A DNA stretch of 64,000 nucleotides from an uncultured bacterium. GTDB taxonomy: Bacteria; Verrucomicrobiota; Kiritimatiellia; RFP12; UBA1067. The notes under the pieces were generated by a model. It was given only the letters and a program-made list of their open reading frames with translations. It was not told the origin of the DNA and made no database searches. Position 1 is the first letter of the stretch. Each line of letters begins with the position of its first letter. Of the stretch, positions 1-64,000 are shown one piece after another. Both the position numbers and the translations under genes were made by a program. The DNA lies in the NCBI GenBank assembly GCA_902780865.1, contig CACZHC010000048.1:2890-66889 (forward strand). Reading direction: 5' to 3'.

Positions 1-3000
1 TCGAACTTGACCGATCCGGGGACGACGCTACCGGGCGAGAGGTGGATGAGCATTTCGCGCCTCGGGTTCATGCCGAAGTACTTGACGCCGGTCACTATGT
101 TGGAGTTGCCGTTCTCGGTGACCGAGACGTTGCCCTGCCCGCCAAGCGTCCAGACGGCGTCGGGAATGGTCGCGAGCTCTGGGTCGCTCCATGCCTTCAC
201 GACGACGGCCTTGTCGCCGACGGACTGGTTGCCGTTGTAGGAGAGCTTGAGCTCGATCGTCGGCACCGGGTACTCGTCCATCTGGATCGCGTCGACGCTG
301 AGAGAGCCAAGCTTCGTCGGCGCAGTGCCGGCCTGGAACTCGGAGTAGTTCGACCACCCGTCGCCGTCGGGATCGAGCATTTCGTCATAGACATACGGCG
401 AGACATCGTCCTCCTTGGCGAAGTATCCAGACTCCCAGACGTCCCAGACGCGATCGTGATCCGTGAAGATCTCGCCGACATAGAGCTCGTTGAGGCGATA
501 GAAGTAGTCGGAAACGTTCGGGTTCACGCTGAAGGCGTCGTCCGGCGAGAATTCGGCTATCGAGAACACTTCGGCGAGCAGATACTCGACGTAGTTGGAG
601 AGGCCGTCTCCGTCGAAGTCCTTGACGCCGTCGGTGCCCTTGAGATGGTACTTCCAGGCGAAGTAGTCGGTTACGCCGTCTCCGTCGCTGTCCACGTCCC
701 AGGGATCGGTCGGGTAGTTGCCGCGGTCGTACTCATGGACGTCCGCGAGCTTGTCGCCGTCGTGATCCATCGACCTGTCGTCGAAGACCCACGGGCTGAT
801 GACCTTCGGGCTCGGCTCCATCGAAAGTTCCTGAGCGCCGCCATGGCCGAACATCACGTAGAGCTCCCAGCCGTCCGCAATGCCGTCGAGATCGTTGTCG
901 CTGTCGAACGGCCTGAGCGAATACTGCGCCCACTGGCCCTTGACATTGACCTCGTCCTCGCTACAAAGCCCAAGCGCCTCGAGGTAGCGGATGACCAGAT
1001 ACTTGTCGAGCGCCGTGAACTCCTTGGTGTTGACGGCGGTTCCGTTGGCGAAGGCGACTGGGTTCGCCGTCCGAGGATTGAAGCCGAACTCGTCGTACAC
1101 CTGCCAGTGGACAAGCACGACCTTGCCAGACGAGACGTCGATGACGCGGTTCGTCGTGCCGGCCGCCGCCGTGAGCTGCACCTCGGCGCCGCGTCCGTAG
1201 CAGCTCTCGACGCCGTTGCTCGTGACGACGGGGTAGTCGTACGGAACGTAGAGCGAGTACCCGTCGATGGAGTCTCCCCTGACAGGCGGCAACTGGCCTT
1301 CCTTCAGGATGTAGTTGACGGCATCGGAGCCGTCGGTGTTCCTAACCGTCACGATCGTGCAGTCCTGCTTGACAAAGGCCATCACGTCGCCTTCTGCCGC
1401 CTCGACTGCGTCGTTGAAGTTCGGGTCGAGGTCGGCGAACTTGACTTCCCATCCGTCGGGCATGCCGTCGCCGTCGGTATCCCAGATTGTCGACTCGGTG
1501 GCGTAGCTCGGCTCTTCCTCGTCGAGAAGGCCGTCGCGGTCCGTGTCGCCGGAGGCGGCAGAGGACGAGCTAACGTCCGCGTCTTCAAGGCAGTCGGGAA
1601 TCTCGTTGCGGTTGATGTCGGTGTCCTCAATGAAGATCACGACCTTCGGCGGCTCGCCAGTCAGGTAGAGCTCGTCGGTCACCGTTACGTCACGCGGGGT
1701 GTAGATCGACAGATGGGCGGTGCCGATGTAGTTGGCATAGCCCCACGACTCGTTCACGTCACGGCGACCGTTGTTGTTCGCGTCGATATAGGCCATCAGG
1801 TAGACGGCGCCGGGCTCGATGCCCATGAACGCCGCGTTGACCGTGTCGATGTCGTCGATGTCGTCGAGCTGCGACACGTCGGCGCGCAGCTGCGCGAGCG
1901 GCTGACCGGCGAAGTCGGCCGACTTATGGACTTCGACGACGACCTGTCCCTCTGGCGCCTCGCCCGGGCCGAAGTAGCGGACAACTGCGCCGCACTTGCC
2001 GTAGCCAGTAGGCAACTGCGGATAGCGGTTTGCGTTCGCGACATCCATCTGGAACTCGGCCCATTCGCCCCAGCCCGCGTCAGGCGAGTTGTACTTGGCG
2101 TTCATCAGCGTCACGCGCCAGAAATAGTTGCTGCCGTCCACGAAGACGGGAGCGCCGTTCGTCGCGACGGAGTCGTTCACATACAGCTGCGGCGTGAACG
2201 TGCAGCCGATGGTACCGACCGCAGTCGGGACACGGCCTGGCAGAGTACGGATGCCGGAGTCGTAGACGACGTCGGCCGCGTTCGTAGACGTCGAAACCTG
2301 CAGGCGGAACGCCGTCATCGTGTCGTCGGGCGACGTGAACGTGAAAGTCGGCGCCGCGCTGTAGACAGGCGATACAAGCGTCGGCGACACGGGCGCCGGC
2401 TTGACGCGCTGCGCGTTGAACGTGTTTACGAACGTCGACAACGCGATGTTCGTCGAGCTGCCGTCGGGCAACGTGGCGGTGGTGGATATCTCGTACTCGG
2501 CCGTCTTGAGGTCAACACCCGTGATTCCGAGCTTCTCGGCGTCCTTGGCGAGCCACTTCCAGTCGAGATCGAACTTGTCGTCCGAGAGGACGTCGGCCTC
2601 CGTCAGATAGGCGCGGTCATCCAGGACGACCGTCTTCGAGACGAGCACGCGCTCAGGCACCGTCTTGTCGCCGACCCTCGGCTGGCCGTTCAGACTTACA
2701 CGACGTACGAGGACGTCGGCCGTCAGACCGGCCGCAGCGATTGAGGCTCCGCCGCCTTCGCCGCCCGCGGCAGCCTCGGCGGGCAGCACACCGCTGGAGA
2801 TGCCCTTGACCACCGCGCGGTCGCTCGAGCCGTCGGCAAGCAGATAACGCGGAATTACAGTCGAGGTGTCCTTTAGTTCAATTACCGTCTCGGCCGTCTT
2901 GTGCCAGCCAACGTTGACATTGCGCACGACACCGTATGGCTCGCCAGGCGTGTAAACTCCGTCAAGATTGAGGTCAATCCACGCCTCAATGGTGTTGAGA

Positions 3001-6000
3001 CCCTGTCTGACGCGACCGGACGAAGGATTGTTGAGCCACAGCGTTTGCGGCCACTCGGTGCTGATCGAATAAGTGTATTCGAACTTCACCAACATTCCGT
3101 CAGGTTCAAGTCCGGCCGTCTCAAGCTGCGCCGGATTCAGAGTGAACTCACCCGTTATGAAATTGATGCTGCCAAACACGCTTTGATCGGTGGTCTGAGC
3201 GCTCGAAATTATTATGTCTCCGATGCGCCCGTCGTCGCGGCTGACCGCACGTCCAACAATTTCAAAGTCAAGTGCTGGATTATCAAGGATAACATTATCC
3301 CGCCCATAGGAACGAACGTCTGCGACATAATCTGGGAAAGTTCCTCTGAAATACCAGCAATCCACAGCTGTCCCATCGGCTCTGGTCAATGTTGTCGTAG
3401 CTATATACGTGCCAGAGGAACTTGGCGCCCTTATGCCATCACGCCACTGGACATCCTCCCTATAAATCGATCTCGGAATGCCCCAATAACTGACGCCTTC
3501 TTTTGAAAGATGCAAGCCGTAAACATAGCAAGAGGTTGGAACCACATTGCCCGGTTGCAAGAAGCCTTGTATTGGCGTGCTATTATCAATAAATGCCCCT
3601 ACGGTGTATACAGCCATGCCGACCTCAGCCGCCTCTGGAGCCACAATGGTAAACGTTGCATCTGTCCTTGCACGGCCAGCGGTCATTGTCCTGACAACGA
3701 CCGACTTCCCGGAGATGTCCTGGATGTTGCCCTCAGGATAAGTGAACCTGATGCCGATCGCCGGCTGCGGGTAGTTCTTGAGCGACACGTCGTCAGAGAG
3801 ATACTTCGTGATCAGGTCGGAGAGCAGCGTGCCGTACCATGTTGCCGCGCGGTTCTCGCTCCAGTTGTCCCAGCCGTCGCCATCCACATCCCTGTCAGGA
3901 TCGTAGACGTGCGAGTTTACGTAGGCGAGCGGGAAGCTGTTCTCCCACCAGCTTTCCATGAAGTCATGGTCAGTGACGATTTCGCCGTAGTATTCATTCG
4001 CATTGATGTGGCGACCGCCATCGTCGAACGCCTTGGGCGCACGGAGATAGTAGTCCGGCACACGCTGGTCGGCCTTCGTCGAATAGGCGTTCAGCGGGCT
4101 GATGAACGCCCAGCCGTTCGTGATGCCATACGGATACGGGCCGAAGCTGATGAGGTATTCCGCGTAGTTCGGAAGTCCGTCCTTGTCGGGGTCGTCCTCG
4201 GCGCCGTATCCGGCGACGCCGAACAGGTTCTCCCACCAGTCGGGGATGTTGTCGGCGTCTGCGTCAACTGTCGAGGCGTATTCGGGATGGTACTCGCCAT
4301 CGGGCTGCATGCCGAGCGCGAGGTCGACGGTGTAGGCGATGTAGGCGGGCATCTGAGCGCCGTTCCAGTCGACCATGGAGTTCCAGTCATAGCCGCCCGC
4401 CGGGTCGAGACCGTAGAGGTCCTCCCACCAGTCAGGAAGTCCGTCGGCGTCCGTGTCGACCGATGTGTATTCCCAGGCGTCAGCGACGCCGTTGCCGTCC
4501 CACATGGCCGGGCAGGTCTTCGAGTACGCGCCGCCCATCGGGACGAGATCGGCCGTGCCGATGAAGTCGGAGCGAATCTCGTACTCGTAGCGGCAGACGA
4601 GATCTTCGAGCAGGAAGTTCTCGGGATCGGTCTGGGCGAGCAGGTTGAGCTTGAAGAGACGCTGGTAGCGCTCGAGGAAGTAATTGTGGTAAGGATACGG
4701 CATCGCCGAGTTGTTGAGCGCGTACTTGGAGAGCTCGTGCTGCGTCGCGGTTGTGGTGTAGCCGCCGAGATAGTCGGAGTAGAGGAACGAGTCGACGACG
4801 CTGCCGTCCATGACCGGGAGGTGGTGGACGGTGTTCTCGATCCACGGCATGACGGCGTAGTCGGTGTATACCGTGCTCTTCGTCGCGCAGGCGTCCCACC
4901 AGCCGATGTTCTCGCTGAAGGCGGCTGGTTTGCTGACGAGTTGCCCGCGGACAGCCGTGTCGAAGCCCATCGGATTAGTCGCGACGTCAGCGGCGTTGAC
5001 CGCGCCCGGGAGTGTCGTAAAGTCGTAGAGCTGGACGAGCTCGGCCGTGAGCCTGAGCTTGCCGTCGTTGTCGTTGCGCGACGCGTCGGCGTTCGGGCTC
5101 ATAAGGTGCGCGTAGACCTCTTCGCGATTCGCCGAGGCATCCGCCTTCGTCATCTTTTTCGCGTAGTTCGCGGAAATCTCGCTCGCTGTGCGCACACCGT
5201 CCCAAATGCGGACCTCGTCGACATAGCCCTTGAACCACTCGTCGCCGTTCATGGCGTCGTAGGTGATGGTGGCCGTGTCGAACGCCGCCGCGCCGCCGTC
5301 GCCGGCCGGGAGCGGCCTGCCGCCGATGAAGAACGCACCGGGCACCGCCTCGTAGGAGAGCTGCGTGAAGGCGTTCGTGTACGTCGGGTCCTGAATGATG
5401 ACGGTGACGCCGTTGGCCGGAATCAGCGACGTCGGCTTGCGGCCGCGCTCGATGCCGTTCACGTAGAGGAGAAGCGCCTTGCCGTCGTAGGTCATTGCGA
5501 CGTGGGTCCACTCGTTGAGGGGCACCTCGGGACCGTCGACAGTCTGGCTACTGACGGTGTCGTTGTCGCCGGAATCCCTGGCGTCGTCGTTGTCGAACAT
5601 GCCGTAGACCCTGCCGTCAGCCGTAAGCCCGAGGCGGAAGTTCGAGCGAATCGCGGCCTCGTTCTTGTTGATGGCGTCGTAGCCGTAGAGCGAGCAGCGG
5701 TCGAGTATCGTCTGGGCTGCCTTCTTCTCGGGACGGATCCACGCCTCGACGGTGAACTGCTTGAAGAAGTCTACCGTCGTCGCGCTCGGCTCCTTGCCCT
5801 CGAAGATGTCGCGCATAAACATGGCGCGCGACTGCACCCACGACCTGTTGCCGTCGAGATAGAGCGCCTGACGGCGCGCAGGGTCCGTGAAGTCGAGCGG
5901 GTCGCTTCCCGGACGAGTCGTCGTTATGATCTCGTGGCCGTCGCTCTTCCAGTCGTTGTCGGTGTCGTAGCCCTCGTTCTCCTCGAACGCATAGAGGTAG

Positions 6001-9000
6001 CTGAAGCCGCCGTAGCCGCCGTCGGGCGTCTGGGGCGAATAGGGATCGTCGAAGCCGACCAAAAGCGGCCAGAACGGCATGGCGGTGACCGGCATGGTGT
6101 TCTGGTAGTACTGGGCCGTATAGCTGGCGGGCGAACTCGTGTCGGTGAACCAGAGCGGCGTCGGGTCGGTGTGAGTCGTCATCGGGCTCGTCAGGTTCGC
6201 CGTGACGCGTTCGGAGTCGTTCCTGAGGCCGTCGCCGTCGGGATCGGCCTCGCCTGCGCCCATCGACCACGGATAGCGGAACGGATCAAGGGCCGCGGCG
6301 GCCTGGAGCGGCGTCGGATCGGCGATGCTGCCCGGCATGCCCATGAGCGCGACGATGCGGTTGAAGTCGGGATGGGTCCACTCGTTCCAGAACGCGTTGT
6401 AGAAGGCGGGCGCACCCCAGGCAAGGGCAATTATGTCCTTGGCCCCTGCCCCGGTCGAGCCAAGGAGCGGGTTGAGGCCGTGGAACATCTCGTAGTAGTC
6501 GTCCATGCCGTCGCCGTCAGTGTCGGCGAGACGAGGATCGGTCGAGACGTAGACGCCCGCAGGAGGCATCATGATGCTCGGCTGTATCACGGCGCAGGTG
6601 ATCATGCGGTCCCAGTAGTGGATGGGCGACGCCATGTAGCCGTTCTTGCGCCAGCCGGCAGCGACCCAGGGCGTCGAGTACATGTAGTTGTAGCCGTCGC
6701 CGTAGTACTTTCTCGCGATGACTGTATTGCCGGGCACTACGTTCGTGATCACTTCGTAGACGAAATTGGTCATTTCGGCACCCGTGAACTCGTTGATGGT
6801 GACCGTGCTGTCAATGGCGTTGGTGACGATCGAGACCACAGCGCCGTCGCCCCAGTTCCCGATTGCCGTGAAGACGAACTGGTCTGCATCCTGCATCATC
6901 GGCGTGAAGGCCGGTGCCTCGTTGATGACGTGGTTGCTGAGAAGCGGCCCCATGGGATTCATCAGATCGTACTCGCCCTCGTCGAGATAGCGGCCCATGA
7001 GCGGGGTCGTGATGTCGTCGTAGCGGAAGTGGCGCACCTGCTGGACGAGATACTCCTGGTAGTTCTGGAGACCGTCATGGTCGAAGTCGACGTCGCGCAC
7101 CGTGCCGAGAAGCGGGTCGGTCGAGTTGCCGCCGTCAATCGGGTCGGTCCATCCGTCGCCTCCCCATGTCGCGTCCATGCCGCCGCAGATGTAGACGACG
7201 TTGCTCGCGAGCGCGAAGCCCGCCGCATTGAGGCCGTCGGACGTGAACGTCGCCTCGGCGATATCGGGGTCGAAGTTGGGAGCCGGCCCCACGTACTTGC
7301 GCGTCAAGGCGTCGACGGCGATGCCGGCGTACTGCATCTCCCACGGGTCGGGGAGACCGTCGATATCGGTGTCAACCGTGCACGGGTTCATGCCGCCGCC
7401 GCGCACGCAGCAGGTGATGGAATCCTGCGGATTGCCGTAGATGAACGTCATGCCGGCCGCGGTAGGCGCAACAATGTAGGAGTTGCCGCCGTTGTACCAC
7501 GTTCCGCGCCACGCCATGCCCTCATAGCCGTCGAGGATTCCGTCGCCGTCGGTGTCGGGATTGTCCGGGTCGGTCGGGAAGAACTTGTTGAACCAGCCCT
7601 GCTGGAAGCCCTCTCCCGCCGGGTGGAGGCCGGGATGGTTGTTGTAGATCGACCCGTCCTTGTCCCACGGCTCGCCAAAGCCCTCTCTGTCTCTGCCGAC
7701 AGCCGTCGGCCTGGAAGGCGCCGCGTTCGGGTTGCGGCCCTTGTAGAGCTCCCAGCCGTCAGGCACGCCGTCGCCGTCGGTGTCGGCGCCATGGCCCTTG
7801 ACTGGGCTCTTCGTACTGCCGGCCTCGGCGAATGCATTTGCAAGGTATTCGGAGATGTTTGCGGTCGCCAGAAGGTTCGCCGACGTTTCCGTGTCGTACG
7901 TCGTCGCGTTTTCCGTGGCGTTGGTCTGGTTCAGGATCGCCTCGATGTCCGTCTTCGCGTACACGATGTTCGGCTTGGTCGTGAAGGCGAGGAATGTCGC
8001 CCAGATGTCGCCTGGGTCGTATTTGCCGTCGTTGTAGTACACGATGCCGAAATCGTGGCGGTAGCGCATGACGAGATATTCGTCGTAGTCCGTGTATGGA
8101 TCGGTGTTGACCGCGGCACCAGTCGAGTCGAGCGGCGAAAGGGCGAGGTTGATCTGCGGGTTCCAGCGATCGGCCACATAGCCGGCGCCGTTCTTGTACC
8201 AGCCCGTGCGCGGATCGAAGCCGAAGGCCGCTTCAACCTGGTCGTGTATGAGGATGTGGGTAGTGTTGACGAGCAGGGTTCCCTCGGGGATCGTGTACGC
8301 GCCGCGCCTAAACACCAGATTGCCTTCAGCGTCGCGGTACTTGTGGTCAAGCATCGGGTAGCTCCAGTGCCAGACGGCGGGAATCGGAATTGGCGGAGCG
8401 TCGGTTTCGAGACCGTAGAGGTATGGGGCCCCGGTGGCGTCCAGCTTCTCAGGAGCGACCAGCGCGCTCGCGAGCGGGACGTCGCGAATCGTGATAGCGC
8501 CCTGGGACGTATAGCGCATTATCGTGCTGTCGCCGGCGTCGGGATCGTTCGCATCGACCGTATAGCGCCTATTGTCATCGTCGTCGTAGTAGTAGTAGAG
8601 CGGATAGTTGTCGTCGCCGTTGGCGTCTGTTGGACTGACCGTCTGGATGTAGAAGCCATTCGAATCGTAGTACTTCTTCATGGCATACATCTCAATGTCC
8701 CTTGTCTCGTAATCGCGGTATTCGCGGAGTTCCGAGCCAAGGTCGAAGACGTATGTGGTGGGGGCGTTGGGGTCGGCGTTCGGTATCTCTGCGGCAAAGT
8801 AGCGGCTAAGCTCCGTGTACGCCATGAAGTCGCCATCGGGGTTGCCGACCTTCGAGCCGTTCAGCGGGTCGAGCGAATGCAGAACCTCCCAGCCGTCGCA
8901 CATGTGGTCGCCGTCGGTATCCCAGTGGCAGGGATTTGTGCCGATGACAAGCTCCTCCAAGTCCGTGAGGCCGTCGCCGTCGAAGTCGGGGTTGAAGTCC

Positions 9001-9450
9001 TTGACGGTCATGTCGAGCTCGACGCACGGGTCGAAGCGCTCAAGCACCTCCGCTGCGGGGATCTCGATGCCCCTGACGATGTCATTCGGGTTGAAGCGCT
9101 CGAAGACGAAGAGCTGGCCGTCCCTCGGCTTGCCGAGATCGGCTCCCTTGCCGCCATTTCTCGCCGCCGGCGCCCAGACCTTGGCCTGGTACCAGAAGAA
9201 GTATTCCCAGCCGTCGGGCATGCCGTCGGAGTCGGTGTCGTCCATCGTCGGATCCATGCGGTACTGCTCGCCCACGCCGCGCGGCTCAGGGCTCCAGAAA
9301 CCGAGGTCGAAGCCGTCGGCATCGGTCCAATCGCGATTGTTCTCTTCCTTGAAAGCCGCCTTGTACGCCGCCTGCTCGGCGTCGCTGAAGCTCGGGTCGC
9401 TCAAGGTCAGGCTCGTTTCGTTGAGGCCGTGGTGGAAGCCGCGGAACGAG
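1..9450 (-). CDS. Giant secreted/surface protein, distal part (3' end lies beyond position 1): thrombospondin-type-3-like Ca-binding repeats plus LamG/concanavalin-like domain
   Basis: My own reverse-strand translation stays open from about 9450 down to 1. It is absent from the ORF track because no stop falls inside the window. It reads ..SFRGFHHGLNETSLTLSDPSFSDAEQAAYKAAFKEENNRDWTDADGFDLGFWSPEPRGVGEQYRMDPTMDDTDSDGMPDGWEYFFWYQAK.. DxDxDGxxD motifs recur (DTDGDGVPDGWELY, DSDGDGVTDYFAW, DPDGDGWSNYSEF). A LamG-like block DFFKQFTVEAWIRPEKK...GYVDEVRIWDGVRTASEISANYAKKM lies at about 5150-5780. Plus-strand ORFs 42..2744 and 3510..9455 are R/V/D/G/H-rich antisense shadows. Confidence 0.8.
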
Positions 9451-12400
9451 GTTGAGCTTGCCCTGCGCCTGCCACACGCCGGGGATGTAGTCATCGTCCG
9501 GGTTCCCGGCGGCGAGATCGGTGAGGTCGGCTTCGGTCTTGTCGCCGCCGGTCATCGTCGTGATGAGCGAATCGATGCCGTTGCCCCACGTGGCGATTGC
9601 GAAATAGTCGGGAATGCCGTCCTGGTTGATGTCGCCGAGGTTGTCCTCGGGCTGCCATTCCTTAGCGAAGACGGCCTCCGCGTAGACGGGAATGTACGAC
9701 TCGTCCTCGGTCGTCGCGGTCGGGAGGTAGGCCGTCGCAGGCTCGGCCCTCGCGCTCGGCTGCTCGGGCGCGAGCGTGAGCGTCCACTCCGGCGGCCCGC
9801 TCTCGGTCTGCGGGTTCGAAATGAGCCAGGCGTAGAGGAAGCTGTCCTTCGTGGCGTCGGGATAGGGATAGAACCCGGCGGTCGTGTCGGCGGTAGCTGC
9901 CTTTGTCGTGCCCGAGCCGGTCTCGTCGAGCGCGAGGTCCATGCCGTTGTCGAGCCAGCCGTTGTCAAAGTCGCCCACGCGGTAGCCCCACGCAAACACG
10001 TCGACCGTCGACGCGGACGAGCAGTTCCACCTCAGGCGCCAGTAGGTGCCGTCCGAGAACGTCGCGCCGGGGACGTAGAGGTGACCTTCGCCGCGGCCGC
10101 CCTTGAGGGCCGTGCGCGAATACTTCTTGGAGAGTTCGCTGTTGCCGAAGCCCGTCGGGCCGTTAGGAATCGTCGTCAGGAACTTGGACGGCCTGATGAA
10201 GTACATGTACGTCCAGGTCTGGATGCCGCCGTCCTTGTCCTGGATCGTGAGGACTACGGTCTGCTCCTTCTGGCGCGAGCCGAAGTTCGGGACGAACGTG
10301 CCGCTCCACTCGTCGGTGTCGGTTACGTAGAATGTCGTTTCGTTCTCGCAGCCCTTGAAGGACACCTTGATGCCGGGACCTTCGCCCGAAGGCCATACGG
10401 TGGTGAAGTCGTAGTCGACGTCGTTGCGGATTTCCCAGCTGATCGGATAGGAGTCCGCCGCGCCGCCGGCGACGTTCCACGCATTCGTGTTCTCGTCCGT
10501 GACGTAGCCGAACTCCGGCGTCATGTTGTTGATGTAGATCTTGGTCTCGTGCGGCGTGTAGTACTCGGCCCAAGTCATCGTCGGGTCGGAGGATATCCCG
10601 TCTGAAACGACCTCGGCCTTGACGGTGAAGCCCTTGGAGCTCGAAAGGCGCGTGCCGTCCATCGAGTCGATGTCGACCGAGATCGTCTGCGCGGAGTCGA
10701 AGCTGATGTAGTACTCGTTGGCGGCGAGCGCCGGGTAGCCGGCGGGCACCGTCTTGAACTCGTTCGCGAGGACGAGCGCCCCAGGGTTGACGCCCTCGGG
10801 CGGGGTGACCGTCAGCTTGACGACGATGTCCTCGTCGGAGTCAAAATAGCCGAGACCGACGTCGAACTTCGCCCTCGTGCCCGGGGGCAGGAACTCGTCG
10901 TAGGAGGAGTCGGCCGTAATCGTGATCGTGGGGTTGGACAGGACGACGAAGGAGATGGAGTACGTGACGGCGGAGAACCGCGTCATGTCCTTGTCCTTCA
11001 TCTGGATCTTGACCGTCCACGTTCCGGCGCGCGGGAAGTTGTAGACGATCGGGCATTCGTTGATGTTCATGCCGTCCGGCACGACGGTCGTGAAGACGGT
11101 TCTCGCGGCGTTCGCCGTGGTCGTCGGGGTGGTCACAGTGCCCGTCGTGTCGTGCTCGACCGTTCCGTTGACAACCGCCTGCCCGTCGCGGTAGGCCGTC
11201 CACTTGTAGGTGAAGCCGTGCTTCAGGTCGTAGGAGACGTCGTCGAACTCGGGCTGGATCGTCTGGTCCTGGCCCTTCGGATACTGGTTGGAGAAGGTAT
11301 AGCCGTCGCCATCGGCCTCAAAGCCGTTGAGCGACACCGTGACGAAGTTCGGTTCCTTGTTGTAGACCGTGATGTTCAGCATCTCGGTCGTCGCGTAGCC
11401 CGGCATCCTGACGCCGGTGTACTCCTTCGTCTTGCTGAGCACGACGGAGAACGTGTAGTTCTGGCCCGCGTCGTCGGCCGAGAGGCCGTCAAGCACCGTG
11501 AAGGAGCCGTTGACGAAGCTGCCGACCTCGGAGATCGTGAGGCCAATGGAACCAGGCGCGGCCGCCGTCGCGTCCGTCAGAATCGCCTTCGCGCCCGTGC
11601 CGCCGAACATCGAGGCGTCCATGTCGCCGTTGCAGAGCAGGAACGCGTAGATCGGCTCCTCGGTGTCGTTCTGGGCGCTGAGCGAGATCCTGAAGTGCAC
11701 CGTGTCGCCCTCGATGTAGTTGTCGGGATCGGGGTCGAGGCAGGTCGCGCTCGTCGTCTTCGCGGGAGTCACGTTCACGGTGAACTGGACAATCTCGCTC
11801 TTCTTGCCGCTGATCGGCGAAATGACCTGGATCTGCGACGTCTGCGCGCCCGACGCGGAGTACTTCACCGTCGGCGGGTTGCCGCTCGTGAGCCCTATGA
11901 GCTCGCCGCCCTCGCCGCTCGCCTTGAACCTCTCGGTCAACGTCTGCCAGCTGGCCGTCGAGCCCGTCTTGATGCGCACCTGGTAGCCCGTGTCCACGTC
12001 CGTCATGTCCGCGTACGTGTCCTCGACGGCGACGTTGATCTCGAGCTCCTCGCCCGACGTCACTTCATAGACGCTCGTGACGTCAGGGGTCGTGATGACC
12101 GGCTTCGCGGCGCTGATCCACACGCCCGCAGCCGTGACGCCCTGGATGCCGGCTGCCGCCTTCTCCTCGTCGCTGACGTAGGGCGTGAACTTCAGCTGGT
12201 GCCCCGTGCCGATGGTGTGAGAGTCGCCGCGGAGGGCATAGACGTAGACCGTCTTCGGCTCGGTTGAGTATGCCGGAATCGTGAACGTGATCTCGGTGGG
12301 GTCGGGAAGCGTCTGGACCGTGTTCTCGCTCGTCGAGAAGCGAACGTAATCGCCCCAGCTGCCGGTCGCGGTCGTGTCCTCGAACGTCGTCTTGAGCGTC

Positions 12401-13611
12401 ACGTGGACGTCGTTGGTCGCCTCCTGCGACAGGTAGACCCTGAAACTGGTCTTGGCCGTCAGGTAGTCGTTGTCGGCGATGATCGTCGTGTCTGAGATCT
12501 CGGCGATGATGCTCGCGGGGAGCGCCTCGATGCACTTAACGGTCGCGGTCACGTAGTCGATGAGCCGGAGGTCCGGCGACGACGCCGAGTAGTTGAAGTG
12601 GTCGTACGCGCTGAGGATGAGCTCGGCCGTGGCGCCCTCGGAGCCCGGCTGGGCCTCGACGAGGAACGGAACGGGCGCGCTCGAGCCGCCTTCGAACTCG
12701 ATCTTGGCCACCTGGAACGTCTCGGTGTGCGAGGGGTCGTCGTCAACCCTCATGGTGACGGGCGAGACCGTCACGGAGCCGGAGGCCTTGACCTTGATCT
12801 TGCTCTCGTCGGAGGACCAGACGTAGAACGTGCGCTTCTCGACGGACGGCGCGGCGATTTCGAGACGCGGGCTCACGCCGCCGCCGGTGATCGTGGAGTT
12901 TTCGTGCACCGTGCGCCAGTAGTCAGTGCTTTCGTCGTCTGCGGAGAAGTCGACGGTCTTGACGTAGATTCCGCACTCCCCGAGGGAATAGTCCGAGACC
13001 GGGGCGCGGCCGATGTCGGTGACCGCACGGGTGATTCTCGCGTTGTCGGCCGTGAAGAGCCAGCCGCAGTCGTCGATCTTGTTGCTGTCCGCGTCGTAGC
13101 GGACCATTTTCCAGTTCGGGTTGAGCGGGTTGAACACGTACGCGCCGTTGTCGATCGAATCGCCCGCGGGGCCCGACACTGTCGCGAGGCGAATCGGCAT
13201 CGCGAAGTCGCCGGGCTTCGTGGTGTACTTGAAGACGAGCGCCGTCGTGAAGTTGCCCTCCTTCTTCACCGACACGAGACGTGCGTAGTCCTGCTGGCCA
13301 GAGACGTAGATGCCTATCTGCATCGGATAGAGCGCCTCGGCGATGTTCTCGGGAATGAGGCCGTCGTAGTCGAGCTGCCACAGGCTCACCGGGGCTCCGC
13401 CCGTGAACTCGCGCGCGACGAGTCTTATCTTGAAGTAGACGTCCACGCCCGAACCGAACGGATCGTCGGGTATGGTCCACGCGGCGCGGTCTACGCCGAG
13501 CTCGTTGCACGGAACGATGTCGTAGATGTCGCCTACGGCGGCCCTGGCGGAATAGCCCGCGAACAGTGCGAGGGCGGCTGTGACTGCGAGGGTAGCGATT
13601 TTCTTTTTCAT
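9286..13611 (-). CDS. Giant surface protein, N-terminal part (signal peptide, beta-rich Ig-like repeats); probably the same gene as 1..9450, interrupted by a +1 frame change near 9440-9455
   Basis: 1441-aa ORF starting MKKKIATLAVTAALALFAGYSARA (Sec signal peptide). The last 55 or so residues (LVPRLPPRPQRNEPDLERPELQRRRAGG...) look like out-of-frame text. The +1 frame reads protein-like sequence continuous with the downstream open frame. Confidence 0.8.
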   Translation of the reverse strand: MKKKIATLAVTAALALFAGYSARAAVGDIYDIVPCNELGVDRAAWTIPDDPFGSGVDVYFKIRLVAREFTGGAPVSLWQLDYDGLIPENIAEALYPMQIGIYVSGQQDYARLVSVKKEGNFTTALVFKYTTKPGDFAMPIRLATVSGPAGDSIDNGAYVFNPLNPNWKMVRYDADSNKIDDCGWLFTADNARITRAVTDIGRAPVSDYSLGECGIYVKTVDFSADDESTDYWRTVHENSTITGGGVSPRLEIAAPSVEKRTFYVWSSDESKIKVKASGSVTVSPVTMRVDDDPSHTETFQVAKIEFEGGSSAPVPFLVEAQPGSEGATAELILSAYDHFNYSASSPDLRLIDYVTATVKCIEALPASIIAEISDTTIIADNDYLTAKTSFRVYLSQEATNDVHVTLKTTFEDTTATGSWGDYVRFSTSENTVQTLPDPTEITFTIPAYSTEPKTVYVYALRGDSHTIGTGHQLKFTPYVSDEEKAAAGIQGVTAAGVWISAAKPVITTPDVTSVYEVTSGEELEINVAVEDTYADMTDVDTGYQVRIKTGSTASWQTLTERFKASGEGGELIGLTSGNPPTVKYSASGAQTSQIQVISPISGKKSEIVQFTVNVTPAKTTSATCLDPDPDNYIEGDTVHFRISLSAQNDTEEPIYAFLLCNGDMDASMFGGTGAKAILTDATAAAPGSIGLTISEVGSFVNGSFTVLDGLSADDAGQNYTFSVVLSKTKEYTGVRMPGYATTEMLNITVYNKEPNFVTVSLNGFEADGDGYTFSNQYPKGQDQTIQPEFDDVSYDLKHGFTYKWTAYRDGQAVVNGTVEHDTTGTVTTPTTTANAARTVFTTVVPDGMNINECPIVYNFPRAGTWTVKIQMKDKDMTRFSAVTYSISFVVLSNPTITITADSSYDEFLPPGTRAKFDVGLGYFDSDEDIVVKLTVTPPEGVNPGALVLANEFKTVPAGYPALAANEYYISFDSAQTISVDIDSMDGTRLSSSKGFTVKAEVVSDGISSDPTMTWAEYYTPHETKIYINNMTPEFGYVTDENTNAWNVAGGAADSYPISWEIRNDVDYDFTTVWPSGEGPGIKVSFKGCENETTFYVTDTDEWSGTFVPNFGSRQKEQTVVLTIQDKDGGIQTWTYMYFIRPSKFLTTIPNGPTGFGNSELSKKYSRTALKGGRGEGHLYVPGATFSDGTYWRLRWNCSSASTVDVFAWGYRVGDFDNGWLDNGMDLALDETGSGTTKAATADTTAGFYPYPDATKDSFLYAWLISNPQTESGPPEWTLTLAPEQPSARAEPATAYLPTATTEDESYIPVYAEAVFAKEWQPEDNLGDINQDGIPDYFAIATWGNGIDSLITTMTGGDKTEADLTDLAAGNPDDDYIPGVWQAQGKLNLVPRLPPRPQRNEPDLERPELQRRRAGGVQGGFQGREQSRLDRCRRLRPRFLEP

Positions 13612-13614
13612 GGT

Positions 13615-14061
13615 TTATTCACCCTTCTCTTTCGAAGCTTCCTGTTTGGCCTTTATTGCGGCGTTCTCCTGCTCTATGCGGTCGCGGACGAGCGTCTGCG
13701 CCTTTATGCGGTTCTTCTGAAATGCCTCTTTCGCGGCGGCCATCTTCGCCTGCGCCGCCTTGAACTCCTCGGAGTCCTCGCCCTTCTCCTTCGCCTGCTC
13801 GAGCGCGGCCTGGGCCTCGCCGAGCATCCTGGCGACGCTCTTCTGCTCCTTCTTGAGGGCGTCGAGCTCCTTGAGGTACGCGGGGTCGTGCATGCGCGCA
13901 TAGCGCGTGTCGTAGGGATCGGCGGGCTTCTCCGGCCCTGCGCCCCAGCGGGAGCGCAGGCACACGGCGGTCACCGCCGCGATCGCGAGAAGCGCGACTC
14001 CAATCACGACGGGCAGAAGCCATTTGGGCTTTCTCGACTCTGCTGCGTTCTCAATCGCCAT
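13615..14061 (-). CDS. Small single-pass membrane protein with long coiled-coil tail, sandwiched between the two giant genes
   Basis: 148-aa ORF. TM helix WLLPVVIGVALLAIAAVTAVCL is followed by a K/E/A-rich heptad-like sequence (LKELDALKKEQKSVARMLGEAQAALEQAKEKGEDSEEFKAAQAKMAAAKEAFQKNRIKAQ). Its start overlaps the stop of the upstream gene by 11 nt. Its stop lies 3 nt before the next ATG. Confidence 0.75.
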   Translation of the reverse strand: MAIENAAESRKPKWLLPVVIGVALLAIAAVTAVCLRSRWGAGPEKPADPYDTRYARMHDPAYLKELDALKKEQKSVARMLGEAQAALEQAKEKGEDSEEFKAAQAKMAAAKEAFQKNRIKAQTLVRDRIEQENAAIKAKQEASKEKGE

Positions 14062-17000
14062 AGTAGTTGTCCTCCTGCAGCTGCTCCACGCCGATCGGGG
14101 GCAGGCGCGTGTCTATCATCCAGAAGAATACGACGGGGCAGTAGCCGTTCTTGTCCCACCAGCGCTTCCAGCCGGCGTTGTAGCCGACCGACAGCGGCGA
14201 ATACGGGTCGTACACCTCGATCTTCGAAAGCCCTTCCGCGCTGAACGAGTTCGCGTTGAACACGAAGTGCCTCAAGGGAACCTTGTTGTCGGCGACGTAG
14301 AACGACGTGGCACTGTTCATCAGCATGCCGGTGATCTTGAACGTCACGCTCTCCCACTCGCCCGTGGAGGCGACGTACTCCTGCGAGTTCTCGCCCGGGC
14401 TGACGCCGCGCAGGACGTAGGGCGTCCAGTGCGTCGTGAAGTCGTGCGCGCCGCGCGGATGCGTCGGCGCCGCGACGGTCTCGTTCTCGTTGGAGATCAT
14501 CATGTAGACGTACAGGCGCCTGTTCGTCAAGACGAGCGAGCTTTCGCCCATTGCCTTCGTCACGATGTGCTCTATCCCGTTGGGATCGAAAGTCGTGCCG
14601 GCGAGAAGCGAGAGCTTGCCGACCGTCGGGTCCATGTCGAGCCAGTACATCTCCCTGAGCGTCAGGTTCGTCATGACCGCGCCGCTCCACCACGAACGGT
14701 GGGTCGCAAGCCTGATCTCGCCCGACGCCACGTCCTCGAACGGATTGCCATAGAGGTCCGTGCCGCCCTCGAGCCAGTCGATGATCGCGTCGCGATATGG
14801 ATCGTCCTCGGGAACGCCCCAGTCGGTGCCGAACTTCGGGTTGAGCGCGGCCGAGGCCACCACCGTCACGTTGTTCGACACGCCCTTCGCGACGCCGGAG
14901 AGCGTGTACTCGAAGGGCTGCGTGGCCTTCGTCTGCTGCACCTGGTCGACGAGCGAGACGGAGCCGGTCCTCACGTTGTCGAGGACATACCACGGGTCGA
15001 CCCTGTAGATGACGTTCGTGCCGACGGGGTTGTTCTTCGTCACGATCGCGGAGAACATGCCGTTCGTGAAGTTGCTGCCGTCAAGGGACTGCTCTATGTG
15101 GTCGCCGGTGACGGTAAAGTACACGAGCACCTCCTCGCCCGCAGGCACGGGATGGTTGGGGTCGATGACCTGCCCGATGTTGTGGTGGCCGGGCGTCATC
15201 TTGACGACGGTCTTCCAGTCGTTCGTCGGGTGGTTCCAGTCGTCCGGAGCGATCGTCATGCCGCAGCGCCCGAAGTGCTGCGTCACGCTGAGCGAGTTGG
15301 CGGGGCCGCCGAAATCGTAGCCCGCCATGACGATTTCGCTGTCGGGCATCCTCGCCGCCATCCAGTCGCGCATCTCGCCGAGATAGCCGGGGTTCTCGAT
15401 CTCAAGCGACTCGAGGTAGTTCGTGCCCTGGACGATGATCTCGTGCTCGACGATGCCGCTCGTGCGGACGAGCTGGAAGACAATTGGGTCGTAGTAGCTG
15501 ACGACGCCGTCGGAAGTGAATACCAGCGTCGGGTTGTCGACCTTCCAAACGCCGTCAAGCGTGCCGTCCGACTTCTTAAGCCGTCCGCTCGACCGCGACA
15601 GCGGGCTGCCGATCACCCGGAAGACCATGTTCACCTCGGCGTCCTCGGCCGGCAGCTGCTTGGTGCCCGAGAGACCGTCTCTGCCGAACCTCGCGAGGTC
15701 GTTCGTGATGACCCAGTTGTTCCCCATCTGGCCCTCAAGAAGGCGCACGGTCCAGCCCGAGACGTCGGCTTCCGGCGGATGGGCGATCTCGATGAACTGG
15801 CAGTCCTCGTCGGTGTTGCGCCACTTGACGAAGTCGCCGAAGAGATTGACCTCGTTGATCCACGCCCAGCCCGGGGCGATGTTGTCGAGGATGTTGTACG
15901 CCGCGAAGTCTCCGCTTCCGCCGTACTGTGCGTTGAGGTCGAGCGGACGGTACCATTCGGGGATCTTCCAGTCGGAGCTGTTGAGCCAGTTGGTCACCGG
16001 TACTGTCGGGTTCTCCTTCGTGTAGAAGACAACCTCGAGCGTGTACTGGACGTACGACGGCGCGGCGAGCGACATCGGGATGACGGCGTCGGGGCTCGTG
16101 CGCATGGTCGAGCGGTAGACGAAGCGGTCCTCGTCCGTCTCGATTGCGCGGGAGAGCCAGGCAGAATGGGCGGAGGGGCTGTCCTTCCAGTTCTCGTAGC
16201 CCCACGGCGCGATGCCGTCGAACCAGTGCAGCTTGACGCGCGGCGTATGGGTGAAGTCGATGTCCGAGGCGAGCTGGGCGCCGTAGATCTCGCACTGCAC
16301 GCCCCACGCCTCCTCGCAGATCGGCTGCTCGTCGCGGCTCGGGACGTTCGGCACCACGCCGAGGCCCGACATGTCGTGCCTGAAGCAGCCTACGTGCTTG
16401 AAGCCCATGATGGCGTTGACCGCTTCGCTCACGAACATCTCGTCGAGGAGCACGCGCGGCGGCGGGTCGTTCGCGCCCGCGGGAAGCCCGTTGCCGCCGC
16501 CGTCGGAATCCTCGACTACGCCTTCAACGCCCGCTACGGCAAGGCGGAACGACTTGTACTTCGGGTCCATCTTGGCGCGGTACGTCTCGTACCAGGCGTT
16601 CGACACCATGAACACCGCGCCGTCGATCCTCTCCCACTTGCCCTCGTCGGTCTCCGTGGCGTTGCGCGAGCCGTAGAGCGTGACCGTGGCCGTCGGGTCG
16701 GCCTCGCTGTACTTCCTCGCCTTGAACACGACCTCACCGACGATGTTGGAGGTGAACGTCGGCGTCTGGACGAACGGCTTGTGCTGGATGTACGACTCGC
16801 GGTCGGCGACGTCGATCCTGGAGATGCTGTAGTTCTCGTCGACCGAGTTGTTGATCGCCAAGGAGAGGCCCGAGCCGCCCGCCTCGGTCGAGAAGTCGTC
16901 GAGGAACATCATCTTCTCCGAGTCCTGGTCTCCGCCGACGGTGCGGATGTTCCAGCCCCACCAGCTGTGGACGTCTACCGGCGGCTCGTCGCTGCACGTT

Positions 17001-20000
17001 ATCGACGTAATCGTGACGTCGCCGAACTTCGACGTGTCGGTGATGTTTCTCACGGCGAGTATGGTGTTTGTCGGCACCATCAGGCGCATCGCGCCCTTGA
17101 CGTCGTGGAGACCGATGTAGGTGTTCAGAATGCCCTTCTTGCGCTGGGCGGGAGTCATCGCCGCGAAGTTGAAGTTGGTGATCGTCGTCCAGATTTTATC
17201 GCTGAACGACTTGTCGTAGCCGCCGATGGTGGTGTAGTCTACGCCATTCGTCGCGATCTGCAGCGCGAGGACGGCGTTCTCCTGGGCGTTCTCGTAGGCG
17301 ACGGAGATCATGCCGAGGCCGATGCCGCGAATATAGCCGGTGCCGTGCGAGCCGTCATCGGCGAAGCCGTCCATCAGCGGCGAGCGGATGGCGCTCGGAG
17401 TCTCGAAACCGGCGCGCTTGGCGCTCAGGAGGATCGTGTGGTTAGTGGTCCAGGCCGAGGTGAAGACGAAGTTGGTGTGGCCTACCGCCTTGTTGCGGTG
17501 CTGGTCGTCGGCCCATTCGGGGAGAATCGGCCACACGTCGGGGTCGTCCCAGTTTCCGCCGCGCCACGGCTTCAGCACCACCGAGTCTACGGCGATGTCG
17601 CGGCGCGTCGACGACGTCGTGCCGCCGACGCCGAAGCGGATGGAGCAGTTCTCCGTCTTGTAGATCGGCACGACAAAGCGGTCGCCGCCGAAGTTGTTGA
17701 CGGTTACGGTCTTGTCGGGCGCCTTCAAATTCCAGTCGGCCCTGCCGGGCGTGCCGAAGTATATGGAAAGCGTCTGCGGCACAGGCGCCGCGACGACACC
17801 GCACGCAAATTCGGTCACGTTCGTCGTCGCCATCCGCCCGGGGAGTATGTTCCAGTTGGTGTCATCCGTCCCGAAGCCCTGCGTCCGCAAGACAAGCCCG
17901 GCTGGGGCCGTGCGGGCCTTCTGGGTATAGTAGCCCGCTTTTCCGTCTGCGAGCTTAAGCTCGTCTGCAGCCGTGAAGACGACGTTAGGCGAGTACTGCG
18001 GCTTGCCAAAGAAGCCCTCGCAATTCGTCGCAAGAACGCCGAACGTTCCGCTCTTCAGGCGTTGGGTCGAATTGTCGTTGCAGGCGACGATGTTCCACGT
18101 GTTGCCCGAGGGGAAGGTGTTCTCCCTGAGGTTCTGATGTGTCATGCAGACGCCAGCCGCCACCCACGTGCGCGAGTTGGCGTTCGAAACGGTTATGTAG
18201 AACGGCATGAACGTCTGCGCCTCGTTAAGCGCATTCGGCGCGGCCATCGCGAACGCGGCGTTCGCGTTGTTGACACCGTTCGTCCACGCCGTGAGCAGCG
18301 TCGCATTCTTGCCTTCGCTCGTGAAGTTCCAGCGGTAGAGGCAGAGGCGCTGCCCGCCCTTCTTCTGGTTGTTCGGGTTGCTTATCCACTCCCAGCGCGC
18401 CTCGTAGCACCCCTTGTTCGGCAGATATGCCGCGATCATGGAGAGCGAGGCGTTGCCGGTGAACTTGTTTTGCTTGAAATCGTACGCGACGCGTGAGATG
18501 AACGTGTAGTTCGTCATCGACGTCTTCACGTCGCCGTCGTAGTAGTTGAAGTCCTCGAAGGTAATGAACTGCGCGAGGCGGGCGTTGAACTCGACCGACT
18601 CGACGCCGCGCGGAGCGGAGTCCTTGTCAATTAGCTGGAAGAAGCCCTTGCCCTGGCCCTCCATCTGCAAGCCAACGCCCGCGTCGGCGCCCGAGGAGAT
18701 CATGTACTTCTTCGCGACCCACATTCCAGGACCTACGTCCCAGAGGCCGTTCTGGTCGCTTACGAACGGCTCGTATGCCGTGCGGCCGTACATGTGGCTT
18801 GGCTGGATGTCTGTAAGCCCAGTCGGGAACGTCCACGACTCGTTCGTAGCCGCCATCGATCCCCAGTTGGCGAAATCCTCGCCGAACGTCTGCTTCGAAG
18901 GCGACACGCCGATCTTGTACTCGTTCGTGGTCGACGTGCCGACGAAGATCGGCCCGCGGCCCTGCGAGTCCTTGCGCGCGAGCGCGTCGCTCCAGCCGTT
19001 CGCGTTCTGGTAGTCGGCGTGCACGACCGTAAGCGCCATGGAAGACTTCTCGGTGTCGTCGATCTGGAACATCACGTACCCGGTCGTCGCGTCTAAGGTA
19101 AGCTTCGACCAGCTGCCCTCGCCGCCGGGCACAAGCGCCTCGCTGACGGGGAATCGGGGATTGTCCACGGTGCAGTACCAGAAGTTCGTCTTCTCGGCAT
19201 ATTCGGCAAACGCCGTCGTCTGCTCGTCCATGGCCTCGATGCGGTATTGTATCTCGCCCGTCTGGTTCTCCTTCGTCTGTACGAAGCCGCGCCAGACGTG
19301 GTTTTCGGCAAGCGCCATGTGGACGCGCTCTTCCGCGGCGGAACTGCCGCGCCGGAAGACGATGTCGAGCCCTGCGTAGTCGCTCTTCCCGTCGCGGATG
19401 CGGAAATACCAGTCGCTGCCGCCACTCGCGATTGACGCGTCGCCGAGGCGGTTGGTGAGAACGCCGCGCTCTTCGGTGTAGTCTATCGAGGCATTTGCGG
19501 CGCCTGAGTAGTCGACGTACTTGTAGTACGGCGCTTGGAGCTGGTATTCAAACCAGTATTCGACGTCGCCGGGGCGGCTTGGGAGCTCAAGCGGCCTTAT
19601 CGACTTGAAGTCGTCGTCCGGGTTCAGGTCAATTTCCTTCCATGCAGAAACCGGTTGGCTCAGCGTTTGGTTGAGGTAGCGCCAGCGGTAGTGCATCGTC
19701 GCAGAGGAGAAGAACTTAGTCGTGTCGGGCGTGGAGCCGTCGCCGACATTAAGGGTGAATTCCGGCTTTGCGTATGCCACTATGTTGGTGGTGTCGCCAA
19801 TAGAAGGATACGGTACGCTCGTCGCAAGCTCCCAGCCAAGAGTCTGCGTGCCTGTCTTCTCCGCGTCGTAGTGGCCCGCCGAGACAAGGTCGGCGCTCAT
19901 CGCAGGAATCGACGCGATTATATTGTCAAGAAGGATAAAAGAGGAAACATCTGGGAATCGATTAGGATCCGCCGTCGTACGGCGAATTCGGAATCGCACG

Positions 20001-23000
20001 GGGCCGGGGATATCAATCGGAACGACGACGCGGAAGAAGTTGTCCATAGTGCCGCCATTCTCAACGTCAAGCGCAAGTTCTTCTGTCTTTTCGCCCTTCT
20101 CGAAATTCGCTGTGCCATCGCGCTTAAAGGGAATCATTGAAACAGGCGTCCAGCAGCCATCAAGCCGACCATACCAGTTCGTAGAAATGATTTCCACCTC
20201 TTCGACGTAATTTGTCTCGATGGTGAAGGAGTTGTCGTCCATCGGCACAAGCCCTTCGACAGTATTTGTCGAGATTTCGACGACAATCTTGTAATTGTCG
20301 TAGTCCTCATTGCTGCGACACCAACCATTCACTGCATCGAAGTAAATTGTTCCAATACCATTGGTAAAGCAAGAAGAATAGACTGCCGCATTTTCGATAT
20401 TGCGCATTACAATCTGGCCAGCGAGATTTTGCTTAATCGAAGACGTTCGCGACAAGAAACTCTTAGATGTCGAGGAATAAGGCAAATAGTTTTGATTGGC
20501 AACAAGATTGCCGCTGGCAACCCCGGCGGGGAATGTATTGCCGTGCCGACAATCTACAATTCGCCACAACGTTCTCTCGCCGCCTTTTGTTTTCAGAACG
20601 CTCTCCGTACCAAGCTGGAGGTTGAACGGCAAAGTCTCACTATAAGGATCGCTCTCTGCATTGATATGCGTCCAGTACGTATTAAGCGTGTCGCGGTTGT
20701 CTTTATAGCCTTGGTAGTCAATTGGGCACTTTGTATTCGTATCGCGATTCATCAGGAGAACGCGCCCAGAATCACCATTAGTACCGCCAATTTTAGTATA
20801 CGGCTTCCCTTCGATGACATGCAGGTCAATAAGGTAGTCGACTGGCGTGACGTTTTCGGTCTCGGTCGCGAGGAAGTGGATTCGGTACAAACCCGTCTCG
20901 GTGATGTCGGCCGTGCTTTCGAACGTCTTCGTCGGATCGTACACAGAGTAGATGACGTTGGTGACACCGCCGTAGAGAACCGCAGGCGTATTGGTAATCG
21001 TTCCCGCCGCCTCGTTAACATCCCAGGTCGTCTTGTCCATCTTCGGCGTATCAAGCCAGATGTTCAACCTTAGCCCATCGCGCAGAACTACGGAGTTCGT
21101 AGAGAAGTCAGGATCGCTCAGTATCTCGTATTCGGCCTTGATGCGATCGTCTGTCGGGATGTTCGGGCCGATGCGGCACTCGTCATACGCGCCATTGAGC
21201 GACCATTCGTTGGGAGAGCTGCCCTGCGCACCAAACGCCAATGCACGCGCACCATTAGAAACTGCAGTTATCGAGCCGCTCCCGATCTTTCGCCCATTGG
21301 AATAGACCGTAGCTGTCGTGCCATTGTAAACAAACACCAGATACACCCAACCTTCGTACATATCGTCTACAGCGCCCGATAGCGTAAAGGAAGAGCTGCC
21401 ATTGCCGCGGACGAGAAGTACCGTAGACGAACCATTCGCGGTCTCTATGCTCCAGCCATCGTTGCTGTTGCCGTTGTTCTTTGTGCCGGCAAGCCGTGGA
21501 TAATTTCCCCTGGCGTTCATCTTGAAGAAGCCAGAAAATGTAAACACGCTGCCTGTCGAGAACGACTTGGATGTCTGAAGGCGGTTTCCGTTCTGGACGC
21601 TTGCCACAGAGCTATTCATGCGGCCATTGCCAATTACGCCGTCAACGGAAACCATCTGGTTGAGATTGGCCGATGAGGCACCGCCTTTTTGGGGCGTGGC
21701 GTAGTTTTTCTGGGCGGTGGAGTCGTTTGACCTTGCAGAAGCTGCCTGTGCCGCCGGAATCTCCTCGTCCATGTGCCAGACGCCGGTATAGTCGCTCCAG
21801 ACCTCGGTCGGCTCGTTGGCGACGGGCGGCTCGGCATCGGGGCGGATGTTCCAGTACATCGTGACCGTCATTCCGGTCGGCGGCAAAGTTGCGAGCTTAA
21901 GCCAGACAATCGACTCACCGGTCGTGTTCCAGGTAGCGGCTTCGTAAGGGAGGATCTCGCCGTTGGAGTCAACAAAGAGCATTCCGCTCCCGTCCTGGCC
22001 CGCGAGCGAGTAGTCGAAGCCGGGCATGCGCGCGGTCGATATTTTTACCGGCAGGGGGATGTTTGTCACCGTTTCCGTCGCGCCCGAACGCGCCTTGAAG
22101 TAGATCTCCACAGAGTCGTGGTAGATACGTGCGGGGTCATCCCACATGTCGAACGAAGCCGTCCGAGTAGCCGCCGCCCAGCTTGGCGTTTCGTCAATCG
22201 TGGCGCGGATAATCCATGTGCCCGCCTTGTCGATTGCCGTCACGTCGTTAGTCCATGTCTCGACCGCCGACGCAGTTTCACCGAAACCATATTCATACCT
22301 GACTGTATCAAGGCCGTAGTTCGCGGCGATAAGTATCTCGTTCGGCGTGCCGCCAACGCGCCAGCCCTTAAGCGAAAGCGCCGTAATTGCATTGGCCGCC
22401 GCTCCAATAGTCCACTCACCTGAATACGGTTCAGCAGTCACGGGGTCGACATCCCAGACATAGTTCTCGGCCTCATCATTGCCAAGAAGCGAGAACGTGA
22501 AGGAATGCGCACCGCCATCGGTGGCGTTCGTGACGCCGGCGGTTAGCGCATACCGCGCGTAGTCGAGAGCGGCGAAGCCCTGTTTTTCGGTGCCGTCGTA
22601 GACAAGATCTGTCCTGGGCTCGGGCTTCGCGACTTTAATCGGAGAAATCGTCCACGAACCGTCAAATGGCTCTATCGTGTTGTCGGACCACGCCGTATTA
22701 ACCGTATCGTCCAACGACACTGAAAATGTATACGTCCCCGCGTTCGTCGCATTCGTAACGCTCGATGTGTCGAATGTGCAGTATTCGAGGAAATCATCGC
22801 CGTATGTAACACCGACTTTGGCCGTACCATCGTAAGTGAAGTCTGCCGTTGTCGGCTTTTCTATCGTCCGCTTAACGATCGACCAGTTGACGGTCTTCTC
22901 GCCAGTACCGCCACCAACCCACTCAAGATCGGGGCCAGGCGTTACCTTGAACGAGTAATTGCCGACAGCAGTAGCGTTCGTATCGCCGCTACCATCTACA

Positions 23001-24196
23001 TACGTGTAAGCTATGCCAAAGTCAAGTGCAACCTGGTTGTTCTTGTTAAATGTAAATGGGCCAACAGACGGAAGCGCCACTTTTGTCTCAACAAGCTGAG
23101 TAATACGGACAATAACAACACCACTGCCGCCATTGCCACCAGGAGCAGTCGTACCGCTACCACCACCGCCGCCACCGAGTCCATTCGTCCCAGAGACTGC
23201 ATCAACCGACGTTGAACCACCTCTTCCACCGCCGCCGTCACCGCCAGCTATACCAGTGCTCAATTTTGTGCGGCCACCACCGCCGCCACCAGCATAATAT
23301 ATCGACTCTCCAGTAATGTCGATAGAAAGCCCCGCACCGCCTTTACTTTTTGTAGAGGACGCATCCTGACCAACAGCACCTGCACCGCCGCCGCCCCCGC
23401 CATATGCGACCGCGCCACCTCTACCACCAGCAAAACCAACTTCCGGGGCGACAGCCGTAGAGACGCCTCCATTTTGCGGAGAAGCAGCGGTTGTATAACT
23501 TGCCGAGCCACCGCCGCCACTTGCACCATCATGCCCTACGGACTGCGCACCACCGCCGCCGCCGCCATGGGCAACAATTACATCAAATGATGAGTCCAGA
23601 CCATCACCTCCGTCGGCGGCGACATCAGTTGATGCCGCCGCTTCGCCACCTGCACCAACGGCAATAGAATACACACCACCGACAAGGGTTAGATTTGTCT
23701 CAATCAGGCCACCAGCACCACCACCGCCGCCAGCGCCACCTTGCGTCGACGTACTCGTGCCGCCAGCGCCACCCCCGCCAACAACGAGAACGCGCACATT
23801 GGCCCTGGCAGAATCGTCAACGGTTAGCGAACCTGCGGCTGTAGTGTCGGTGAACTTGAGAACGAGATGATCGTAGGCATCTGCCGTTGCTGGCGTTCCG
23901 TCGGCATTGAGATAAATGACTGTCGCGTTGCTGGACCAAGTGACCTTACCAGCGTTGACGAGCTCGCGCACATCCGCGCGCGCGGCGAGAGAGAACGACA
24001 ATGCCAACAGTGCGGCAAGAGAGGCAAGCCGACGGGAGAGAGTCGTGAGAGAAGAGCCGATGCAGGTGCCGAAGAATTGCGAGATGCCGGCAAGAGTATG
24101 CGCAACGCCACGCGCGGTCACGCTTGTGTGCGTGCGCGTACGCGGCATCGCGAGCGTCCGCGAGGACGCCGCGACTCTCGTTGTGCGGTCCATCAT
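14051..24196 (-). CDS. Giant (3381 aa) secreted surface protein: glycine-rich N-terminal domain, MBG/YDGT Ig-like repeats, DUF2341-like and LamG-like domains, long beta-rich body
   Basis: Uninterrupted 10.1-kb ORF. Hydrophobic signal-like segment LASLAALLALSFSLAARA. Gly-rich block VLVVGGGGAGG...GGNGGSGVVIVRI. Repeated FTYDGTAKVG...NAGTYTFSVSL units. DUF2341-like IYFKARSG...IVWLKLATLPPTGMTVTMYWN, followed by a LamG-like segment (NDGWSIETANGSSTVLLVRGNG...WVYLVFVYNGTTATVYSNGRKIG). The exact start codon is uncertain. Confidence 0.85.
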   Translation of the reverse strand: MMDRTTRVAASSRTLAMPRTRTHTSVTARGVAHTLAGISQFFGTCIGSSLTTLSRRLASLAALLALSFSLAARADVRELVNAGKVTWSSNATVIYLNADGTPATADAYDHLVLKFTDTTAAGSLTVDDSARANVRVLVVGGGGAGGTSTSTQGGAGGGGGAGGLIETNLTLVGGVYSIAVGAGGEAAASTDVAADGGDGLDSSFDVIVAHGGGGGGAQSVGHDGASGGGGSASYTTAASPQNGGVSTAVAPEVGFAGGRGGAVAYGGGGGGAGAVGQDASSTKSKGGAGLSIDITGESIYYAGGGGGGRTKLSTGIAGGDGGGGRGGSTSVDAVSGTNGLGGGGGGSGTTAPGGNGGSGVVIVRITQLVETKVALPSVGPFTFNKNNQVALDFGIAYTYVDGSGDTNATAVGNYSFKVTPGPDLEWVGGGTGEKTVNWSIVKRTIEKPTTADFTYDGTAKVGVTYGDDFLEYCTFDTSSVTNATNAGTYTFSVSLDDTVNTAWSDNTIEPFDGSWTISPIKVAKPEPRTDLVYDGTEKQGFAALDYARYALTAGVTNATDGGAHSFTFSLLGNDEAENYVWDVDPVTAEPYSGEWTIGAAANAITALSLKGWRVGGTPNEILIAANYGLDTVRYEYGFGETASAVETWTNDVTAIDKAGTWIIRATIDETPSWAAATRTASFDMWDDPARIYHDSVEIYFKARSGATETVTNIPLPVKISTARMPGFDYSLAGQDGSGMLFVDSNGEILPYEAATWNTTGESIVWLKLATLPPTGMTVTMYWNIRPDAEPPVANEPTEVWSDYTGVWHMDEEIPAAQAASARSNDSTAQKNYATPQKGGASSANLNQMVSVDGVIGNGRMNSSVASVQNGNRLQTSKSFSTGSVFTFSGFFKMNARGNYPRLAGTKNNGNSNDGWSIETANGSSTVLLVRGNGSSSFTLSGAVDDMYEGWVYLVFVYNGTTATVYSNGRKIGSGSITAVSNGARALAFGAQGSSPNEWSLNGAYDECRIGPNIPTDDRIKAEYEILSDPDFSTNSVVLRDGLRLNIWLDTPKMDKTTWDVNEAAGTITNTPAVLYGGVTNVIYSVYDPTKTFESTADITETGLYRIHFLATETENVTPVDYLIDLHVIEGKPYTKIGGTNGDSGRVLLMNRDTNTKCPIDYQGYKDNRDTLNTYWTHINAESDPYSETLPFNLQLGTESVLKTKGGERTLWRIVDCRHGNTFPAGVASGNLVANQNYLPYSSTSKSFLSRTSSIKQNLAGQIVMRNIENAAVYSSCFTNGIGTIYFDAVNGWCRSNEDYDNYKIVVEISTNTVEGLVPMDDNSFTIETNYVEEVEIISTNWYGRLDGCWTPVSMIPFKRDGTANFEKGEKTEELALDVENGGTMDNFFRVVVPIDIPGPVRFRIRRTTADPNRFPDVSSFILLDNIIASIPAMSADLVSAGHYDAEKTGTQTLGWELATSVPYPSIGDTTNIVAYAKPEFTLNVGDGSTPDTTKFFSSATMHYRWRYLNQTLSQPVSAWKEIDLNPDDDFKSIRPLELPSRPGDVEYWFEYQLQAPYYKYVDYSGAANASIDYTEERGVLTNRLGDASIASGGSDWYFRIRDGKSDYAGLDIVFRRGSSAAEERVHMALAENHVWRGFVQTKENQTGEIQYRIEAMDEQTTAFAEYAEKTNFWYCTVDNPRFPVSEALVPGGEGSWSKLTLDATTGYVMFQIDDTEKSSMALTVVHADYQNANGWSDALARKDSQGRGPIFVGTSTTNEYKIGVSPSKQTFGEDFANWGSMAATNESWTFPTGLTDIQPSHMYGRTAYEPFVSDQNGLWDVGPGMWVAKKYMISSGADAGVGLQMEGQGKGFFQLIDKDSAPRGVESVEFNARLAQFITFEDFNYYDGDVKTSMTNYTFISRVAYDFKQNKFTGNASLSMIAAYLPNKGCYEARWEWISNPNNQKKGGQRLCLYRWNFTSEGKNATLLTAWTNGVNNANAAFAMAAPNALNEAQTFMPFYITVSNANSRTWVAAGVCMTHQNLRENTFPSGNTWNIVACNDNSTQRLKSGTFGVLATNCEGFFGKPQYSPNVVFTAADELKLADGKAGYYTQKARTAPAGLVLRTQGFGTDDTNWNILPGRMATTNVTEFACGVVAAPVPQTLSIYFGTPGRADWNLKAPDKTVTVNNFGGDRFVVPIYKTENCSIRFGVGGTTSSTRRDIAVDSVVLKPWRGGNWDDPDVWPILPEWADDQHRNKAVGHTNFVFTSAWTTNHTILLSAKRAGFETPSAIRSPLMDGFADDGSHGTGYIRGIGLGMISVAYENAQENAVLALQIATNGVDYTTIGGYDKSFSDKIWTTITNFNFAAMTPAQRKKGILNTYIGLHDVKGAMRLMVPTNTILAVRNITDTSKFGDVTITSITCSDEPPVDVHSWWGWNIRTVGGDQDSEKMMFLDDFSTEAGGSGLSLAINNSVDENYSISRIDVADRESYIQHKPFVQTPTFTSNIVGEVVFKARKYSEADPTATVTLYGSRNATETDEGKWERIDGAVFMVSNAWYETYRAKMDPKYKSFRLAVAGVEGVVEDSDGGGNGLPAGANDPPPRVLLDEMFVSEAVNAIMGFKHVGCFRHDMSGLGVVPNVPSRDEQPICEEAWGVQCEIYGAQLASDIDFTHTPRVKLHWFDGIAPWGYENWKDSPSAHSAWLSRAIETDEDRFVYRSTMRTSPDAVIPMSLAAPSYVQYTLEVVFYTKENPTVPVTNWLNSSDWKIPEWYRPLDLNAQYGGSGDFAAYNILDNIAPGWAWINEVNLFGDFVKWRNTDEDCQFIEIAHPPEADVSGWTVRLLEGQMGNNWVITNDLARFGRDGLSGTKQLPAEDAEVNMVFRVIGSPLSRSSGRLKKSDGTLDGVWKVDNPTLVFTSDGVVSYYDPIVFQLVRTSGIVEHEIIVQGTNYLESLEIENPGYLGEMRDWMAARMPDSEIVMAGYDFGGPANSLSVTQHFGRCGMTIAPDDWNHPTNDWKTVVKMTPGHHNIGQVIDPNHPVPAGEEVLVYFTVTGDHIEQSLDGSNFTNGMFSAIVTKNNPVGTNVIYRVDPWYVLDNVRTGSVSLVDQVQQTKATQPFEYTLSGVAKGVSNNVTVVASAALNPKFGTDWGVPEDDPYRDAIIDWLEGGTDLYGNPFEDVASGEIRLATHRSWWSGAVMTNLTLREMYWLDMDPTVGKLSLLAGTTFDPNGIEHIVTKAMGESSLVLTNRRLYVYMMISNENETVAAPTHPRGAHDFTTHWTPYVLRGVSPGENSQEYVASTGEWESVTFKITGMLMNSATSFYVADNKVPLRHFVFNANSFSAEGLSKIEVYDPYSPLSVGYNAGWKRWWDKNGYCPVVFFWMIDTRLPPIGVEQLQEDNYYGD

Positions 24197-24338
24197 TTTT
24201 TCTTCAGCTTCGTTTTCTCGACACCTTTTTCACACAATGTTTTCAAGCCTTTTACAGCTTATCGACAGACTAGTGCACAGACAAATATTTCACTTCGAGC
24301 ACATCGAAGAGACTATTCGCCTATGTCCAATCGTTTGC

Positions 24339-24372
24339 ATTATACCACAAAACCCATTGCGTGGGGGAAAAA
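24339..24372 (-). promoter_or_regulatory. Candidate sigma70 promoter (extended -10 TGGTATAAT) for the giant-protein operon
   Basis: The minus strand reads gggttttgTGgTATAATgcaaacg, with TATAAT at 24339-24344. It lies about 140 nt upstream of the 24196 start. The -35 is weak or unclear. Confidence 0.4.
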
Positions 24373-24479
24373 ATTTGCGCTGCCGCGCGACCACGAACAC
24401 GGGCCTAAAGCCCGACACGAAATGACACGAAAAATTCCTTTCTGTGGCGGCAACTCATTGATGCGACTGATTTTGTGAG

Positions 24480-24960
24480 CTTTCATGTACCGAGACGTAG
24501 GCGCCCCATGCTTTTTTCGTGAAGCCCGCGAAGCGGGCGTTTTCGTGCGCCACGAAGGTGGTTTTCGTGACGCTGCGGCTTGTCGTGGGCCGAAGGCCAA
24601 AAGGACGCCGCGGCGCGTGGCGAAGGTCGTTCCCTCGTAGTGACCGAGGTTACTGGATGAAGCATCCAAGCGACCTTCTGGCCAACGCGCTGCCGCGAAC
24701 TTTCACGCGGCGGAACGCCGCACGACAAGCCGGCAGCATTTCGTGGTCGCGCGTCATTCGCCCGCGCCGGCAGGCGTCGGGTTGCCTGAGCGCGAGATGC
24801 ACCTGCGGCGAAGCCGTCAGGTCCCCCGACGAGCGAAGAGGAGCTTTGCGAAGCAAAGTCGCAAGAGGGTGCGCGCGAACCCCGAAGGGTATCCACCGAC
24901 CGAAGGTCGCTGCCGAAGGCAGTCTCTAGAGTGGTGCCGCAAGGGGCCGAGCGCAAACAC
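24480..24960. repeat. GC-rich non-coding field of short hairpins with TTTCGTG / TTCGTGGTCGCG motifs; related field at 35690-35960
   Basis: The motif tttcgtggtcgcgcgt occurs at about 24741 and about 35925, and ttcgtggtcgcg at about 35693. Many GAAG-loop hairpins are present (gcccgcgaagcgggc, gaccgaaggtc, ctgccgaaggcag). The ORFs here overlap each other and are R/A/G-rich. Confidence 0.5.
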
Positions 24961-24983
24961 TGTTTCCCAACCCTCTACACGCC

Positions 24984-26309
24984 CTACATATCCGCAATAG
25001 ACAGAAGCCCGGACTTCTGCCTAAGATTGCGCTTCTCGGGATTCTTCTCAAAAAACTTCTCGATCTTCTCCCTGAGCTTCGCGTCACTGTATCGTCCTGG
25101 GTTCGTCTTGACCTCAAAGAATGCTATTTCACCGCCAAGCTCGTCTTCGCACACCAAATCAATCTCTTCGGATCCCTTACGATCCCACCAGGCACCCATC
25201 TTGGCATACGACGTTGTCTCGGTGAACTTCCAGTGGAAATAGCGCTCTAAGGCATAGCCACTGAACACGTCGAAATCCCGCAATGCAATTTCACGCAGCT
25301 GTTCGTACCGCTCAAGCTCAATATAGCCCCTGTACTTGAAGACAAAGCGAAACCAGAACCGGAAAAAGCAGTCGTCGATCTGGTAATGGCAGTTCTTCCC
25401 CGTCGGCTTATCGAAAATCGGCTGCTTCTTCGATACTAACTGATATTGCTCTTCAAGTTTGGTGAGATAGCCATTGACGTCCACGCCAATAAGGTTCTTC
25501 AACTCCGCAGTAGTCGTAGCACCAGAAGCTATGGCCGAAAGAATCGTGAAGTATACGCCGTAATCCGGGCCGAACTCCTCGGCGAGTATGGCGCGACCTT
25601 CGGGCAGATACGACGATCCCGGCGAAAAGATGGTGTCGATCATCTGCCTGCGGGTGAGCGCCTTTGCCCCCGTCATCATGTTTACGTAACGTGCGACGCC
25701 TCCAGTCACCGTCCAGAGGGCAAGGAGGTCTTCGGGCGTGTAATCTGGCTTGAACTCTGACAGTATCTGCTTCAATAGAGAGACCTTGAACGGCTTGAGC
25801 GTAAAACTTGCCGTGTTGCGCCCGTACAAAGGTTCCCCGTCGTTAAAGAATATCTTATTCATCAATCTGTTTATGCTTCCGCACACCACCAGATTGATCT
25901 TTGAAGACGAATGATATTCATCCCATATTGCGGCAACCTGGCTGAACACAGCATCGTTAATTCTGTCAAATTCCTGAAACTCGTCGAGAACCACGGTGAA
26001 TCGTCTTGTCTGCGACGCTTTCATGATGATTTTAAACAAATCTGAGAAAGTTTCGCATGTACCAAGGATTCCAAGATTAAGAATCTGTTCAACTTCCGCC
26101 TGAAGTTCCCGACAAAGCATTCGTTCGCTTTGACGGGTAATCGGCAGATGCACATAGGGTATCACCCCATCATCAAGCGCATTGCGCAAAAGCGCCGTCT
26201 TGCCCACGCGCCGGCGACCAGTAATGACGACAAACTGCGCTTCTTCGGCTGAAATATCCCTCCACCTGCGGAGCATTTCGACCTCTTCCTCCCGTCCGAA
26301 AAACTTCAT
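24984..26309 (-). CDS. AAA+ ATPase (archaeal-type ATPase domain plus DUF234-like C-terminus), copy 1
   Basis: 441-aa ORF MKFFGREEEVEMLRRW...VVITGRRRVGKTALL (Walker A), VVLDEFQEF (Walker B). About 60% similar along its full length to the ORF at 44827..46117. Confidence 0.85.
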   Translation of the reverse strand: MKFFGREEEVEMLRRWRDISAEEAQFVVITGRRRVGKTALLRNALDDGVIPYVHLPITRQSERMLCRELQAEVEQILNLGILGTCETFSDLFKIIMKASQTRRFTVVLDEFQEFDRINDAVFSQVAAIWDEYHSSSKINLVVCGSINRLMNKIFFNDGEPLYGRNTASFTLKPFKVSLLKQILSEFKPDYTPEDLLALWTVTGGVARYVNMMTGAKALTRRQMIDTIFSPGSSYLPEGRAILAEEFGPDYGVYFTILSAIASGATTTAELKNLIGVDVNGYLTKLEEQYQLVSKKQPIFDKPTGKNCHYQIDDCFFRFWFRFVFKYRGYIELERYEQLREIALRDFDVFSGYALERYFHWKFTETTSYAKMGAWWDRKGSEEIDLVCEDELGGEIAFFEVKTNPGRYSDAKLREKIEKFFEKNPEKRNLRQKSGLLSIADM

Positions 26310-26365
26310 TGTCGCCCCCTTTTGAAAATGGTTGTTTTGAAAACGGCTGTTTTTAATCCGCGGAT

Positions 26366-26394
26366 ATTATGGCATTATTTAGCATCCTTGTCAA
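26366..26394 (-). promoter_or_regulatory. Sigma70 promoter TTGACA-17-CATAAT for ATPase copy 1 (shared promoter module)
   Basis: The minus strand reads ggattgacaaggatgctaaataatgccataatat. A 36-bp stretch is identical apart from 3 mismatches to 30441-30476, upstream of vapB. Confidence 0.55.
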
Positions 26395-26410
26395 TCCCCC
26401 GCAGGGTTTT

Positions 26411-26555
26411 ATTGGAAACAACTTTTTCATGGTGTGCGGGCTAACATGCCCGCACTTTCTTTTCTCGCCGCGAAACCTCGCGGCGCCCTCAAATCGCCGC
26501 GCTTGTTGCGCGGCGTAAAGAAGTTGTTTTTACAAGTTGTTTCAGTTGTTTCCCC
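26411..26555. repeat. Inverted-repeat-bounded hairpin cluster (ggaaacaac ... gttgtttcc) with GTTGTTT iterations
   Basis: ttggaaacaac at 26411-26421 faces gttgtttttacaagttgtttcagttgtttcc at about 26524-26555. Three GC hairpins lie between them (gtgcgggc..gcccgcac, gccgcga..tcgcggc, gccgcgc..gcgcggc). The GTTGTTT module recurs at 29521-29560 and 30491-30530. Confidence 0.45.
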
Positions 26556-26590
26556 TACACGTTCTGCATGTTCTACACGGCTAAAATCAC

Positions 26591-26617
26591 AAAAACCCGC
26601 GGCATTTCTGCCGCGGG
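26591..26617 (-). terminator. Intrinsic terminator hairpin (conserved module CCCGCGGC-loop-GCCGCGGG plus U-tract) after the hicB-like gene
   Basis: The minus strand reads cccgcggcagaaatgccgcgggttttt, an 8-bp GC stem followed by a T-run. The same module occurs at 28603, 28740, 29731 and 30936. Confidence 0.65.
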
Positions 26618-26644
26618 CGTTGATCCATTCTGATCTAATGGAAG

Positions 26645-26848
26645 TCATCCAGCTATTGCGGTGCGCCGCCCACGCATTGATAACTGCCACGCACTCGCAA
26701 GCCAAGCAGCAACGGCATCCTGAATCAGGGCGCGAACTTCCTCCAGCGTCTCGCCCTGCGTGACGCATCCGGGAAGCGACGGTACTTCCGCCCAATACCC
26801 AGTCTTAGGTGCGTTGCACTTGTGAATAATTGCTTTCAGACCATCCAT
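26645..26848 (-). CDS. hicB: HicB-like antitoxin-fold protein (short, possibly C-terminally truncated); no hicA partner seen
   Basis: 67-aa ORF. The segment GYWAEVPSLPGCVTQGETLEEVRALIQDAV matches the typical HicB/UPF0150 N-terminal motif. The tail AWQLSMRGRRTAIAG looks atypical. Confidence 0.6.
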   Translation of the reverse strand: MDGLKAIIHKCNAPKTGYWAEVPSLPGCVTQGETLEEVRALIQDAVAAWLASAWQLSMRGRRTAIAG

Positions 26849-26873
26849 ATATGCTCGCTTTCTTTGTGTGCGT

Positions 26874-26903
26874 AGTATAGCACATGCGCCGCCATCGCGT
26901 CAA
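26874..26903 (-). promoter_or_regulatory. Sigma70 promoter TTGACG-17-TATACT for the hicB-like gene
   Basis: The minus strand reads gttgacgcgatggcggcgcatgtgctatactacg, about 25 nt upstream of the ATG. Confidence 0.5.
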
Positions 26904-26975
26904 CGGTCGGCAAGATAAACCCCACTCTACTCGACCCCGAAACAAAAACCCGCGGCGGAAGTGCCACTGTTTTTG

Positions 26976-27250
26976 TTTAGGGTCACTTAGGGTCTATTAG
27001 CGTCATTTAGGGTCAATGTAGAGTCTTGAGCCCCTACCAGCCCCTACCAGCCCATAACCGACCCTAACCGACCCAACCAGACCCTAACTGACCCTAACCG
27101 ACTCTAACCGACCCAACCAGACCCTAACTGACCCTAACCGACCCTAACCGACCCAACCAGACTCTAACTTGACCCTAACCGACTCTAACCGACCCTAACC
27201 GACTCTAACCGACTCTAACCGACCCTAACTGACCCTAACCGACCCTAATA
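26976..27250. repeat. 10-bp phased tandem array: about 5 units TTAGGGTCNN, then about 22 units of the inverse GACYCTAACY, abutting the stop codon of the four-helix-bundle gene
   Basis: The sequence stays in register with the 10-base print blocks: accctaaccg acccaaccag accctaactg accctaaccg actctaaccg ... The orientation flips at about 27029. Confidence 0.9.
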
Positions 27251-28012
27251 CCCATAAATCCTCTTGACCTCCATGATCTTCCTCGCCCGCTCCCTATTGA
27301 CCTCCAGCATCGAGAGCCCATCCGTCTTGACATCCACCTTGCAATCAAAGCAGCGCCACTTATACTCCAAAACTCCATTACTACTCGTCGTCCCATCACT
27401 CATCAGTTTGCCGCATTTAGGGCACTTCACGCCATAGCTCTTCGCCTCTTTCATCGCCGCATCGCGATTCTTTGCCGCCGCCGCCTTGGCCACCGGCTTC
27501 ATCCGCCCACGCAAGTCACCAGACTCCTTAAACTGCTTCTCTAACGCCTCAAGCTGGCGATGGAGAATGTAATCTTCTTGTTTTAGCAGCACAATCGCCA
27601 TATTTGCGACCACTTCACCATCCCTCTGCTCGGCAATTGCGAGATAGGGGGCGGAGTCGAGATGCTCCTTTGCGAAGTTGCGGAGCCATGCGATTTCTTT
27701 TCCGTCCTTATCCCACTGTCTAAGTCGCCGAGTGCGGAGGTAGTCCTCGAAGTCAGTTAGGAGTTCCTTTAGGGAGGCCTTGGCGACATTGACGAGCTTG
27801 ATTTCGGTTTCGGCGTTGGTGGAGGAAGCGGCGACGCCTTCGGCGATATTTTGTTTGCCGCTGCGGGCGGCCTGGATCATTTGGTCGATGGTGCGGTCGC
27901 CTTTAGAGAGATATTTTTGGCAGAAGTGGTAGGTTAGGTCGAAGATGACTGTTGCTTTTTTAAAGGTCAGGAGTTCCTTATAGTTGCCTCGATTTTTCAA
28001 GATGATGTTCAT
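27245..28012 (-). CDS. Four-helix-bundle protein (23S rRNA IVS protein / Avd-like family) with extended C-terminus and CxxC...CxxC zinc ribbon
   Basis: MNIILKNRGNYKELLTFKKATVIFDLTYHFCQKYLSKGDRTIDQMIQAARSGKQNIAEG is the characteristic N-terminus of this family. The C-terminus carries KCPKCGKLM...WRCFDCKV. I prefer the ATG at 28012 (RBS aaaggaa) over the track start at 28039. Confidence 0.8.
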   Translation of the reverse strand: MNIILKNRGNYKELLTFKKATVIFDLTYHFCQKYLSKGDRTIDQMIQAARSGKQNIAEGVAASSTNAETEIKLVNVAKASLKELLTDFEDYLRTRRLRQWDKDGKEIAWLRNFAKEHLDSAPYLAIAEQRDGEVVANMAIVLLKQEDYILHRQLEALEKQFKESGDLRGRMKPVAKAAAAKNRDAAMKEAKSYGVKCPKCGKLMSDGTTSSNGVLEYKWRCFDCKVDVKTDGLSMLEVNRERARKIMEVKRIYGY

Positions 28013-28036
28013 TAGGGCCGTTCCTTTTTTTAGGGT

Positions 28037-28095
28037 CAATTAGGGTCGGTTAGAGTCGATTAGAGTCGATTAGGGTTTTAGAGTCTGATGGTTCA
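28037..28095. repeat. TTAGRGTC 10-bp units (about 6) immediately upstream of the four-helix-bundle gene
   Basis: ttagggtcaa ttagggtcgg ttagagtcga ttagagtcga ttagggtttt agagtctgat. Confidence 0.85.
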
Positions 28096-28195
28096 ATTGC
28101 GCTTATATGATACCATAGGAAGGCAGAGAGAAATGGGTCATGAATAGGTTTTTGGTGGGTCTTTTTTGACCCACAGCAATATCCCCCGACCGTCT

Positions 28196-28393
28196 CTAAA
28201 AGCGCCAAACTCGACCCTAAACCGACCCTACCAGACTCTAACCGACTCTAACTGACCCTACCAGACTCTAACCGACCCTAACTGACCCTACCAGACTCTA
28301 ACCGACTCTAACTGACCCTACCAGACTCTAACCGACTCTAACTGACCCTACCAGACTCTAACCGACCCTAACTGACCCTACCAGACTCTACCA
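28196..28393. repeat. Tandem array with 30-bp higher-order unit (3 x 10 bp: GACCCTACCA GACTCTAACC GACYCTAACT), about 6 copies
   Basis: gaccctaccagactctaaccgac[tc]ctaact repeats head to tail. It has the same 10-bp phase and word family as 26976-27250. Confidence 0.9.
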
Positions 28394-28602
28394 GCCCTTC
28401 CCGCTCCCCGCGAGAAGCCATGCCCTCCATTCGGAGAGGCCGTTCTTCACGAGAAACTTTGCGACTGCAAACCTTCGCTCCCGACTTCCTTCGCCCGCAC
28501 CCTCGCGGGTGCAAACTTGTCTTCTACTCTCGAGTTCTTCCTAACAGGTCTCTTGGAGATTTCCACTCCAGACCTTGTATCATGTCCTGCGTACAACAAA
28601 AA

Positions 28603-28624
28603 CCCGCGGCGTTTCTGCCGCGGG
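28603..28624 (-). terminator. Orphan copy of the conserved terminator hairpin module
   Basis: cccgcggcgtttctgccgcggg, preceded by caacaaaaa. No intact gene lies directly upstream on the minus strand. Confidence 0.45.
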
Positions 28625-28632
28625 CATGCCCG

Positions 28633-28669
28633 CTACCCTCAGGGTAGTTCCCTGCTACCCTCAGGGTAG
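28633..28669. promoter_or_regulatory. Two copies of a perfect 15-bp palindrome CTACCCTCAGGGTAG, 22 bp centre to centre (candidate operator)
   Basis: gCTACCCTCAGGGTAGttccctgCTACCCTCAGGGTAGt, read directly from the sequence. Confidence 0.5.
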
Positions 28670-28739
28670 TCGCCCTCGACCTCCGAGCTCATAACCCTAC
28701 CCGACTCTAACCAGACCCTAATCGACCCTAAAACAAAAA

Positions 28740-28761
28740 CCCGCGGCGTTTCTGCCGCGGG
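28740..28761 (-). terminator. Intrinsic terminator (conserved module) after the RelE/XRE pair
   Basis: The minus strand reads cccgcggcagaaacgccgcgggtttttgtttt. Confidence 0.6.
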
Positions 28762-28852
28762 CGTTGTTTATCTTATGCCATTGCGAGCGACGCCCTGCGT
28801 TTACGCCTCAAATTTGCGCCGCGATGAGCTTCGCGGGATTTATTCTTCTCTT

Positions 28853-29098
28853 TTACGCATTTGAAAACTGCAGCGGGTAGTCTTTGCCGCCTATTTCAAT
28901 CTGAAGCTTTAGAATACCGCCAAGTGCGCTGGAAATATGAAGGCGATCAGCAACCTCCACCTGCGTGACACCAAGCTCGCGGCGAATCTGCGACAAGACA
29001 TATTCGCGGTTCATATCTGAAGCCGCAGTTTCATTTGCCGCCCTGCGCTCTGGCGACATCTTATCACGCAAACGATTAAAGGAACGATGTCCGCTCAT
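28853..29098 (-). CDS. XRE-family HTH antitoxin (HigA-like), short variant
   Basis: 81-aa ORF MSGHRSFNRLRDKMSPERRAANE...LSQIRRELGVTQVEVADRLHIS. It overlaps the upstream toxin stop by 4 nt. It appears to lack about 25 aa relative to usual family members. Confidence 0.75.
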   Translation of the reverse strand: MSGHRSFNRLRDKMSPERRAANETAASDMNREYVLSQIRRELGVTQVEVADRLHISSALGGILKLQIEIGGKDYPLQFSNA

Positions 29099-29463
29099 GA
29101 TTTGTCCTCCTGTTTTATTTCTTTTAGATGTTCCTCAAATATACGCTCCGCTTTGGGCACATTTTCGATATACCACCGGTCATTTCCTGTCTTATCACCT
29201 CCAATAAGCAACAAAGCAGATCGAGCAGGATCAAAAGCATACAGAATTCTTATGGGATGCCCGTCGCTCTGGATGCGAAGCTCTCGCATTGCAAACCTTG
29301 CGCCATTGATTGCAGAGGAATACGGGAAGCCGAGCGTCGGGCCATGTTCTTCAAGAAGCATGACGACACGGTCGATATCGTCTTGCATCCCTTCCGCAAG
29401 TTCTACCCACCATGTCTCAAACTCATCAGTGTATTCAACTGTCCAATTTTTGTTCACGCACAT
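29095..29463 (-). CDS. RelE/ParE-superfamily toxin (phage Gp49-like, HigB-type)
   Basis: 122-aa ORF. WTVEYTDEFETWW...LLEEHGPTLGFPYSSAINGARFAMRELRIQSDGHPIRILYAFDPARSALLLIGGDKTGNDRWY is a textbook Gp49/RelE family sequence. Confidence 0.9.
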   Translation of the reverse strand: MCVNKNWTVEYTDEFETWWVELAEGMQDDIDRVVMLLEEHGPTLGFPYSSAINGARFAMRELRIQSDGHPIRILYAFDPARSALLLIGGDKTGNDRWYIENVPKAERIFEEHLKEIKQEDKS

Positions 29464-29493
29464 AGTATAGCATATTTCCTATATCGCGGTCAA
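29464..29493 (-). promoter_or_regulatory. Sigma70 promoter TTGACC-18-TATACT for the RelE/XRE operon
   Basis: The minus strand reads gattgaccgcgatataggaaatatgctatactatg. The transcript would be essentially leaderless. Confidence 0.45.
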
Positions 29494-29520
29494 TCGCCGT
29501 TCGCTGTGCCCTTGCGCTCT

Positions 29521-29689
29521 ATTGGAAACAACATAAACAACTTTTGAAAACAACTTTTTCTGTCTGGTAGGGGCGGCTCGGCACTCGCTTCGCTCGGCTT
29601 GGCTCGCTACAAATCGCGAGCCCCGCTTACGCGGCGGTTACCTCCGTGCCGTCCGCATACAACGGACGCCTCGGAGAGGCGTCCCTACC
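29521..29689. repeat. Intergenic repeat module: GTTGTTT-iteration block plus extended (124-nt) GGTAGGGGCG...CGTCCCTACC multi-hairpin element
   Basis: ttggaaacaacataaacaacttttgaaaacaactttttctgtct, then ggtaggggcggctcggcactcgc...cggacgcctcggagaggcgtccctacc. It is near-identical at both ends to 30491-30894. Confidence 0.8.
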
Positions 29690-29730
29690 AACACCATGCC
29701 CGGCTCGCTTTCACGCTCCATAAACAAAAA

Positions 29731-29752
29731 CCCGCGGCGTTTCTGCCGCGCG
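29731..29752 (-). terminator. Terminator module (slightly degenerate) 6 nt after the vapC stop
   Basis: cccgcggcgtttctgccgcgcgg, preceded by aaacaaaaa on the plus strand. Confidence 0.5.
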
Positions 29753-29757
29753 GCAAG

Positions 29758-30159
29758 TTAGCCAACAACTCTCTCCAACAATGGCACATTGCCAAAGTGA
29801 GCATCTAACGAATGCACCACCGCCCCTTTCGTGATTGCGCATGCCGCAATCCATAAGTCATTTTGCGGAATTGGCGTTCCGTTTGCCTTCAGAACTCTAA
29901 AAATCCTGGCATACGCATTTGCGACATCTTCAGTAACTCCCACAATCTTTACTGCCGTGGAATCAAGAAACATCTCAAGCGCCGAAAGCTGTTGGTGACC
30001 TACAGCCGTTTCGACAGCGACTCCAGCCTTGTATTCACCGATCACAACAGTGGGAACAAGAATTTGCTCATAAGTCGACACTACTTTCGCGATTTTCTCG
30101 TTCCCGCGAAGGAACTTTATCAAAACATTTGTATCGAGCAATAGCGGCATCATTTCCAC
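29758..30159 (-). CDS. vapC: PIN-domain ribonuclease toxin VapC (copy 1)
   Basis: 133-aa ORF. LLLDTNVLIKFL and NDLWIAACAI are PIN motifs. The GTG/ATG start overlaps the antitoxin stop. Confidence 0.85.
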   Translation of the reverse strand: MEMMPLLLDTNVLIKFLRGNEKIAKVVSTYEQILVPTVVIGEYKAGVAVETAVGHQQLSALEMFLDSTAVKIVGVTEDVANAYARIFRVLKANGTPIPQNDLWIAACAITKGAVVHSLDAHFGNVPLLERVVG

Positions 30160-30410
30160 ATCTCCTCGTCAATCGTGCCAAATGCTGACTGCGTCGCCTC
30201 AAGCTCGCTACAATCTGTATCTTTTAGAATGCCGCAGAATTTCCCAAGATCATTCCGCGGCTCCGTGGCACGACAGCGCGCAAATCCGATAATGGGGGCG
30301 ATAATTTCCTTTAGCGCAGCATTGACGCTTACTCCCTTTTTGTCGGAATACGCTCGAATTGCATATATGAAATCACTCTCAGCCCTAAAAGTTAATGCGG
30401 CAATAGCCAT
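30150..30410 (-). CDS. vapB: VapB-type antitoxin (copy 1)
   Basis: 86-aa ORF directly upstream of, and overlapping, vapC. It shares the C-terminal IDEEMWK and the RAY.D..G.S.N core with the ORF at 36371..36616. Confidence 0.65.
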   Translation of the reverse strand: MAIAALTFRAESDFIYAIRAYSDKKGVSVNAALKEIIAPIIGFARCRATEPRNDLGKFCGILKDTDCSELEATQSAFGTIDEEMWK

Positions 30411-30442
30411 GACATCCTCCTTGCATCATTTTTATGCATCAT

Positions 30443-30471
30443 ATTATGGCATTATTTTGCATCACTGTCAA
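30443..30471 (-). promoter_or_regulatory. Sigma70 promoter TTGACA-17-CATAAT for vapBC-1 (shared promoter module)
   Basis: The minus strand reads ggattgacagtgatgcaaaataatgccataatatg. It is near-identical to 26366-26400. Confidence 0.55.
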
Positions 30472-30490
30472 TCCCCTTCAGTGTTATATT

Positions 30491-30894
30491 GGAAAACAAC
30501 ATAAACAACATTTGAAAACAACTTTTTCTGTCTGGTAGGGGCGGCTCGGCACTCGCGTTGCTCGGCTTGGCTCGCTACAAACCGCGAGCCCCGCTTACGC
30601 GGCGGTTACCTCCGTGCCGACCGCGCACACCGGACGCCCTGGTAGGGGCGGCACTCCGTGCCGACCGCGCACCCACAAATATGGGCGTGGCGCAATTGTC
30701 TTCTCATGCGCCCCTCTACCCCAACTCTCGCATGCGCCCGATTTTTTCATTTCCTGCGGCGCCTGCCGCAGCGGTCACGCCGGAGGCGTGCCCCTACCAG
30801 CGAACCCATCGGTAGGGGCGGCAACACCGCTTCGGTAGGGGCGGCACCCCGTGCCGTCCGCGTACAACGGACGCCTCGGAGAGGCGTCCCTACC
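30491..30894. repeat. Expanded intergenic repeat cluster: GTTGTTT block plus several nested GGTAGGGGCG / CCCCTACC half-elements
   Basis: ggtaggggcgg occurs at about 30534, 30640, 30813 and 30829. cccctacc occurs at about 30790 and 30887. The ends match 29521-29689. Confidence 0.8.
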
Positions 30895-30935
30895 AACACC
30901 ATGCCCAGCTGGCTTTCACGCTCCATAAACAAAAA

Positions 30936-30957
30936 CCCGCGGCGTTTCTGCCGCGGG
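30936..30957 (-). terminator. Intrinsic terminator (conserved module) after the 843-aa gene
   Basis: The minus strand reads aaagcccgcggcagaaacgccgcgggtttttgttt. Confidence 0.65.
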
Positions 30958-30984
30958 CTTTGTTTTGTGTTCTTCAGTGATCTC

Positions 30985-33516
30985 TTACTGGAGGAACGCC
31001 TTGAAGAACGTACCGGTCGAGCTCTCGGTCTTGCAACCGACGTCAGAGTACTGCTTCACAACAACCTCGCCGTTGTAGCCGCGCTCGTTATAGCTCGTCG
31101 TCGTCGCCGTGACCCACTTCGACTGCGTGGTATCGTAGCTAATCGACGTGAACTTGAACGCCGCCTTCGCATCTGCAACCTCGCTCGGCTTGCAGTTCAG
31201 GAGGTAAGCTTCCTCGTTCGAGCCAGACGCATCCGGGAAGTCAGCAGCACTGATTTCAGCATACGCCGCCCAAGTGTCATACTTGGTCTTTTCCGTATCG
31301 TCGATGTAGCTCGGATAGGTCTTACCACCCTTCTCCGTCGGACCAGGAATCGCGACAGTGCCAGCCTCAGAGACCTCGATGGTGATCTCACCATCCTGGC
31401 CAGCCGTCCAGCCGGTCGGCGGCGTGGCATACTCATAGTTCGCGGCGGGCGTCGCGGTGATAACGATCGTCTGACCGACCGTGACCGTAAGGACGTCATT
31501 ATCGGGCGTAATCGCCGATCCACCAACCTTGTAGGCCGCGGCATACGTCGTGTTGTTGGTCGGAATCACGGTGACCGTGTAGGTGCCAAGCGTCTGCACC
31601 GTCGGACCAGGAATCGCGACCGTGCCAGCCTCAGAGACCTCGATGGTGATCACACCCTCGGAGAGCGTCCAGCCGGTCGGCTCCTCAGCATACTCGTAGC
31701 CCGAGTTCGGCGTCGCGGTGATTACGATCGTCTGACCGACCGTGACCGTAAGGACGTCGTTATCAGGCGTAATTGCCGTGTTATCCGACTTGTATGCCGC
31801 AGTGTAGGTCGCATTCGCAGTCGGCGTCACCGTGACCTGGTAGGTTCCAATCGGCTGCGCACCGCCGCCAACCTGGAAGTAGTTGTTTTCAATTGCCGTT
31901 GCTGTTACACTACCGTCAACAAAGCTGTTGAGGTAGAAGTTCGTATCGCCAATTTCCTCTGGGCAGTTGAGGAACTTGCCACCAAAGAGCGTGAGACCAA
32001 AAGACTCGGAATCAATGACAATTGCGGCATCAAAAGAACCTCCATAGATGGTTGTAGTTCCGCCGCCAATGATGACCGCGCCTGATCCGCCAGTAACATG
32101 GCCAATCTCGGCCGTGCTATTGGTGATAATAAGGTTGGCAGCACCATTGTTGATGCCATATTCGGTACCCGTTATCGTCTTGCCTGCAAGGTCAATGATG
32201 ATATTCCCTCCGTCACTCAGCTCAATGTCACTATGCATAGCGTCAGCTGTATAATTCGCAACAAGCTTAAGGGTACCATAGGTATCGCCCGACTTTAGTG
32301 CCGCAGCTACGGCATCCGAAATCTTGTCATACTTTACTCCATTGACCTCAAAGTACGGGAACATCGACACGATGTTGCATATCTCACCAGAAGCAAGATC
32401 AACAAAGCTGCTGGTTGCAGAATCCCACGAACCATTCTTGTCAGTTGTGAATGTGCCAGCTTCCCAACCAGACGCAAACGTTACGTCAACGAGGACTGCA
32501 CCTTTGTCGGGATTAATATCTACGCTTCCCGCAGTGCCAGCAGAAAAGCCAGCGACCGACTCACCATTGAGCGTGAGAGTCGCAACATGCTCATCCCATG
32601 TGACGGTAACCACCGAAGACTCCTGAATGAAGCTCGGCTTTGTCGCCGTGAACGAAACATCGTCAATGAAGCCATTGCCGGAGAAGGCAACAGAGGAAAT
32701 AGTGCTGCCGCCAATATCTTCCGCCGCAACTGCGCTCGGGAAGAGCGCGTGCTTGCCGGAGTTGTAGAACGTCTGGGCAAGAGCATTTAGGGTGCCGAAG
32801 CCAGCATCAACATCCGTGGAATATTCAAGCGTCTTCGTCATATTGCCATCAAGGTAAATGACGAAACCGACATTGCCGTCACCAACATCGGCAATCGTGC
32901 GAACCGTAAGACGATGCCACTCATCTTTGTTGAAGCCAGCGGGAACCGCTGCAACGTAGTTCGTCTGGACGATTTCCTGCCCGCCAACAAAGCCAGCGCG
33001 GATGACGAAGTTGGTGTAGCCCTCGTCGCCTTCCTCGGCCTCGTGCTCGACATACTCAATCGCAATCTTGTCGCCACCAGTCAGATCCTCAGCAAAGGCC
33101 TCATCGGCTGCCGTGAACTTCACGAGCGTGTCGAGGTAGATGCCATCGCTGCCAATGTCAACACCAGTAACGGACGAAGCCCCAGCGTTGGGAAGCGCAG
33201 TACGAACAAGCGGAGCCGTCGTATCAATTTGAAGGGACTTCGTGTTTGCCTGGTTCTGGTTGGCAAACAGATCAGGCCGACTCACGCTTTGACCCGCGAC
33301 ATCATTGGTAATCGCACCGAGCTCGTCGGTCGCAGGGGCCGTGGAGTACCAATAGAATTCGCTTCCGCTAGGGTCGCCCGAATCATCTTTGTTGACAACA
33401 CCGCCAACATCTACGGGGCCTTCGGTCAAGGCCTCAAAACTTGTGCCAGTTGGAAGGTCACCGAACGAGAACATCGTCGTCGCGGCGGCTGCCAATGCAA
33501 TCATTAGTTTTTTCAT
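30985..33516 (-). CDS. Secreted 843-aa protein: LamG-like N-domain, beta-helix-like middle, two 88-aa Ig-like tandem repeats
   Basis: Signal peptide MKKLMIALAAAATTMFSFG. WHRLTVRTIADVGDGNVGFVIYLDGN is a LamG-like strand pattern. The repeat GTYxVTVxPT.N.TY.AAYK....AITPDNDVLTVTVGQTIVITATP occurs twice. Confidence 0.85.
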   Translation of the reverse strand: MKKLMIALAAAATTMFSFGDLPTGTSFEALTEGPVDVGGVVNKDDSGDPSGSEFYWYSTAPATDELGAITNDVAGQSVSRPDLFANQNQANTKSLQIDTTAPLVRTALPNAGASSVTGVDIGSDGIYLDTLVKFTAADEAFAEDLTGGDKIAIEYVEHEAEEGDEGYTNFVIRAGFVGGQEIVQTNYVAAVPAGFNKDEWHRLTVRTIADVGDGNVGFVIYLDGNMTKTLEYSTDVDAGFGTLNALAQTFYNSGKHALFPSAVAAEDIGGSTISSVAFSGNGFIDDVSFTATKPSFIQESSVVTVTWDEHVATLTLNGESVAGFSAGTAGSVDINPDKGAVLVDVTFASGWEAGTFTTDKNGSWDSATSSFVDLASGEICNIVSMFPYFEVNGVKYDKISDAVAAALKSGDTYGTLKLVANYTADAMHSDIELSDGGNIIIDLAGKTITGTEYGINNGAANLIITNSTAEIGHVTGGSGAVIIGGGTTTIYGGSFDAAIVIDSESFGLTLFGGKFLNCPEEIGDTNFYLNSFVDGSVTATAIENNYFQVGGGAQPIGTYQVTVTPTANATYTAAYKSDNTAITPDNDVLTVTVGQTIVITATPNSGYEYAEEPTGWTLSEGVITIEVSEAGTVAIPGPTVQTLGTYTVTVIPTNNTTYAAAYKVGGSAITPDNDVLTVTVGQTIVITATPAANYEYATPPTGWTAGQDGEITIEVSEAGTVAIPGPTEKGGKTYPSYIDDTEKTKYDTWAAYAEISAADFPDASGSNEEAYLLNCKPSEVADAKAAFKFTSISYDTTQSKWVTATTTSYNERGYNGEVVVKQYSDVGCKTESSTGTFFKAFLQ
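31339..31866. repeat. Intragenic tandem duplication, 2 x 264 bp
   Basis: cggaccaggaatcgcgac[ac]gtgccagcctcagagacctcgatggtgatc starts both units, at 31339 and 31603. Differences between the units are of all base types. Confidence 0.85.
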
Positions 33517-33611
33517 TTTGTTACTCCTGATTTGTCTTTGAAATTTGTGTGCACACTTTTTCTAGACACGCACATCATACCAAATTTCTTTCTCCCCCGC
33601 AAGGGGGAAAA

Positions 33612-33646
33612 TTAAAAAATTTTCACCCGCCTGGGGGAAGCGGGTG
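33612..33646 (-). terminator. Intrinsic terminator after abiEii
   Basis: The minus strand reads cacccgcttcccccaggcgggtgaaaatttttt. Confidence 0.55.
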
Positions 33647-33677
33647 GAGGATGGGGAGAACTGTGGGAGAGGGCGAG

Positions 33678-34721
33678 TTAAGAGTGGGAAAGCATTCGAT
33701 CCAATAGCACAAGGTAGGAGAATGCCTCCCGGCTACGATCCCGAAAGTTTTTCAGCCTTAGGAGATCTGGACTTGTCAACTTTTCATCAAAATACTTATC
33801 AGGATCAGAAACAGACTCGAAAGAACGGTTCTTGATTAGACATTGAGCCGCGTACATGACCTTGACAGCCTGAAGGGCGGCCGCCTCCGCAGAATAGCTT
33901 TCAGAGAAAATATGTCCACTCATGCCCCTGCACCCTTTCACATACGCCCGATAGTCGCTTGGCGATATTCTGCCTCTTGTCGCTATGCATAGCGCCGATT
34001 CGTATGTGTCCAACAGCGTCTCTTCGGGCGAGACTGACAGCCCCCGGTAGGCAATCTCACGCAACGCCACGGCATAATATGTCTTCCTGACCGCTTCAAA
34101 ATCTTCGACAGCGTCAAAGAGCGTTGCAACATCATAAAACTGCTTCATGATCTCCATATCCTTGTCAACGCCGAGCGGAATGCCAATCGTATGCGGGGCA
34201 AAAGCTGTAAGTTTGTCGCCAAGAATGCTGTCGACATCCGGGATGTGGACATTTAATGGCTCACCCTCGGTCAGCAACAATCCATTCTCTATCGGTCGTT
34301 CGACTATGTTTGTGTACTGGGCCTCCTCAAACAATATATCAAGCAGAATATAAGACGGCCGTCCCGCCACTGGCGAATCATATGAAAACTTGAAGTGGCG
34401 TTTCTCGATTGCACCGTGCTTCTTGCGAATCTGCTCGGTGCTCGTCACGAATGGGAAGATTACCTGTGCCTTTTCTATGAATGCCTCTACATCTATCTCA
34501 GGAGCCACAACAATGTCTATGTCCGTCGACAGCCGTCTGGGGCTTTTGACGAGGAACATGAGACATGTCCCGCCCTTGAAGACGAATGGTAAACCGACTC
34601 GTGCAAGCGCCTCCAGCAAACCGCAGGCATATACTGTCCGCTCCAACAAAAGCGGATCGCGATGATACTGCCCGCGCAGGGAATTTACATGATCAAGCGT
34701 GAAATTTTCTTTTTTTAACAT
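33678..34721 (-). CDS. abiEii: AbiEii/AbiGii-family nucleotidyltransferase toxin (type IV TA / abortive infection)
   Basis: 347-aa ORF. LPFVFKGGTCLMFL...RLSTDIDIVV is the NTase signature of DUF1814/AbiEii. It sits in a low-GC segment. Confidence 0.85.
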   Translation of the reverse strand: MLKKENFTLDHVNSLRGQYHRDPLLLERTVYACGLLEALARVGLPFVFKGGTCLMFLVKSPRRLSTDIDIVVAPEIDVEAFIEKAQVIFPFVTSTEQIRKKHGAIEKRHFKFSYDSPVAGRPSYILLDILFEEAQYTNIVERPIENGLLLTEGEPLNVHIPDVDSILGDKLTAFAPHTIGIPLGVDKDMEIMKQFYDVATLFDAVEDFEAVRKTYYAVALREIAYRGLSVSPEETLLDTYESALCIATRGRISPSDYRAYVKGCRGMSGHIFSESYSAEAAALQAVKVMYAAQCLIKNRSFESVSDPDKYFDEKLTSPDLLRLKNFRDRSREAFSYLVLLDRMLSHS

Positions 34722-34724
34722 AAG

Positions 34725-35534
34725 TCACCTCGTCAAAAGATTGACGCCAGCATGTTCGGTCAGGAGTATCTTCAATCGACCTTCTGCATTTCTTCGACGG
34801 GCATAGCGGAACAACCTGCTTTCATCGATTGCGTAGCGCGCAAATATCTCCGCACAGGCACCTGGCAAATCTGCTCCATTGAAGTTTTGCCGGATAAGCG
34901 GTTCCTCAAACAAGTCAACCAGCCACTTTTCCACCGGAGCCATTCCATTTGACTCCATGTTTCGTGGTTCTTCACTCAGCCCATCGAGAAGAACAACCAT
35001 GTTTTCAACTCTATATCGGAAGTACTCTTCCTCTGTCGGCTTCAACAGGACTCGCCCAGAGAACCGCTTATGCAGTACTTGGAACAGGAAATCGGACATC
35101 CCATTCCCAACATAGACAAAGATTGTGTTAATAGCAACCAAATGATTGACAAACTCATTCATCTGGCGGGTTTCAAACACTGAGATTCGCATATCTGGAC
35201 ATTTTGACTGGATGTAGTCAACAATTTCCCTGCAACTCTCAGATGGTTGTGCCACATAACGAGTCCTACCATTTCTAGTCAGCATATACTGATTACGCCC
35301 TACACGAACAACCAATCCAGATCTTATAGCAGCCCTCAGACGACGATCTAATGTTGATTTAGACACAGTAGACCCTCGCTCAGAAAACAAGATAAATAGG
35401 TCTTTATGCGAGAAAATGCCTTTTCCCGCAATATTAGTTAATATATTATCAAATCCATCCATCTGACAGTTACGGCAAATCTGATGCTTATTTGCCGAAG
35501 ATGTCACATAGTATAGCAGTTTTATCCTTGCCAT
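34725..35534 (-). CDS. abiEi: AbiEi-like transcriptional antitoxin (wHTH N-domain); the start is possibly the internal ATG at about 35462
   Basis: It lies immediately upstream (3-nt gap) of abiEii, the classical operon order. The N-terminal SKSTLDRRLRAAIRSGLVVRVGRNQYML is wHTH-like. Confidence 0.6.
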   Translation of the reverse strand: MARIKLLYYVTSSANKHQICRNCQMDGFDNILTNIAGKGIFSHKDLFILFSERGSTVSKSTLDRRLRAAIRSGLVVRVGRNQYMLTRNGRTRYVAQPSESCREIVDYIQSKCPDMRISVFETRQMNEFVNHLVAINTIFVYVGNGMSDFLFQVLHKRFSGRVLLKPTEEEYFRYRVENMVVLLDGLSEEPRNMESNGMAPVEKWLVDLFEEPLIRQNFNGADLPGACAEIFARYAIDESRLFRYARRRNAEGRLKILLTEHAGVNLLTR

Positions 35535-35689
35535 GTCAACCCACCTGGGGGGAAGAGTTTTTAGGTGCCCGCCTAATCTTTAATATTCCCATCGCTTGTC
35601 CATAGTGGGTAATTCTGGATTTCCCATGGGGACCCAATGGTGGTCATCCATTTGGCAGTTGCGGCAATTCTAACGCGTGTTCGTGGTCG

Positions 35690-35960
35690 CGAGCAACATA
35701 ATGCCAACTGAATAACGCGGAGCATTTCCTGTTGCTTTCGTGTAGCCTTCGCGCGGACGCATCGCGCGAAGGCTGTTCGTGTACCGTGAAGACGGTTTTC
35801 GTGTCCGGCGGGCATGGCGAGCCCGACAGGGCGCGTCGTATGCGCCGCGGCGGACGAGACAACGTCTCAAGTCCGGACGCGGTGCAGACGGCGCAAATCG
35901 CCGCAGGCGATTCGACATGCCCGGCCGGCTTTCGTGGTCGCGCGTACGCGCCAAACTAGC
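35690..35960. repeat. GC-rich hairpin field with TTCGTGGTCGCG motifs (relative of 24480-24960)
   Basis: gtgttcgtggtcgcgagc, ggctttcgtggtcgcgcgtacgcgcc, and an 11-bp stem agccttcgcgc..gcgcgaaggct. Confidence 0.5.
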
Positions 35961-35969
35961 GACTAGCGA

Positions 35970-36380
35970 CTAACCGCAATAGCGCCAATCGAGAAAGGGG
36001 ATTGCTTCAAAATGACGATCGGATGAATACAAAATCCCTCTTGCCGACATAGCCTCTGCCGCGATCCAAATGTCATTGGTCGGGATCATCGTTCCCTGCT
36101 TTCGCAGCGCGTCGAAAATCTTGGCGTAGAACCGTCCCGTCTCTTCGTCTGGGTGGTGGACCGAAGTTCCCGGCGTGGCGAGAAGGTCTTCGAGCAGCGC
36201 CCGCTCTTTGTTCGCCGCCTCTCCGCGCCGCGCAATCCCTGCGAGCAGTTCCGCGTATGTTGCCAATGGGATTACCAGCCGAGAAGAGTTCATTACCGCT
36301 CGGCGCACCTCGCGGCTCGTCCCCTTGAAGAGATGAATGACGGCGCTTGTATCGAGAATTGCCGTTGGATTCACTTCCAC
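35970..36380 (-). CDS. vapC: PIN-domain toxin VapC (copy 2)
   Basis: 136-aa ORF. ILDTSAVIHLF and NDIWIAAEAM are PIN motifs. It is a paralog of 29758..30159. Confidence 0.85.
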   Translation of the reverse strand: MEVNPTAILDTSAVIHLFKGTSREVRRAVMNSSRLVIPLATYAELLAGIARRGEAANKERALLEDLLATPGTSVHHPDEETGRFYAKIFDALRKQGTMIPTNDIWIAAEAMSARGILYSSDRHFEAIPFLDWRYCG

Positions 36381-36616
36381 ATCTCCTCGTCAATTTTCCG
36401 CATTTCACTGATTTCGCGGGTCCAGGCGCTTGAGTCAATTTCCGGCATCGCCCCATAGAACTTGCTCCAGGGCGTCGCATTGTCTTTCTTGGAAAGGCCG
36501 AGAATAGGCGTTAGAATGTCTTTGACCGTCTGGTTGATGCTTTTCCCCAACCCATCGGCGTATGCACGCAGCGCCTCGGCAAACGGCTCGTCGGCATGTA
36601 TCGTCATCGTTACCAT
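36371..36616 (-). CDS. vapB: VapB-type antitoxin (copy 2)
   Basis: 81-aa ORF overlapping vapC-2. It ends KIDEEMWK, like copy 1. Confidence 0.65.
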   Translation of the reverse strand: MVTMTIHADEPFAEALRAYADGLGKSINQTVKDILTPILGLSKKDNATPWSKFYGAMPEIDSSAWTREISEMRKIDEEMWK

Positions 36617-36656
36617 GATTTACTCCGCGATTCACTGATTTGTTTTATGATTCACT

Positions 36657-36685
36657 ATTATCTCATAATCCCCCGCCGAAGTCAA
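36657..36685 (-). promoter_or_regulatory. Sigma70 promoter TTGACT-17-GATAAT for vapBC-2
   Basis: The minus strand reads ctattgacttcggcgggggattatgagataatag. Confidence 0.45.
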
Positions 36686-36840
36686 TAGGGGGCAGGGGGC
36701 GGGGGGGCAGGAGTTAGGGGTTAGGGGGCGGCGGAGGTGGAGCGAAGGTCCGAGCGAGGGGATACGGCGTATTCGCCGAGGGATCCCCGAGGAGGAGCCT
36801 TCGGCCACCGCAGACGCCTACCACATTAAAGCGGTATTTT

Positions 36841-36895
36841 GGGGACAGACCCTCCGATAGCCAATAAAATCAAGGGTTCAAGAGGGTCTGTCCCC
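36841..36895. repeat. Hairpin repeat GGGGACAGACCC-(28-nt loop with CCAATAAAATCAAGGGTTC)-GGGTCTGTCCCC, copy 1
   Basis: It is almost identical to 46249-46303. Both sit just after the stop of the upstream minus-strand gene. Confidence 0.8.
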
Positions 36896-36920
36896 GAGTT
36901 TTTGCGCACCCAACCATCCT

Positions 36921-37526
36921 CTATCTCCCTGGTGCGTTGGTGGACGCGTTGAGTATCGCGGAGTCAATAGCAAATGCCAAGTTTGAAGCAACGCAATTGT
37001 CGGACGCCTCAACGCTTACATACACATTGTTGCGAACAAAATCGAAGCAATTGGAGCATCCCTGTGGAAATGCCGTAAAACAAACATCGCCAATCGAAGC
37101 GTAGACACCTTGTGCACGCGGAAAAGGCTGGACCGCCGCGCATTGGGAGAATCTCTGCACCATGACCTCGACAGCCGATGAAAATGAGTTGGTTTCCACA
37201 ACAAGGAGACTTCCATCACCAGTTGGATTGCCTGTTTCCCAGATCAGGTCCACCACAACCGAGGAGTCCGATGCGGCATTTGTAGCCACATTAGCCCCAC
37301 CAAGGCAACCAACCAGCGTGGGTGCCCACCAATTTGTTGCGGCCGCTTGATATGTCATCCTCGGAGACCACTCTTCAAATCCATATATGGACGACATCTT
37401 CTGCCTGCCCATTCCAGCACAACAGCGAAGCTGGACAGACATGGACAGCAATGCCGTCACAGCAATGGCGCTCGCAAGCACTGCCACAAGTCTACCCATT
37501 CTCCTTTGCGCAACAACACACATCAT
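36921..37526 (-). CDS. Small exported protein, paralog A (hypothetical)
   Basis: 201-aa ORF with a hydrophobic N-terminus. Its C-terminal FVRNNVYVSVEA...AFAIDSAILNASTNAPGR parallels the C-terminus of the neighbouring ORF. Confidence 0.65.
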   Translation of the reverse strand: MMCVVAQRRMGRLVAVLASAIAVTALLSMSVQLRCCAGMGRQKMSSIYGFEEWSPRMTYQAAATNWWAPTLVGCLGGANVATNAASDSSVVVDLIWETGNPTGDGSLLVVETNSFSSAVEVMVQRFSQCAAVQPFPRAQGVYASIGDVCFTAFPQGCSNCFDFVRNNVYVSVEASDNCVASNLAFAIDSAILNASTNAPGR

Positions 37527-38108
37527 CTACATCCCCGGCGCGTTGGTGGAAACATTGAGTATCGCGGCGTCAAGCTGAACGGCGATGTCGAATGCGGAAA
37601 GAGAATTGGTGTAGGTGGCAATATCGACAAATACATTGTTCCGCGTGAACTCAACACAACTAAACCCGTTCGACAGAGTCAAGCAATAACATCTGTCACC
37701 AGCAAGCCCATTCGTGACCGAATGCTGGCGAACCGATGTAAGATCAGCAAAATACTGCATAAGCTCTGTCTGCGCGGATAACACATTCGTCGCAAAATTC
37801 ATTTTGATTTCCATCAACTGGATTCTGTTGGATGGAGAAAAAATCAGAAGTCTCTTTTCCTGATATTCAGGATCGGACGTAATCTTTGCGAAGGTGCTCA
37901 TCCCATTTGTCGGCAAGGAAATTGTCGGTACATCCATCATAGGCACAGTCGAAACATAGATTGCGTTCGTCGTCCCCGCCCACGACGCAAAGTCATATCG
38001 CTCCATTGCGTCATCAAGGAACTCGTCACCGCTGCAGCACAGCGGAATAACGATAGGCAGCAGCGCAGCCGCGCCTACCCCAATCAACACTGGTAAACGA
38101 ATCTTCAT
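37527..38108 (-). CDS. Small exported/lipoprotein-like protein, paralog B (hypothetical)
   Basis: 193-aa ORF. Signal/lipobox-like MKIRLPVLIGVGAAALLPIVIPLCCSG. C-terminal FTRNNVFVDIAT...DIAVQLDAAILNVSTNAPGM. Confidence 0.7.
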   Translation of the reverse strand: MKIRLPVLIGVGAAALLPIVIPLCCSGDEFLDDAMERYDFASWAGTTNAIYVSTVPMMDVPTISLPTNGMSTFAKITSDPEYQEKRLLIFSPSNRIQLMEIKMNFATNVLSAQTELMQYFADLTSVRQHSVTNGLAGDRCYCLTLSNGFSCVEFTRNNVFVDIATYTNSLSAFDIAVQLDAAILNVSTNAPGM

Positions 38109-38172
38109 CTTAAGATCATCACCGTTCCTCTACATAACATTCCGCCAAGATTATGTTAACATGCATTTCATT

Positions 38173-39243
38173 TTATGGTGCCATGTCTCGACCAAACGAC
38201 TCGCATGCCCGCCAATCTTTCGAACGCGGGTAAAAAGGGTCATCACAAAGATTCTGTTTGTTCCATTCAAGATTGCGGTCAAGATTCTTGGGGTTGAGGT
38301 AATAAGTGAACCTGACAGATGCGACAGGCACATGCGGTGAGACAGTGGCCAAAAGTCGAATATCGCCATATATCTTTCCATAATAGGCCTCAACAACTTT
38401 CCCCTCCTCATCCCGTTGTGTGCGAATGCGAAAGCAGAAACAACGGTTCTTGTCATAACTCTCTCCCCATTTTAATGCCTTGCCAGGCCCATTCCAGCAT
38501 AGATATTCGCTTGTGTAGCCCTCTAAAGGAGCGCTCCTTATCTTCAATTTCGAGCTCGCGCTCGTCGCCACTTCCACCAAACCATTATCCGCACCGATAA
38601 ACCTAACCAGCATGGAATCTTTATAACTTCGCCCTTTTACTCCTGCCCCATTGAAATCCTCACCAAAATCCTCACGCGGCAGACGCTTAAACTCGACATC
38701 AGCAACTTCGCCCTTGCCAATGGGAGGCAGCCATTCACCCTTCATAAGATCGAAGTGCAGCACACCCTCCGACTTGGTAAAAAGATCTTCCGAACTCTCA
38801 TCATGCCCATACTGGCCAACTTTCTTTACGAACAAAGGGATCGGATGCACGATGCGCTGGACGCGAAGCGTGACTACGAGATTGTCCGGCTGCCAGACGC
38901 CGAAAATGTCCTTGTGCTTGAAGGTATAGCCACCACCGCATGAATTATCATAGTATCCATCTGGTGCATTTCGCACATAACACCCAGCCTCTCCGCGGTT
39001 GGTTTCGTTTGACAACCTACATCTTCCCGACTTGTCCGTTCGGTTAGAAGAAACATTAGGCCCAGAATAGCCCTTCCATGCTCGCCATCCATGATTAACC
39101 GAAAAACTGCCTATGACTTCGACATCATGCAGCGGCTCGCCTGTAATCTCGTCAAGGACAAGCGCCTCTATCTTCGCCGTGTCGGAGAATGCACATCCCG
39201 ACACTATGAATCCAACAATGCATACCATTACATTTAGTCTCAT
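38173..39243 (-). CDS. Lipoprotein (356 aa), hypothetical
   Basis: Lipobox MVCIVGFIVSGC. The stop/start is contiguous with the upstream 1282-aa gene. Confidence 0.7.
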   Translation of the reverse strand: MRLNVMVCIVGFIVSGCAFSDTAKIEALVLDEITGEPLHDVEVIGSFSVNHGWRAWKGYSGPNVSSNRTDKSGRCRLSNETNRGEAGCYVRNAPDGYYDNSCGGGYTFKHKDIFGVWQPDNLVVTLRVQRIVHPIPLFVKKVGQYGHDESSEDLFTKSEGVLHFDLMKGEWLPPIGKGEVADVEFKRLPREDFGEDFNGAGVKGRSYKDSMLVRFIGADNGLVEVATSASSKLKIRSAPLEGYTSEYLCWNGPGKALKWGESYDKNRCFCFRIRTQRDEEGKVVEAYYGKIYGDIRLLATVSPHVPVASVRFTYYLNPKNLDRNLEWNKQNLCDDPFYPRSKDWRACESFGRDMAP

Positions 39244-42200
39244 CAGCCACCTCCATTGTTTTCCTTGATCTTGTCAAACAGTCGGTATACAAATGGGTAT
39301 GCTAAATTCTTCCAGTCCGAGTGGTGCCAAAGCAACACATTATTGTCATTTTCATCTCGCCTGTCGACTGGCCACTTATCAGTGTTAGCCATACAATCGT
39401 CCATCAACGAAATCCCTGTTATTCCACTTCGAGACTTTAATCTATTCGCCCCTGCCGCAAAGCCCTCCGCCGGGATGGCATCGCCGAGGAATCGCGCTCG
39501 CAGCGTATAGCGATAGTCGGCATCGGCTACTGCGAATCGGTTTGTCGAGTACATTGCGTCCGACTCCGCCCTGAACGGAGTGAAGAGCGGATGGGTAATC
39601 ACGTCTTCGCGTACAAGTGAATTCACGTTAGTCTTAAAGCCGTCAAGGTAATAAGTTGGGTTAAGAGCATAGTACGAGTTGACACCCCATCCGCCCTCGC
39701 ATTCCACATCAAACCACGGCCATGCGTTTAGGCCATGCAAAAGCGAAGACCCTTTCAGCAACTCCTGGATCACCCAGACCGTCTGTCCCACGAGAGACTG
39801 GTTTGTATCGATGTTGCCTACCACATTTTCAGTATCCGAATAGCAGTTGACGGCATTTGTAATTCCCGAGAATCGGCCTTTCCAGGAGAGCGAACTGCGG
39901 AAGTCATCCGCCCCAAACAGTCCGTGCCAGTTTGCGGCGCGATATGCGTTTGTGACGTTGGCCCAGTCAGAGTCCACCATGGTCTCCGCGTATTCCAGCG
40001 CATCATATGCCTCCATCGATACAGCCGCGTTGAGCATATAGTACCTGGAATAGTCAAGAGCATGATCCTTTATCGCGGCGGACGTCAGAATGTTTCCGAG
40101 GGAATGTGCTATGAATACCCTGTTCGTTCCCGGAAGCTGCGCCGTCTCGGAGGCAAGAGCTCCCGCTGTCTGGAATGCGTGCAGCACGTTGGCATAGTAG
40201 TCCGGCGATGCGGTTCCGTCGAATATCCAGTTTGATAGAAGACCGTCCATCTGCTCCTCGTCGCCGTACCAGTCCACGACGGTGAACATAGAATCCAGCC
40301 CCGACTGCCACAGCCGCTTGAACATCTCAACGCCGGTGGACACCGCCTCGTCTGGATTGACGTTGAACCCGTGTACGAAGAAATAATGCCTGTCATCGCA
40401 TTCAGAATCTGGCCTGTTCTGCGGAATTCCCAAGGAATTTCCCCTCGTCCGAGCATCGCCGGCAACCGATCTGAGGCACAGCCACCTGAACATGTCCATC
40501 ACAGACGAGATACTCAGGTTGGCACTCGTCTGCAAAGCAGGGCTTCCAAAAGGACCACCCTGCGCCCTGAGGGTCATCCCGGAAATAGTGCCGCGACCCT
40601 CTATCAGAAAAACCCCCTTGTCCGGCGACGAAGCCATCAAGTCAAGGAATGGGCTTGGAAGCACGACTCCGTCCACGAGATCGACGACGTTGGCTTCGTA
40701 CGCATAGTCAGAAAAATAATATCCGCATTTTCTGCGATCCAACTTATGGAAAGATCCGGCCTCGTCGCGAGAATACGATGTCCAGACGGCGTTTACACAA
40801 TTGGCCTGAAGTTCCCAGCGAACAGCATTACGTACTGTCTGCGGAGCCCCAGGCGGAAACACTCCGCGCATGTCGATCCACACTGGCGTGAAGTCTTCCA
40901 AATCACGACGGCCGTTCACAACACTGTCAAGACAATTGCGCCCGAGCGCAAACGGCGAGTCGCTGTTGTAGTCCGCTCCAGTGCAGATGTCGCCAGAATC
41001 GAGATCGTCATTCACCCAGAACCGGAAGGTCTTCGTGCCCGCCCGTGCGATTGCAGCCTCGGCGTCGGTAATCGACCCGTCACGATCGTAGTCGAAGACG
41101 AGGACCGGATCACCGAGCACATAGAGCGTCGCAGAAAGACCGCCAGCGACATTGCCCGGCCTGGGATTGCCGTAGTAGTCGTAAGTACTCTCATGGACAT
41201 GCTCAGTCAATAGCCCGGCGGCGTTCTCCGCTATCCAACCATTGCCAACGACAACTTCGTTGCCGGAGCGCCGAGTGGCCGAGTAGTCCTGATAGCTTTG
41301 AGTCTGCGGCAACCCGTCGATCTTCGCCTGCCAGCAGTACCAAGGCGCATACTTGTCATTGTGCCCGTCGCAGTTGAGCCACCGCATCGTGAGGCGATAA
41401 GCATTGCCCTTTCGCATCTTTAGGGTTGTAGCATTAGCAGCGCTGGGCACCCCCATGCTGATTTTCCGGACGCGCATGTCGTCAGGGCCAAGACCTTCGA
41501 TCTTCATTTCCCATGCCGCGTAGTCGCCGTAGATGTTGAACTCGAGTTCCCTGAACTGCAGAGTTTCGGGCGGAAGGCCGCCGTCTGCTCCGTCGTTTGG
41601 ATCGGATTCCTGGCCAACCTCCGCCGCATCCGACACGCCGTCGTTGTCTGTGTCACCATCGGTGTCCGAAGGGTCCGTTCCGTTTAGGTATTCGCCAAGG
41701 TTCGAGAGCCCGTCTTCGTCAAAGTCGCCGGTAGCCCCGTTCGTACCGTCAGCAGAACGCGGATCAAGACCATTAGAATGCTCCCAGTCGTCCGGCAGTC
41801 CGTCTCGGTCGGTGTCGATGTAATGTGGCGACGTTCCAATTGACATTTCCGCGCCGTCCGGAAGCCCGTCGCCGTCGGTGTCGGAGCTGGCGGGATCCGT
41901 GTCGGTGCCAAGCCGCACAATGACCGTCTTGCCGCCCTCCACGAAGCCGGGGACCTTGTACGCGATGCGGTAAAGCCGACGCCCAAGCATCGACTGGACT
42001 CCAATTCCCGCGTTCCGCCCGTCGACCGCATCGCCGACGTTGTACCGGTACAGCATGAGCAGCTCGTCTGGGCGATGAGTGCGCACGACCACTTGGAACG
42101 AAACGGTATTCGTCTCGGCGCCGTCGCCTTCTCGCCCCATATTCTCATAGCTAATGCACACCGCCTGGCTGCCAGCGAACGCAACCATGCCGACTTTCAC

Positions 42201-43091
42201 CGACGACACGGGAGCATTAGTCCTGAAGAAGAGCCCGTCATCCGACATCGGTGCGGCCACGACCGCCTGAGGCTCGATCAGGGACGAGAAGTCTAACGCC
42301 CCCACATCCATCCCTGGGTTGTCGTACCCGGCGCGGTTGAAGAACACGGCGCCTTTTGACGAAACCGTCACATTGGACACCGTTGTGCCCTGCATGGTGA
42401 GCGGCATCGGAAGCTCCCAGCACGCGCATCCGCAGTGGCTGGTCGACAACGCATAAGCGATGTCGTCAAAGTCGCCATAGGCCGTATCTATCCACAACGG
42501 ACCGACCACGACAGTCGTCCGGCCCAGCTCCTCTCCATCGCCGAGTCCGTCGCCGTCCGTGTCGGCGGCGATGGGAGACGAGCCCATTGCAATCTCCTCA
42601 CCGTCCGGAAGCCCGTCGCCGTCCGTGTCGGAGCTGGTTGGATCCGTCCTGTATGCGAAGCGCTCGTCTGTGTCGGGAAGTCCGTCGCCGTCTGTGTCGG
42701 TAGCGTCGCCGACGGAGACGAACGCCTGCGCGTTTCCGTTCGTGCCAGAGACACATTCGTCGGCTATCGCGACAAATGCATTGCTGACGCACTGCGACAC
42801 GTCAAGCGTGAAGACCTTCGCAAGTCCAAGGAGATTTGTCCCGGCATAGACGTATACCAAGTCGTCGACGGGACGACGGCCGAATGGCCACGCGACGACG
42901 ACCGAAGTCTCGTTGCTTCCGCGCAAAACCGCCGCGGCCATTAGGTTCGTGGCAATGGGCATCGCGCCGAAGCCCTCGCTCTCGCCGACGTCGCAGGCGT
43001 CGGGAAGCCGCGTCGATGCGCCAGTCGCCCGGAGACTGGCTGTCCTGGCTGTCCGCCTCGCAAAGAACCGCCGCGGGAGAGTGGGGGTCAC
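39243..43091 (-). CDS. Large protein: TSP3-type Ca-binding repeats, central beta domains, C-terminal alpha/beta-hydrolase (lipase/esterase-like, GxSxG = AHSLG)
   Basis: DTDGDGLPDTDE, DTDGDGLGDGEE and DTDRDGLPDDWE repeats. C-terminal HYFFVHGFNVNPDEAV...NRVFIAHSLGNILTSAAI is a serine-hydrolase nucleophile-elbow pattern. The N-terminus is uncertain, as no signal peptide is present in this frame (see 42802..43299). Confidence 0.8.
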   Translation of the reverse strand: MTPTLPRRFFARRTARTASLRATGASTRLPDACDVGESEGFGAMPIATNLMAAAVLRGSNETSVVVAWPFGRRPVDDLVYVYAGTNLLGLAKVFTLDVSQCVSNAFVAIADECVSGTNGNAQAFVSVGDATDTDGDGLPDTDERFAYRTDPTSSDTDGDGLPDGEEIAMGSSPIAADTDGDGLGDGEELGRTTVVVGPLWIDTAYGDFDDIAYALSTSHCGCACWELPMPLTMQGTTVSNVTVSSKGAVFFNRAGYDNPGMDVGALDFSSLIEPQAVVAAPMSDDGLFFRTNAPVSSVKVGMVAFAGSQAVCISYENMGREGDGAETNTVSFQVVVRTHRPDELLMLYRYNVGDAVDGRNAGIGVQSMLGRRLYRIAYKVPGFVEGGKTVIVRLGTDTDPASSDTDGDGLPDGAEMSIGTSPHYIDTDRDGLPDDWEHSNGLDPRSADGTNGATGDFDEDGLSNLGEYLNGTDPSDTDGDTDNDGVSDAAEVGQESDPNDGADGGLPPETLQFRELEFNIYGDYAAWEMKIEGLGPDDMRVRKISMGVPSAANATTLKMRKGNAYRLTMRWLNCDGHNDKYAPWYCWQAKIDGLPQTQSYQDYSATRRSGNEVVVGNGWIAENAAGLLTEHVHESTYDYYGNPRPGNVAGGLSATLYVLGDPVLVFDYDRDGSITDAEAAIARAGTKTFRFWVNDDLDSGDICTGADYNSDSPFALGRNCLDSVVNGRRDLEDFTPVWIDMRGVFPPGAPQTVRNAVRWELQANCVNAVWTSYSRDEAGSFHKLDRRKCGYYFSDYAYEANVVDLVDGVVLPSPFLDLMASSPDKGVFLIEGRGTISGMTLRAQGGPFGSPALQTSANLSISSVMDMFRWLCLRSVAGDARTRGNSLGIPQNRPDSECDDRHYFFVHGFNVNPDEAVSTGVEMFKRLWQSGLDSMFTVVDWYGDEEQMDGLLSNWIFDGTASPDYYANVLHAFQTAGALASETAQLPGTNRVFIAHSLGNILTSAAIKDHALDYSRYYMLNAAVSMEAYDALEYAETMVDSDWANVTNAYRAANWHGLFGADDFRSSLSWKGRFSGITNAVNCYSDTENVVGNIDTNQSLVGQTVWVIQELLKGSSLLHGLNAWPWFDVECEGGWGVNSYYALNPTYYLDGFKTNVNSLVREDVITHPLFTPFRAESDAMYSTNRFAVADADYRYTLRARFLGDAIPAEGFAAGANRLKSRSGITGISLMDDCMANTDKWPVDRRDENDNNVLLWHHSDWKNLAYPFVYRLFDKIKENNGGG

Positions 43092-43299
43092 CGCCGCTTC
43101 TTGCCGGCTTGTCGGCGGCTATGTAGCACATCCACATGCACACGACGGTGAAAGTGAGAACCTTCGCAAGTCCATGCCTCGCCGTCTCGCACGAGACAAG
43201 CTTTATCGTGCCGATTACTGCAAGCGCAAGCAAAAGGATTCCGGCAATCGTCAGAATCCAACACGCCTCAGACATGCCGAATAGCGTCTCGGCAATCAT
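42802..43299 (-). CDS. Possible two-TM leader ORF, or the true membrane-anchored N-terminus of the 1282-aa protein separated by a frameshift
   Basis: The first 65 or so residues, MIAETLFGMSEACWILTIAGILLLALAVIGTIKLVS...VLTFTVVCMWMCYIAA, are hydrophobic and protein-like. The rest is R-rich text out of frame with 39243..43091. Confidence 0.3.
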   Translation of the reverse strand: MIAETLFGMSEACWILTIAGILLLALAVIGTIKLVSCETARHGLAKVLTFTVVCMWMCYIAADKPARSGGDPHSPAAVLCEADSQDSQSPGDWRIDAASRRLRRRRERGLRRDAHCHEPNGRGGFARKQRDFGRRRVAIRPSSRRRLGIRLCRDKSPWTCEGLHA

Positions 43300-43352
43300 G
43301 ATGCTGGTGTTTCGCTCCTGCTCACACAGGTATTATATCACAATCCCGCCGA

Positions 43353-44789
43353 CTAAAGCGGGAGCGCGATCCTGACCGTCGTTCCACGGCCAATCTCGCT
43401 CGAAATCGCAATCTTCCCGCCTAGCTCCGCCGTGCGGCGCTCCATGCCAGAAAGCCCGTAGTGCCCTTCCTTTCGCGCCGCGGCCGTGTCAAACCCAGAG
43501 CCGTCGTCCGCGACCGTCATCGCAAGCCCCTTCTCGCCGAACACGATCCTTACCTTGACATGCTTTGAATGACCACGGTCTATCGCATTGCCAACCGCCT
43601 CCTGCAGAATAAGGAGTATCGTGCCGGCGAAATTGTGCGCGATCTTGCGCTCTTCTCCCTCGCTCGATATGTCGACAATCCCCTCCCACTGGGGGAGGCG
43701 CCGCGCGACGAACTGGATAAGCTCGATAAGCGACTCCGGGCCCTCGCTTTCCTCGTTCATCGCCCAGAGCGTCGACCGAAGGCCCGACTGCGTGTGCTTC
43801 AGGGCGTCGTTCACCTTCTCGAGCTGCGCCCTCGATTCGTCGGCGCCCTCGGGCAGGTAGTTCATCGCCGCCTTGAGCCGGAACGTCGCTCCGGCGAGAT
43901 ACTGCTGGAAACCGTCGTGGAGATCAGCGGCGAGCCGCAGTCTTTCGCGCCGCGCGGCGTCGGCTTCAATCTTCACGCGCTCGCGCTGGCGCACCGACTC
44001 GGCGAGCTCCTGCGTGCGCCGCGCAACCATCCGCCGCAGCGTCAGCGTCCAGACGGAAAGCGCCGCGGCGAGGAAGCACACCCACATCAAGATGAAGAGA
44101 AGCCGCCCCACCGTCCAGAAAGGCGCGCGGCGAATGACCTCGACCGAGTCAGGCGTCGGAGGAATCAGCTCGACGTTCTCTATGCGGCCGAAGATCCCCT
44201 CTTCGTAGTTCTCGATGGAAGTCCAGGTAAGAACGCCCTTAACGCGCACGGTCGCGCCTTGCACGAGATCCGCGGGAAGCGCCTCTTCGAGCGCCCATGG
44301 AATCTCAACCTGGAGATTCGCGTCGCCTTCGCCAACCAAAAGCTGTGTCGTCGTCTGGCGGCGGTTTATGTCGCGAAGCAACCCCTCGGTCACGATCATT
44401 CCGCCATAGAGGTCTGTGTTGCCAAATGGCATGAGCCGCGAGAAGAGATCTGCGATGCCCGTTTCAAGCGGTGGCGGAATGGCGGCCATGGCATGGCCTT
44501 CGATGGTAATCGTCGCGTCGGCAACGCGGCGCTTCGTCGTCATTTCGCGCTCGCCGTCGACATGGACGATGTCGCCGATCTTCACCGTCGACGCGCCCTT
44601 CGCGCCTTGCACGCGCCAATGCGAACCCGCCGCGTCGTCGATAAAGAAGAACGACAGGTCGTCGCGCTGGAACGTCACCACGCCCGTAAGGTTGGTCGTC
44701 GCGGCATACGAGGCCCCCGCGACAAAAGCGGTAAAAGCAACAAGAACTATTCTCTTCATATTTTTCATAGGGTCAGACCCTTCTGACAC
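43353..44789 (-). CDS. Sensor histidine kinase, HisKA_3 (NarX/LiaS/DesK-type) plus HATPase_c; no adjacent response regulator
   Basis: Signal peptide, an extracytoplasmic domain, and a TM segment (LLFILMWVCFLAAALSVWTL). H-box LAADLHDGFQQYL. C-terminal GLSGMERRTAELGGKIAISSEIGRGTTV. Confidence 0.85.
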   Translation of the reverse strand: MSEGSDPMKNMKRIVLVAFTAFVAGASYAATTNLTGVVTFQRDDLSFFFIDDAAGSHWRVQGAKGASTVKIGDIVHVDGEREMTTKRRVADATITIEGHAMAAIPPPLETGIADLFSRLMPFGNTDLYGGMIVTEGLLRDINRRQTTTQLLVGEGDANLQVEIPWALEEALPADLVQGATVRVKGVLTWTSIENYEEGIFGRIENVELIPPTPDSVEVIRRAPFWTVGRLLFILMWVCFLAAALSVWTLTLRRMVARRTQELAESVRQRERVKIEADAARRERLRLAADLHDGFQQYLAGATFRLKAAMNYLPEGADESRAQLEKVNDALKHTQSGLRSTLWAMNEESEGPESLIELIQFVARRLPQWEGIVDISSEGEERKIAHNFAGTILLILQEAVGNAIDRGHSKHVKVRIVFGEKGLAMTVADDGSGFDTAAARKEGHYGLSGMERRTAELGGKIAISSEIGRGTTVRIALPL

Positions 44790-44826
44790 AGTACGAGTGA
44801 CACAGTAACGGTGGCAGGGGGGGGCA

Positions 44827-46117
44827 TCACATGTCTCCTATTGACAGAAGGCCTGTTTTGTAACGGAGATTGCGCTTGTCGGGGTTCTTGGCAAAGAATG
44901 CCTCGACTTTTTCGGCAAGACGGGTAGAACGCAAGCGTTTCGGCAATCTCGTCTTCGCTAACGATATCAATCTCGTTTTCGCCTTTCCTGTCCCACCACG
45001 AGCCGATTCGCGTGCAGCCCTTGTCCTCGACAATCTTCGCCGCGAAATAGCGTTCCAGCGCATAGCCGCTGAAAACGTCAAAGTCCCTTTCGGCAATGTC
45101 CCGCATCCGATCTCGACGGCCAAGCTCGTTTAGATAGTTCAACTTGTGCACGAATCGAAACCAGAATCGGAAGAAACAGTCGTCGATCTGGAAGTGGGCG
45201 TTCTTTGACGTCTGCTTCGCGAAGATTGGCTGTTTCTTTTCGACAATGGAATACTGGTCTTCCAACTTCGCGAGAAAGCCTCCGACTTCGGTGCCAAGAA
45301 GGTTTTTCAACTCCGCAGAAGTCGTCTGCCCCGAGGAAATCGCCGCAAGCAGCGTAAAATACGTCCCATAGTCAGAACCGAATTCGTCGGCAAGAATCGT
45401 CCTGCCCTCTGGAATGTATGCAGACAACGGCGAGAAGATCTCCTCAAGCATCTCCGCCTTAGTGAATGCGTGCGCCGACATCATCATGTCGACATACCGC
45501 GCAACGCCGCCGCTAACAGCCCAAAGCACAAGCAAATCGCTGTTCGTGTAGTCTGGTTTGTAAAAGCGGAATATCTCCTTTAGAAGCGAGGGACCAAAGG
45601 GCTTAAGCATCAAAGTTCCGGTATTGCGTCCGTACAGCGGTTGCGAATCGTCGAAGAATATCTTGTTCATGAGGCGATTTACGCTGCCGTTGACGACAAG
45701 ATTTAACTTCGTTTTGTTGTGGTATTCGTCCCAGATGTGCTGTATGTCGCCATAAACCCCTGGGTTCGTGCGGTCAAACTCCTGGAATTCATCGATGACA
45801 AGAGTGTAGGGGCGCCGCTCGGCCTCTTTCATCAATTCTTGGAAGAGTTCGCCAAATCTTGTGCATGTTCCGTGTATTTCAAGATGCAGGACCCTCTCTG
45901 CTTCTTCTTGAAGCTGGGCGCAAAGCGTGACTTCTGGTTGCCGTGTGATGGGCAAATTCAAGTATGGTGTCTTGCCATCGTCAAATGCCTCGCGGGAAAG
46001 TTCAGTCTTTCCAACTCGCCTCCGGCCAGTCAAGACCGTAAAACGCGATCTCTCTTGAGAAAGTTCGCGCACCTTTCTAAGTTCTTTCAATTCGACTTCA
46101 CGCCCAAAAAATCTCAT
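44827..46117 (-). pseudogene. AAA+/DUF234 ATPase copy 2, with frame-disrupting deletion near 44925-44945 (or assembly indel)
   Basis: MRFFGREVELKELRKV...VLTGRRRVGKTEL parallels copy 1 up to ..EDEIAETLAF. The conserved C-terminal AEKVEAFFAKNPDKRNLRYKTGLLSIGDM then continues in another frame (ORF 44827..45123). Confidence 0.65.
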
Positions 46118-46248
46118 AAAGCAACTCCTTCGGCACCCCCGTTACGAAATGTCTGTTTCGTTAACGGTCGTTTCGGTTGCAAATGGTATCATATTATTCA
46201 CCTACCCGTCAATAGGGATTTTAGACCCCCGCCCTTGCACCCACCTTT

Positions 46249-46303
46249 GGGGACAGACCCCACGATAGCCAATAAAATCAAGGGTTCGAAGGGGTCTATC
46301 CCC
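46249..46303. repeat. Hairpin repeat GGGGACAGACCC...GGGGTCTATCCCC, copy 2
   Basis: See 36841-36895. Confidence 0.8.
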
Positions 46304-46307
46304 AGAT

Positions 46308-47273
46308 TCACTTCCCCAGATACGCCTCTTCGAGCGAGCGGCCAGGGGTGACGGCGATGACGCCGAAGGGAACGAGGCGCGGCAGAAGCGCCGCGTTCAC
46401 AGTCTCCACCGCAAGCCCCTCTCCAAACTCGGCGACAAGCATCTTCTCACTTGGTAGGGGCGCGCTTGGTAGGGGCGGCACTCCGTGCCGTCCACGGGCG
46501 TCTTGGAAAGACGCCCCTACCGAGAACCTCACTCCCGGGCATTCTTGCTCAATCGCTGCGAGGTCGCTCGGCAACTCCTTTAGCGCGTAGACGATCCGTC
46601 CGCTGTCGGACGTAATCGCGCGCAGCGTCTCCATTCGCTCCACTTTTCCGTCTGCGACGAACGCGACGTGCGTGCAAAGCTTTTCGATGTCGTCGAGCTG
46701 GTGCGAAGAGACGACAAGCGTCGTTTTGCCCCTGAGCGAAAGAAGGAACGAGCGAAGACGCTCGGCCTCGACCGGATCGAGCCCGCTCAGCGGCTCGTCG
46801 AGCATCACGACTTCCGGGTGGCCGAGAAACGCCTGCGCTACCATGACGCGCTTTCGCATTCCGTGCGAGAGCGAGCGAATGGACGCGTTTGCCTTGTCCG
46901 CCAGGTTCATGACTTCGATGAGTTCGTCGGCCGACTTCGCGGCATCCTTCTTTGTCATCCCCTGAAGACGCGCGTAGCCGATGAGGAGCGACCGGACGCG
47001 TCCCTCGTTCGGGAGATCGGAGTCCTGCGGAAGAATCGTGAACCGCCCGCCGTGGCGACGAGCGTCAAACGGACCGCTGCCGAGGATGCTCACTTCGCCT
47101 GCGTCGGGAATAACGAAGCCGGCGACCGTCATCATCCATGTCGTCTTGCCCGCGCCGTTTCGCCCGACGAGTCCCGTGATTGACCCCGAGGGAACGGCGA
47201 GCGTGAAGCCGTTGAGCGCCGCGTGGCGGCCGTACTTCTTTACGAGAGCGCGGGTGATTATCGCTTCGTTCAT
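46308..47273 (-). CDS. ABC transporter ATP-binding protein (ABC-2 type) carrying a 69-nt repeat insertion near the C-terminus
   Basis: True start MNEAIITRALVKKYG, with the ATG at 47273 overlapping the permease stop as ATGA. Walker A GRNGAGKTT, signature LSHGMRKRV, Walker B VVMLDEP. Confidence 0.9.
   Translation of the reverse strand: MNEAIITRALVKKYGRHAALNGFTLAVPSGSITGLVGRNGAGKTTWMMTVAGFVIPDAGEVSILGSGPFDARRHGGRFTILPQDSDLPNEGRVRSLLIGYARLQGMTKKDAAKSADELIEVMNLADKANASIRSLSHGMRKRVMVAQAFLGHPEVVMLDEPLSGLDPVEAERLRSFLLSLRGKTTLVVSSHQLDDIEKLCTHVAFVADGKVERMETLRAITSDSGRIVYALKELPSDLAAIEQECPGVRFSVGASFQDARGRHGVPPLPSAPLPSEKMLVAEFGEGLAVETVNAALLPRLVPFGVIAVTPGRSLEEAYLGK
46453..46521. repeat. GGTAGGGGCG...CGCCCCTACC element (69 nt, 23 codons) inside the ABC ATPase CDS
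   Basis: ggtaggggcgcgcttggtaggggcggcactccgtgccgtccacgggcgtcttggaaagacgcccctacc. It is translated as VGASFQDARGRHGVPPLPSAPLP. Confidence 0.85.
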
Positions 47274-48166
47274 CGGACATCCCTCCTCGCAAAGACGGCA
47301 TGACCGACTGAAAGATAGAGAAGCCCGAGCATCACAAGCCAGGTTGCGCTCGCCGCAACGGGCATGAACGACGAGCGCCAAAGCGCGGCGTCCACCGACG
47401 ACGGGAAGAGGCGAACAAACACAAGAAGCTTCCCGCCGAGCCAGGCGGAGCCAAAGCCCTTCAGGATCGCCGGCACGACGGAAAAGGCGATCATGAGGAG
47501 TATCGCCACGGCGTCGGCCTTCGCGCCCGACTTGAATAGATGCGAGACTCCAAGCGCGAGCCCAAGCCACGCAAGCGAGAGGAACCACGCCTTCACGGAC
47601 CAGACGATCATCGCGGGAAGGAGCGCCGGAATGTCCGCGCCCGAGAGCCGGAACGCCGCTACTATCCACGCCGCTACCGCTCCTACGAGAAGCCCGGCGA
47701 GCATCATCAGCGCAATCCCAAAATACTTGCCAAGCGTCCATTCAAGCCGCGTCACGCGAAGCAGCATGTACTTCGCCGCGCCCGACTTCACTTCCTCCGC
47801 GACGCGCCTCGTCGCGACAAGCACCGTCAAGAGCGGCACCGCAAGAAAGACGATCCACGCGTAGATGAGCTCGGCGGGGTGCTTCCCGACAATGTCGTCG
47901 TAGATTAGAGAATCGCCGACCGCGCTGCGGACGAGATGTTGGAACGGCTTCGACTTCCAGAGCGCCGCGGAAACGACGCCGCTCTTGCCCTCGACCTTCT
48001 CGACCTGGAGAATTTCCGCGAGTCGGTCTTCCATCTTGCCGAGCGCCGTTATCGCGCCGCTCATCCCGAGAAGGGACGCGGCGAGATAGAGCGCGACGAG
48101 CACGATGGCGCGGCGCGTACGCACCGCGGCGGCGAGCTCGAAAAGCGCAACGCGGATGGTTCTCAT
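47270..48166 (-). CDS. ABC-2 type transporter permease
   Basis: Start MRTIRVALFELAAAV, with the ATG at 48166 overlapping the upstream stop. Six hydrophobic segments or so. Confidence 0.8.
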   Translation of the reverse strand: MRTIRVALFELAAAVRTRRAIVLVALYLAASLLGMSGAITALGKMEDRLAEILQVEKVEGKSGVVSAALWKSKPFQHLVRSAVGDSLIYDDIVGKHPAELIYAWIVFLAVPLLTVLVATRRVAEEVKSGAAKYMLLRVTRLEWTLGKYFGIALMMLAGLLVGAVAAWIVAAFRLSGADIPALLPAMIVWSVKAWFLSLAWLGLALGVSHLFKSGAKADAVAILLMIAFSVVPAILKGFGSAWLGGKLLVFVRLFPSSVDAALWRSSFMPVAASATWLVMLGLLYLSVGHAVFARRDVR

Positions 48167-48906
48167 TTCCCCGGCCTTTCCCCGAAGTCCTCGAGCTTGT
48201 CCTGCACGGCGATAAGCGGTTCGCCTACGGAAGGGTCGATGAAGTCGGTGAGCTGAAGCTTTGAGACTTCGCCGCGATGGTCTTCGTCGACACAAGTGCC
48301 GATCGCGTCATACGCCTCGGCGAGCGACGTCGAGATGTCGCCCATGAGACGGACGCCGAGCTCTGGCGTCATCGCCTCTGCGGACGCGACGCGGTCGGCC
48401 ACTATCTGAATCGACTCGCGCAGCTTCGCGTTCATATCCTCAAGCGCATCGTTGAACGACTCGGCGCTCTTGTCGTCGAGGCCAAGCTTCTCGATCGCCG
48501 AAGCGCGCGCGACCTCGATGCGCGTGCGCCAAAGCTCGGCCGCTTCGTCGATGCGCGCGCGCAAATCCTCTGGCGCGACGCGCTTGCGTTTTTGTGGTAG
48601 GGGCGCTTCTCCGCCGCGACCGTCGGCTGATTCGCCTGGTAGGGGCGCCTCTCCGAGGCGACCGGCGACGGCGGTTGCGTTCGTTGAAGGTTTCGTATCT
48701 TTCACACGGCGCGGGCGTTTGGCGACTTCGGGAATGTTGACGAGTTCGGTGAAGGAGCCAAAGGCGTTCTTTGGCTTCGCCTTCGTCTTTTCCTCCTGTT
48801 CGCGCACGTCGCGCGAACGCAGTTCCTCGGCCGGGCCGTAGTAACCGACAAGCCCGCCCGCGATGAACACAAGCGGCAGCCAAACTATCACAGGTATCTT
48901 TTTCAT
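48163..48906 (-). CDS. Membrane-anchored hypothetical protein, first gene of the ABC operon, with repeat-derived insertion
   Basis: MKKIPVIVWLPLVFIAGGLVGYY is a TM anchor. The internal segment AGRLGEAPLPGESADGRGGEAPLPQ is encoded by two repeat half-elements. Confidence 0.7.
   Translation of the reverse strand: MKKIPVIVWLPLVFIAGGLVGYYGPAEELRSRDVREQEEKTKAKPKNAFGSFTELVNIPEVAKRPRRVKDTKPSTNATAVAGRLGEAPLPGESADGRGGEAPLPQKRKRVAPEDLRARIDEAAELWRTRIEVARASAIEKLGLDDKSAESFNDALEDMNAKLRESIQIVADRVASAEAMTPELGVRLMGDISTSLAEAYDAIGTCVDEDHRGEVSKLQLTDFIDPSVGEPLIAVQDKLEDFGERPGK
48595..48664. repeat. Two tandem half-copies of the GGTAGGGGCG element inside a CDS
   Basis: ggtaggggcgcttctccgccgcgaccg ... ggtaggggcgcctctccgaggcgaccg. 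Confidence 0.8.
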
Positions 48907-48917
48907 GTTTTGTATTC

Positions 48918-48957
48918 CTCTCTGCGTACTCTGCGCCTCTGCGCCTCTGCGTTAAAA
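48918..48957. repeat. CTCTGCG-iteration / CTCTGCGTTAAA repeat (family B), intergenic
   Basis: ctctctgcgtactctgcgcctctgcgcctctgcgttaaaa. Related copies occur at 50711-50818, 60415-60570 and 61886-61988. Confidence 0.75.
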
Positions 48958-48961
48958 AACT

Positions 48962-50683
48962 TCACCCAATTCTTTCCAAGAATCTTCCGGCTCTGTTCTC
49001 CGAGAACTTTCCGTCAGCATACGACACCACGCCGTTCACCACGACGGCCTTCACTCCGCTCGAGAACTGATGCGGCTCGACGTACGTCGCCTTCGACGCG
49101 AACTCGTCTTCCTTCCAGATCGCGAGATCGGCGAACGCGCCTTTCTCGATTACGCCGCGATGCGCTATGCCGAAGCGACGCGCGGGAACGGATGTCATGC
49201 GAGCGATCGCCTCTTCGCGCGAAACGCCGAGCGCCCTGACGCGGCGGTAGAACTCGGGCATCGTGCCGTATGCGCGAGGGTGCGGGTGGTCCGCGCCGAG
49301 GGGACCCCACGGTGCGCGAAGGGAAGCGTCGCTTCCGGGGACGATCCACGGACGCAAGAGAATCTTGTCTAAGTTCTCTTCGCTCATCCCGAAGAAGAAC
49401 GCGCCGGTCTTGCAGCCGTCGAGTTCGAGGATGCGGCAGATTAGTTCTCCTGGTAGGGACGCGTCTCCGACGCGTCCGCGGTCGCCTCGGAGAGGCGCCC
49501 CTACCAAAAGCGGCCCCACCATGTCGCCCATCGCGCATTGTGAACCCAAAATTTCAGCAACTGTCTTGCCGCTGAGCGGCTTGGTGGATTCGTGCCACGT
49601 GCCGCCTATCATCACCGTCGACCAATCGCGGTCTGACGCGTTGATCTCGGCGACGATCTTCGCGCGCGTCGCGGGATCTGCGAGACGCGCCATCTCCGCG
49701 GGCGCGGCGCCTTCTTGCGCCCAGTCGGGAAGAACAATGTCGAGGTCTGTCCCCGCCGCGCAGAACGGATAGCGGTCACTTCCGAGAAGAAGTCCTTCGC
49801 CAATCGCGTTCTCAATTTTTTCAAGCACTGCATCGATCTTGTGCCAGTTTCTTTTCCCACTCGTTTTGAGGTGAGAAACTTCCGCGCGGATTCCTGTCGC
49901 CTTCACGAGGTCGATCACTTCGTCAATCGCCTCGAGAATCCTGTCGCCCTCCGATCGCATGTGCGTCGCGTAGAATCCGCCGCGCTCCGCGGCGACTTTA
50001 GCGAGCGCTATGACTTCTTCGGGCGTCGAGTATTTTCCCGGCTGGTAGATGAGCCCCGTCGTGAGGCCCCAGCCGCCGGCGTCGAGGGACTCGGAGAGAA
50101 GTCGCTGCATCTCCTTTAGCTCGTCGCTCGTCGCCGCGCGTCCGGCATAGCCGACGACGGATGAGCGGAGAGTGTTGTGGCCGATGAACTGGATTGTGTT
50201 TATCGCTGGCTTCGCCGCTTCGAGGACTGTGCGATACTCTGCGAGCGAGCGCCAGGTGAGGCGAGAGCCGAGCAGTGTCGCCCAATCGCCCGAGAGACGC
50301 GCCTCGCCATAGCGCGGCGCGATAGAGCCGCCACACTGGCCGTTGATTTCAGTAGTGATTCCTTGGGAGATTTTCGACGGCGCGTCTGGCTCGAGAACGA
50401 GATATGCATCGGAGTGCGCGTGGGCGTCGATGAAGCCGGGGCTCACGATGCAGCCGGTGGCATCGATGGTAGCAGCTTTGCTATTTTGTTTTTGCCACAA
50501 AGAACGCAAAGGGTCGCAAAGTGTTTTGGGGTCTGGGGCGGAGCCCCAGTTTCCTTGTGAACTTTGCGTTCTTTGCGGCTTAATAATATCGACAATCTTG
50601 TCGCCTTCGACTACGACATCGCCATGGAACCCGGGCTTCCCCGAGCCATCAACAATCAAACCATTCTGTATTATCAGCGTCAT
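48962..50683 (-). CDS. N-acyl-D-amino-acid deacylase (D-aminoacylase) family amidohydrolase with two repeat-derived in-frame insertions
   Basis: MTLIIQNGLIVDGSGKPGFHGDVVVEGDKIVDI...SPGFIDAHAHSD (metal-binding HxH), ...GSDRYPF...PGSDAS. The insertions lie at 49452-49505 and 50494-50578. Confidence 0.85.
   Translation of the reverse strand: MTLIIQNGLIVDGSGKPGFHGDVVVEGDKIVDIIKPQRTQSSQGNWGSAPDPKTLCDPLRSLWQKQNSKAATIDATGCIVSPGFIDAHAHSDAYLVLEPDAPSKISQGITTEINGQCGGSIAPRYGEARLSGDWATLLGSRLTWRSLAEYRTVLEAAKPAINTIQFIGHNTLRSSVVGYAGRAATSDELKEMQRLLSESLDAGGWGLTTGLIYQPGKYSTPEEVIALAKVAAERGGFYATHMRSEGDRILEAIDEVIDLVKATGIRAEVSHLKTSGKRNWHKIDAVLEKIENAIGEGLLLGSDRYPFCAAGTDLDIVLPDWAQEGAAPAEMARLADPATRAKIVAEINASDRDWSTVMIGGTWHESTKPLSGKTVAEILGSQCAMGDMVGPLLVGAPLRGDRGRVGDASLPGELICRILELDGCKTGAFFFGMSEENLDKILLRPWIVPGSDASLRAPWGPLGADHPHPRAYGTMPEFYRRVRALGVSREEAIARMTSVPARRFGIAHRGVIEKGAFADLAIWKEDEFASKATYVEPHQFSSGVKAVVVNGVVSYADGKFSENRAGRFLERIG
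49452..49505. repeat. 54-nt GGTAGGGACG...CGCCCCTACC element inside the D-aminoacylase CDS
   Basis: ggtagggacgcgtctccgacgcgtccgcggtcgcctcggagaggcgcccctacc (counted as 54 nt). It is translated as VGAPLRGDRGRVGDASLP. Confidence 0.9.
50494..50578. repeat. Second palindromic element (CCACAAAGAACGCAAAG...CTTTGCGTTCTTTGCGG) inside the D-aminoacylase CDS
   Basis: The inverted arms flank the hairpin ctggggcggagccccag. It encodes PQRTQSSQGNWGSAPDPKTLCDPLRSLWQKQ, lying between the conserved GDKIVDI and IDATG...PGFID motifs. Confidence 0.8.
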
Positions 50684-50710
50684 TATAATTCATTCGTCTG
50701 GTGTATTGTT

Positions 50711-50818
50711 TTTTAACGCAGAGTCGCAGAGACGCAGAGTAGTATTGTAGCTCTTTGAAGTTTTCTCCGTATCTATCTTTCTCTGCGCACTTCGCGTCTT
50801 CGCGTCTCTGCGTTAAAA
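50711..50818. repeat. Family B palindrome (TTTTAACGCAGAG...CTCTGCGTTAAAA), intergenic
   Basis: ttttaacgcagagtcgcagagacgcagag ... ctctgcgcacttcgcgtcttcgcgtctctgcgttaaaa. Confidence 0.85.
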
Positions 50819-50864
50819 TCTAAACTGCCGCCTTTAGGTTTGTTGTCTTCCCAATCTTGTTTTT

Positions 50865-51960
50865 TTATTTTAGGAACTTGAAGCACAGCGGGCGCCAGCA
50901 GGGAATTGGTTCGCCAACGGCTTTAAGCTCGCACTTCTCGCGGTTGAACGCATAGACCTGAATCTCGTTCGACATCTTGTGCCCGACGACCATGAACTTC
51001 TCGCCCGGCATCAGCTCGAAGTCGCGCGGGAACTTGCCGGTCAGCTTCGAAACATTCTTCAGCATGAGCGTGCCGTCGTCGTTCACGGCGAAGAATGCGA
51101 TCGAGTCGTGCCCGCGGTTCGACGCCATCAGGATCTTGCCGTCGGCTGTCAGCTTGATCGCCGCGGCCTTTGTCTCTGTCTCCTTAAGTGTGCAACCCTC
51201 GGGCAGCATCGACCACTTGCCGATGCGCTTAAATGGTAGGGACGGCTCTCCGAGCCGTCCGCGGGCGTCTTGGAAAGACGCCCCTACCCGTCGACGACAA
51301 CTCGTTCACTACAAAGAGGAACTTGCCGTCGTTTGAGAAGATCGCGTGACGCGGACCGTCGCCAGGATCGGCCTTTAGCGTGACAACTGGCTTTTCAAGT
51401 CCACCCGACTTCTTGTACTCGTAGAAGTTCACCCTATCACAGCCGAGATCGCACACGCCCATGAGCTTCCCGTCGGGCGTGTAGAACGTCTGGTGCGCGA
51501 ACGCCTTTTGCTGGCGGTCCTTGCGCGGACCAACCGCATCGTTAGGCAATGCGGCGCTCGTCAGCTGGCATGAGTCCAACGCCATCACTCCGTAAATTCC
51601 CGACCAGTAAACCGCAACCGACATGATGCTCTCGTCTGGCGAAAGCACGACATGGCACGGCGTCTCGCACGAAAGCTCGGCAAGCTTCGTCATCTTGCCG
51701 ATGCGGTGATTCTCGACGTCGAACTTGACGAGCGCGCCATGAGACTTGTTGTCGCCCTTCTCCGCGACGACGGAATAGAGCGTCTTCCCGTCCTTGGATA
51801 TCTGGTAGTACGTCGTTCCCTCGCAGCCGTTCACCGACTGGACGATCTTCGCGGCGCCGGTTTCGGTGTCGCACTCGAGAACCTTGAGCGCGTCCTTGTC
51901 GGGCGAGCCCGTGTTGCATCCGACAATGCAGTAGACGGTGGCGGCAATCATGGTGTTCAT
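50865..51960 (-). pseudogene. Lactonase (7-bladed beta-propeller, 6-phosphogluconolactonase-like) split into two ORFs at the edge of a 54-nt repeat element
   Basis: ORF 51229..51960 (..GPRHAIFSNDGKFLFVVNELSST) and ORF 50865..51209 (..ADGKILMASNRGHDSIAFFAVNDDG..) are consecutive parts of one propeller protein. They are in different frames. Confidence 0.65.
51235..51288. repeat. 54-nt GGTAGGGACG...CGCCCCTACC element at the lactonase break point
   Basis: ggtagggacggctctccgagccgtccgcgggcgtcttggaaagacgcccctacc. Its canonical phase (VGASFQDARGRLGEPSLP) is continuous with the downstream lactonase frame. Confidence 0.9.
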
Positions 51961-52019
51961 TTTCCGCAGATTTCCTTGTGACCTTTGTGGCTAAACTTCA
52001 TAGCTCTTTATCCTTTTCC

Positions 52020-52073
52020 GGTAGGGGCGTGTCTCCGACGCGCCCGCGGGCGTCTCGGAGAGACGCCCCTACC
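52020..52073. repeat. 54-nt GGTAGGGGCG...CGCCCCTACC element, intergenic copy
   Basis: ggtaggggcgtgtctccgacgcgcccgcgggcgtctcggagagacgcccctacc, between the lactonase start and the UPF0210 stop. Confidence 0.9.
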
Positions 52074-52076
52074 AAT

Positions 52077-53444
52077 TTAATTCTTGAACGAATGAATAGG
52101 AGCCGGTATTCTTCCCTTGCGAGCAATCATCTTCTCGCACGAGAACTTCGACACCTTCATCACAGGCGCATGGCCGAGAAGCCCGCCGAACTCCACCGAG
52201 TCACCGACCTTCTTCCCCGCGACGGGAATGATCCTCACTGCGGTCGTCTTCTGGTTGACCATTCCGATCGCCGCTTCGTCGGCGATTATGCCGGAGATCG
52301 TCGCCGCAGAAGTCGAGCCGGGAACGGCGATCATGTCGAGACCGACGGAACATACGCACGTCATCGCCTCGAGCTTCTCGATGGTGAGAGCGCCTGCGTT
52401 CACCGCGTCGATCATTCCCTGGTCTTCGGAAACGGGAATGAACGCGCCCGAAAGCCCGCCGACGTAGGAGCTCGCCATCACGCCGCCCTTCTTAACCTGG
52501 TCGTTGAGAAGCGCGAGCGCGGCCGTCGTTCCTGGAGCGCCAGGCTCTTCAAGGCCGATCTCGCGCAGGATGTCCGCGACCGAGTCGCCGATCGCCGGCG
52601 TCGGCGCGAGCGAGAGGTCGATGATTCCGAAGGGAACGCCGAGACGCTTCGACGCCTCCTGCGCGACGAGCTGACCGACGCGCGTGATCTTGAACGCCGT
52701 CTTCTTGATTGTCTCGCAAAGAGTCTCGAAGCCGACTCCGCGGCAAGTGTGCCGCAGCACGTGGTTGACGACGCCAGGTCCCGAGACGCCGACGTTGATC
52801 ACGGCATCCGCTTCGCTCACGCCGTGGAATGCGCCGGCCATGAAGGGATTGTCGTCGGGAGCGTTGCAGAGGACGACGAGTTTCGCGCAGCCGATCGAGC
52901 CACGGCTCTTCGTCTTCGCCGCCGTCTCCTTCACGATCTCGCCCATGAGCCGCACGGCGTCCATGTCGATGCCGGTTTTCGTCGAGCCGACGTTGACGGA
53001 CGAGCAGACTCGCTCGGTCGCAGCCATCGCGGCGGGAATCGAGCGAATGAGAAGTTCGTCTGCGGGCGTCATTCCCTTCGATACGATTGCGGAGTAGCCG
53101 CCGATGAAGTTGATGCCGAGCTTCTTCGCCGCGCGGTCGAGCGTCTTCGCTATCTTCACGAAGTCGGACGGCTTCTTGCAGCAGGACGAGCCGACGATCG
53201 CGGCGGGCGTGATGGAGACGCGCTTGTTGACGACTGGCACGCCGAACTCGCGGCCAATGTCGTCGCCGGTCTTCACGAGGTCTTTCGCGAGACGCGTTAT
53301 CTTAGCGTAGATTTTGTCGCAAGTCTTCTTGACGGACGAGTCCGCGCAGTCAAGCAGCGAGATGCCCATTGTAATCGTCCGGACGTCGAGGTTCTCCTCG
53401 AGAATCATCCGGTTCGTTTCAAGAACTTCAGAGATATTGATCAT
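52077..53444 (-). CDS. UPF0210 (PFL4/DUF711) family protein
   Basis: [33 protein letters not shown] is the typical UPF0210 N-terminus. 455 aa, paired with an ACT protein as usual for the family. Confidence 0.85.
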
Positions 53445-53470
53445 TTCATTTGCCCGTTGATTTACTGTTT

Positions 53471-53545
53471 CGGGTTGGAGTTGGAGTCTTGAGTTGGAGA
53501 ATGGAATTCTAAATTCCTCTCTCGAACTCGAACTTTGAACTCCAA
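53471..53545. repeat. Imperfect palindrome of GGAGTTGGAGT / AACTCCAACT words centred on GAATTC
   Basis: gggttggagttggagtcttgagttggagaatggaattctaaattcctctctcgaactcgaactttgaactccaac. The same word family occurs at 62021-62107. Confidence 0.7.
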
Positions 53546-53549
53546 CTTC

Positions 53550-53822
53550 TTACACTCGGTGCATCTTCTCGAATATCTCGCTCTTCTGGCAGCGGATGCG
53601 CATGCCCATGCCGCTTCCGAGCTTCGCGAGCTCCGCGCCGAGCTTGTCGAAGGTCTTCTTGTATTTCGCCGCGTCGACGATCATCATCATGTTGAAGAAA
53701 CCGCCGGTGACGGTCTGGCTGATGTCGAGGATGTTGATGTTGTTCTTGGCGAGGTACGTGCAGGTTTTCGCGAGAATGCCGACAGCATCCTTACCGACGA
53801 CGGTAATGATAATCTTTTTCAT
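53550..53822 (-). CDS. ACT domain protein (UPF0237 family)
   Basis: MKKIIITVVGKDAVGILAKTCTYLAKNNINILDISQTVTGGFFNMMMIVD. Confidence 0.85.
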   Translation of the reverse strand: MKKIIITVVGKDAVGILAKTCTYLAKNNINILDISQTVTGGFFNMMMIVDAAKYKKTFDKLGAELAKLGSGMGMRIRCQKSEIFEKMHRV

Positions 53823-53854
53823 AAGTTGGTATTATATCAAAAATGGACCGTCGT

Positions 53855-54334
53855 CTACAGCGCCGAGATGTAGGGCTGGCCGCATAGGGAGCAGATCGCT
53901 CCGGCGTGGACAGGCGCGCCGCAATTCGGGCACGACCTCTCCAAGAGCTCTCCGCACATCGCGCAATACTTCCCACCGACGGGATCAGCCGCCTCGCGGT
54001 CGGGAAGGAAAAGCCGAATCTCCTCGACAAAATACTCCTTGTTCGTCGGGCAGTGTGGATTCGGGCAAAAGCCGCGGTGAAGAGGTTGAGGGATTGAGGG
54101 ATTAAGGGATTGAGGGGTTGTGGGCTGGGGGGTTGAGGGACTGAGCGAAAGATTGAACTTCTTCGCAAGCTTCTCGATAACCTCGTCGTTCAGCTTCGTT
54201 CCATCGCCCTGCTCGAACATAGAAAGCGCCGACTGCTTGCAGCCAACTTCGGTCGCAAGCTGCCCCTGGGTCAGCCCCGCCTCGCGGCGAGCCGATTTGA
54301 CGCTTTTGCAGAACTCTGGATTCAGGTTTTTCAA
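53855..54334 (-). CDS. XRE-family HTH protein with C-terminal double zinc ribbon and P/Q/S-rich repeat linker
   Basis: ARREAGLTQGQLATEVGCKQSALSMFEQG is the HTH. CPNPHCP..., CAMCGE...CPNCGA...CSLCG. TTG start. The linker is encoded by octamer repeats at 54084-54146. Confidence 0.75.
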   Translation of the reverse strand: MKNLNPEFCKSVKSARREAGLTQGQLATEVGCKQSALSMFEQGDGTKLNDEVIEKLAKKFNLSLSPSTPQPTTPQSLNPSIPQPLHRGFCPNPHCPTNKEYFVEEIRLFLPDREAADPVGGKYCAMCGELLERSCPNCGAPVHAGAICSLCGQPYISAL

Positions 54335-54358
54335 GGCGGCGATATTATGGACTTTATT

Positions 54359-54441
54359 TTATCAACTATCAAGGGGTCTAATATCAACATTATCAACAAT
54401 AATATAAACAATGTTCACAATACTGTTGATATTGTTGATTA
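54359..54441. promoter_or_regulatory. Cluster of six DnaA-box-like 9-mers (WWATCAACA / TTGTGAACA)
   Basis: TTATCAACT 54359-67, ATATCAACA 54381-89, TTATCAACA 54390-98, TGTTCACAA 54412-20, TGTTGATAT 54424-32, TGTTGATTA 54433-41. Confidence 0.5.
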
Positions 54442-54457
54442 AATATCACCTTGTCTG

Positions 54458-55126
54458 TTAATAGTTGCGCTTGACTATCTCGTCAGGAAGCAGATAGTCT
54501 TCCCCATTCTTGTGGGAAATGCCCATCTTCTCGAGTTCTGCAATGACCGGGCCGGAAACTATGTTGCCGTTGTCGGCAAAGAGCTTTTCGAGATTTGCGC
54601 GCTTCTTCGCAAGTGTTCCCTCCGGCTCGTTCGCGGCAAGAACTCCCTCAAGAACCTGGGCGCGCCTAAGACGACCTTCCGCCTCGGCTTTGTCGCGCGC
54701 CTCGCGAACGACTTCAATCACGTGATCGCGCGTCTCGCCGGTGAAGCGGTCGGGAACGTCGATGTCGCGGTCGAGAAGCGCCACCTTGTTGGAAAGCCCG
54801 TTGTCGGCGTTCGTCGCAAGAACGTCGCCCACCTTCTCAAGCGCCGCTTTCTGGTCGAGCATTTGCTTCTTTGCGAGTTCTGCCCGATCGGTTAGCTCAG
54901 AGATGCTCTTCTTCAATTCGTCAATGCTCTTCTTCAGCTCCGCGTTTTCGGCGCGGAGCGCGGAGATCGTCTCCGCCTGCTCGGCCTTGTCGGCGGCAAG
55001 AGCTTCGACGACCGCCTTCTGCACGTCGATGCTGTCGATCGCGGCTTCTTCTTCGACCTCTTCGACGGGATGTTCGACGGGCTGCGCCTTTGGCGCACCG
55101 TCATCAAGGAATTCTTCGAAGTTCAT
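54458..55126 (-). CDS. Acidic coiled-coil protein, hypothetical
   Basis: 222-aa ORF with a long heptad-like stretch (ISALRAENAELKKSIDELKKSISELTDRAELAKKQMLDQKAALEK). Its start overlaps the upstream gene's stop by 4 nt. Confidence 0.7.
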   Translation of the reverse strand: MNFEEFLDDGAPKAQPVEHPVEEVEEEAAIDSIDVQKAVVEALAADKAEQAETISALRAENAELKKSIDELKKSISELTDRAELAKKQMLDQKAALEKVGDVLATNADNGLSNKVALLDRDIDVPDRFTGETRDHVIEVVREARDKAEAEGRLRRAQVLEGVLAANEPEGTLAKKRANLEKLFADNGNIVSGPVIAELEKMGISHKNGEDYLLPDEIVKRNY

Positions 55127-56367
55127 TTGACGTTCTGTCCTTTGAGTTCACAGCCGGGATACACGAACAGCCGGCAGTCGATAGGTCCGTTGAAGAACGG
55201 AATCCTTGTCCTGTAGTATAGATTGACGAGACGCGCGAGGTCGGGATTGCCGGTGATGAGGCCGCCGGTGTACCCGCCGCACTTCTCGTTCATGAAAGTT
55301 CCTATGCGCTCGTAGACGGGCGCAAGCTCCTCAAACGTGCCGAGGCGGATTCCGTATTCTGGGTTGAAGAACACGACGCCGCGCGGAGACGCGTCAGATT
55401 CGGGAACGGGAGTATCGGCGAAGTCGCACGCCTTGAAAGTTATGCACTGCGAAACGCCGGCGGCAATCGCGTTGGAATGCGCATTGTCGACGGCTTCGGG
55501 CGAGATGTCGGTCGCGATTATCGGAGGAAGTCCTTCCTTCTTCTCTTCCGCGACCGCGTCCATCAAGATTTCCTTCCAAATCTGCTCGGGGCTCGCGCCT
55601 ACATGCTGGCGCGGCGCGACGCGAGGTGCGCTTTCTCCTGGAATGATGCTGCCGTATCCCTTCACCGACTGGAACGCAAAGTGACCCTTGAGCGAGCCGG
55701 GGGCCCTGTTCATCGCGATCATCGCCGCCTCGATGGCAGGCGTTCCGGAGCCGCACATCGGAGATACGAAAGGCGTCTTGCCGTCCCACTTGAGCGCCAT
55801 TATGCATGCCGCCGCAAGAGTCTCCTGCATGGGCGCGGAACCGGGGATTTTCCTGTAGCCGCGCTTCGAAAGCGGCTCGCCGGAAGTGTCGAGGTATATT
55901 ATCGCCTCGTCGCGTTCCCAATAGACGAACACGGCCGCGCCCTTGTTCTCGCCGCCCGAGTCAGGACGGCGCTGGCACTTTTCGCGCATGCGGTCGGCTA
56001 TGGCGTCCTTCGTGTAGAGCGAGGGAATGCGCGTGTCGCGTATCGTGTAGTTGTGGACGATTGAAGAAACGGAGAAGTAGCCGTCGGCCTCGATGAGGTT
56101 CTCCCAGTCTATCGAACGCGCGGCCTCATAGAGGTCCTTTATGTTGTAGCACGTCGTCCTTAGAAGCGGCACGAGCACGCGATGAGCCGTTCGAAGGCGG
56201 AGGTTAAGCTTCATCACGTCTCTCATCGACCCGCGCACGACGACGGTGTTCTCTGTAACTTCGATCGGGTGATATCCCATGTCTATCACCTCTATCTCGG
56301 TCCAGCGCGAAAGTTCCTTCGCACACGAGATGATTATCGGATAGTTACTGTCAGTCCACAGCTTCAT
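55123..56367 (-). CDS. THUMP-domain class I SAM-dependent RNA methyltransferase (RlmL/UPF0020-like)
   Basis: 414-aa ORF. N-terminal THUMP-like region, LAAACIMAL...SPMCGSGTPAIEA (SAM motif I), and VFFNPEYG (NPPY-like motif IV). Confidence 0.75.
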   Translation of the reverse strand: MKLWTDSNYPIIISCAKELSRWTEIEVIDMGYHPIEVTENTVVVRGSMRDVMKLNLRLRTAHRVLVPLLRTTCYNIKDLYEAARSIDWENLIEADGYFSVSSIVHNYTIRDTRIPSLYTKDAIADRMREKCQRRPDSGGENKGAAVFVYWERDEAIIYLDTSGEPLSKRGYRKIPGSAPMQETLAAACIMALKWDGKTPFVSPMCGSGTPAIEAAMIAMNRAPGSLKGHFAFQSVKGYGSIIPGESAPRVAPRQHVGASPEQIWKEILMDAVAEEKKEGLPPIIATDISPEAVDNAHSNAIAAGVSQCITFKACDFADTPVPESDASPRGVVFFNPEYGIRLGTFEELAPVYERIGTFMNEKCGGYTGGLITGNPDLARLVNLYYRTRIPFFNGPIDCRLFVYPGCELKGQNVK

Positions 56368-56422
56368 AGTCCACCCTTTAGACTTTCAACTACTCTGAAC
56401 TCTTACTTCTGCAATTTGAACT

Positions 56423-57517
56423 TCAGTTTATCCGAAGCGGCATGAGAACATACAGGAACGGAATGCTGCACTTAAGCACGGCCGGGCTGTGCCCGTTGTT
56501 CAGGCCGATGGTAACCTCGTCGTCGTCAATCGCCTTCAGAGGATCCATTACATAGGTGGGATTGAACATTATCTCTATCTTCTCGCCGGCGTACTTGATC
56601 GGCACTTCGTCCTTCGCCTCGCCGATATCCGACGCAGCCGAAGTTACGGTGAGGCAGTTCGGCTCGAAAATAAGCTTTGTCGAATGAGCCTCGTCCATCG
56701 TCATGACGCTTGCGCGGTCGAGGGCGTTGAGGAGAAGCTGACGGTCGATGACGATTTGCTCGGCGCACTCCTTGGGAATGACCTGGCGGTAGTTCGGATA
56801 GGTGTCGTCCATCAGCTTCGAGTATATCTGGACGCTTCCGAGGGTGAAGCAAATCTGGCTCTTCTTGACCATGATCGTAACCTCTCCCTCGGACGCAAGA
56901 GACCTCTGCAGCTCGGCGACCGCCTTCGAAGGAAGCACTATGTCCTTCTCTGCGGACTTTGGAAACTCGATTTCGTTCTCGACGAGCGCGAGGCGTCGTC
57001 CGTCGGTGGCGACCATCGTGAGCTTTTCGTCCTTGAAGCTCATTAGCACGCCCTTGAGCGTGCGGCGGGTATCGTCCTGCGACGCTGCATACGCAGTCTT
57101 CCTGAGCATTTCCCTTATTGTCACCTGCGGAACGGTGTACATGTACGCCTCTCCGTCTTCAGGTATGGAGGGAAACTCCGAACCTGGCATTCCCTGAAGC
57201 TTGAAGCGTGCGCTGCCTGCCTTAATGGTCGCCCTCTCCTGGGCATCGCACTCGACTACTATCTCTCCTTCGGCCGCCTTTGTCACTGAAGTGAAAAGCA
57301 ACTTTACGGGGAGCGTGGTTATTCCCTCTTCGATTATCTCGCAATCGACCTCGGACTTGATCGATATGTCAAGGTCGGTTGTAGTGAGCTTGATCGAATT
57401 TCCCTTTCCTTCGATCATCACGTTCTGCAAGATGGGAAGAGAACCCTTTCCTGCGACGATGTTCTGAACGCTCTTGAGCCCTTCAATGAACTTTGACCTG
57501 AGAACCTTGAATTTCAT
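56423..57517 (-). CDS. dnaN: DNA polymerase III beta sliding clamp
   Basis: MKFKVLRSKFIEGLKSVQNIVAGKGSLPILQNVMIEG..., 364 aa, directly downstream of dnaA. Confidence 0.95.
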   Translation of the reverse strand: MKFKVLRSKFIEGLKSVQNIVAGKGSLPILQNVMIEGKGNSIKLTTTDLDISIKSEVDCEIIEEGITTLPVKLLFTSVTKAAEGEIVVECDAQERATIKAGSARFKLQGMPGSEFPSIPEDGEAYMYTVPQVTIREMLRKTAYAASQDDTRRTLKGVLMSFKDEKLTMVATDGRRLALVENEIEFPKSAEKDIVLPSKAVAELQRSLASEGEVTIMVKKSQICFTLGSVQIYSKLMDDTYPNYRQVIPKECAEQIVIDRQLLLNALDRASVMTMDEAHSTKLIFEPNCLTVTSAASDIGEAKDEVPIKYAGEKIEIMFNPTYVMDPLKAIDDDEVTIGLNNGHSPAVLKCSIPFLYVLMPLRIN

Positions 57518-57773
57518 TTTTTTTCCTTTCTGTGCTAAGGACCTGTTGCCTTCACACCGGAGATTTTATCATATTACTGTTGTTTTTTAAATAGAGGAAA
57601 TAATACTTATTAGGTTTGTTGACAATGTAGACAAGGCGCGAAGACCCTTGAAAAGCAATGGTTTCCATTGCTCCTTGGATGTTGACATTCTATTGACTGA
57701 TATTTCATTTTCTTTGATATCTCTTTTTTCTGTAGATAGGATTGTCTGTTGTCTACACTGTTTCTACCCTTTT
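57518..57773. promoter_or_regulatory. dnaA-dnaN intergenic region, AT-rich, with DnaA-box-like TGTAGACAA / TGTAGATAG / TTGTCTACA words
   Basis: gacaatgtagacaagg and tctgtagataggattgtctgttgtctacactg, read directly. Confidence 0.4.
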
Positions 57774-59189
57774 TCAACCAACCATGTCCTTCATTGAGCA
57801 GCCAAGGTCAGAGAGTATTTCGTCGAGAGAAGTCCTGAGTTCTGGTTCTACGTCGAGTCGCTTCGCTATGTTCTTTACTCCATGTATTATTGTGGCGTGG
57901 CTCTTCTCGAACTTCTTCGCTATCTCCGGAAGGCTTCTTGTGGTGAACTTGCGAGAGATGTACATTGCGAGCTGGCGAGGAGTCACGATCGACTGCGTGC
58001 GCTCCGGAGAAAGTATCTGCTGTATGCTGACTGCATACTTCTTGCAAACGCAGTTCTGCACTTCTTCGACTGTGAGTTTCTTCCTGCTCTTTTCCTTCTC
58101 GATGAAGTCCTTCAGGATGTAGGAAAGAACTTCGTCCGTGAGTATCATCGAGGAATCGCGATTGGCGAAGATGTTGACCTTGCCGAGCGCGCCTTCCATT
58201 GCGCGCACGTGGCTCTTTATGTTCGACGCGATGAACTTCAGGGTGGAATCTGAAACTTCCGGGACCATTCCCTCGGACTTCTTCTTAAGAATAGCGAGAC
58301 GCGTTTCGTAGCCGGGAGACTCTATTTCCTGAAGCATGCCTCCTTCGAAGCGGGATATAAGGCGCTCCTCAATGCCTGGAAGGTCCTTTGGAGCGACATC
58401 GGAAGTGATGACTATCTGCTTGTCGGCATTTGTCAGTGCGTTGAACGTGTTGAAGAACTCCTCCTGGAAGTTCTGCATGTTCTTCGCGATGAACTGGATG
58501 TCGTCTATCAAGAGTACGTCGATCTTCCTGTAGCGCTCGCGAAAAGTCTGCAGGCTGTTCTGAGTCATCGCATTGACGTATTCGTTGAGGAACGCCTCGG
58601 CAGTGAGGTAGCATACCGCTGCCATCGGGTTCTTTCTTTTTACCTCGTTGCCGATCGCCTGCATGATGTGAGTCTTGCCGAGACCCGTGCCGCCGTGGAT
58701 AAAGAGAGGGTTCAGTGCCTTCTGGCCTGGGTTCTTCGCGACGCCCTTCGCGGCCGCGAGGACGTAGCTGTTCGACGGTCCTTCCACGAATTCGTCGAAG
58801 GTGTAGTACTCCTTCAGCGGCATCGTCGATATGAAAGTCTGTATTCGTCCGGTCTTCGTTTTTTCAACGACTGTGTTTGGCTTGGGGACTATTATCGCGG
58901 GCTTGGCGTTTTCGTCGAAGGAAAATTCGATCGTGACATTTGGCTCGGCGCCGGCGAGAAGAAAACTTTTCTTTAGATCTTCAGCATACTCGCGTTCAAG
59001 GATGTCGGCAGCCATCTTGTTGAGTGCGAGAATCTTAAAGGTGTCCCCTTCGCGTACGACGGACTGAATCATCGAGAAATTTCTTTCGGCCCTGGTGCGC
59101 TTCGTGTCGCCCTGCATCATCGTGATGCATATCGTCCGCGCCCGGTCCCATAGCCCTTTCGAGACCATGTCTATAGTTTCGTTGCTCAT
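57774..59189 (-). CDS. dnaA: Chromosomal replication initiator DnaA
   Basis: Walker A GGTGLGKTHIMQAIGNE, LLIDDIQF, and C-terminal DNA-binding RQLAMYISRKFTTRSLPEIAKKFEKSHATIIHGVKNI. I prefer the ATG at 59189 (MSNETIDMV) over the TTG at 59222. Confidence 0.95.
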   Translation of the reverse strand: MSNETIDMVSKGLWDRARTICITMMQGDTKRTRAERNFSMIQSVVREGDTFKILALNKMAADILEREYAEDLKKSFLLAGAEPNVTIEFSFDENAKPAIIVPKPNTVVEKTKTGRIQTFISTMPLKEYYTFDEFVEGPSNSYVLAAAKGVAKNPGQKALNPLFIHGGTGLGKTHIMQAIGNEVKRKNPMAAVCYLTAEAFLNEYVNAMTQNSLQTFRERYRKIDVLLIDDIQFIAKNMQNFQEEFFNTFNALTNADKQIVITSDVAPKDLPGIEERLISRFEGGMLQEIESPGYETRLAILKKKSEGMVPEVSDSTLKFIASNIKSHVRAMEGALGKVNIFANRDSSMILTDEVLSYILKDFIEKEKSRKKLTVEEVQNCVCKKYAVSIQQILSPERTQSIVTPRQLAMYISRKFTTRSLPEIAKKFEKSHATIIHGVKNIAKRLDVEPELRTSLDEILSDLGCSMKDMVG

Positions 59190-59222
59190 CTTAAACCTAT
59201 TTCTCCAAAGTGATGTGAGCAA

Positions 59223-59335
59223 TATAGCAAAAACACCGCCGAACCGTCATTCGAAAAAAATCTTCTTATGTCTACCACTTATCTACAACGAATGTTGATA
59301 ACTTTTTTGATGGCATTGTGCCACGGGCTGAGAAT
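59223..59335. promoter_or_regulatory. dnaA upstream region with DnaA-box-like TTATCTACA and TGTTGATAA
   Basis: ccacttatctacaacgaatgttgataac. Confidence 0.45.
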
Positions 59336-61309
59336 TTAATGTTTGCCGCGCTTGATGATCACCGCGAGGATTGCAATGTCTGCGGGATTGACTCCGGAAA
59401 TGCGAGCTGCCTGGGCTAGTGTTTCTGGGCGCCATTTCTTCAGCTTCTCTCGACTCTCGTACCTAACCGACGCGCACTTGTCATAATCCAGCCACTTCGG
59501 AATCTCGATAGCTTCATCAATCTTCGCCTTTTCTGCCGCTTTCCTCTCCTGTTCTATGTACGGCGCATAGTGTCGCATAATATTTAATTCGTTCTCAATC
59601 TCCTCTTCGGTGAACCAACGAGAGATTGGTGCTTTTGTGCCTGCGGCTTTTGAGCTAACGGCATTGGCGAGATAGTCTTTTACTTTTGAGACGGCCTCCA
59701 AGTAATCCGGTGGTTGTATTTTTATCTTCTTTGCTGCGTCCAGCAACCTAAACCTCGCATTGTCCTGTCGCAGAATCAATCGACGCTCTGCCCTGCTTGT
59801 GAACATCCTATATGGCTCGTCAGTACCTTTCGTCACAAGGTCGTCTATCAGCACCCCGATGTAGGCATCTTGCCGGCTAAGAATAAGAGGTGTTTCGCCT
59901 TTGACCTTCAGAGCGGCATTTATCCCTGCCATTATTCCCTGGGCTGCGGCTTCTTCATATCCCGTAGTGCCGTTGATCTGCCCTGCAAAGAATAGCCCAT
60001 CGATTCGCTTTGATTCAAGAGAATGTTTCAGTTCGCGGGAATCAATACCGTCATATTCGATTGCATACGCATAAGCAAGGAATTCGGCGTGCTCAAGACC
60101 AGGTACCGATCTAACCATCTTCTCTTGGATATCGCGAGGCAAACTACAGGATAGCCCATTAGGATAAATAACTTCGCCCTTGGAATCCTCTGGCTCAAGC
60201 ATCACATGGTGCTGCTTAGCACCTACAAATCTGACAATTTTATCCTCAATTGACGGGCAATAACGCACTCCCGCACCCTCAATTGCGCCGCCGTAGAGTG
60301 CAGAAGCATCGAGATTCTCCCTTATAATTCTATGTGTTTCTTCCGTAGTATGGGTCATCCAGCAAGGCAGTTCACCAAGCGATTGTTCCACGTGGAACAT
60401 TTCGTTCGGTTCAGATTTTAACGCAGAGACGCTAAGACGCGGAGTACGCAGAGATTGCTTTGAGCCGTGTTCCACGTGGAACAATTTATCTTCTCCAACT
60501 TTCCCAACATAACTTCTGAAAACCTTTGCGTACTCTGCGTCTTCGCGCCTCTGCGTTAAAGATTGAACATCAGAATGTTCCACGTGGAACAATGGCCGAG
60601 GATTCTCGCCGTCCTGACGCTGGCAGGCGTCGAAGTTGCAGCTTGAAGCCTTTAGCCGGGGCGGGGTGCCTGTTTTTAGCCGAATAAGCGAAAAACCGAG
60701 CTTTGTGAGGCAGTCTGACAGCAAATTTACTGCTGGACGGCCGTCTCCGCCTGATTCCTGGCACTCTTTTCCGATCCAGACTCTGCCCCTTAGGGTGGTT
60801 CCGGCTGTCAAAACGACTGCCTTTGAGGCGATTAAGCCGTTGTGCTCGGTAACTACACCAGAGAGTTTATAGGAATTATTATCATCGCCGCCGACTGAGT
60901 TGCCGCTGGCTGATGGTTCGGTAACAAGTCCAATAACGGCATCTTCGATAACGCTTAGGTTAGGCTGTGTGGCGATTACCTGCTGCATCCTCAAGGTGTA
61001 TTCTGCCTTGGCGCATTGAGTTCTTGTTGCTTGTACAGCCGGACCACGACTTGAATTGAGCGTTTTGGCCTGAAGGGCGGTGGCGTCGGCGTTTTTTCCC
61101 ATTTCGCCACCAAGTGCATCGAGTTCATAGACGAGATGACTCTTGGCGAGACCACCGATTGAGGGGTTGCATGGCATCTTTGCGATACTGTCTACTTTGG
61201 CGGTGATGAGGAGGGTATTGAGCCCCATCCGCGCCGCTGCGAGAGCTGCTTCAGCCCCTGCATGGCCACCGCCAACCACAATAATATCAGTATCTATCAA
61301 CACGCTCAT
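59336..61309 (-). CDS. mnmG: tRNA uridine 5-carboxymethylaminomethyl modification enzyme MnmG (GidA) with a repeat-derived insertion of about 70 aa
   Basis: [19 protein letters not shown] (FAD site) and [15 protein letters not shown]. 657 aa, versus the roughly 620-630 usual for the family. Confidence 0.95.
60381..60592. repeat. Composite palindromic insertion inside mnmG: three TGTTCCACGTGGAACA palindromes interleaved with an inverted pair of family B (TTTAACGCAGAG / CTCTGCGTTAAA) arms
   Basis: tgttccacgtggaaca occurs at about 60384, 60467 and 60573. tttaacgcagagacgctaagacgcggagtacgcagag at about 60417 faces ctttgcgtactctgcgtcttcgcgcctctgcgttaaa at about 60525. Confidence 0.9.
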
Positions 61310-61545
61310 AGGCGATAAAGATTATATCAATTATCAACTATATTGTGAACAGTTTTTTTGATTAAATTATGCGACATATTAAAAGGGGATAAATGACTGT
61401 TTTTTGCAGATATTTAAATAAAAAGTCAAATAGAATGTTTATAACTCAGTTGTCAAGTGAAATATATTAACAGTTATCAAAAACTTATTAACATGAAATT
61501 TTAAAAATTTAGCTTTAGTTATCTTGAGGGGTCAGGGGTCTGTGA
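61310..61545. other. Candidate oriC: AT-rich tract with DnaA-box-like 9-mers at the gene-orientation switch, upstream of mnmG
   Basis: TTATCAACT 61331-39, TTGTGAACA 61343-51, TTATCAAAA 61474-82, TTATCTTGA 61519-27. Long A/T runs span 61380-61520. All genes to the left are on the minus strand and all to the right on the plus strand. Confidence 0.6.
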
Positions 61546-61580
61546 TCAGTAGTCAGAGTTGGAGGGTGGTGGGGTGTCCC

Positions 61581-61835
61581 ACAAAATTTTTAGAAACTCC
61601 GATGGCTGGCAAAGTGGCTTCACTAACGTTCCGCCTCGTGTTTCACGCAATACAGCCATGCTCAAGGTTCTCTTCATAGCTTAGTTTAGGAGCTGCCTTC
61701 GGCAGAGGAGGTCTGGAGGACACGTCCTCCAGCTCAAAACTACTAAGTCTCTAAATGTTAATGGGTTGAAATGCGCGAAGCAAAGGCGAAGCGGTAGCGG
61801 AGCCTCTTTTGCCAACCATCGGAGTTAAATTTTTG
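61581..61835. repeat. Element bounded by inverted repeats of about 30 bp (..AACTCCGATGGYTGGCAAA..) enclosing nested hairpins (MITE-like or small structured RNA)
   Basis: The left arm is acaaaatttttagaaactccgatggctggcaaag. The right arm is cttttgccaaccatcggagttaaatttttgg. The interior carries ctgccttcggcag and ctggaggacacgtcctccag, bracketed by cttagt/actaag. Confidence 0.6.
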
Positions 61836-62020
61836 GTACAACCCCTAACCCTAAAACTCCTACTTCCCAAAACTCGCTGCCCCTCTGCTACTCTGCGCCT
61901 CTCGGCTCTCGCTCCGCTCGGCTCGGTCGCTTCCCCACGGGTCGCGCCCACCCTCAAGGGGCGGTTACGCGTCTCTGCGTTAAAAAAATTCATAAAAGAT
62001 CTCCACCACCACTCTCCAAC

Positions 62021-62107
62021 TCCAACTCTGAACTCCAACTCCTGTCTCCTGTGTACTGACTCCTGCCTCCCAACTCCAACTCCAACTCTGAACTCCAACT
62101 ATACTCC
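62021..62107. repeat. Direct repeat CCAACTCCAACTCTGAACTCCAACT x2 (word family of 53471-53545)
   Basis: Read directly. The two copies are about 55 bp apart. Confidence 0.75.
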
Positions 62108-62181
62108 TGTTCTTTGTGGCTGATATTGATTTAGCGAGGTTGCATTAATCGGTTAAAATTTGATAAAATACACACATTCAA

Positions 62182-63036
62182 ATGAAAGTGCTTTTCCTGT
62201 TCATCGACGGCGTGGGCTTGCGCGCCGCGGCTACGGACAACCCTGTCAATCCAGAGGTCTGTCCCGCCCTGTGCCGTCTTATAACAAAGCACGGAAAGCC
62301 AATTGACGCTCGCCTTGGAATTGACGGCCCGCCCCAAAGCGCCACCGGCCAGGCGACAATGTTCACCGGCGTTAACTGCGCCGCTGCGATGGGAAAGCAC
62401 TGCGAAGGGTTCCCTGGTCCCAATCTCCGCAAGATCATCGAAACGGACAATTTGTTCAAGCAGCTGCGTAGCAAGGGAAAGGAAGTGTGTTTCTCCGACG
62501 CATACCTCGTCGACTCCGCAGAAGAGCTCGCTGCACGTCGCTTCAAGTCGGTGACTACGGTGATGGCGCTTACCACTCCCGAGACTATAAGGACCGTCGA
62601 CGATCTCCAGAACGGCCAGGCCGTCATGCAGGACTTGACGCGCGAGACGATACAGGACCGCTGGCCAGACATCGCGGTGATTCCGCCGCAGCGCGCGGCC
62701 GAACATCTTGCGTCCATTGTTCGCCAGTTTGACTTCACGCTTTTTGAGTTTTTCCAGTCGGATGTCGCCGGGCACTCTATGGACTACGCGCGCGCGTGCG
62801 CGGCGCTCAGGACGTACGACAGGTTCCTCGCCTCGATCGTCAGGTTTACCGAGGCGATGGGCGTGACGCTTGTAATGACTTCTGACCACGGCAACATAGA
62901 GAACATTTCGGAGAGGGGACACACGCTGAACCCGGTTCCGTTCGTCGCCTTCGGACCGAAGGAGGAATTTCTGCGGGAGCGCGTATCGTCGCTCGTCGAC
63001 GTGACGCCGGCGCTGCTCGTTGCTTTCGACACATAA
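62182..63036 (+). CDS. Alkaline-phosphatase-superfamily metalloenzyme (cofactor-independent phosphoglycerate mutase / phosphopentomutase-like)
   Basis: MKVLFLFIDGVGL (metal-binding Asp), SATGQATMFTG (nucleophile Ser/Thr region), FFQSDVAGH, and MTSDHGN, all typical for the Metalloenzyme fold. Confidence 0.65.
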   Translation: MKVLFLFIDGVGLRAAATDNPVNPEVCPALCRLITKHGKPIDARLGIDGPPQSATGQATMFTGVNCAAAMGKHCEGFPGPNLRKIIETDNLFKQLRSKGKEVCFSDAYLVDSAEELAARRFKSVTTVMALTTPETIRTVDDLQNGQAVMQDLTRETIQDRWPDIAVIPPQRAAEHLASIVRQFDFTLFEFFQSDVAGHSMDYARACAALRTYDRFLASIVRFTEAMGVTLVMTSDHGNIENISERGHTLNPVPFVAFGPKEEFLRERVSSLVDVTPALLVAFDT

Positions 63037-63069
63037 AAAACAAAACCAAAAAAGCAAAGGAGAAAAACC

Positions 63070-64000
63070 ATGGCATGTTCATGCGGCAAGGCAAAGTGCA
63101 AGTGCGGATCGGAATTTTGCGCACCGATTATGGCGCTCGCCGAAATCGAAAGCGGGCTCGGCGTGAAGAACGACGTCGTTGCAGTTGCGTGGGAGCGCGA
63201 GGACGGGAAAGTCTACCGCTACGACCTTGAGATCCCGAAGCGCCTGAGCCCCGAGGCGACCAAGTTTGTCTCGTATGTCGTCGACCGCATCGCGAAGTTC
63301 ATCGTGTGGGCCGCGGGCGGCTGGAAGCTCTATCTCGCCGGCCCCGACGCAGTCGTCCAGCCAGTTGCGAAGGCATATACGAAGAAGGGCTCCAGGAAGT
63401 TCGACTACGAGTTCTTCTCCGACCTCTACGGACGTCCCGTCGAGACGGTCGTCCTTCCCCTCAAGAAGATGCCCGTGCAGAAAGAGACGCTCACGAAGGT
63501 GAAGACCGTCGCCGACGGCTGCCGCATCGGCTTCGACCTCGGCGCGAGCGACTTCAAGATCTCCGCGCTCAACAAGGGCAAGGTCGTGTTCTCCAAGGAG
63601 TTCCCGTGGGATCCGCGGAACAACGCCGACCCAGAGTACCACTACTCGAAGCTCACCGAAGGTCTCAAGGCCGCCGCGGCGACTCTGCCGCGCGTCGATG
63701 CGATCGGCGGTTCCACGGCCGGCACGCTCGTCGGCAAGAAGATGGGCGTCGCCTCGCTCTTCCGCGCCATCAAGGAGAAGAATCCGTCCAAGTACCCGAT
63801 TGCGCAGGACATGTTCTTCCGCGTCGAGAAGGACTGGGGCGTTCCCTTTGAGATCTACAACGACGGCGACGTCTCGGCTCTCGCGGGAATGATCACGATG
63901 GGCAAGAAGGGCATCCTCGGCGTCGCGATGGGCTCCTCCGAAGCCGTCGGCTTCATCGACAAGTCGGGCGCGCTCACGGGCCGCATCACCGAGCTCGCGT
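63070..64000 (+). CDS. ROK-family (polyphosphate/ATP sugar-kinase-like) protein with Cys-rich N-terminal extension; 3' end beyond the window
   Basis: My own translation from the ATG at 63070 (RBS aaaggaga): MACSCGKAKCKCGSEFCAP...CRIGFDLGASDFKISAL...IYNDGDVSALAGMITMGKKGILGVAMGSSEAVGFID. It is absent from the ORF track because it runs off the end. Confidence 0.7.
   Translation, partial: MACSCGKAKCKCGSEFCAPIMALAEIESGLGVKNDVVAVAWEREDGKVYRYDLEIPKRLSPEATKFVSYVVDRIAKFIVWAAGGWKLYLAGPDAVVQPVAKAYTKKGSRKFDYEFFSDLYGRPVETVVLPLKKMPVQKETLTKVKTVADGCRIGFDLGASDFKISALNKGKVVFSKEFPWDPRNNADPEYHYSKLTEGLKAAAATLPRVDAIGGSTAGTLVGKKMGVASLFRAIKEKNPSKYPIAQDMFFRVEKDWGVPFEIYNDGDVSALAGMITMGKKGILGVAMGSSEAVGFIDKSGALTGRITELA

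What the first reader, a model, noticed from the sequence alone, without database searches (positions are those of the whole stretch)
60381..60592. mnmG carries a stop-free composite palindrome of about 210 nt (3 x TGTTCCACGTGGAACA plus inverted TTTAACGCAGAG arms)
MnmG reads ..[89 protein letters not shown].. By comparison, E. coli MnmG has only about 20 residues between the equivalent P and the PC..TH motif.

The extra 60-70 codons or so consist of three perfect 16-bp palindromes, each encoding (L/M)FHVE(H/Q). These alternate with two mutually inverted arms of the family B repeat, which also occurs intergenically at 48918, 50711-50818 and 61968-61988.

A nested cruciform-capable structure inside an essential, origin-proximal housekeeping gene is unusual. 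It suggests either repeat invasion or a functional DNA or RNA structure.
Basis: partly seen in the sequence, partly recalled or inferred. Interest (0 to 1): 0.8.

Follow-up and report, generated by a model that had tools for sequence, protein, structure and literature searches.

The report
Chromosome centromere sites inside mnmG gene
The three 16-base palindromes inside this tRNA-modification gene match the standard bacterial chromosome-partition site (parS), kept in a tolerant protein loop next to dnaA across a whole superphylum, and the sequences between them are ordinary dispersed repeats that inserted in frame.

Summary
TGTTCCACGTGGAACA occurs exactly three times in the window (60384, 60468, 60576; none expected by chance), all inside mnmG, with 48-nt inverted arms between them. 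An independent assembly from another sample is identical.

It is the canonical chromosomal parS site bound by ParB, identical to Pseudomonas parS2/parS3. mnmG lies next to dnaA-dnaN.

The 16-mer sits in the same MnmG loop in 34 species-representative genomes of Kiritimatiellota, Verrucomicrobiota and Lentisphaerae. It is read there in all three frames (FHVE, CSTWN, VPRGT), so the DNA is conserved, not the peptide. Non-PVC MnmG proteins have a short loop without it.

In the window's clade, 119 close homologues carry 2-4 sites. Variants differ by whole modules bounded by parS, and spacers hold nested repeats. The "family B" arms (TTTAA plus 3-4 octamers CGCAGAGN) are a dispersed repeat that is widespread in metagenomes. 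The large palindrome is not conserved.

Main gap: no ParB or ParA gene lies in the 73 kb I could read, and there are no binding data.

Verdict: a known kind of element (a parS cluster) in an unusual, evolutionarily instructive setting. Moderate interest.

The parts
59336..61309 (-). mnmG (gidA) coding sequence, 657 aa, hosting the insert
   Evidence: ORF list. Pfam GIDA E=2.6e-144 and SAM_GIDA_C. PDB MnmG hits at E about 1e-145.
60576..60591 (.). parS copy 1 in gene order: TGTTCCACGTGGAACA, read as (L)FHVEH
   Evidence: Exact match. Identical to Pseudomonas parS2/3. This position is kept in all close homologues.
60468..60483 (.). parS copy 2 (middle), read as (L)FHVEH
   Evidence: Exact match. 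In 11 of 119 close homologues, and in L087 DNA, the same perfect 16-mer is read in another frame as VPRGT.
60384..60399 (.). parS copy 3 in gene order, read as (M)FHVEQ, directly before the conserved SLGELPCW motif
   Evidence: Exact match. The same position (FHVEQ-LPCW) holds the single parS of many Verrucomicrobiota MnmG genes.
60521..60568 (-). Family-B repeat arm in module A, between parS 1 and 2. TTTAA plus octamers CGCAGAGN, read as [13 protein letters not shown]
   Evidence: Inverted-repeat arm. TTTAACGCAGAG on the - strand at 60549-60560. Absent in deletion variant L084.
60409..60456 (+). Family-B repeat arm in module B, between parS 2 and 3, read as [16 protein letters not shown]
   Evidence: Inverted-repeat arm. 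TTTAACGCAGAG on the + strand at 60417-60428. Absent in deletion variant L085. In L086, L088, L089 and L090 it carries nested GC-rich inserts.
60389..60583 (-). Segment of MnmG (residues 243-307) with no counterpart in solved MnmG structures. It extends a loop of insertion domain 2
   Evidence: phmmer alignments to 2ZXH and 3CP2 break at query residues 242/308, which correspond to 3CP2 residues 248/254. Domain boundaries are from PMC12397908.
57774..59222 (-). dnaA, immediately downstream of mnmG (context: origin-proximal). The gene caller starts it at 59189
   Evidence: Pfam Bac_DnaA and Bac_DnaA_C. dnaN follows at 56423-57517.
61310..61500 (.). AT-rich stretch (20-29% GC) upstream of mnmG, at the point where gene orientation and AT skew switch. 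Candidate oriC/unwinding region (inferred only)
   Evidence: Composition. AT-skew sign change and divergent gene orientation. Only weak DnaA-box matches.
50712..50817 (.). Intergenic family-B inverted doublet (two arms, 40-nt loop, no parS)
48920..48956 (-). Intergenic single family-B arm, in the 55-nt spacer between two co-directional genes
61890..61984 (-). Intergenic single family-B arm split by a GC-rich nested insert of about 68 nt. The same insert lies inside the mnmG insert of relatives L086 and L088

Best explanation
The three palindromes are parS sites, the chromosomal centromere bound by ParB, placed about 0.7-0.9 kb from the likely origin region and next to dnaA.

From established ParABS biology, applied here by inference, the mechanism is as follows. 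ParB dimers recognise each 16-bp site, close as CTP-dependent clamps and spread onto neighbouring DNA. The resulting origin-proximal complex is segregated by ParA and can load SMC.

The sites can sit inside a gene for two reasons. The palindrome has no stop codon in any frame (CSTWN, FHVE, VPRGT). The host position is a loop of MnmG insertion domain 2 that tolerates extra residues.

In this rumen Kiritimatiellae clade, an ancestral cluster of 1-2 sites grew to 2-4 sites. Growth came from duplication or recombination between parS copies and from in-frame insertion of dispersed REP/MITE-like repeats (family B, TTTAA plus CGCAGAGN octamers) and of further elements nested inside them. Only in-frame, stop-free events survive, because MnmG must stay intact.

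The inserted peptide is probably a functionless surface loop. The 210-nt composite palindrome is a by-product of one forward and one reverse arm flanking the middle parS.

Shown: sequence identity to parS, DNA-level conservation, modular polymorphism. Inferred: ParB binding, segregation function, neutrality of the peptide.
For: 1. The 16-mer is identical to experimentally defined parS2/parS3 of P. aeruginosa and to P. putida parS. It has one mismatch to the TGTTNCACGTGAAACA consensus.

2. There are three copies within 208 bp. No other site with up to 2 mismatches occurs in the window or in the 9 kb beyond it. In close relatives the sites are likewise confined to mnmG within up to 22 kb.

3. 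Position: mnmG-dnaA-dnaN. Gene orientation and AT skew switch, and a 20-29% GC stretch lies, just upstream of mnmG.

4. In species-representative genomes, the 16-mer (up to 1 mismatch) lies in the same MnmG loop in 34 Kiritimatiellota, Verrucomicrobiota, Lentisphaerae and PVC loci. In the 29 of these loops that could be parsed there are 53 sites, read in three frames: 36 FHVE, 13 CSTWN and 4 VPRGT. The surrounding loop sequence is otherwise unrelated.

5. Non-PVC MnmG proteins have a 48-51 aa segment with no site.

6. Internal control: in other phyla among the same loci, the same class of 16-mer lies beside recognisable parB genes (L054, L057, L058, L061, L079, L080).

7. Close relatives keep parS while everything between varies. 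Architectures among 119 homologues include 75 P>P<P, 11 with the middle site frame-shifted, 10 P<P and 8 P>P. The DNA of L084 and L085 differs from the window by exactly one parS-bounded module.

8. parS within coding sequence is normal: 9 of 10 P. aeruginosa sites are in CDS.

9. A Verrucomicrobiota member (Akkermansia) has ParABS homologues according to PMC10197239.
Against: No ParB or ParA gene was found in the window (Pfam scans of the larger window ORFs; ParB-motif scan of all six frames). None was found in the 9 kb extension or within 10 kb either side of mnmG in any PVC locus. The presence of the cognate protein in this lineage is therefore untested.

oriC itself is not mapped. DnaA-box matches are weak and GC skew is uninformative.

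There are no binding or genetic data.

Some copies in relatives carry one mismatch (L086, L090), so not every copy is under strict constraint.

The origin and mobility mechanism of family B are unknown. No associated transposase recurs near copies.
Confidence: 0.82

Rival explanations
1. The whole 210-nt unit is one selfish composite MITE. The 16-bp palindromes are its own termini or internal repeats and have no cellular function.
For: The unit is a near-perfect large inverted repeat. Family-B arms are dispersed and polymorphic.
Against: Other family-B copies lack the 16-mer. The 16-mer is present in the same loop in distant phyla that have no family-B arms. It is the canonical parS and sits next to parB genes in other phyla.
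Confidence: 0.04
2. The palindromes and arms form a selected DNA cruciform or mRNA hairpin. This structure would regulate mnmG expression or replication, and structure rather than protein recognition would be the selected feature.
For: The predicted fold is very stable (-64.4 kcal/mol, z = -11.5). The P>P<P architecture is the commonest in the clade (75 of 119).
Against: At least 18 of 119 close homologues have only one arm, and others have two forward arms or large nested inserts. Distant relatives have parS only. The 16-mer is invariant in sequence rather than covarying. There is no Rfam match.
Confidence: 0.05
3. The 16-mer is bound here by a different sequence-specific protein, for example a CACGTG-recognising regulator or a ParB-like paralogue with another role. 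It would act as an operator rather than a centromere.
For: No ParB gene was seen in the accessible DNA. The site lies inside a transcribed gene.
Against: All 16 positions are identical to a well-characterised parS. The sites are clustered, origin-proximal and otherwise rare, which is the parS pattern.
Confidence: 0.06
4. FHVEH/FHVEQ is a functional peptide motif of MnmG in this lineage, and the DNA palindrome is a by-product of coding it.
For: FHVE is the commonest reading (36 of 53 sites).
Against: The same perfect 16-mer is read as CSTWN (13 sites) or VPRGT (4 sites) in other lineages. In 11 close homologues the middle site is frame-shifted. The motif is absent from MnmG outside PVC and from solved structures.
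Confidence: 0.01
5. The insert is an assembly artefact, a chimeric or collapsed repeat.
For: Palindromes and repeats are error-prone in short-read assembly.
Against: There is an identical 17.3-kb contig from an independent sample. The exact protein is seen on 6 contigs, and 119 related variants come from many assemblies and sources.
Confidence: 0.01

Closest known systems
Chromosomal parS sites of the ParABS system (P. aeruginosa parS2/parS3, P. putida parS, B. subtilis parS consensus TGTTNCACGTGAAACA)
   Same: The 16-bp palindrome is identical to the Pseudomonas sites. The sites are clustered near dnaA, rare elsewhere, and located inside a coding sequence, as are 9 of 10 P. aeruginosa sites.
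   Different: All sites lie in one loop of one enzyme gene. That placement is conserved across a superphylum in three reading frames. parAB is not adjacent, unlike the usual mnmG-rsmG-parA-parB arrangement. ParB binding is untested.
Rickettsia palindromic elements (RPE): selfish palindromic repeats inserted in frame into protein-coding genes (own knowledge: Ogata et al. 2000)
   Same: The family-B arms and their nested inserts are dispersed, hairpin-capable repeats. They are found both between genes and in frame inside an essential-type gene, where they add a peptide segment to a tolerant loop.
   Different: Sequence and lineage are unrelated. Here the insertions are confined to spacers between functional DNA sites. 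No sequence or protein comparison with RPEs was run.
REP/REPIN/BIME-type and MITE-type dispersed repeats
   Same: Short units occur as singlets and as inverted doublets, mostly intergenic and in many copies. Nesting is seen.
   Different: No RAYT or other transposase was found nearby. Target-site duplications are not resolved. The arm is built of tandem octamers. The motif occurs in metagenomes from many habitats with GC of 42-68%, which is broader than a typical lineage-specific REP family.
Multi-repeat plasmid and chromosomal centromeres (F sopC tandem 43-bp units, Myxococcus and Streptomyces parS arrays; own knowledge)
   Same: Several ParB-type sites are separated by short spacers, and the copy number varies among relatives.
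   Different: There are only 2-4 copies. The spacers are unrelated repeat elements, not a regular tandem unit. The whole array is translated.

Membership tests
Chromosomal parS (ParB-binding centromere) | 16-bp palindrome matching the TGTTNCACGTGAAACA-type consensus | tested here: met
   Three exact copies of TGTTCCACGTGGAACA. The sequence is identical to P. aeruginosa parS2/3 and P. putida parS.
Chromosomal parS (ParB-binding centromere) | Located in the origin-proximal domain, and rare elsewhere | tested here: met
   The sites are adjacent to dnaA-dnaN, with a strand and AT-skew switch and an AT-rich stretch within 1 kb. No other site with up to 2 mismatches occurs in 73 kb. oriC itself is not mapped.
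Chromosomal parS (ParB-binding centromere) | Conserved as DNA among relatives, independently of local coding | tested here: met
   Same MnmG loop in 34 PVC loci. 53 sites in the 29 parsed loops, read in three frames. In L087 the frame-shifted middle copy is still perfect.
Chromosomal parS (ParB-binding centromere) | Cognate ParB (and ParA) encoded in the genome | not testable with these tools
   None found in the window, its 9-kb extension or the flanks of PVC loci. The only indirect support is ParABS homologues reported in Akkermansia.
Chromosomal parS (ParB-binding centromere) | Specific ParB binding or loading, and a segregation phenotype when mutated | not testable with these tools
   Needs ChIP-seq, EMSA and genetics.
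In-frame selfish palindromic repeats (RPE-like) / REP-MITE-like elements (family-B arms) | Multi-copy and dispersed, with hairpin-forming inverted arrangement | tested here: met
   Four loci in the window, as singlets and doublets. At least 120 metagenome stretches. The doublet at 50712-50817 and the mnmG pair are 83% complementary.
In-frame selfish palindromic repeats (RPE-like) / REP-MITE-like elements (family-B arms) | Presence/absence polymorphism at orthologous sites among relatives | tested here: met
   L084 and L085 each lack one arm-bearing module. L086, L088, L089 and L090 have nested inserts. L001 and more distant loci have no arms.
In-frame selfish palindromic repeats (RPE-like) / REP-MITE-like elements (family-B arms) | Inserted in coding sequence in frame without stops | tested here: met
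   The ORF is intact in the window and in all 119 homologues. An arm at a second MnmG site is read as FNAETQRRREI in P0091.
In-frame selfish palindromic repeats (RPE-like) / REP-MITE-like elements (family-B arms) | Target-site duplication and/or an identifiable mobilising enzyme | tested here: inconclusive
   No clear duplication could be resolved from the copies read. No protein family recurs within 4 kb of 85 copies.
In-frame selfish palindromic repeats (RPE-like) / REP-MITE-like elements (family-B arms) | Sequence homology to Rickettsia RPE families | not tested
   No RPE sequences were available to compare. The resemblance is in behaviour only.

The most novel reading that the evidence does not exclude
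A surface loop of MnmG serves as the dedicated, superphylum-wide centromere cassette of PVC bacteria, possibly holding the only parS sites of the chromosome. It would have been retained there after parAB moved away.

In rumen Kiritimatiellae the cassette would be actively remodelled. The family-B octamer arrays would be functional accessory elements rather than passengers, for example spacing ParB loading sites, binding a second origin-region protein, or being targeted to ParB-bound or hairpin DNA. Centromere evolution would then directly drive the evolution of an enzyme's sequence.
Probability: 0.12. Interest if true: 0.7.

Novelty: new member of a known kind. Interest (0 to 1): 0.45.

Why it matters
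It replaces an apparent oddity, a giant palindrome inside a housekeeping gene, with a concrete and testable assignment: the origin-proximal centromere of an uncultured rumen Kiritimatiellae lineage.

It gives an unusually clean natural example of a DNA-binding site constraining a coding sequence. The same 16-mer is kept in one enzyme loop across Kiritimatiellota, Verrucomicrobiota and Lentisphaerae in all three reading frames, while the peptide around it drifts, expands and absorbs mobile repeats.

Practical uses:
- The mnmG parS cluster is a ready marker for the origin region in PVC metagenome bins.
- It is a target for ParB ChIP and Hi-C in cultured relatives such as Pontiella.
- Variable-length MnmG proteins in these phyla should not be read as annotation errors or new domains.

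Tried and rejected
1. AlphaFold2 model of the 657-aa protein, built with 45 close homologues. Mean pLDDT was 35 and the model is unusable, so the insert position was taken from sequence alignment to PDB entries instead.

2. Search for ParB and ParA. I ran Pfam on the larger window ORFs, a motif scan (GERRxRA / ENLQR) of all six frames of the window and all fetched loci, and a 10-kb contig extension. No ParB or ParA was found in any PVC sequence. The tools give no access to the rest of the genome.

3. oriC mapping. GC skew is uninformative. DnaA-box scans give only single-mismatch boxes at background density. Only the orientation and AT-skew switch and the AT-rich stretch remain as hints.

4. 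Rfam scan of 59000-64000 at E <= 0.1. Nothing relevant.

5. Literature search for parS in mnmG or in PVC bacteria, and for the family-B sequence. No description was found. Livny et al. 2007 is not held.

6. Search for a transposase linked to family B, by all-against-all comparison of ORFs within 4 kb of 85 metagenome copies. No recurrent family.

7. Protein-motif, assembly-artefact and single-composite-MITE explanations were rejected, as set out under the rival explanations.
Full report
**1. Observation**

The sequence TGTTCCACGTGGAACA occurs exactly three times in the 64-kb window, at 60384-60399, 60468-60483 and 60576-60591. No additional match appears even with two mismatches allowed, and none is expected in shuffled sequence.

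Between the copies lie two 48-nt arms, 60409-60456 and 60521-60568, that are 83% complementary. With the outer palindromes they make a composite inverted repeat. As single-stranded DNA it would fold at -64.4 kcal/mol, with z = -11.5 against shuffles.

Everything lies inside the 657-aa ORF 59336..61309 on the minus strand. This ORF is MnmG/GidA by Pfam and by comparison with solved structures.

Alignments to A. aeolicus and E. coli MnmG break between query residues 242 and 308, so about 60 residues are extra relative to E. coli. The break corresponds to residues 248-254 of the 3CP2 construct. That position lies in insertion domain 2 (E. coli residues 161-174 and 193-348, according to PMC12397908).

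The TTTAACGCAGAG motif of the arms recurs at 48945, 50712, 50806 and 61973. The only correction is that the arm unit is an octamer, CGCAGAGN, repeated 3-4 times after TTTAA.

**2. Not an artefact**

The window is positions 284-64283 of a 121.9-kb rumen-metagenome scaffold. A contig assembled from a different sample is identical over 17,333 bp, including the whole insert. The 120 closest MnmG proteins in the public collection (79-100% identity, many assemblies) all carry a related insert at the same place.

**3. What the palindrome is**

TGTTCCACGTGGAACA is the canonical chromosomal parS site, the centromere-like sequence bound by ParB. It is letter-for-letter the parS2/parS3 sequence of Pseudomonas aeruginosa and the parS of P. 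putida. It has one mismatch to the general consensus TGTTNCACGTGAAACA.

parS sites typically cluster near the origin, and most P. aeruginosa sites lie within coding sequences. Here mnmG is followed directly by dnaA and dnaN. Gene orientation and AT skew switch in the 870-bp intergenic region just upstream of mnmG, which contains a 200-bp stretch of 20-29% GC. The origin itself could not be pinned down: DnaA-box matches are weak and GC skew is flat.

No other parS-like sequence occurs in the window or the next 9 kb. None occurs outside mnmG in up to 22 kb of close relatives.

**4. The decisive comparative evidence**

Using MnmG to fetch loci from species-representative genomes shows that the organism is a Kiritimatiellae bacterium. 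The nearest representatives have 62-73% amino-acid identity and are rumen or gut MAGs.

The 16-mer (up to 1 mismatch) lies at the same position of mnmG in 34 loci. These are annotated as Kiritimatiellae, Pontiella, Verrucomicrobiota, Opitutaceae, Chthoniobacterales, Victivallales/Lentisphaeraceae and "PVC group".

In the 29 of these loops that could be parsed there are 53 sites. Of these, 36 are read as FHVE(H/Q), 13 as CSTWN(I/N) and 4 as VPRGT. That is all three reading frames, and the rest of the loop is unalignable between lineages. The DNA is therefore conserved and the peptide is not.

MnmG from other phyla in the same set has a 48-51-residue segment here with no site. In several of those other phyla the same class of 16-mer sits beside recognisable parB genes instead (L054, L057, L058, L061, L079, L080). 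This serves as an internal control for the identification.

In a few Verrucomicrobiota the loop site has decayed while intact sites lie just upstream of mnmG (L032, L037) or in its 3' part (L026, L040). The linkage of parS to mnmG persists there even when the exact place moves.

**5. Anatomy in the window's own clade**

DNA from seven close relatives shows a modular structure: parS, spacer, parS, and so on, with 2-4 sites.

- L084 equals the window minus the first module. L085 equals the window minus the second. The breakpoints fall at the parS copies, as expected for recombination between them.
- L090 has two tandem forward-arm modules.
- L086, L088, L089 and L090 have GC-rich elements nested inside the arms. 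One of these is the same element that splits the intergenic arm at 61890-61984 of the window.
- In L087 the middle site is a perfect 16-mer but is read as VPRGT, with compensating frame changes on either side.

Among 119 close homologues parsed at the protein level, the architectures are 75 P>P<P (the window type), 11 with the middle site frame-shifted, 10 P<P, 8 P>P, and rarer forms with four sites.

The first and last sites are the most constant. Some internal copies carry single mismatches, mostly at the central CG. The large palindrome is thus common but dispensable, whereas at least one or two perfect parS copies are always kept.

**6. The family-B arms**

Each arm is TTTAA followed by 3-4 octamers CGCAGAGN. 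The window holds two single arms (48920-48956 and 61890-61984), one intergenic inverted doublet without parS (50712-50817), and the mnmG pair.

Four of its six reading frames are open (read directly from the sequence). Two of them are seen in use: LTQRR/SALK in the loop, and FNAETQRR at a second hypervariable site of MnmG (residues 551-559) in a relative.

These come from many habitats, with GC of 42-68%. Most are single arms with unrelated flanks. The motif class is therefore widespread, not private to this lineage.

I found no literature or Rfam record of it and no recurrent neighbouring gene that could mobilise it. Its behaviour is that of a REP/MITE-like element: dispersed, in singlets and doublets, nested, and polymorphic between relatives. 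When it lands in a gene it behaves like the Rickettsia palindromic elements, which insert in frame. That comparison is from my own knowledge and concerns behaviour only, not membership.

**7. Mechanism proposed**

ParB dimers bind the three sites and load as CTP-dependent clamps. They build the origin-proximal partition complex, which ParA segregates and which can load SMC. This is established ParABS biology, applied here by inference.

The site can live in a gene because the palindrome is stop-free in every frame and the host loop tolerates from about 0 to 165 extra residues.

The local array grows and shrinks by recombination between parS copies and by in-frame capture of dispersed repeats. 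Purifying selection on MnmG filters out anything that breaks the frame.

The translated insert is most likely a functionless surface loop. I could not confirm exposure structurally, because the AlphaFold model failed.

**8. What is missing**

No ParB or ParA gene is present in the 73 kb I could read or within 10 kb either side of mnmG in any PVC locus. The tools give no access to the rest of these genomes. The only indirect support is a report that Akkermansia, a Verrucomicrobiota member, has ParABS homologues. This gap, together with the absence of binding data, is why confidence stops at about 0.8.

**9. Rivals**

- A protein motif is excluded by the three-frame usage.
- An assembly artefact is excluded by independent assemblies.
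- A single composite MITE is excluded, because family-B copies elsewhere lack the 16-mer and distant lineages have the 16-mer without family B.
- A selected cruciform or mRNA hairpin is unlikely. The architecture is not conserved, and the 16-mer is invariant rather than covarying.
- A different DNA-binding protein using the same site cannot be excluded without a ParB, but nothing points to it.

**10. Novelty and score**

parS clusters, parS inside genes and in-frame palindromic repeats are all known. Three things appear to be undescribed in the literature I could search:

- the superphylum-wide placement of the centromere in one specific loop of mnmG;
- its reading in all three frames;
- its expansion by nested in-frame repeats in rumen Kiritimatiellae.

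I rate it a new member of a known kind, with interest 0.45. It is a neat, testable case of a cis-acting DNA site shaping a protein, and a useful origin marker for PVC genomes. It is not a new type of system.

Noticed in passing
window 48920-48956, 50712-50817, 61890-61984; loci L091-L170: The family-B arm (TTTAA plus 3-4 octamers CGCAGAGN) is not lineage-specific. Most copies are single arms with unrelated flanks. No literature or Rfam record and no recurrent neighbouring gene was found.
   Followed up: partly
window 59636-59662 (MnmG residues about 551-559); alignment A1 columns 759-789: There is a second hypervariable, in-frame insertion site in MnmG of close relatives, with 0-23 extra residues. 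Examples are AP/ST-rich inserts and, in P0091, a family-B arm read as FNAETQRRREI.
   Followed up: partly
window 61890-61984; L086, L088, L089, L090 mnmG inserts: A GC-rich element of about 68 nt (TCGGCTCTCGCTCCGCTCGGCTCGG...GGGGCGGTTACG) is nested inside family-B arms, both between genes and inside mnmG of relatives. L089 carries a further insert within it, so repeats are nested inside repeats several levels deep.
   Followed up: partly
window 61500-62130: The intergenic region upstream of mnmG is packed with other repeats. There are nested inverted repeats at 61551-61572/62006-62027 and 61595-61613/61808-61826 (19 nt, 95%), and 27-nt direct repeats CTCCAACTCCAACTCTGAACTCCAACT at 62014 and 62074. 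ORFs called here (e.g. 61809..62123) are probably spurious.
   Followed up: no
L026 position 5202 and L040 position 11565 (Akkermansia loci); L032 positions 9305-9852: In some Verrucomicrobiota, perfect parS sites lie in the 3' part of mnmG or just upstream of it instead of in the loop. L032 keeps a decayed remnant (SSTWNV) in the loop. This suggests relocation of the centromere within the same gene neighbourhood.
   Followed up: no
L017 and L027 (Kiritimatiellae/UBA3783 representatives), mnmG loop: The loop segments are very long (212-214 aa). L017 has at least three family-B arms. L027 has tandem duplications of [13 protein letters not shown] and a long PE(G/S)AVNA-type tandem repeat. The loop is an expansion hot spot by several mechanisms.
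   Followed up: no
window 1-24200: This region is high in GC (58-64%, against about 50% near mnmG) and holds very long ORFs on both strands (3510..9455 +, 1981 aa; 9286..13611 -, 1441 aa; 14051..24196 -, 3381 aa), some overlapping antisense ORFs of more than 1000 aa. The 1282-aa ORF at 39243..43091 has bacterial TSP3 repeats. These are probably giant surface proteins. Not examined.
   Followed up: no
window 33678-35534: An AbiEii-type nucleotidyltransferase toxin gene lies next to a DUF6577 gene, which looks like a type IV toxin-antitoxin or abortive-infection pair. Two paralogous ATPase_2/DUF234 genes lie at 24984-26309 and 44765-46117.
   Followed up: no
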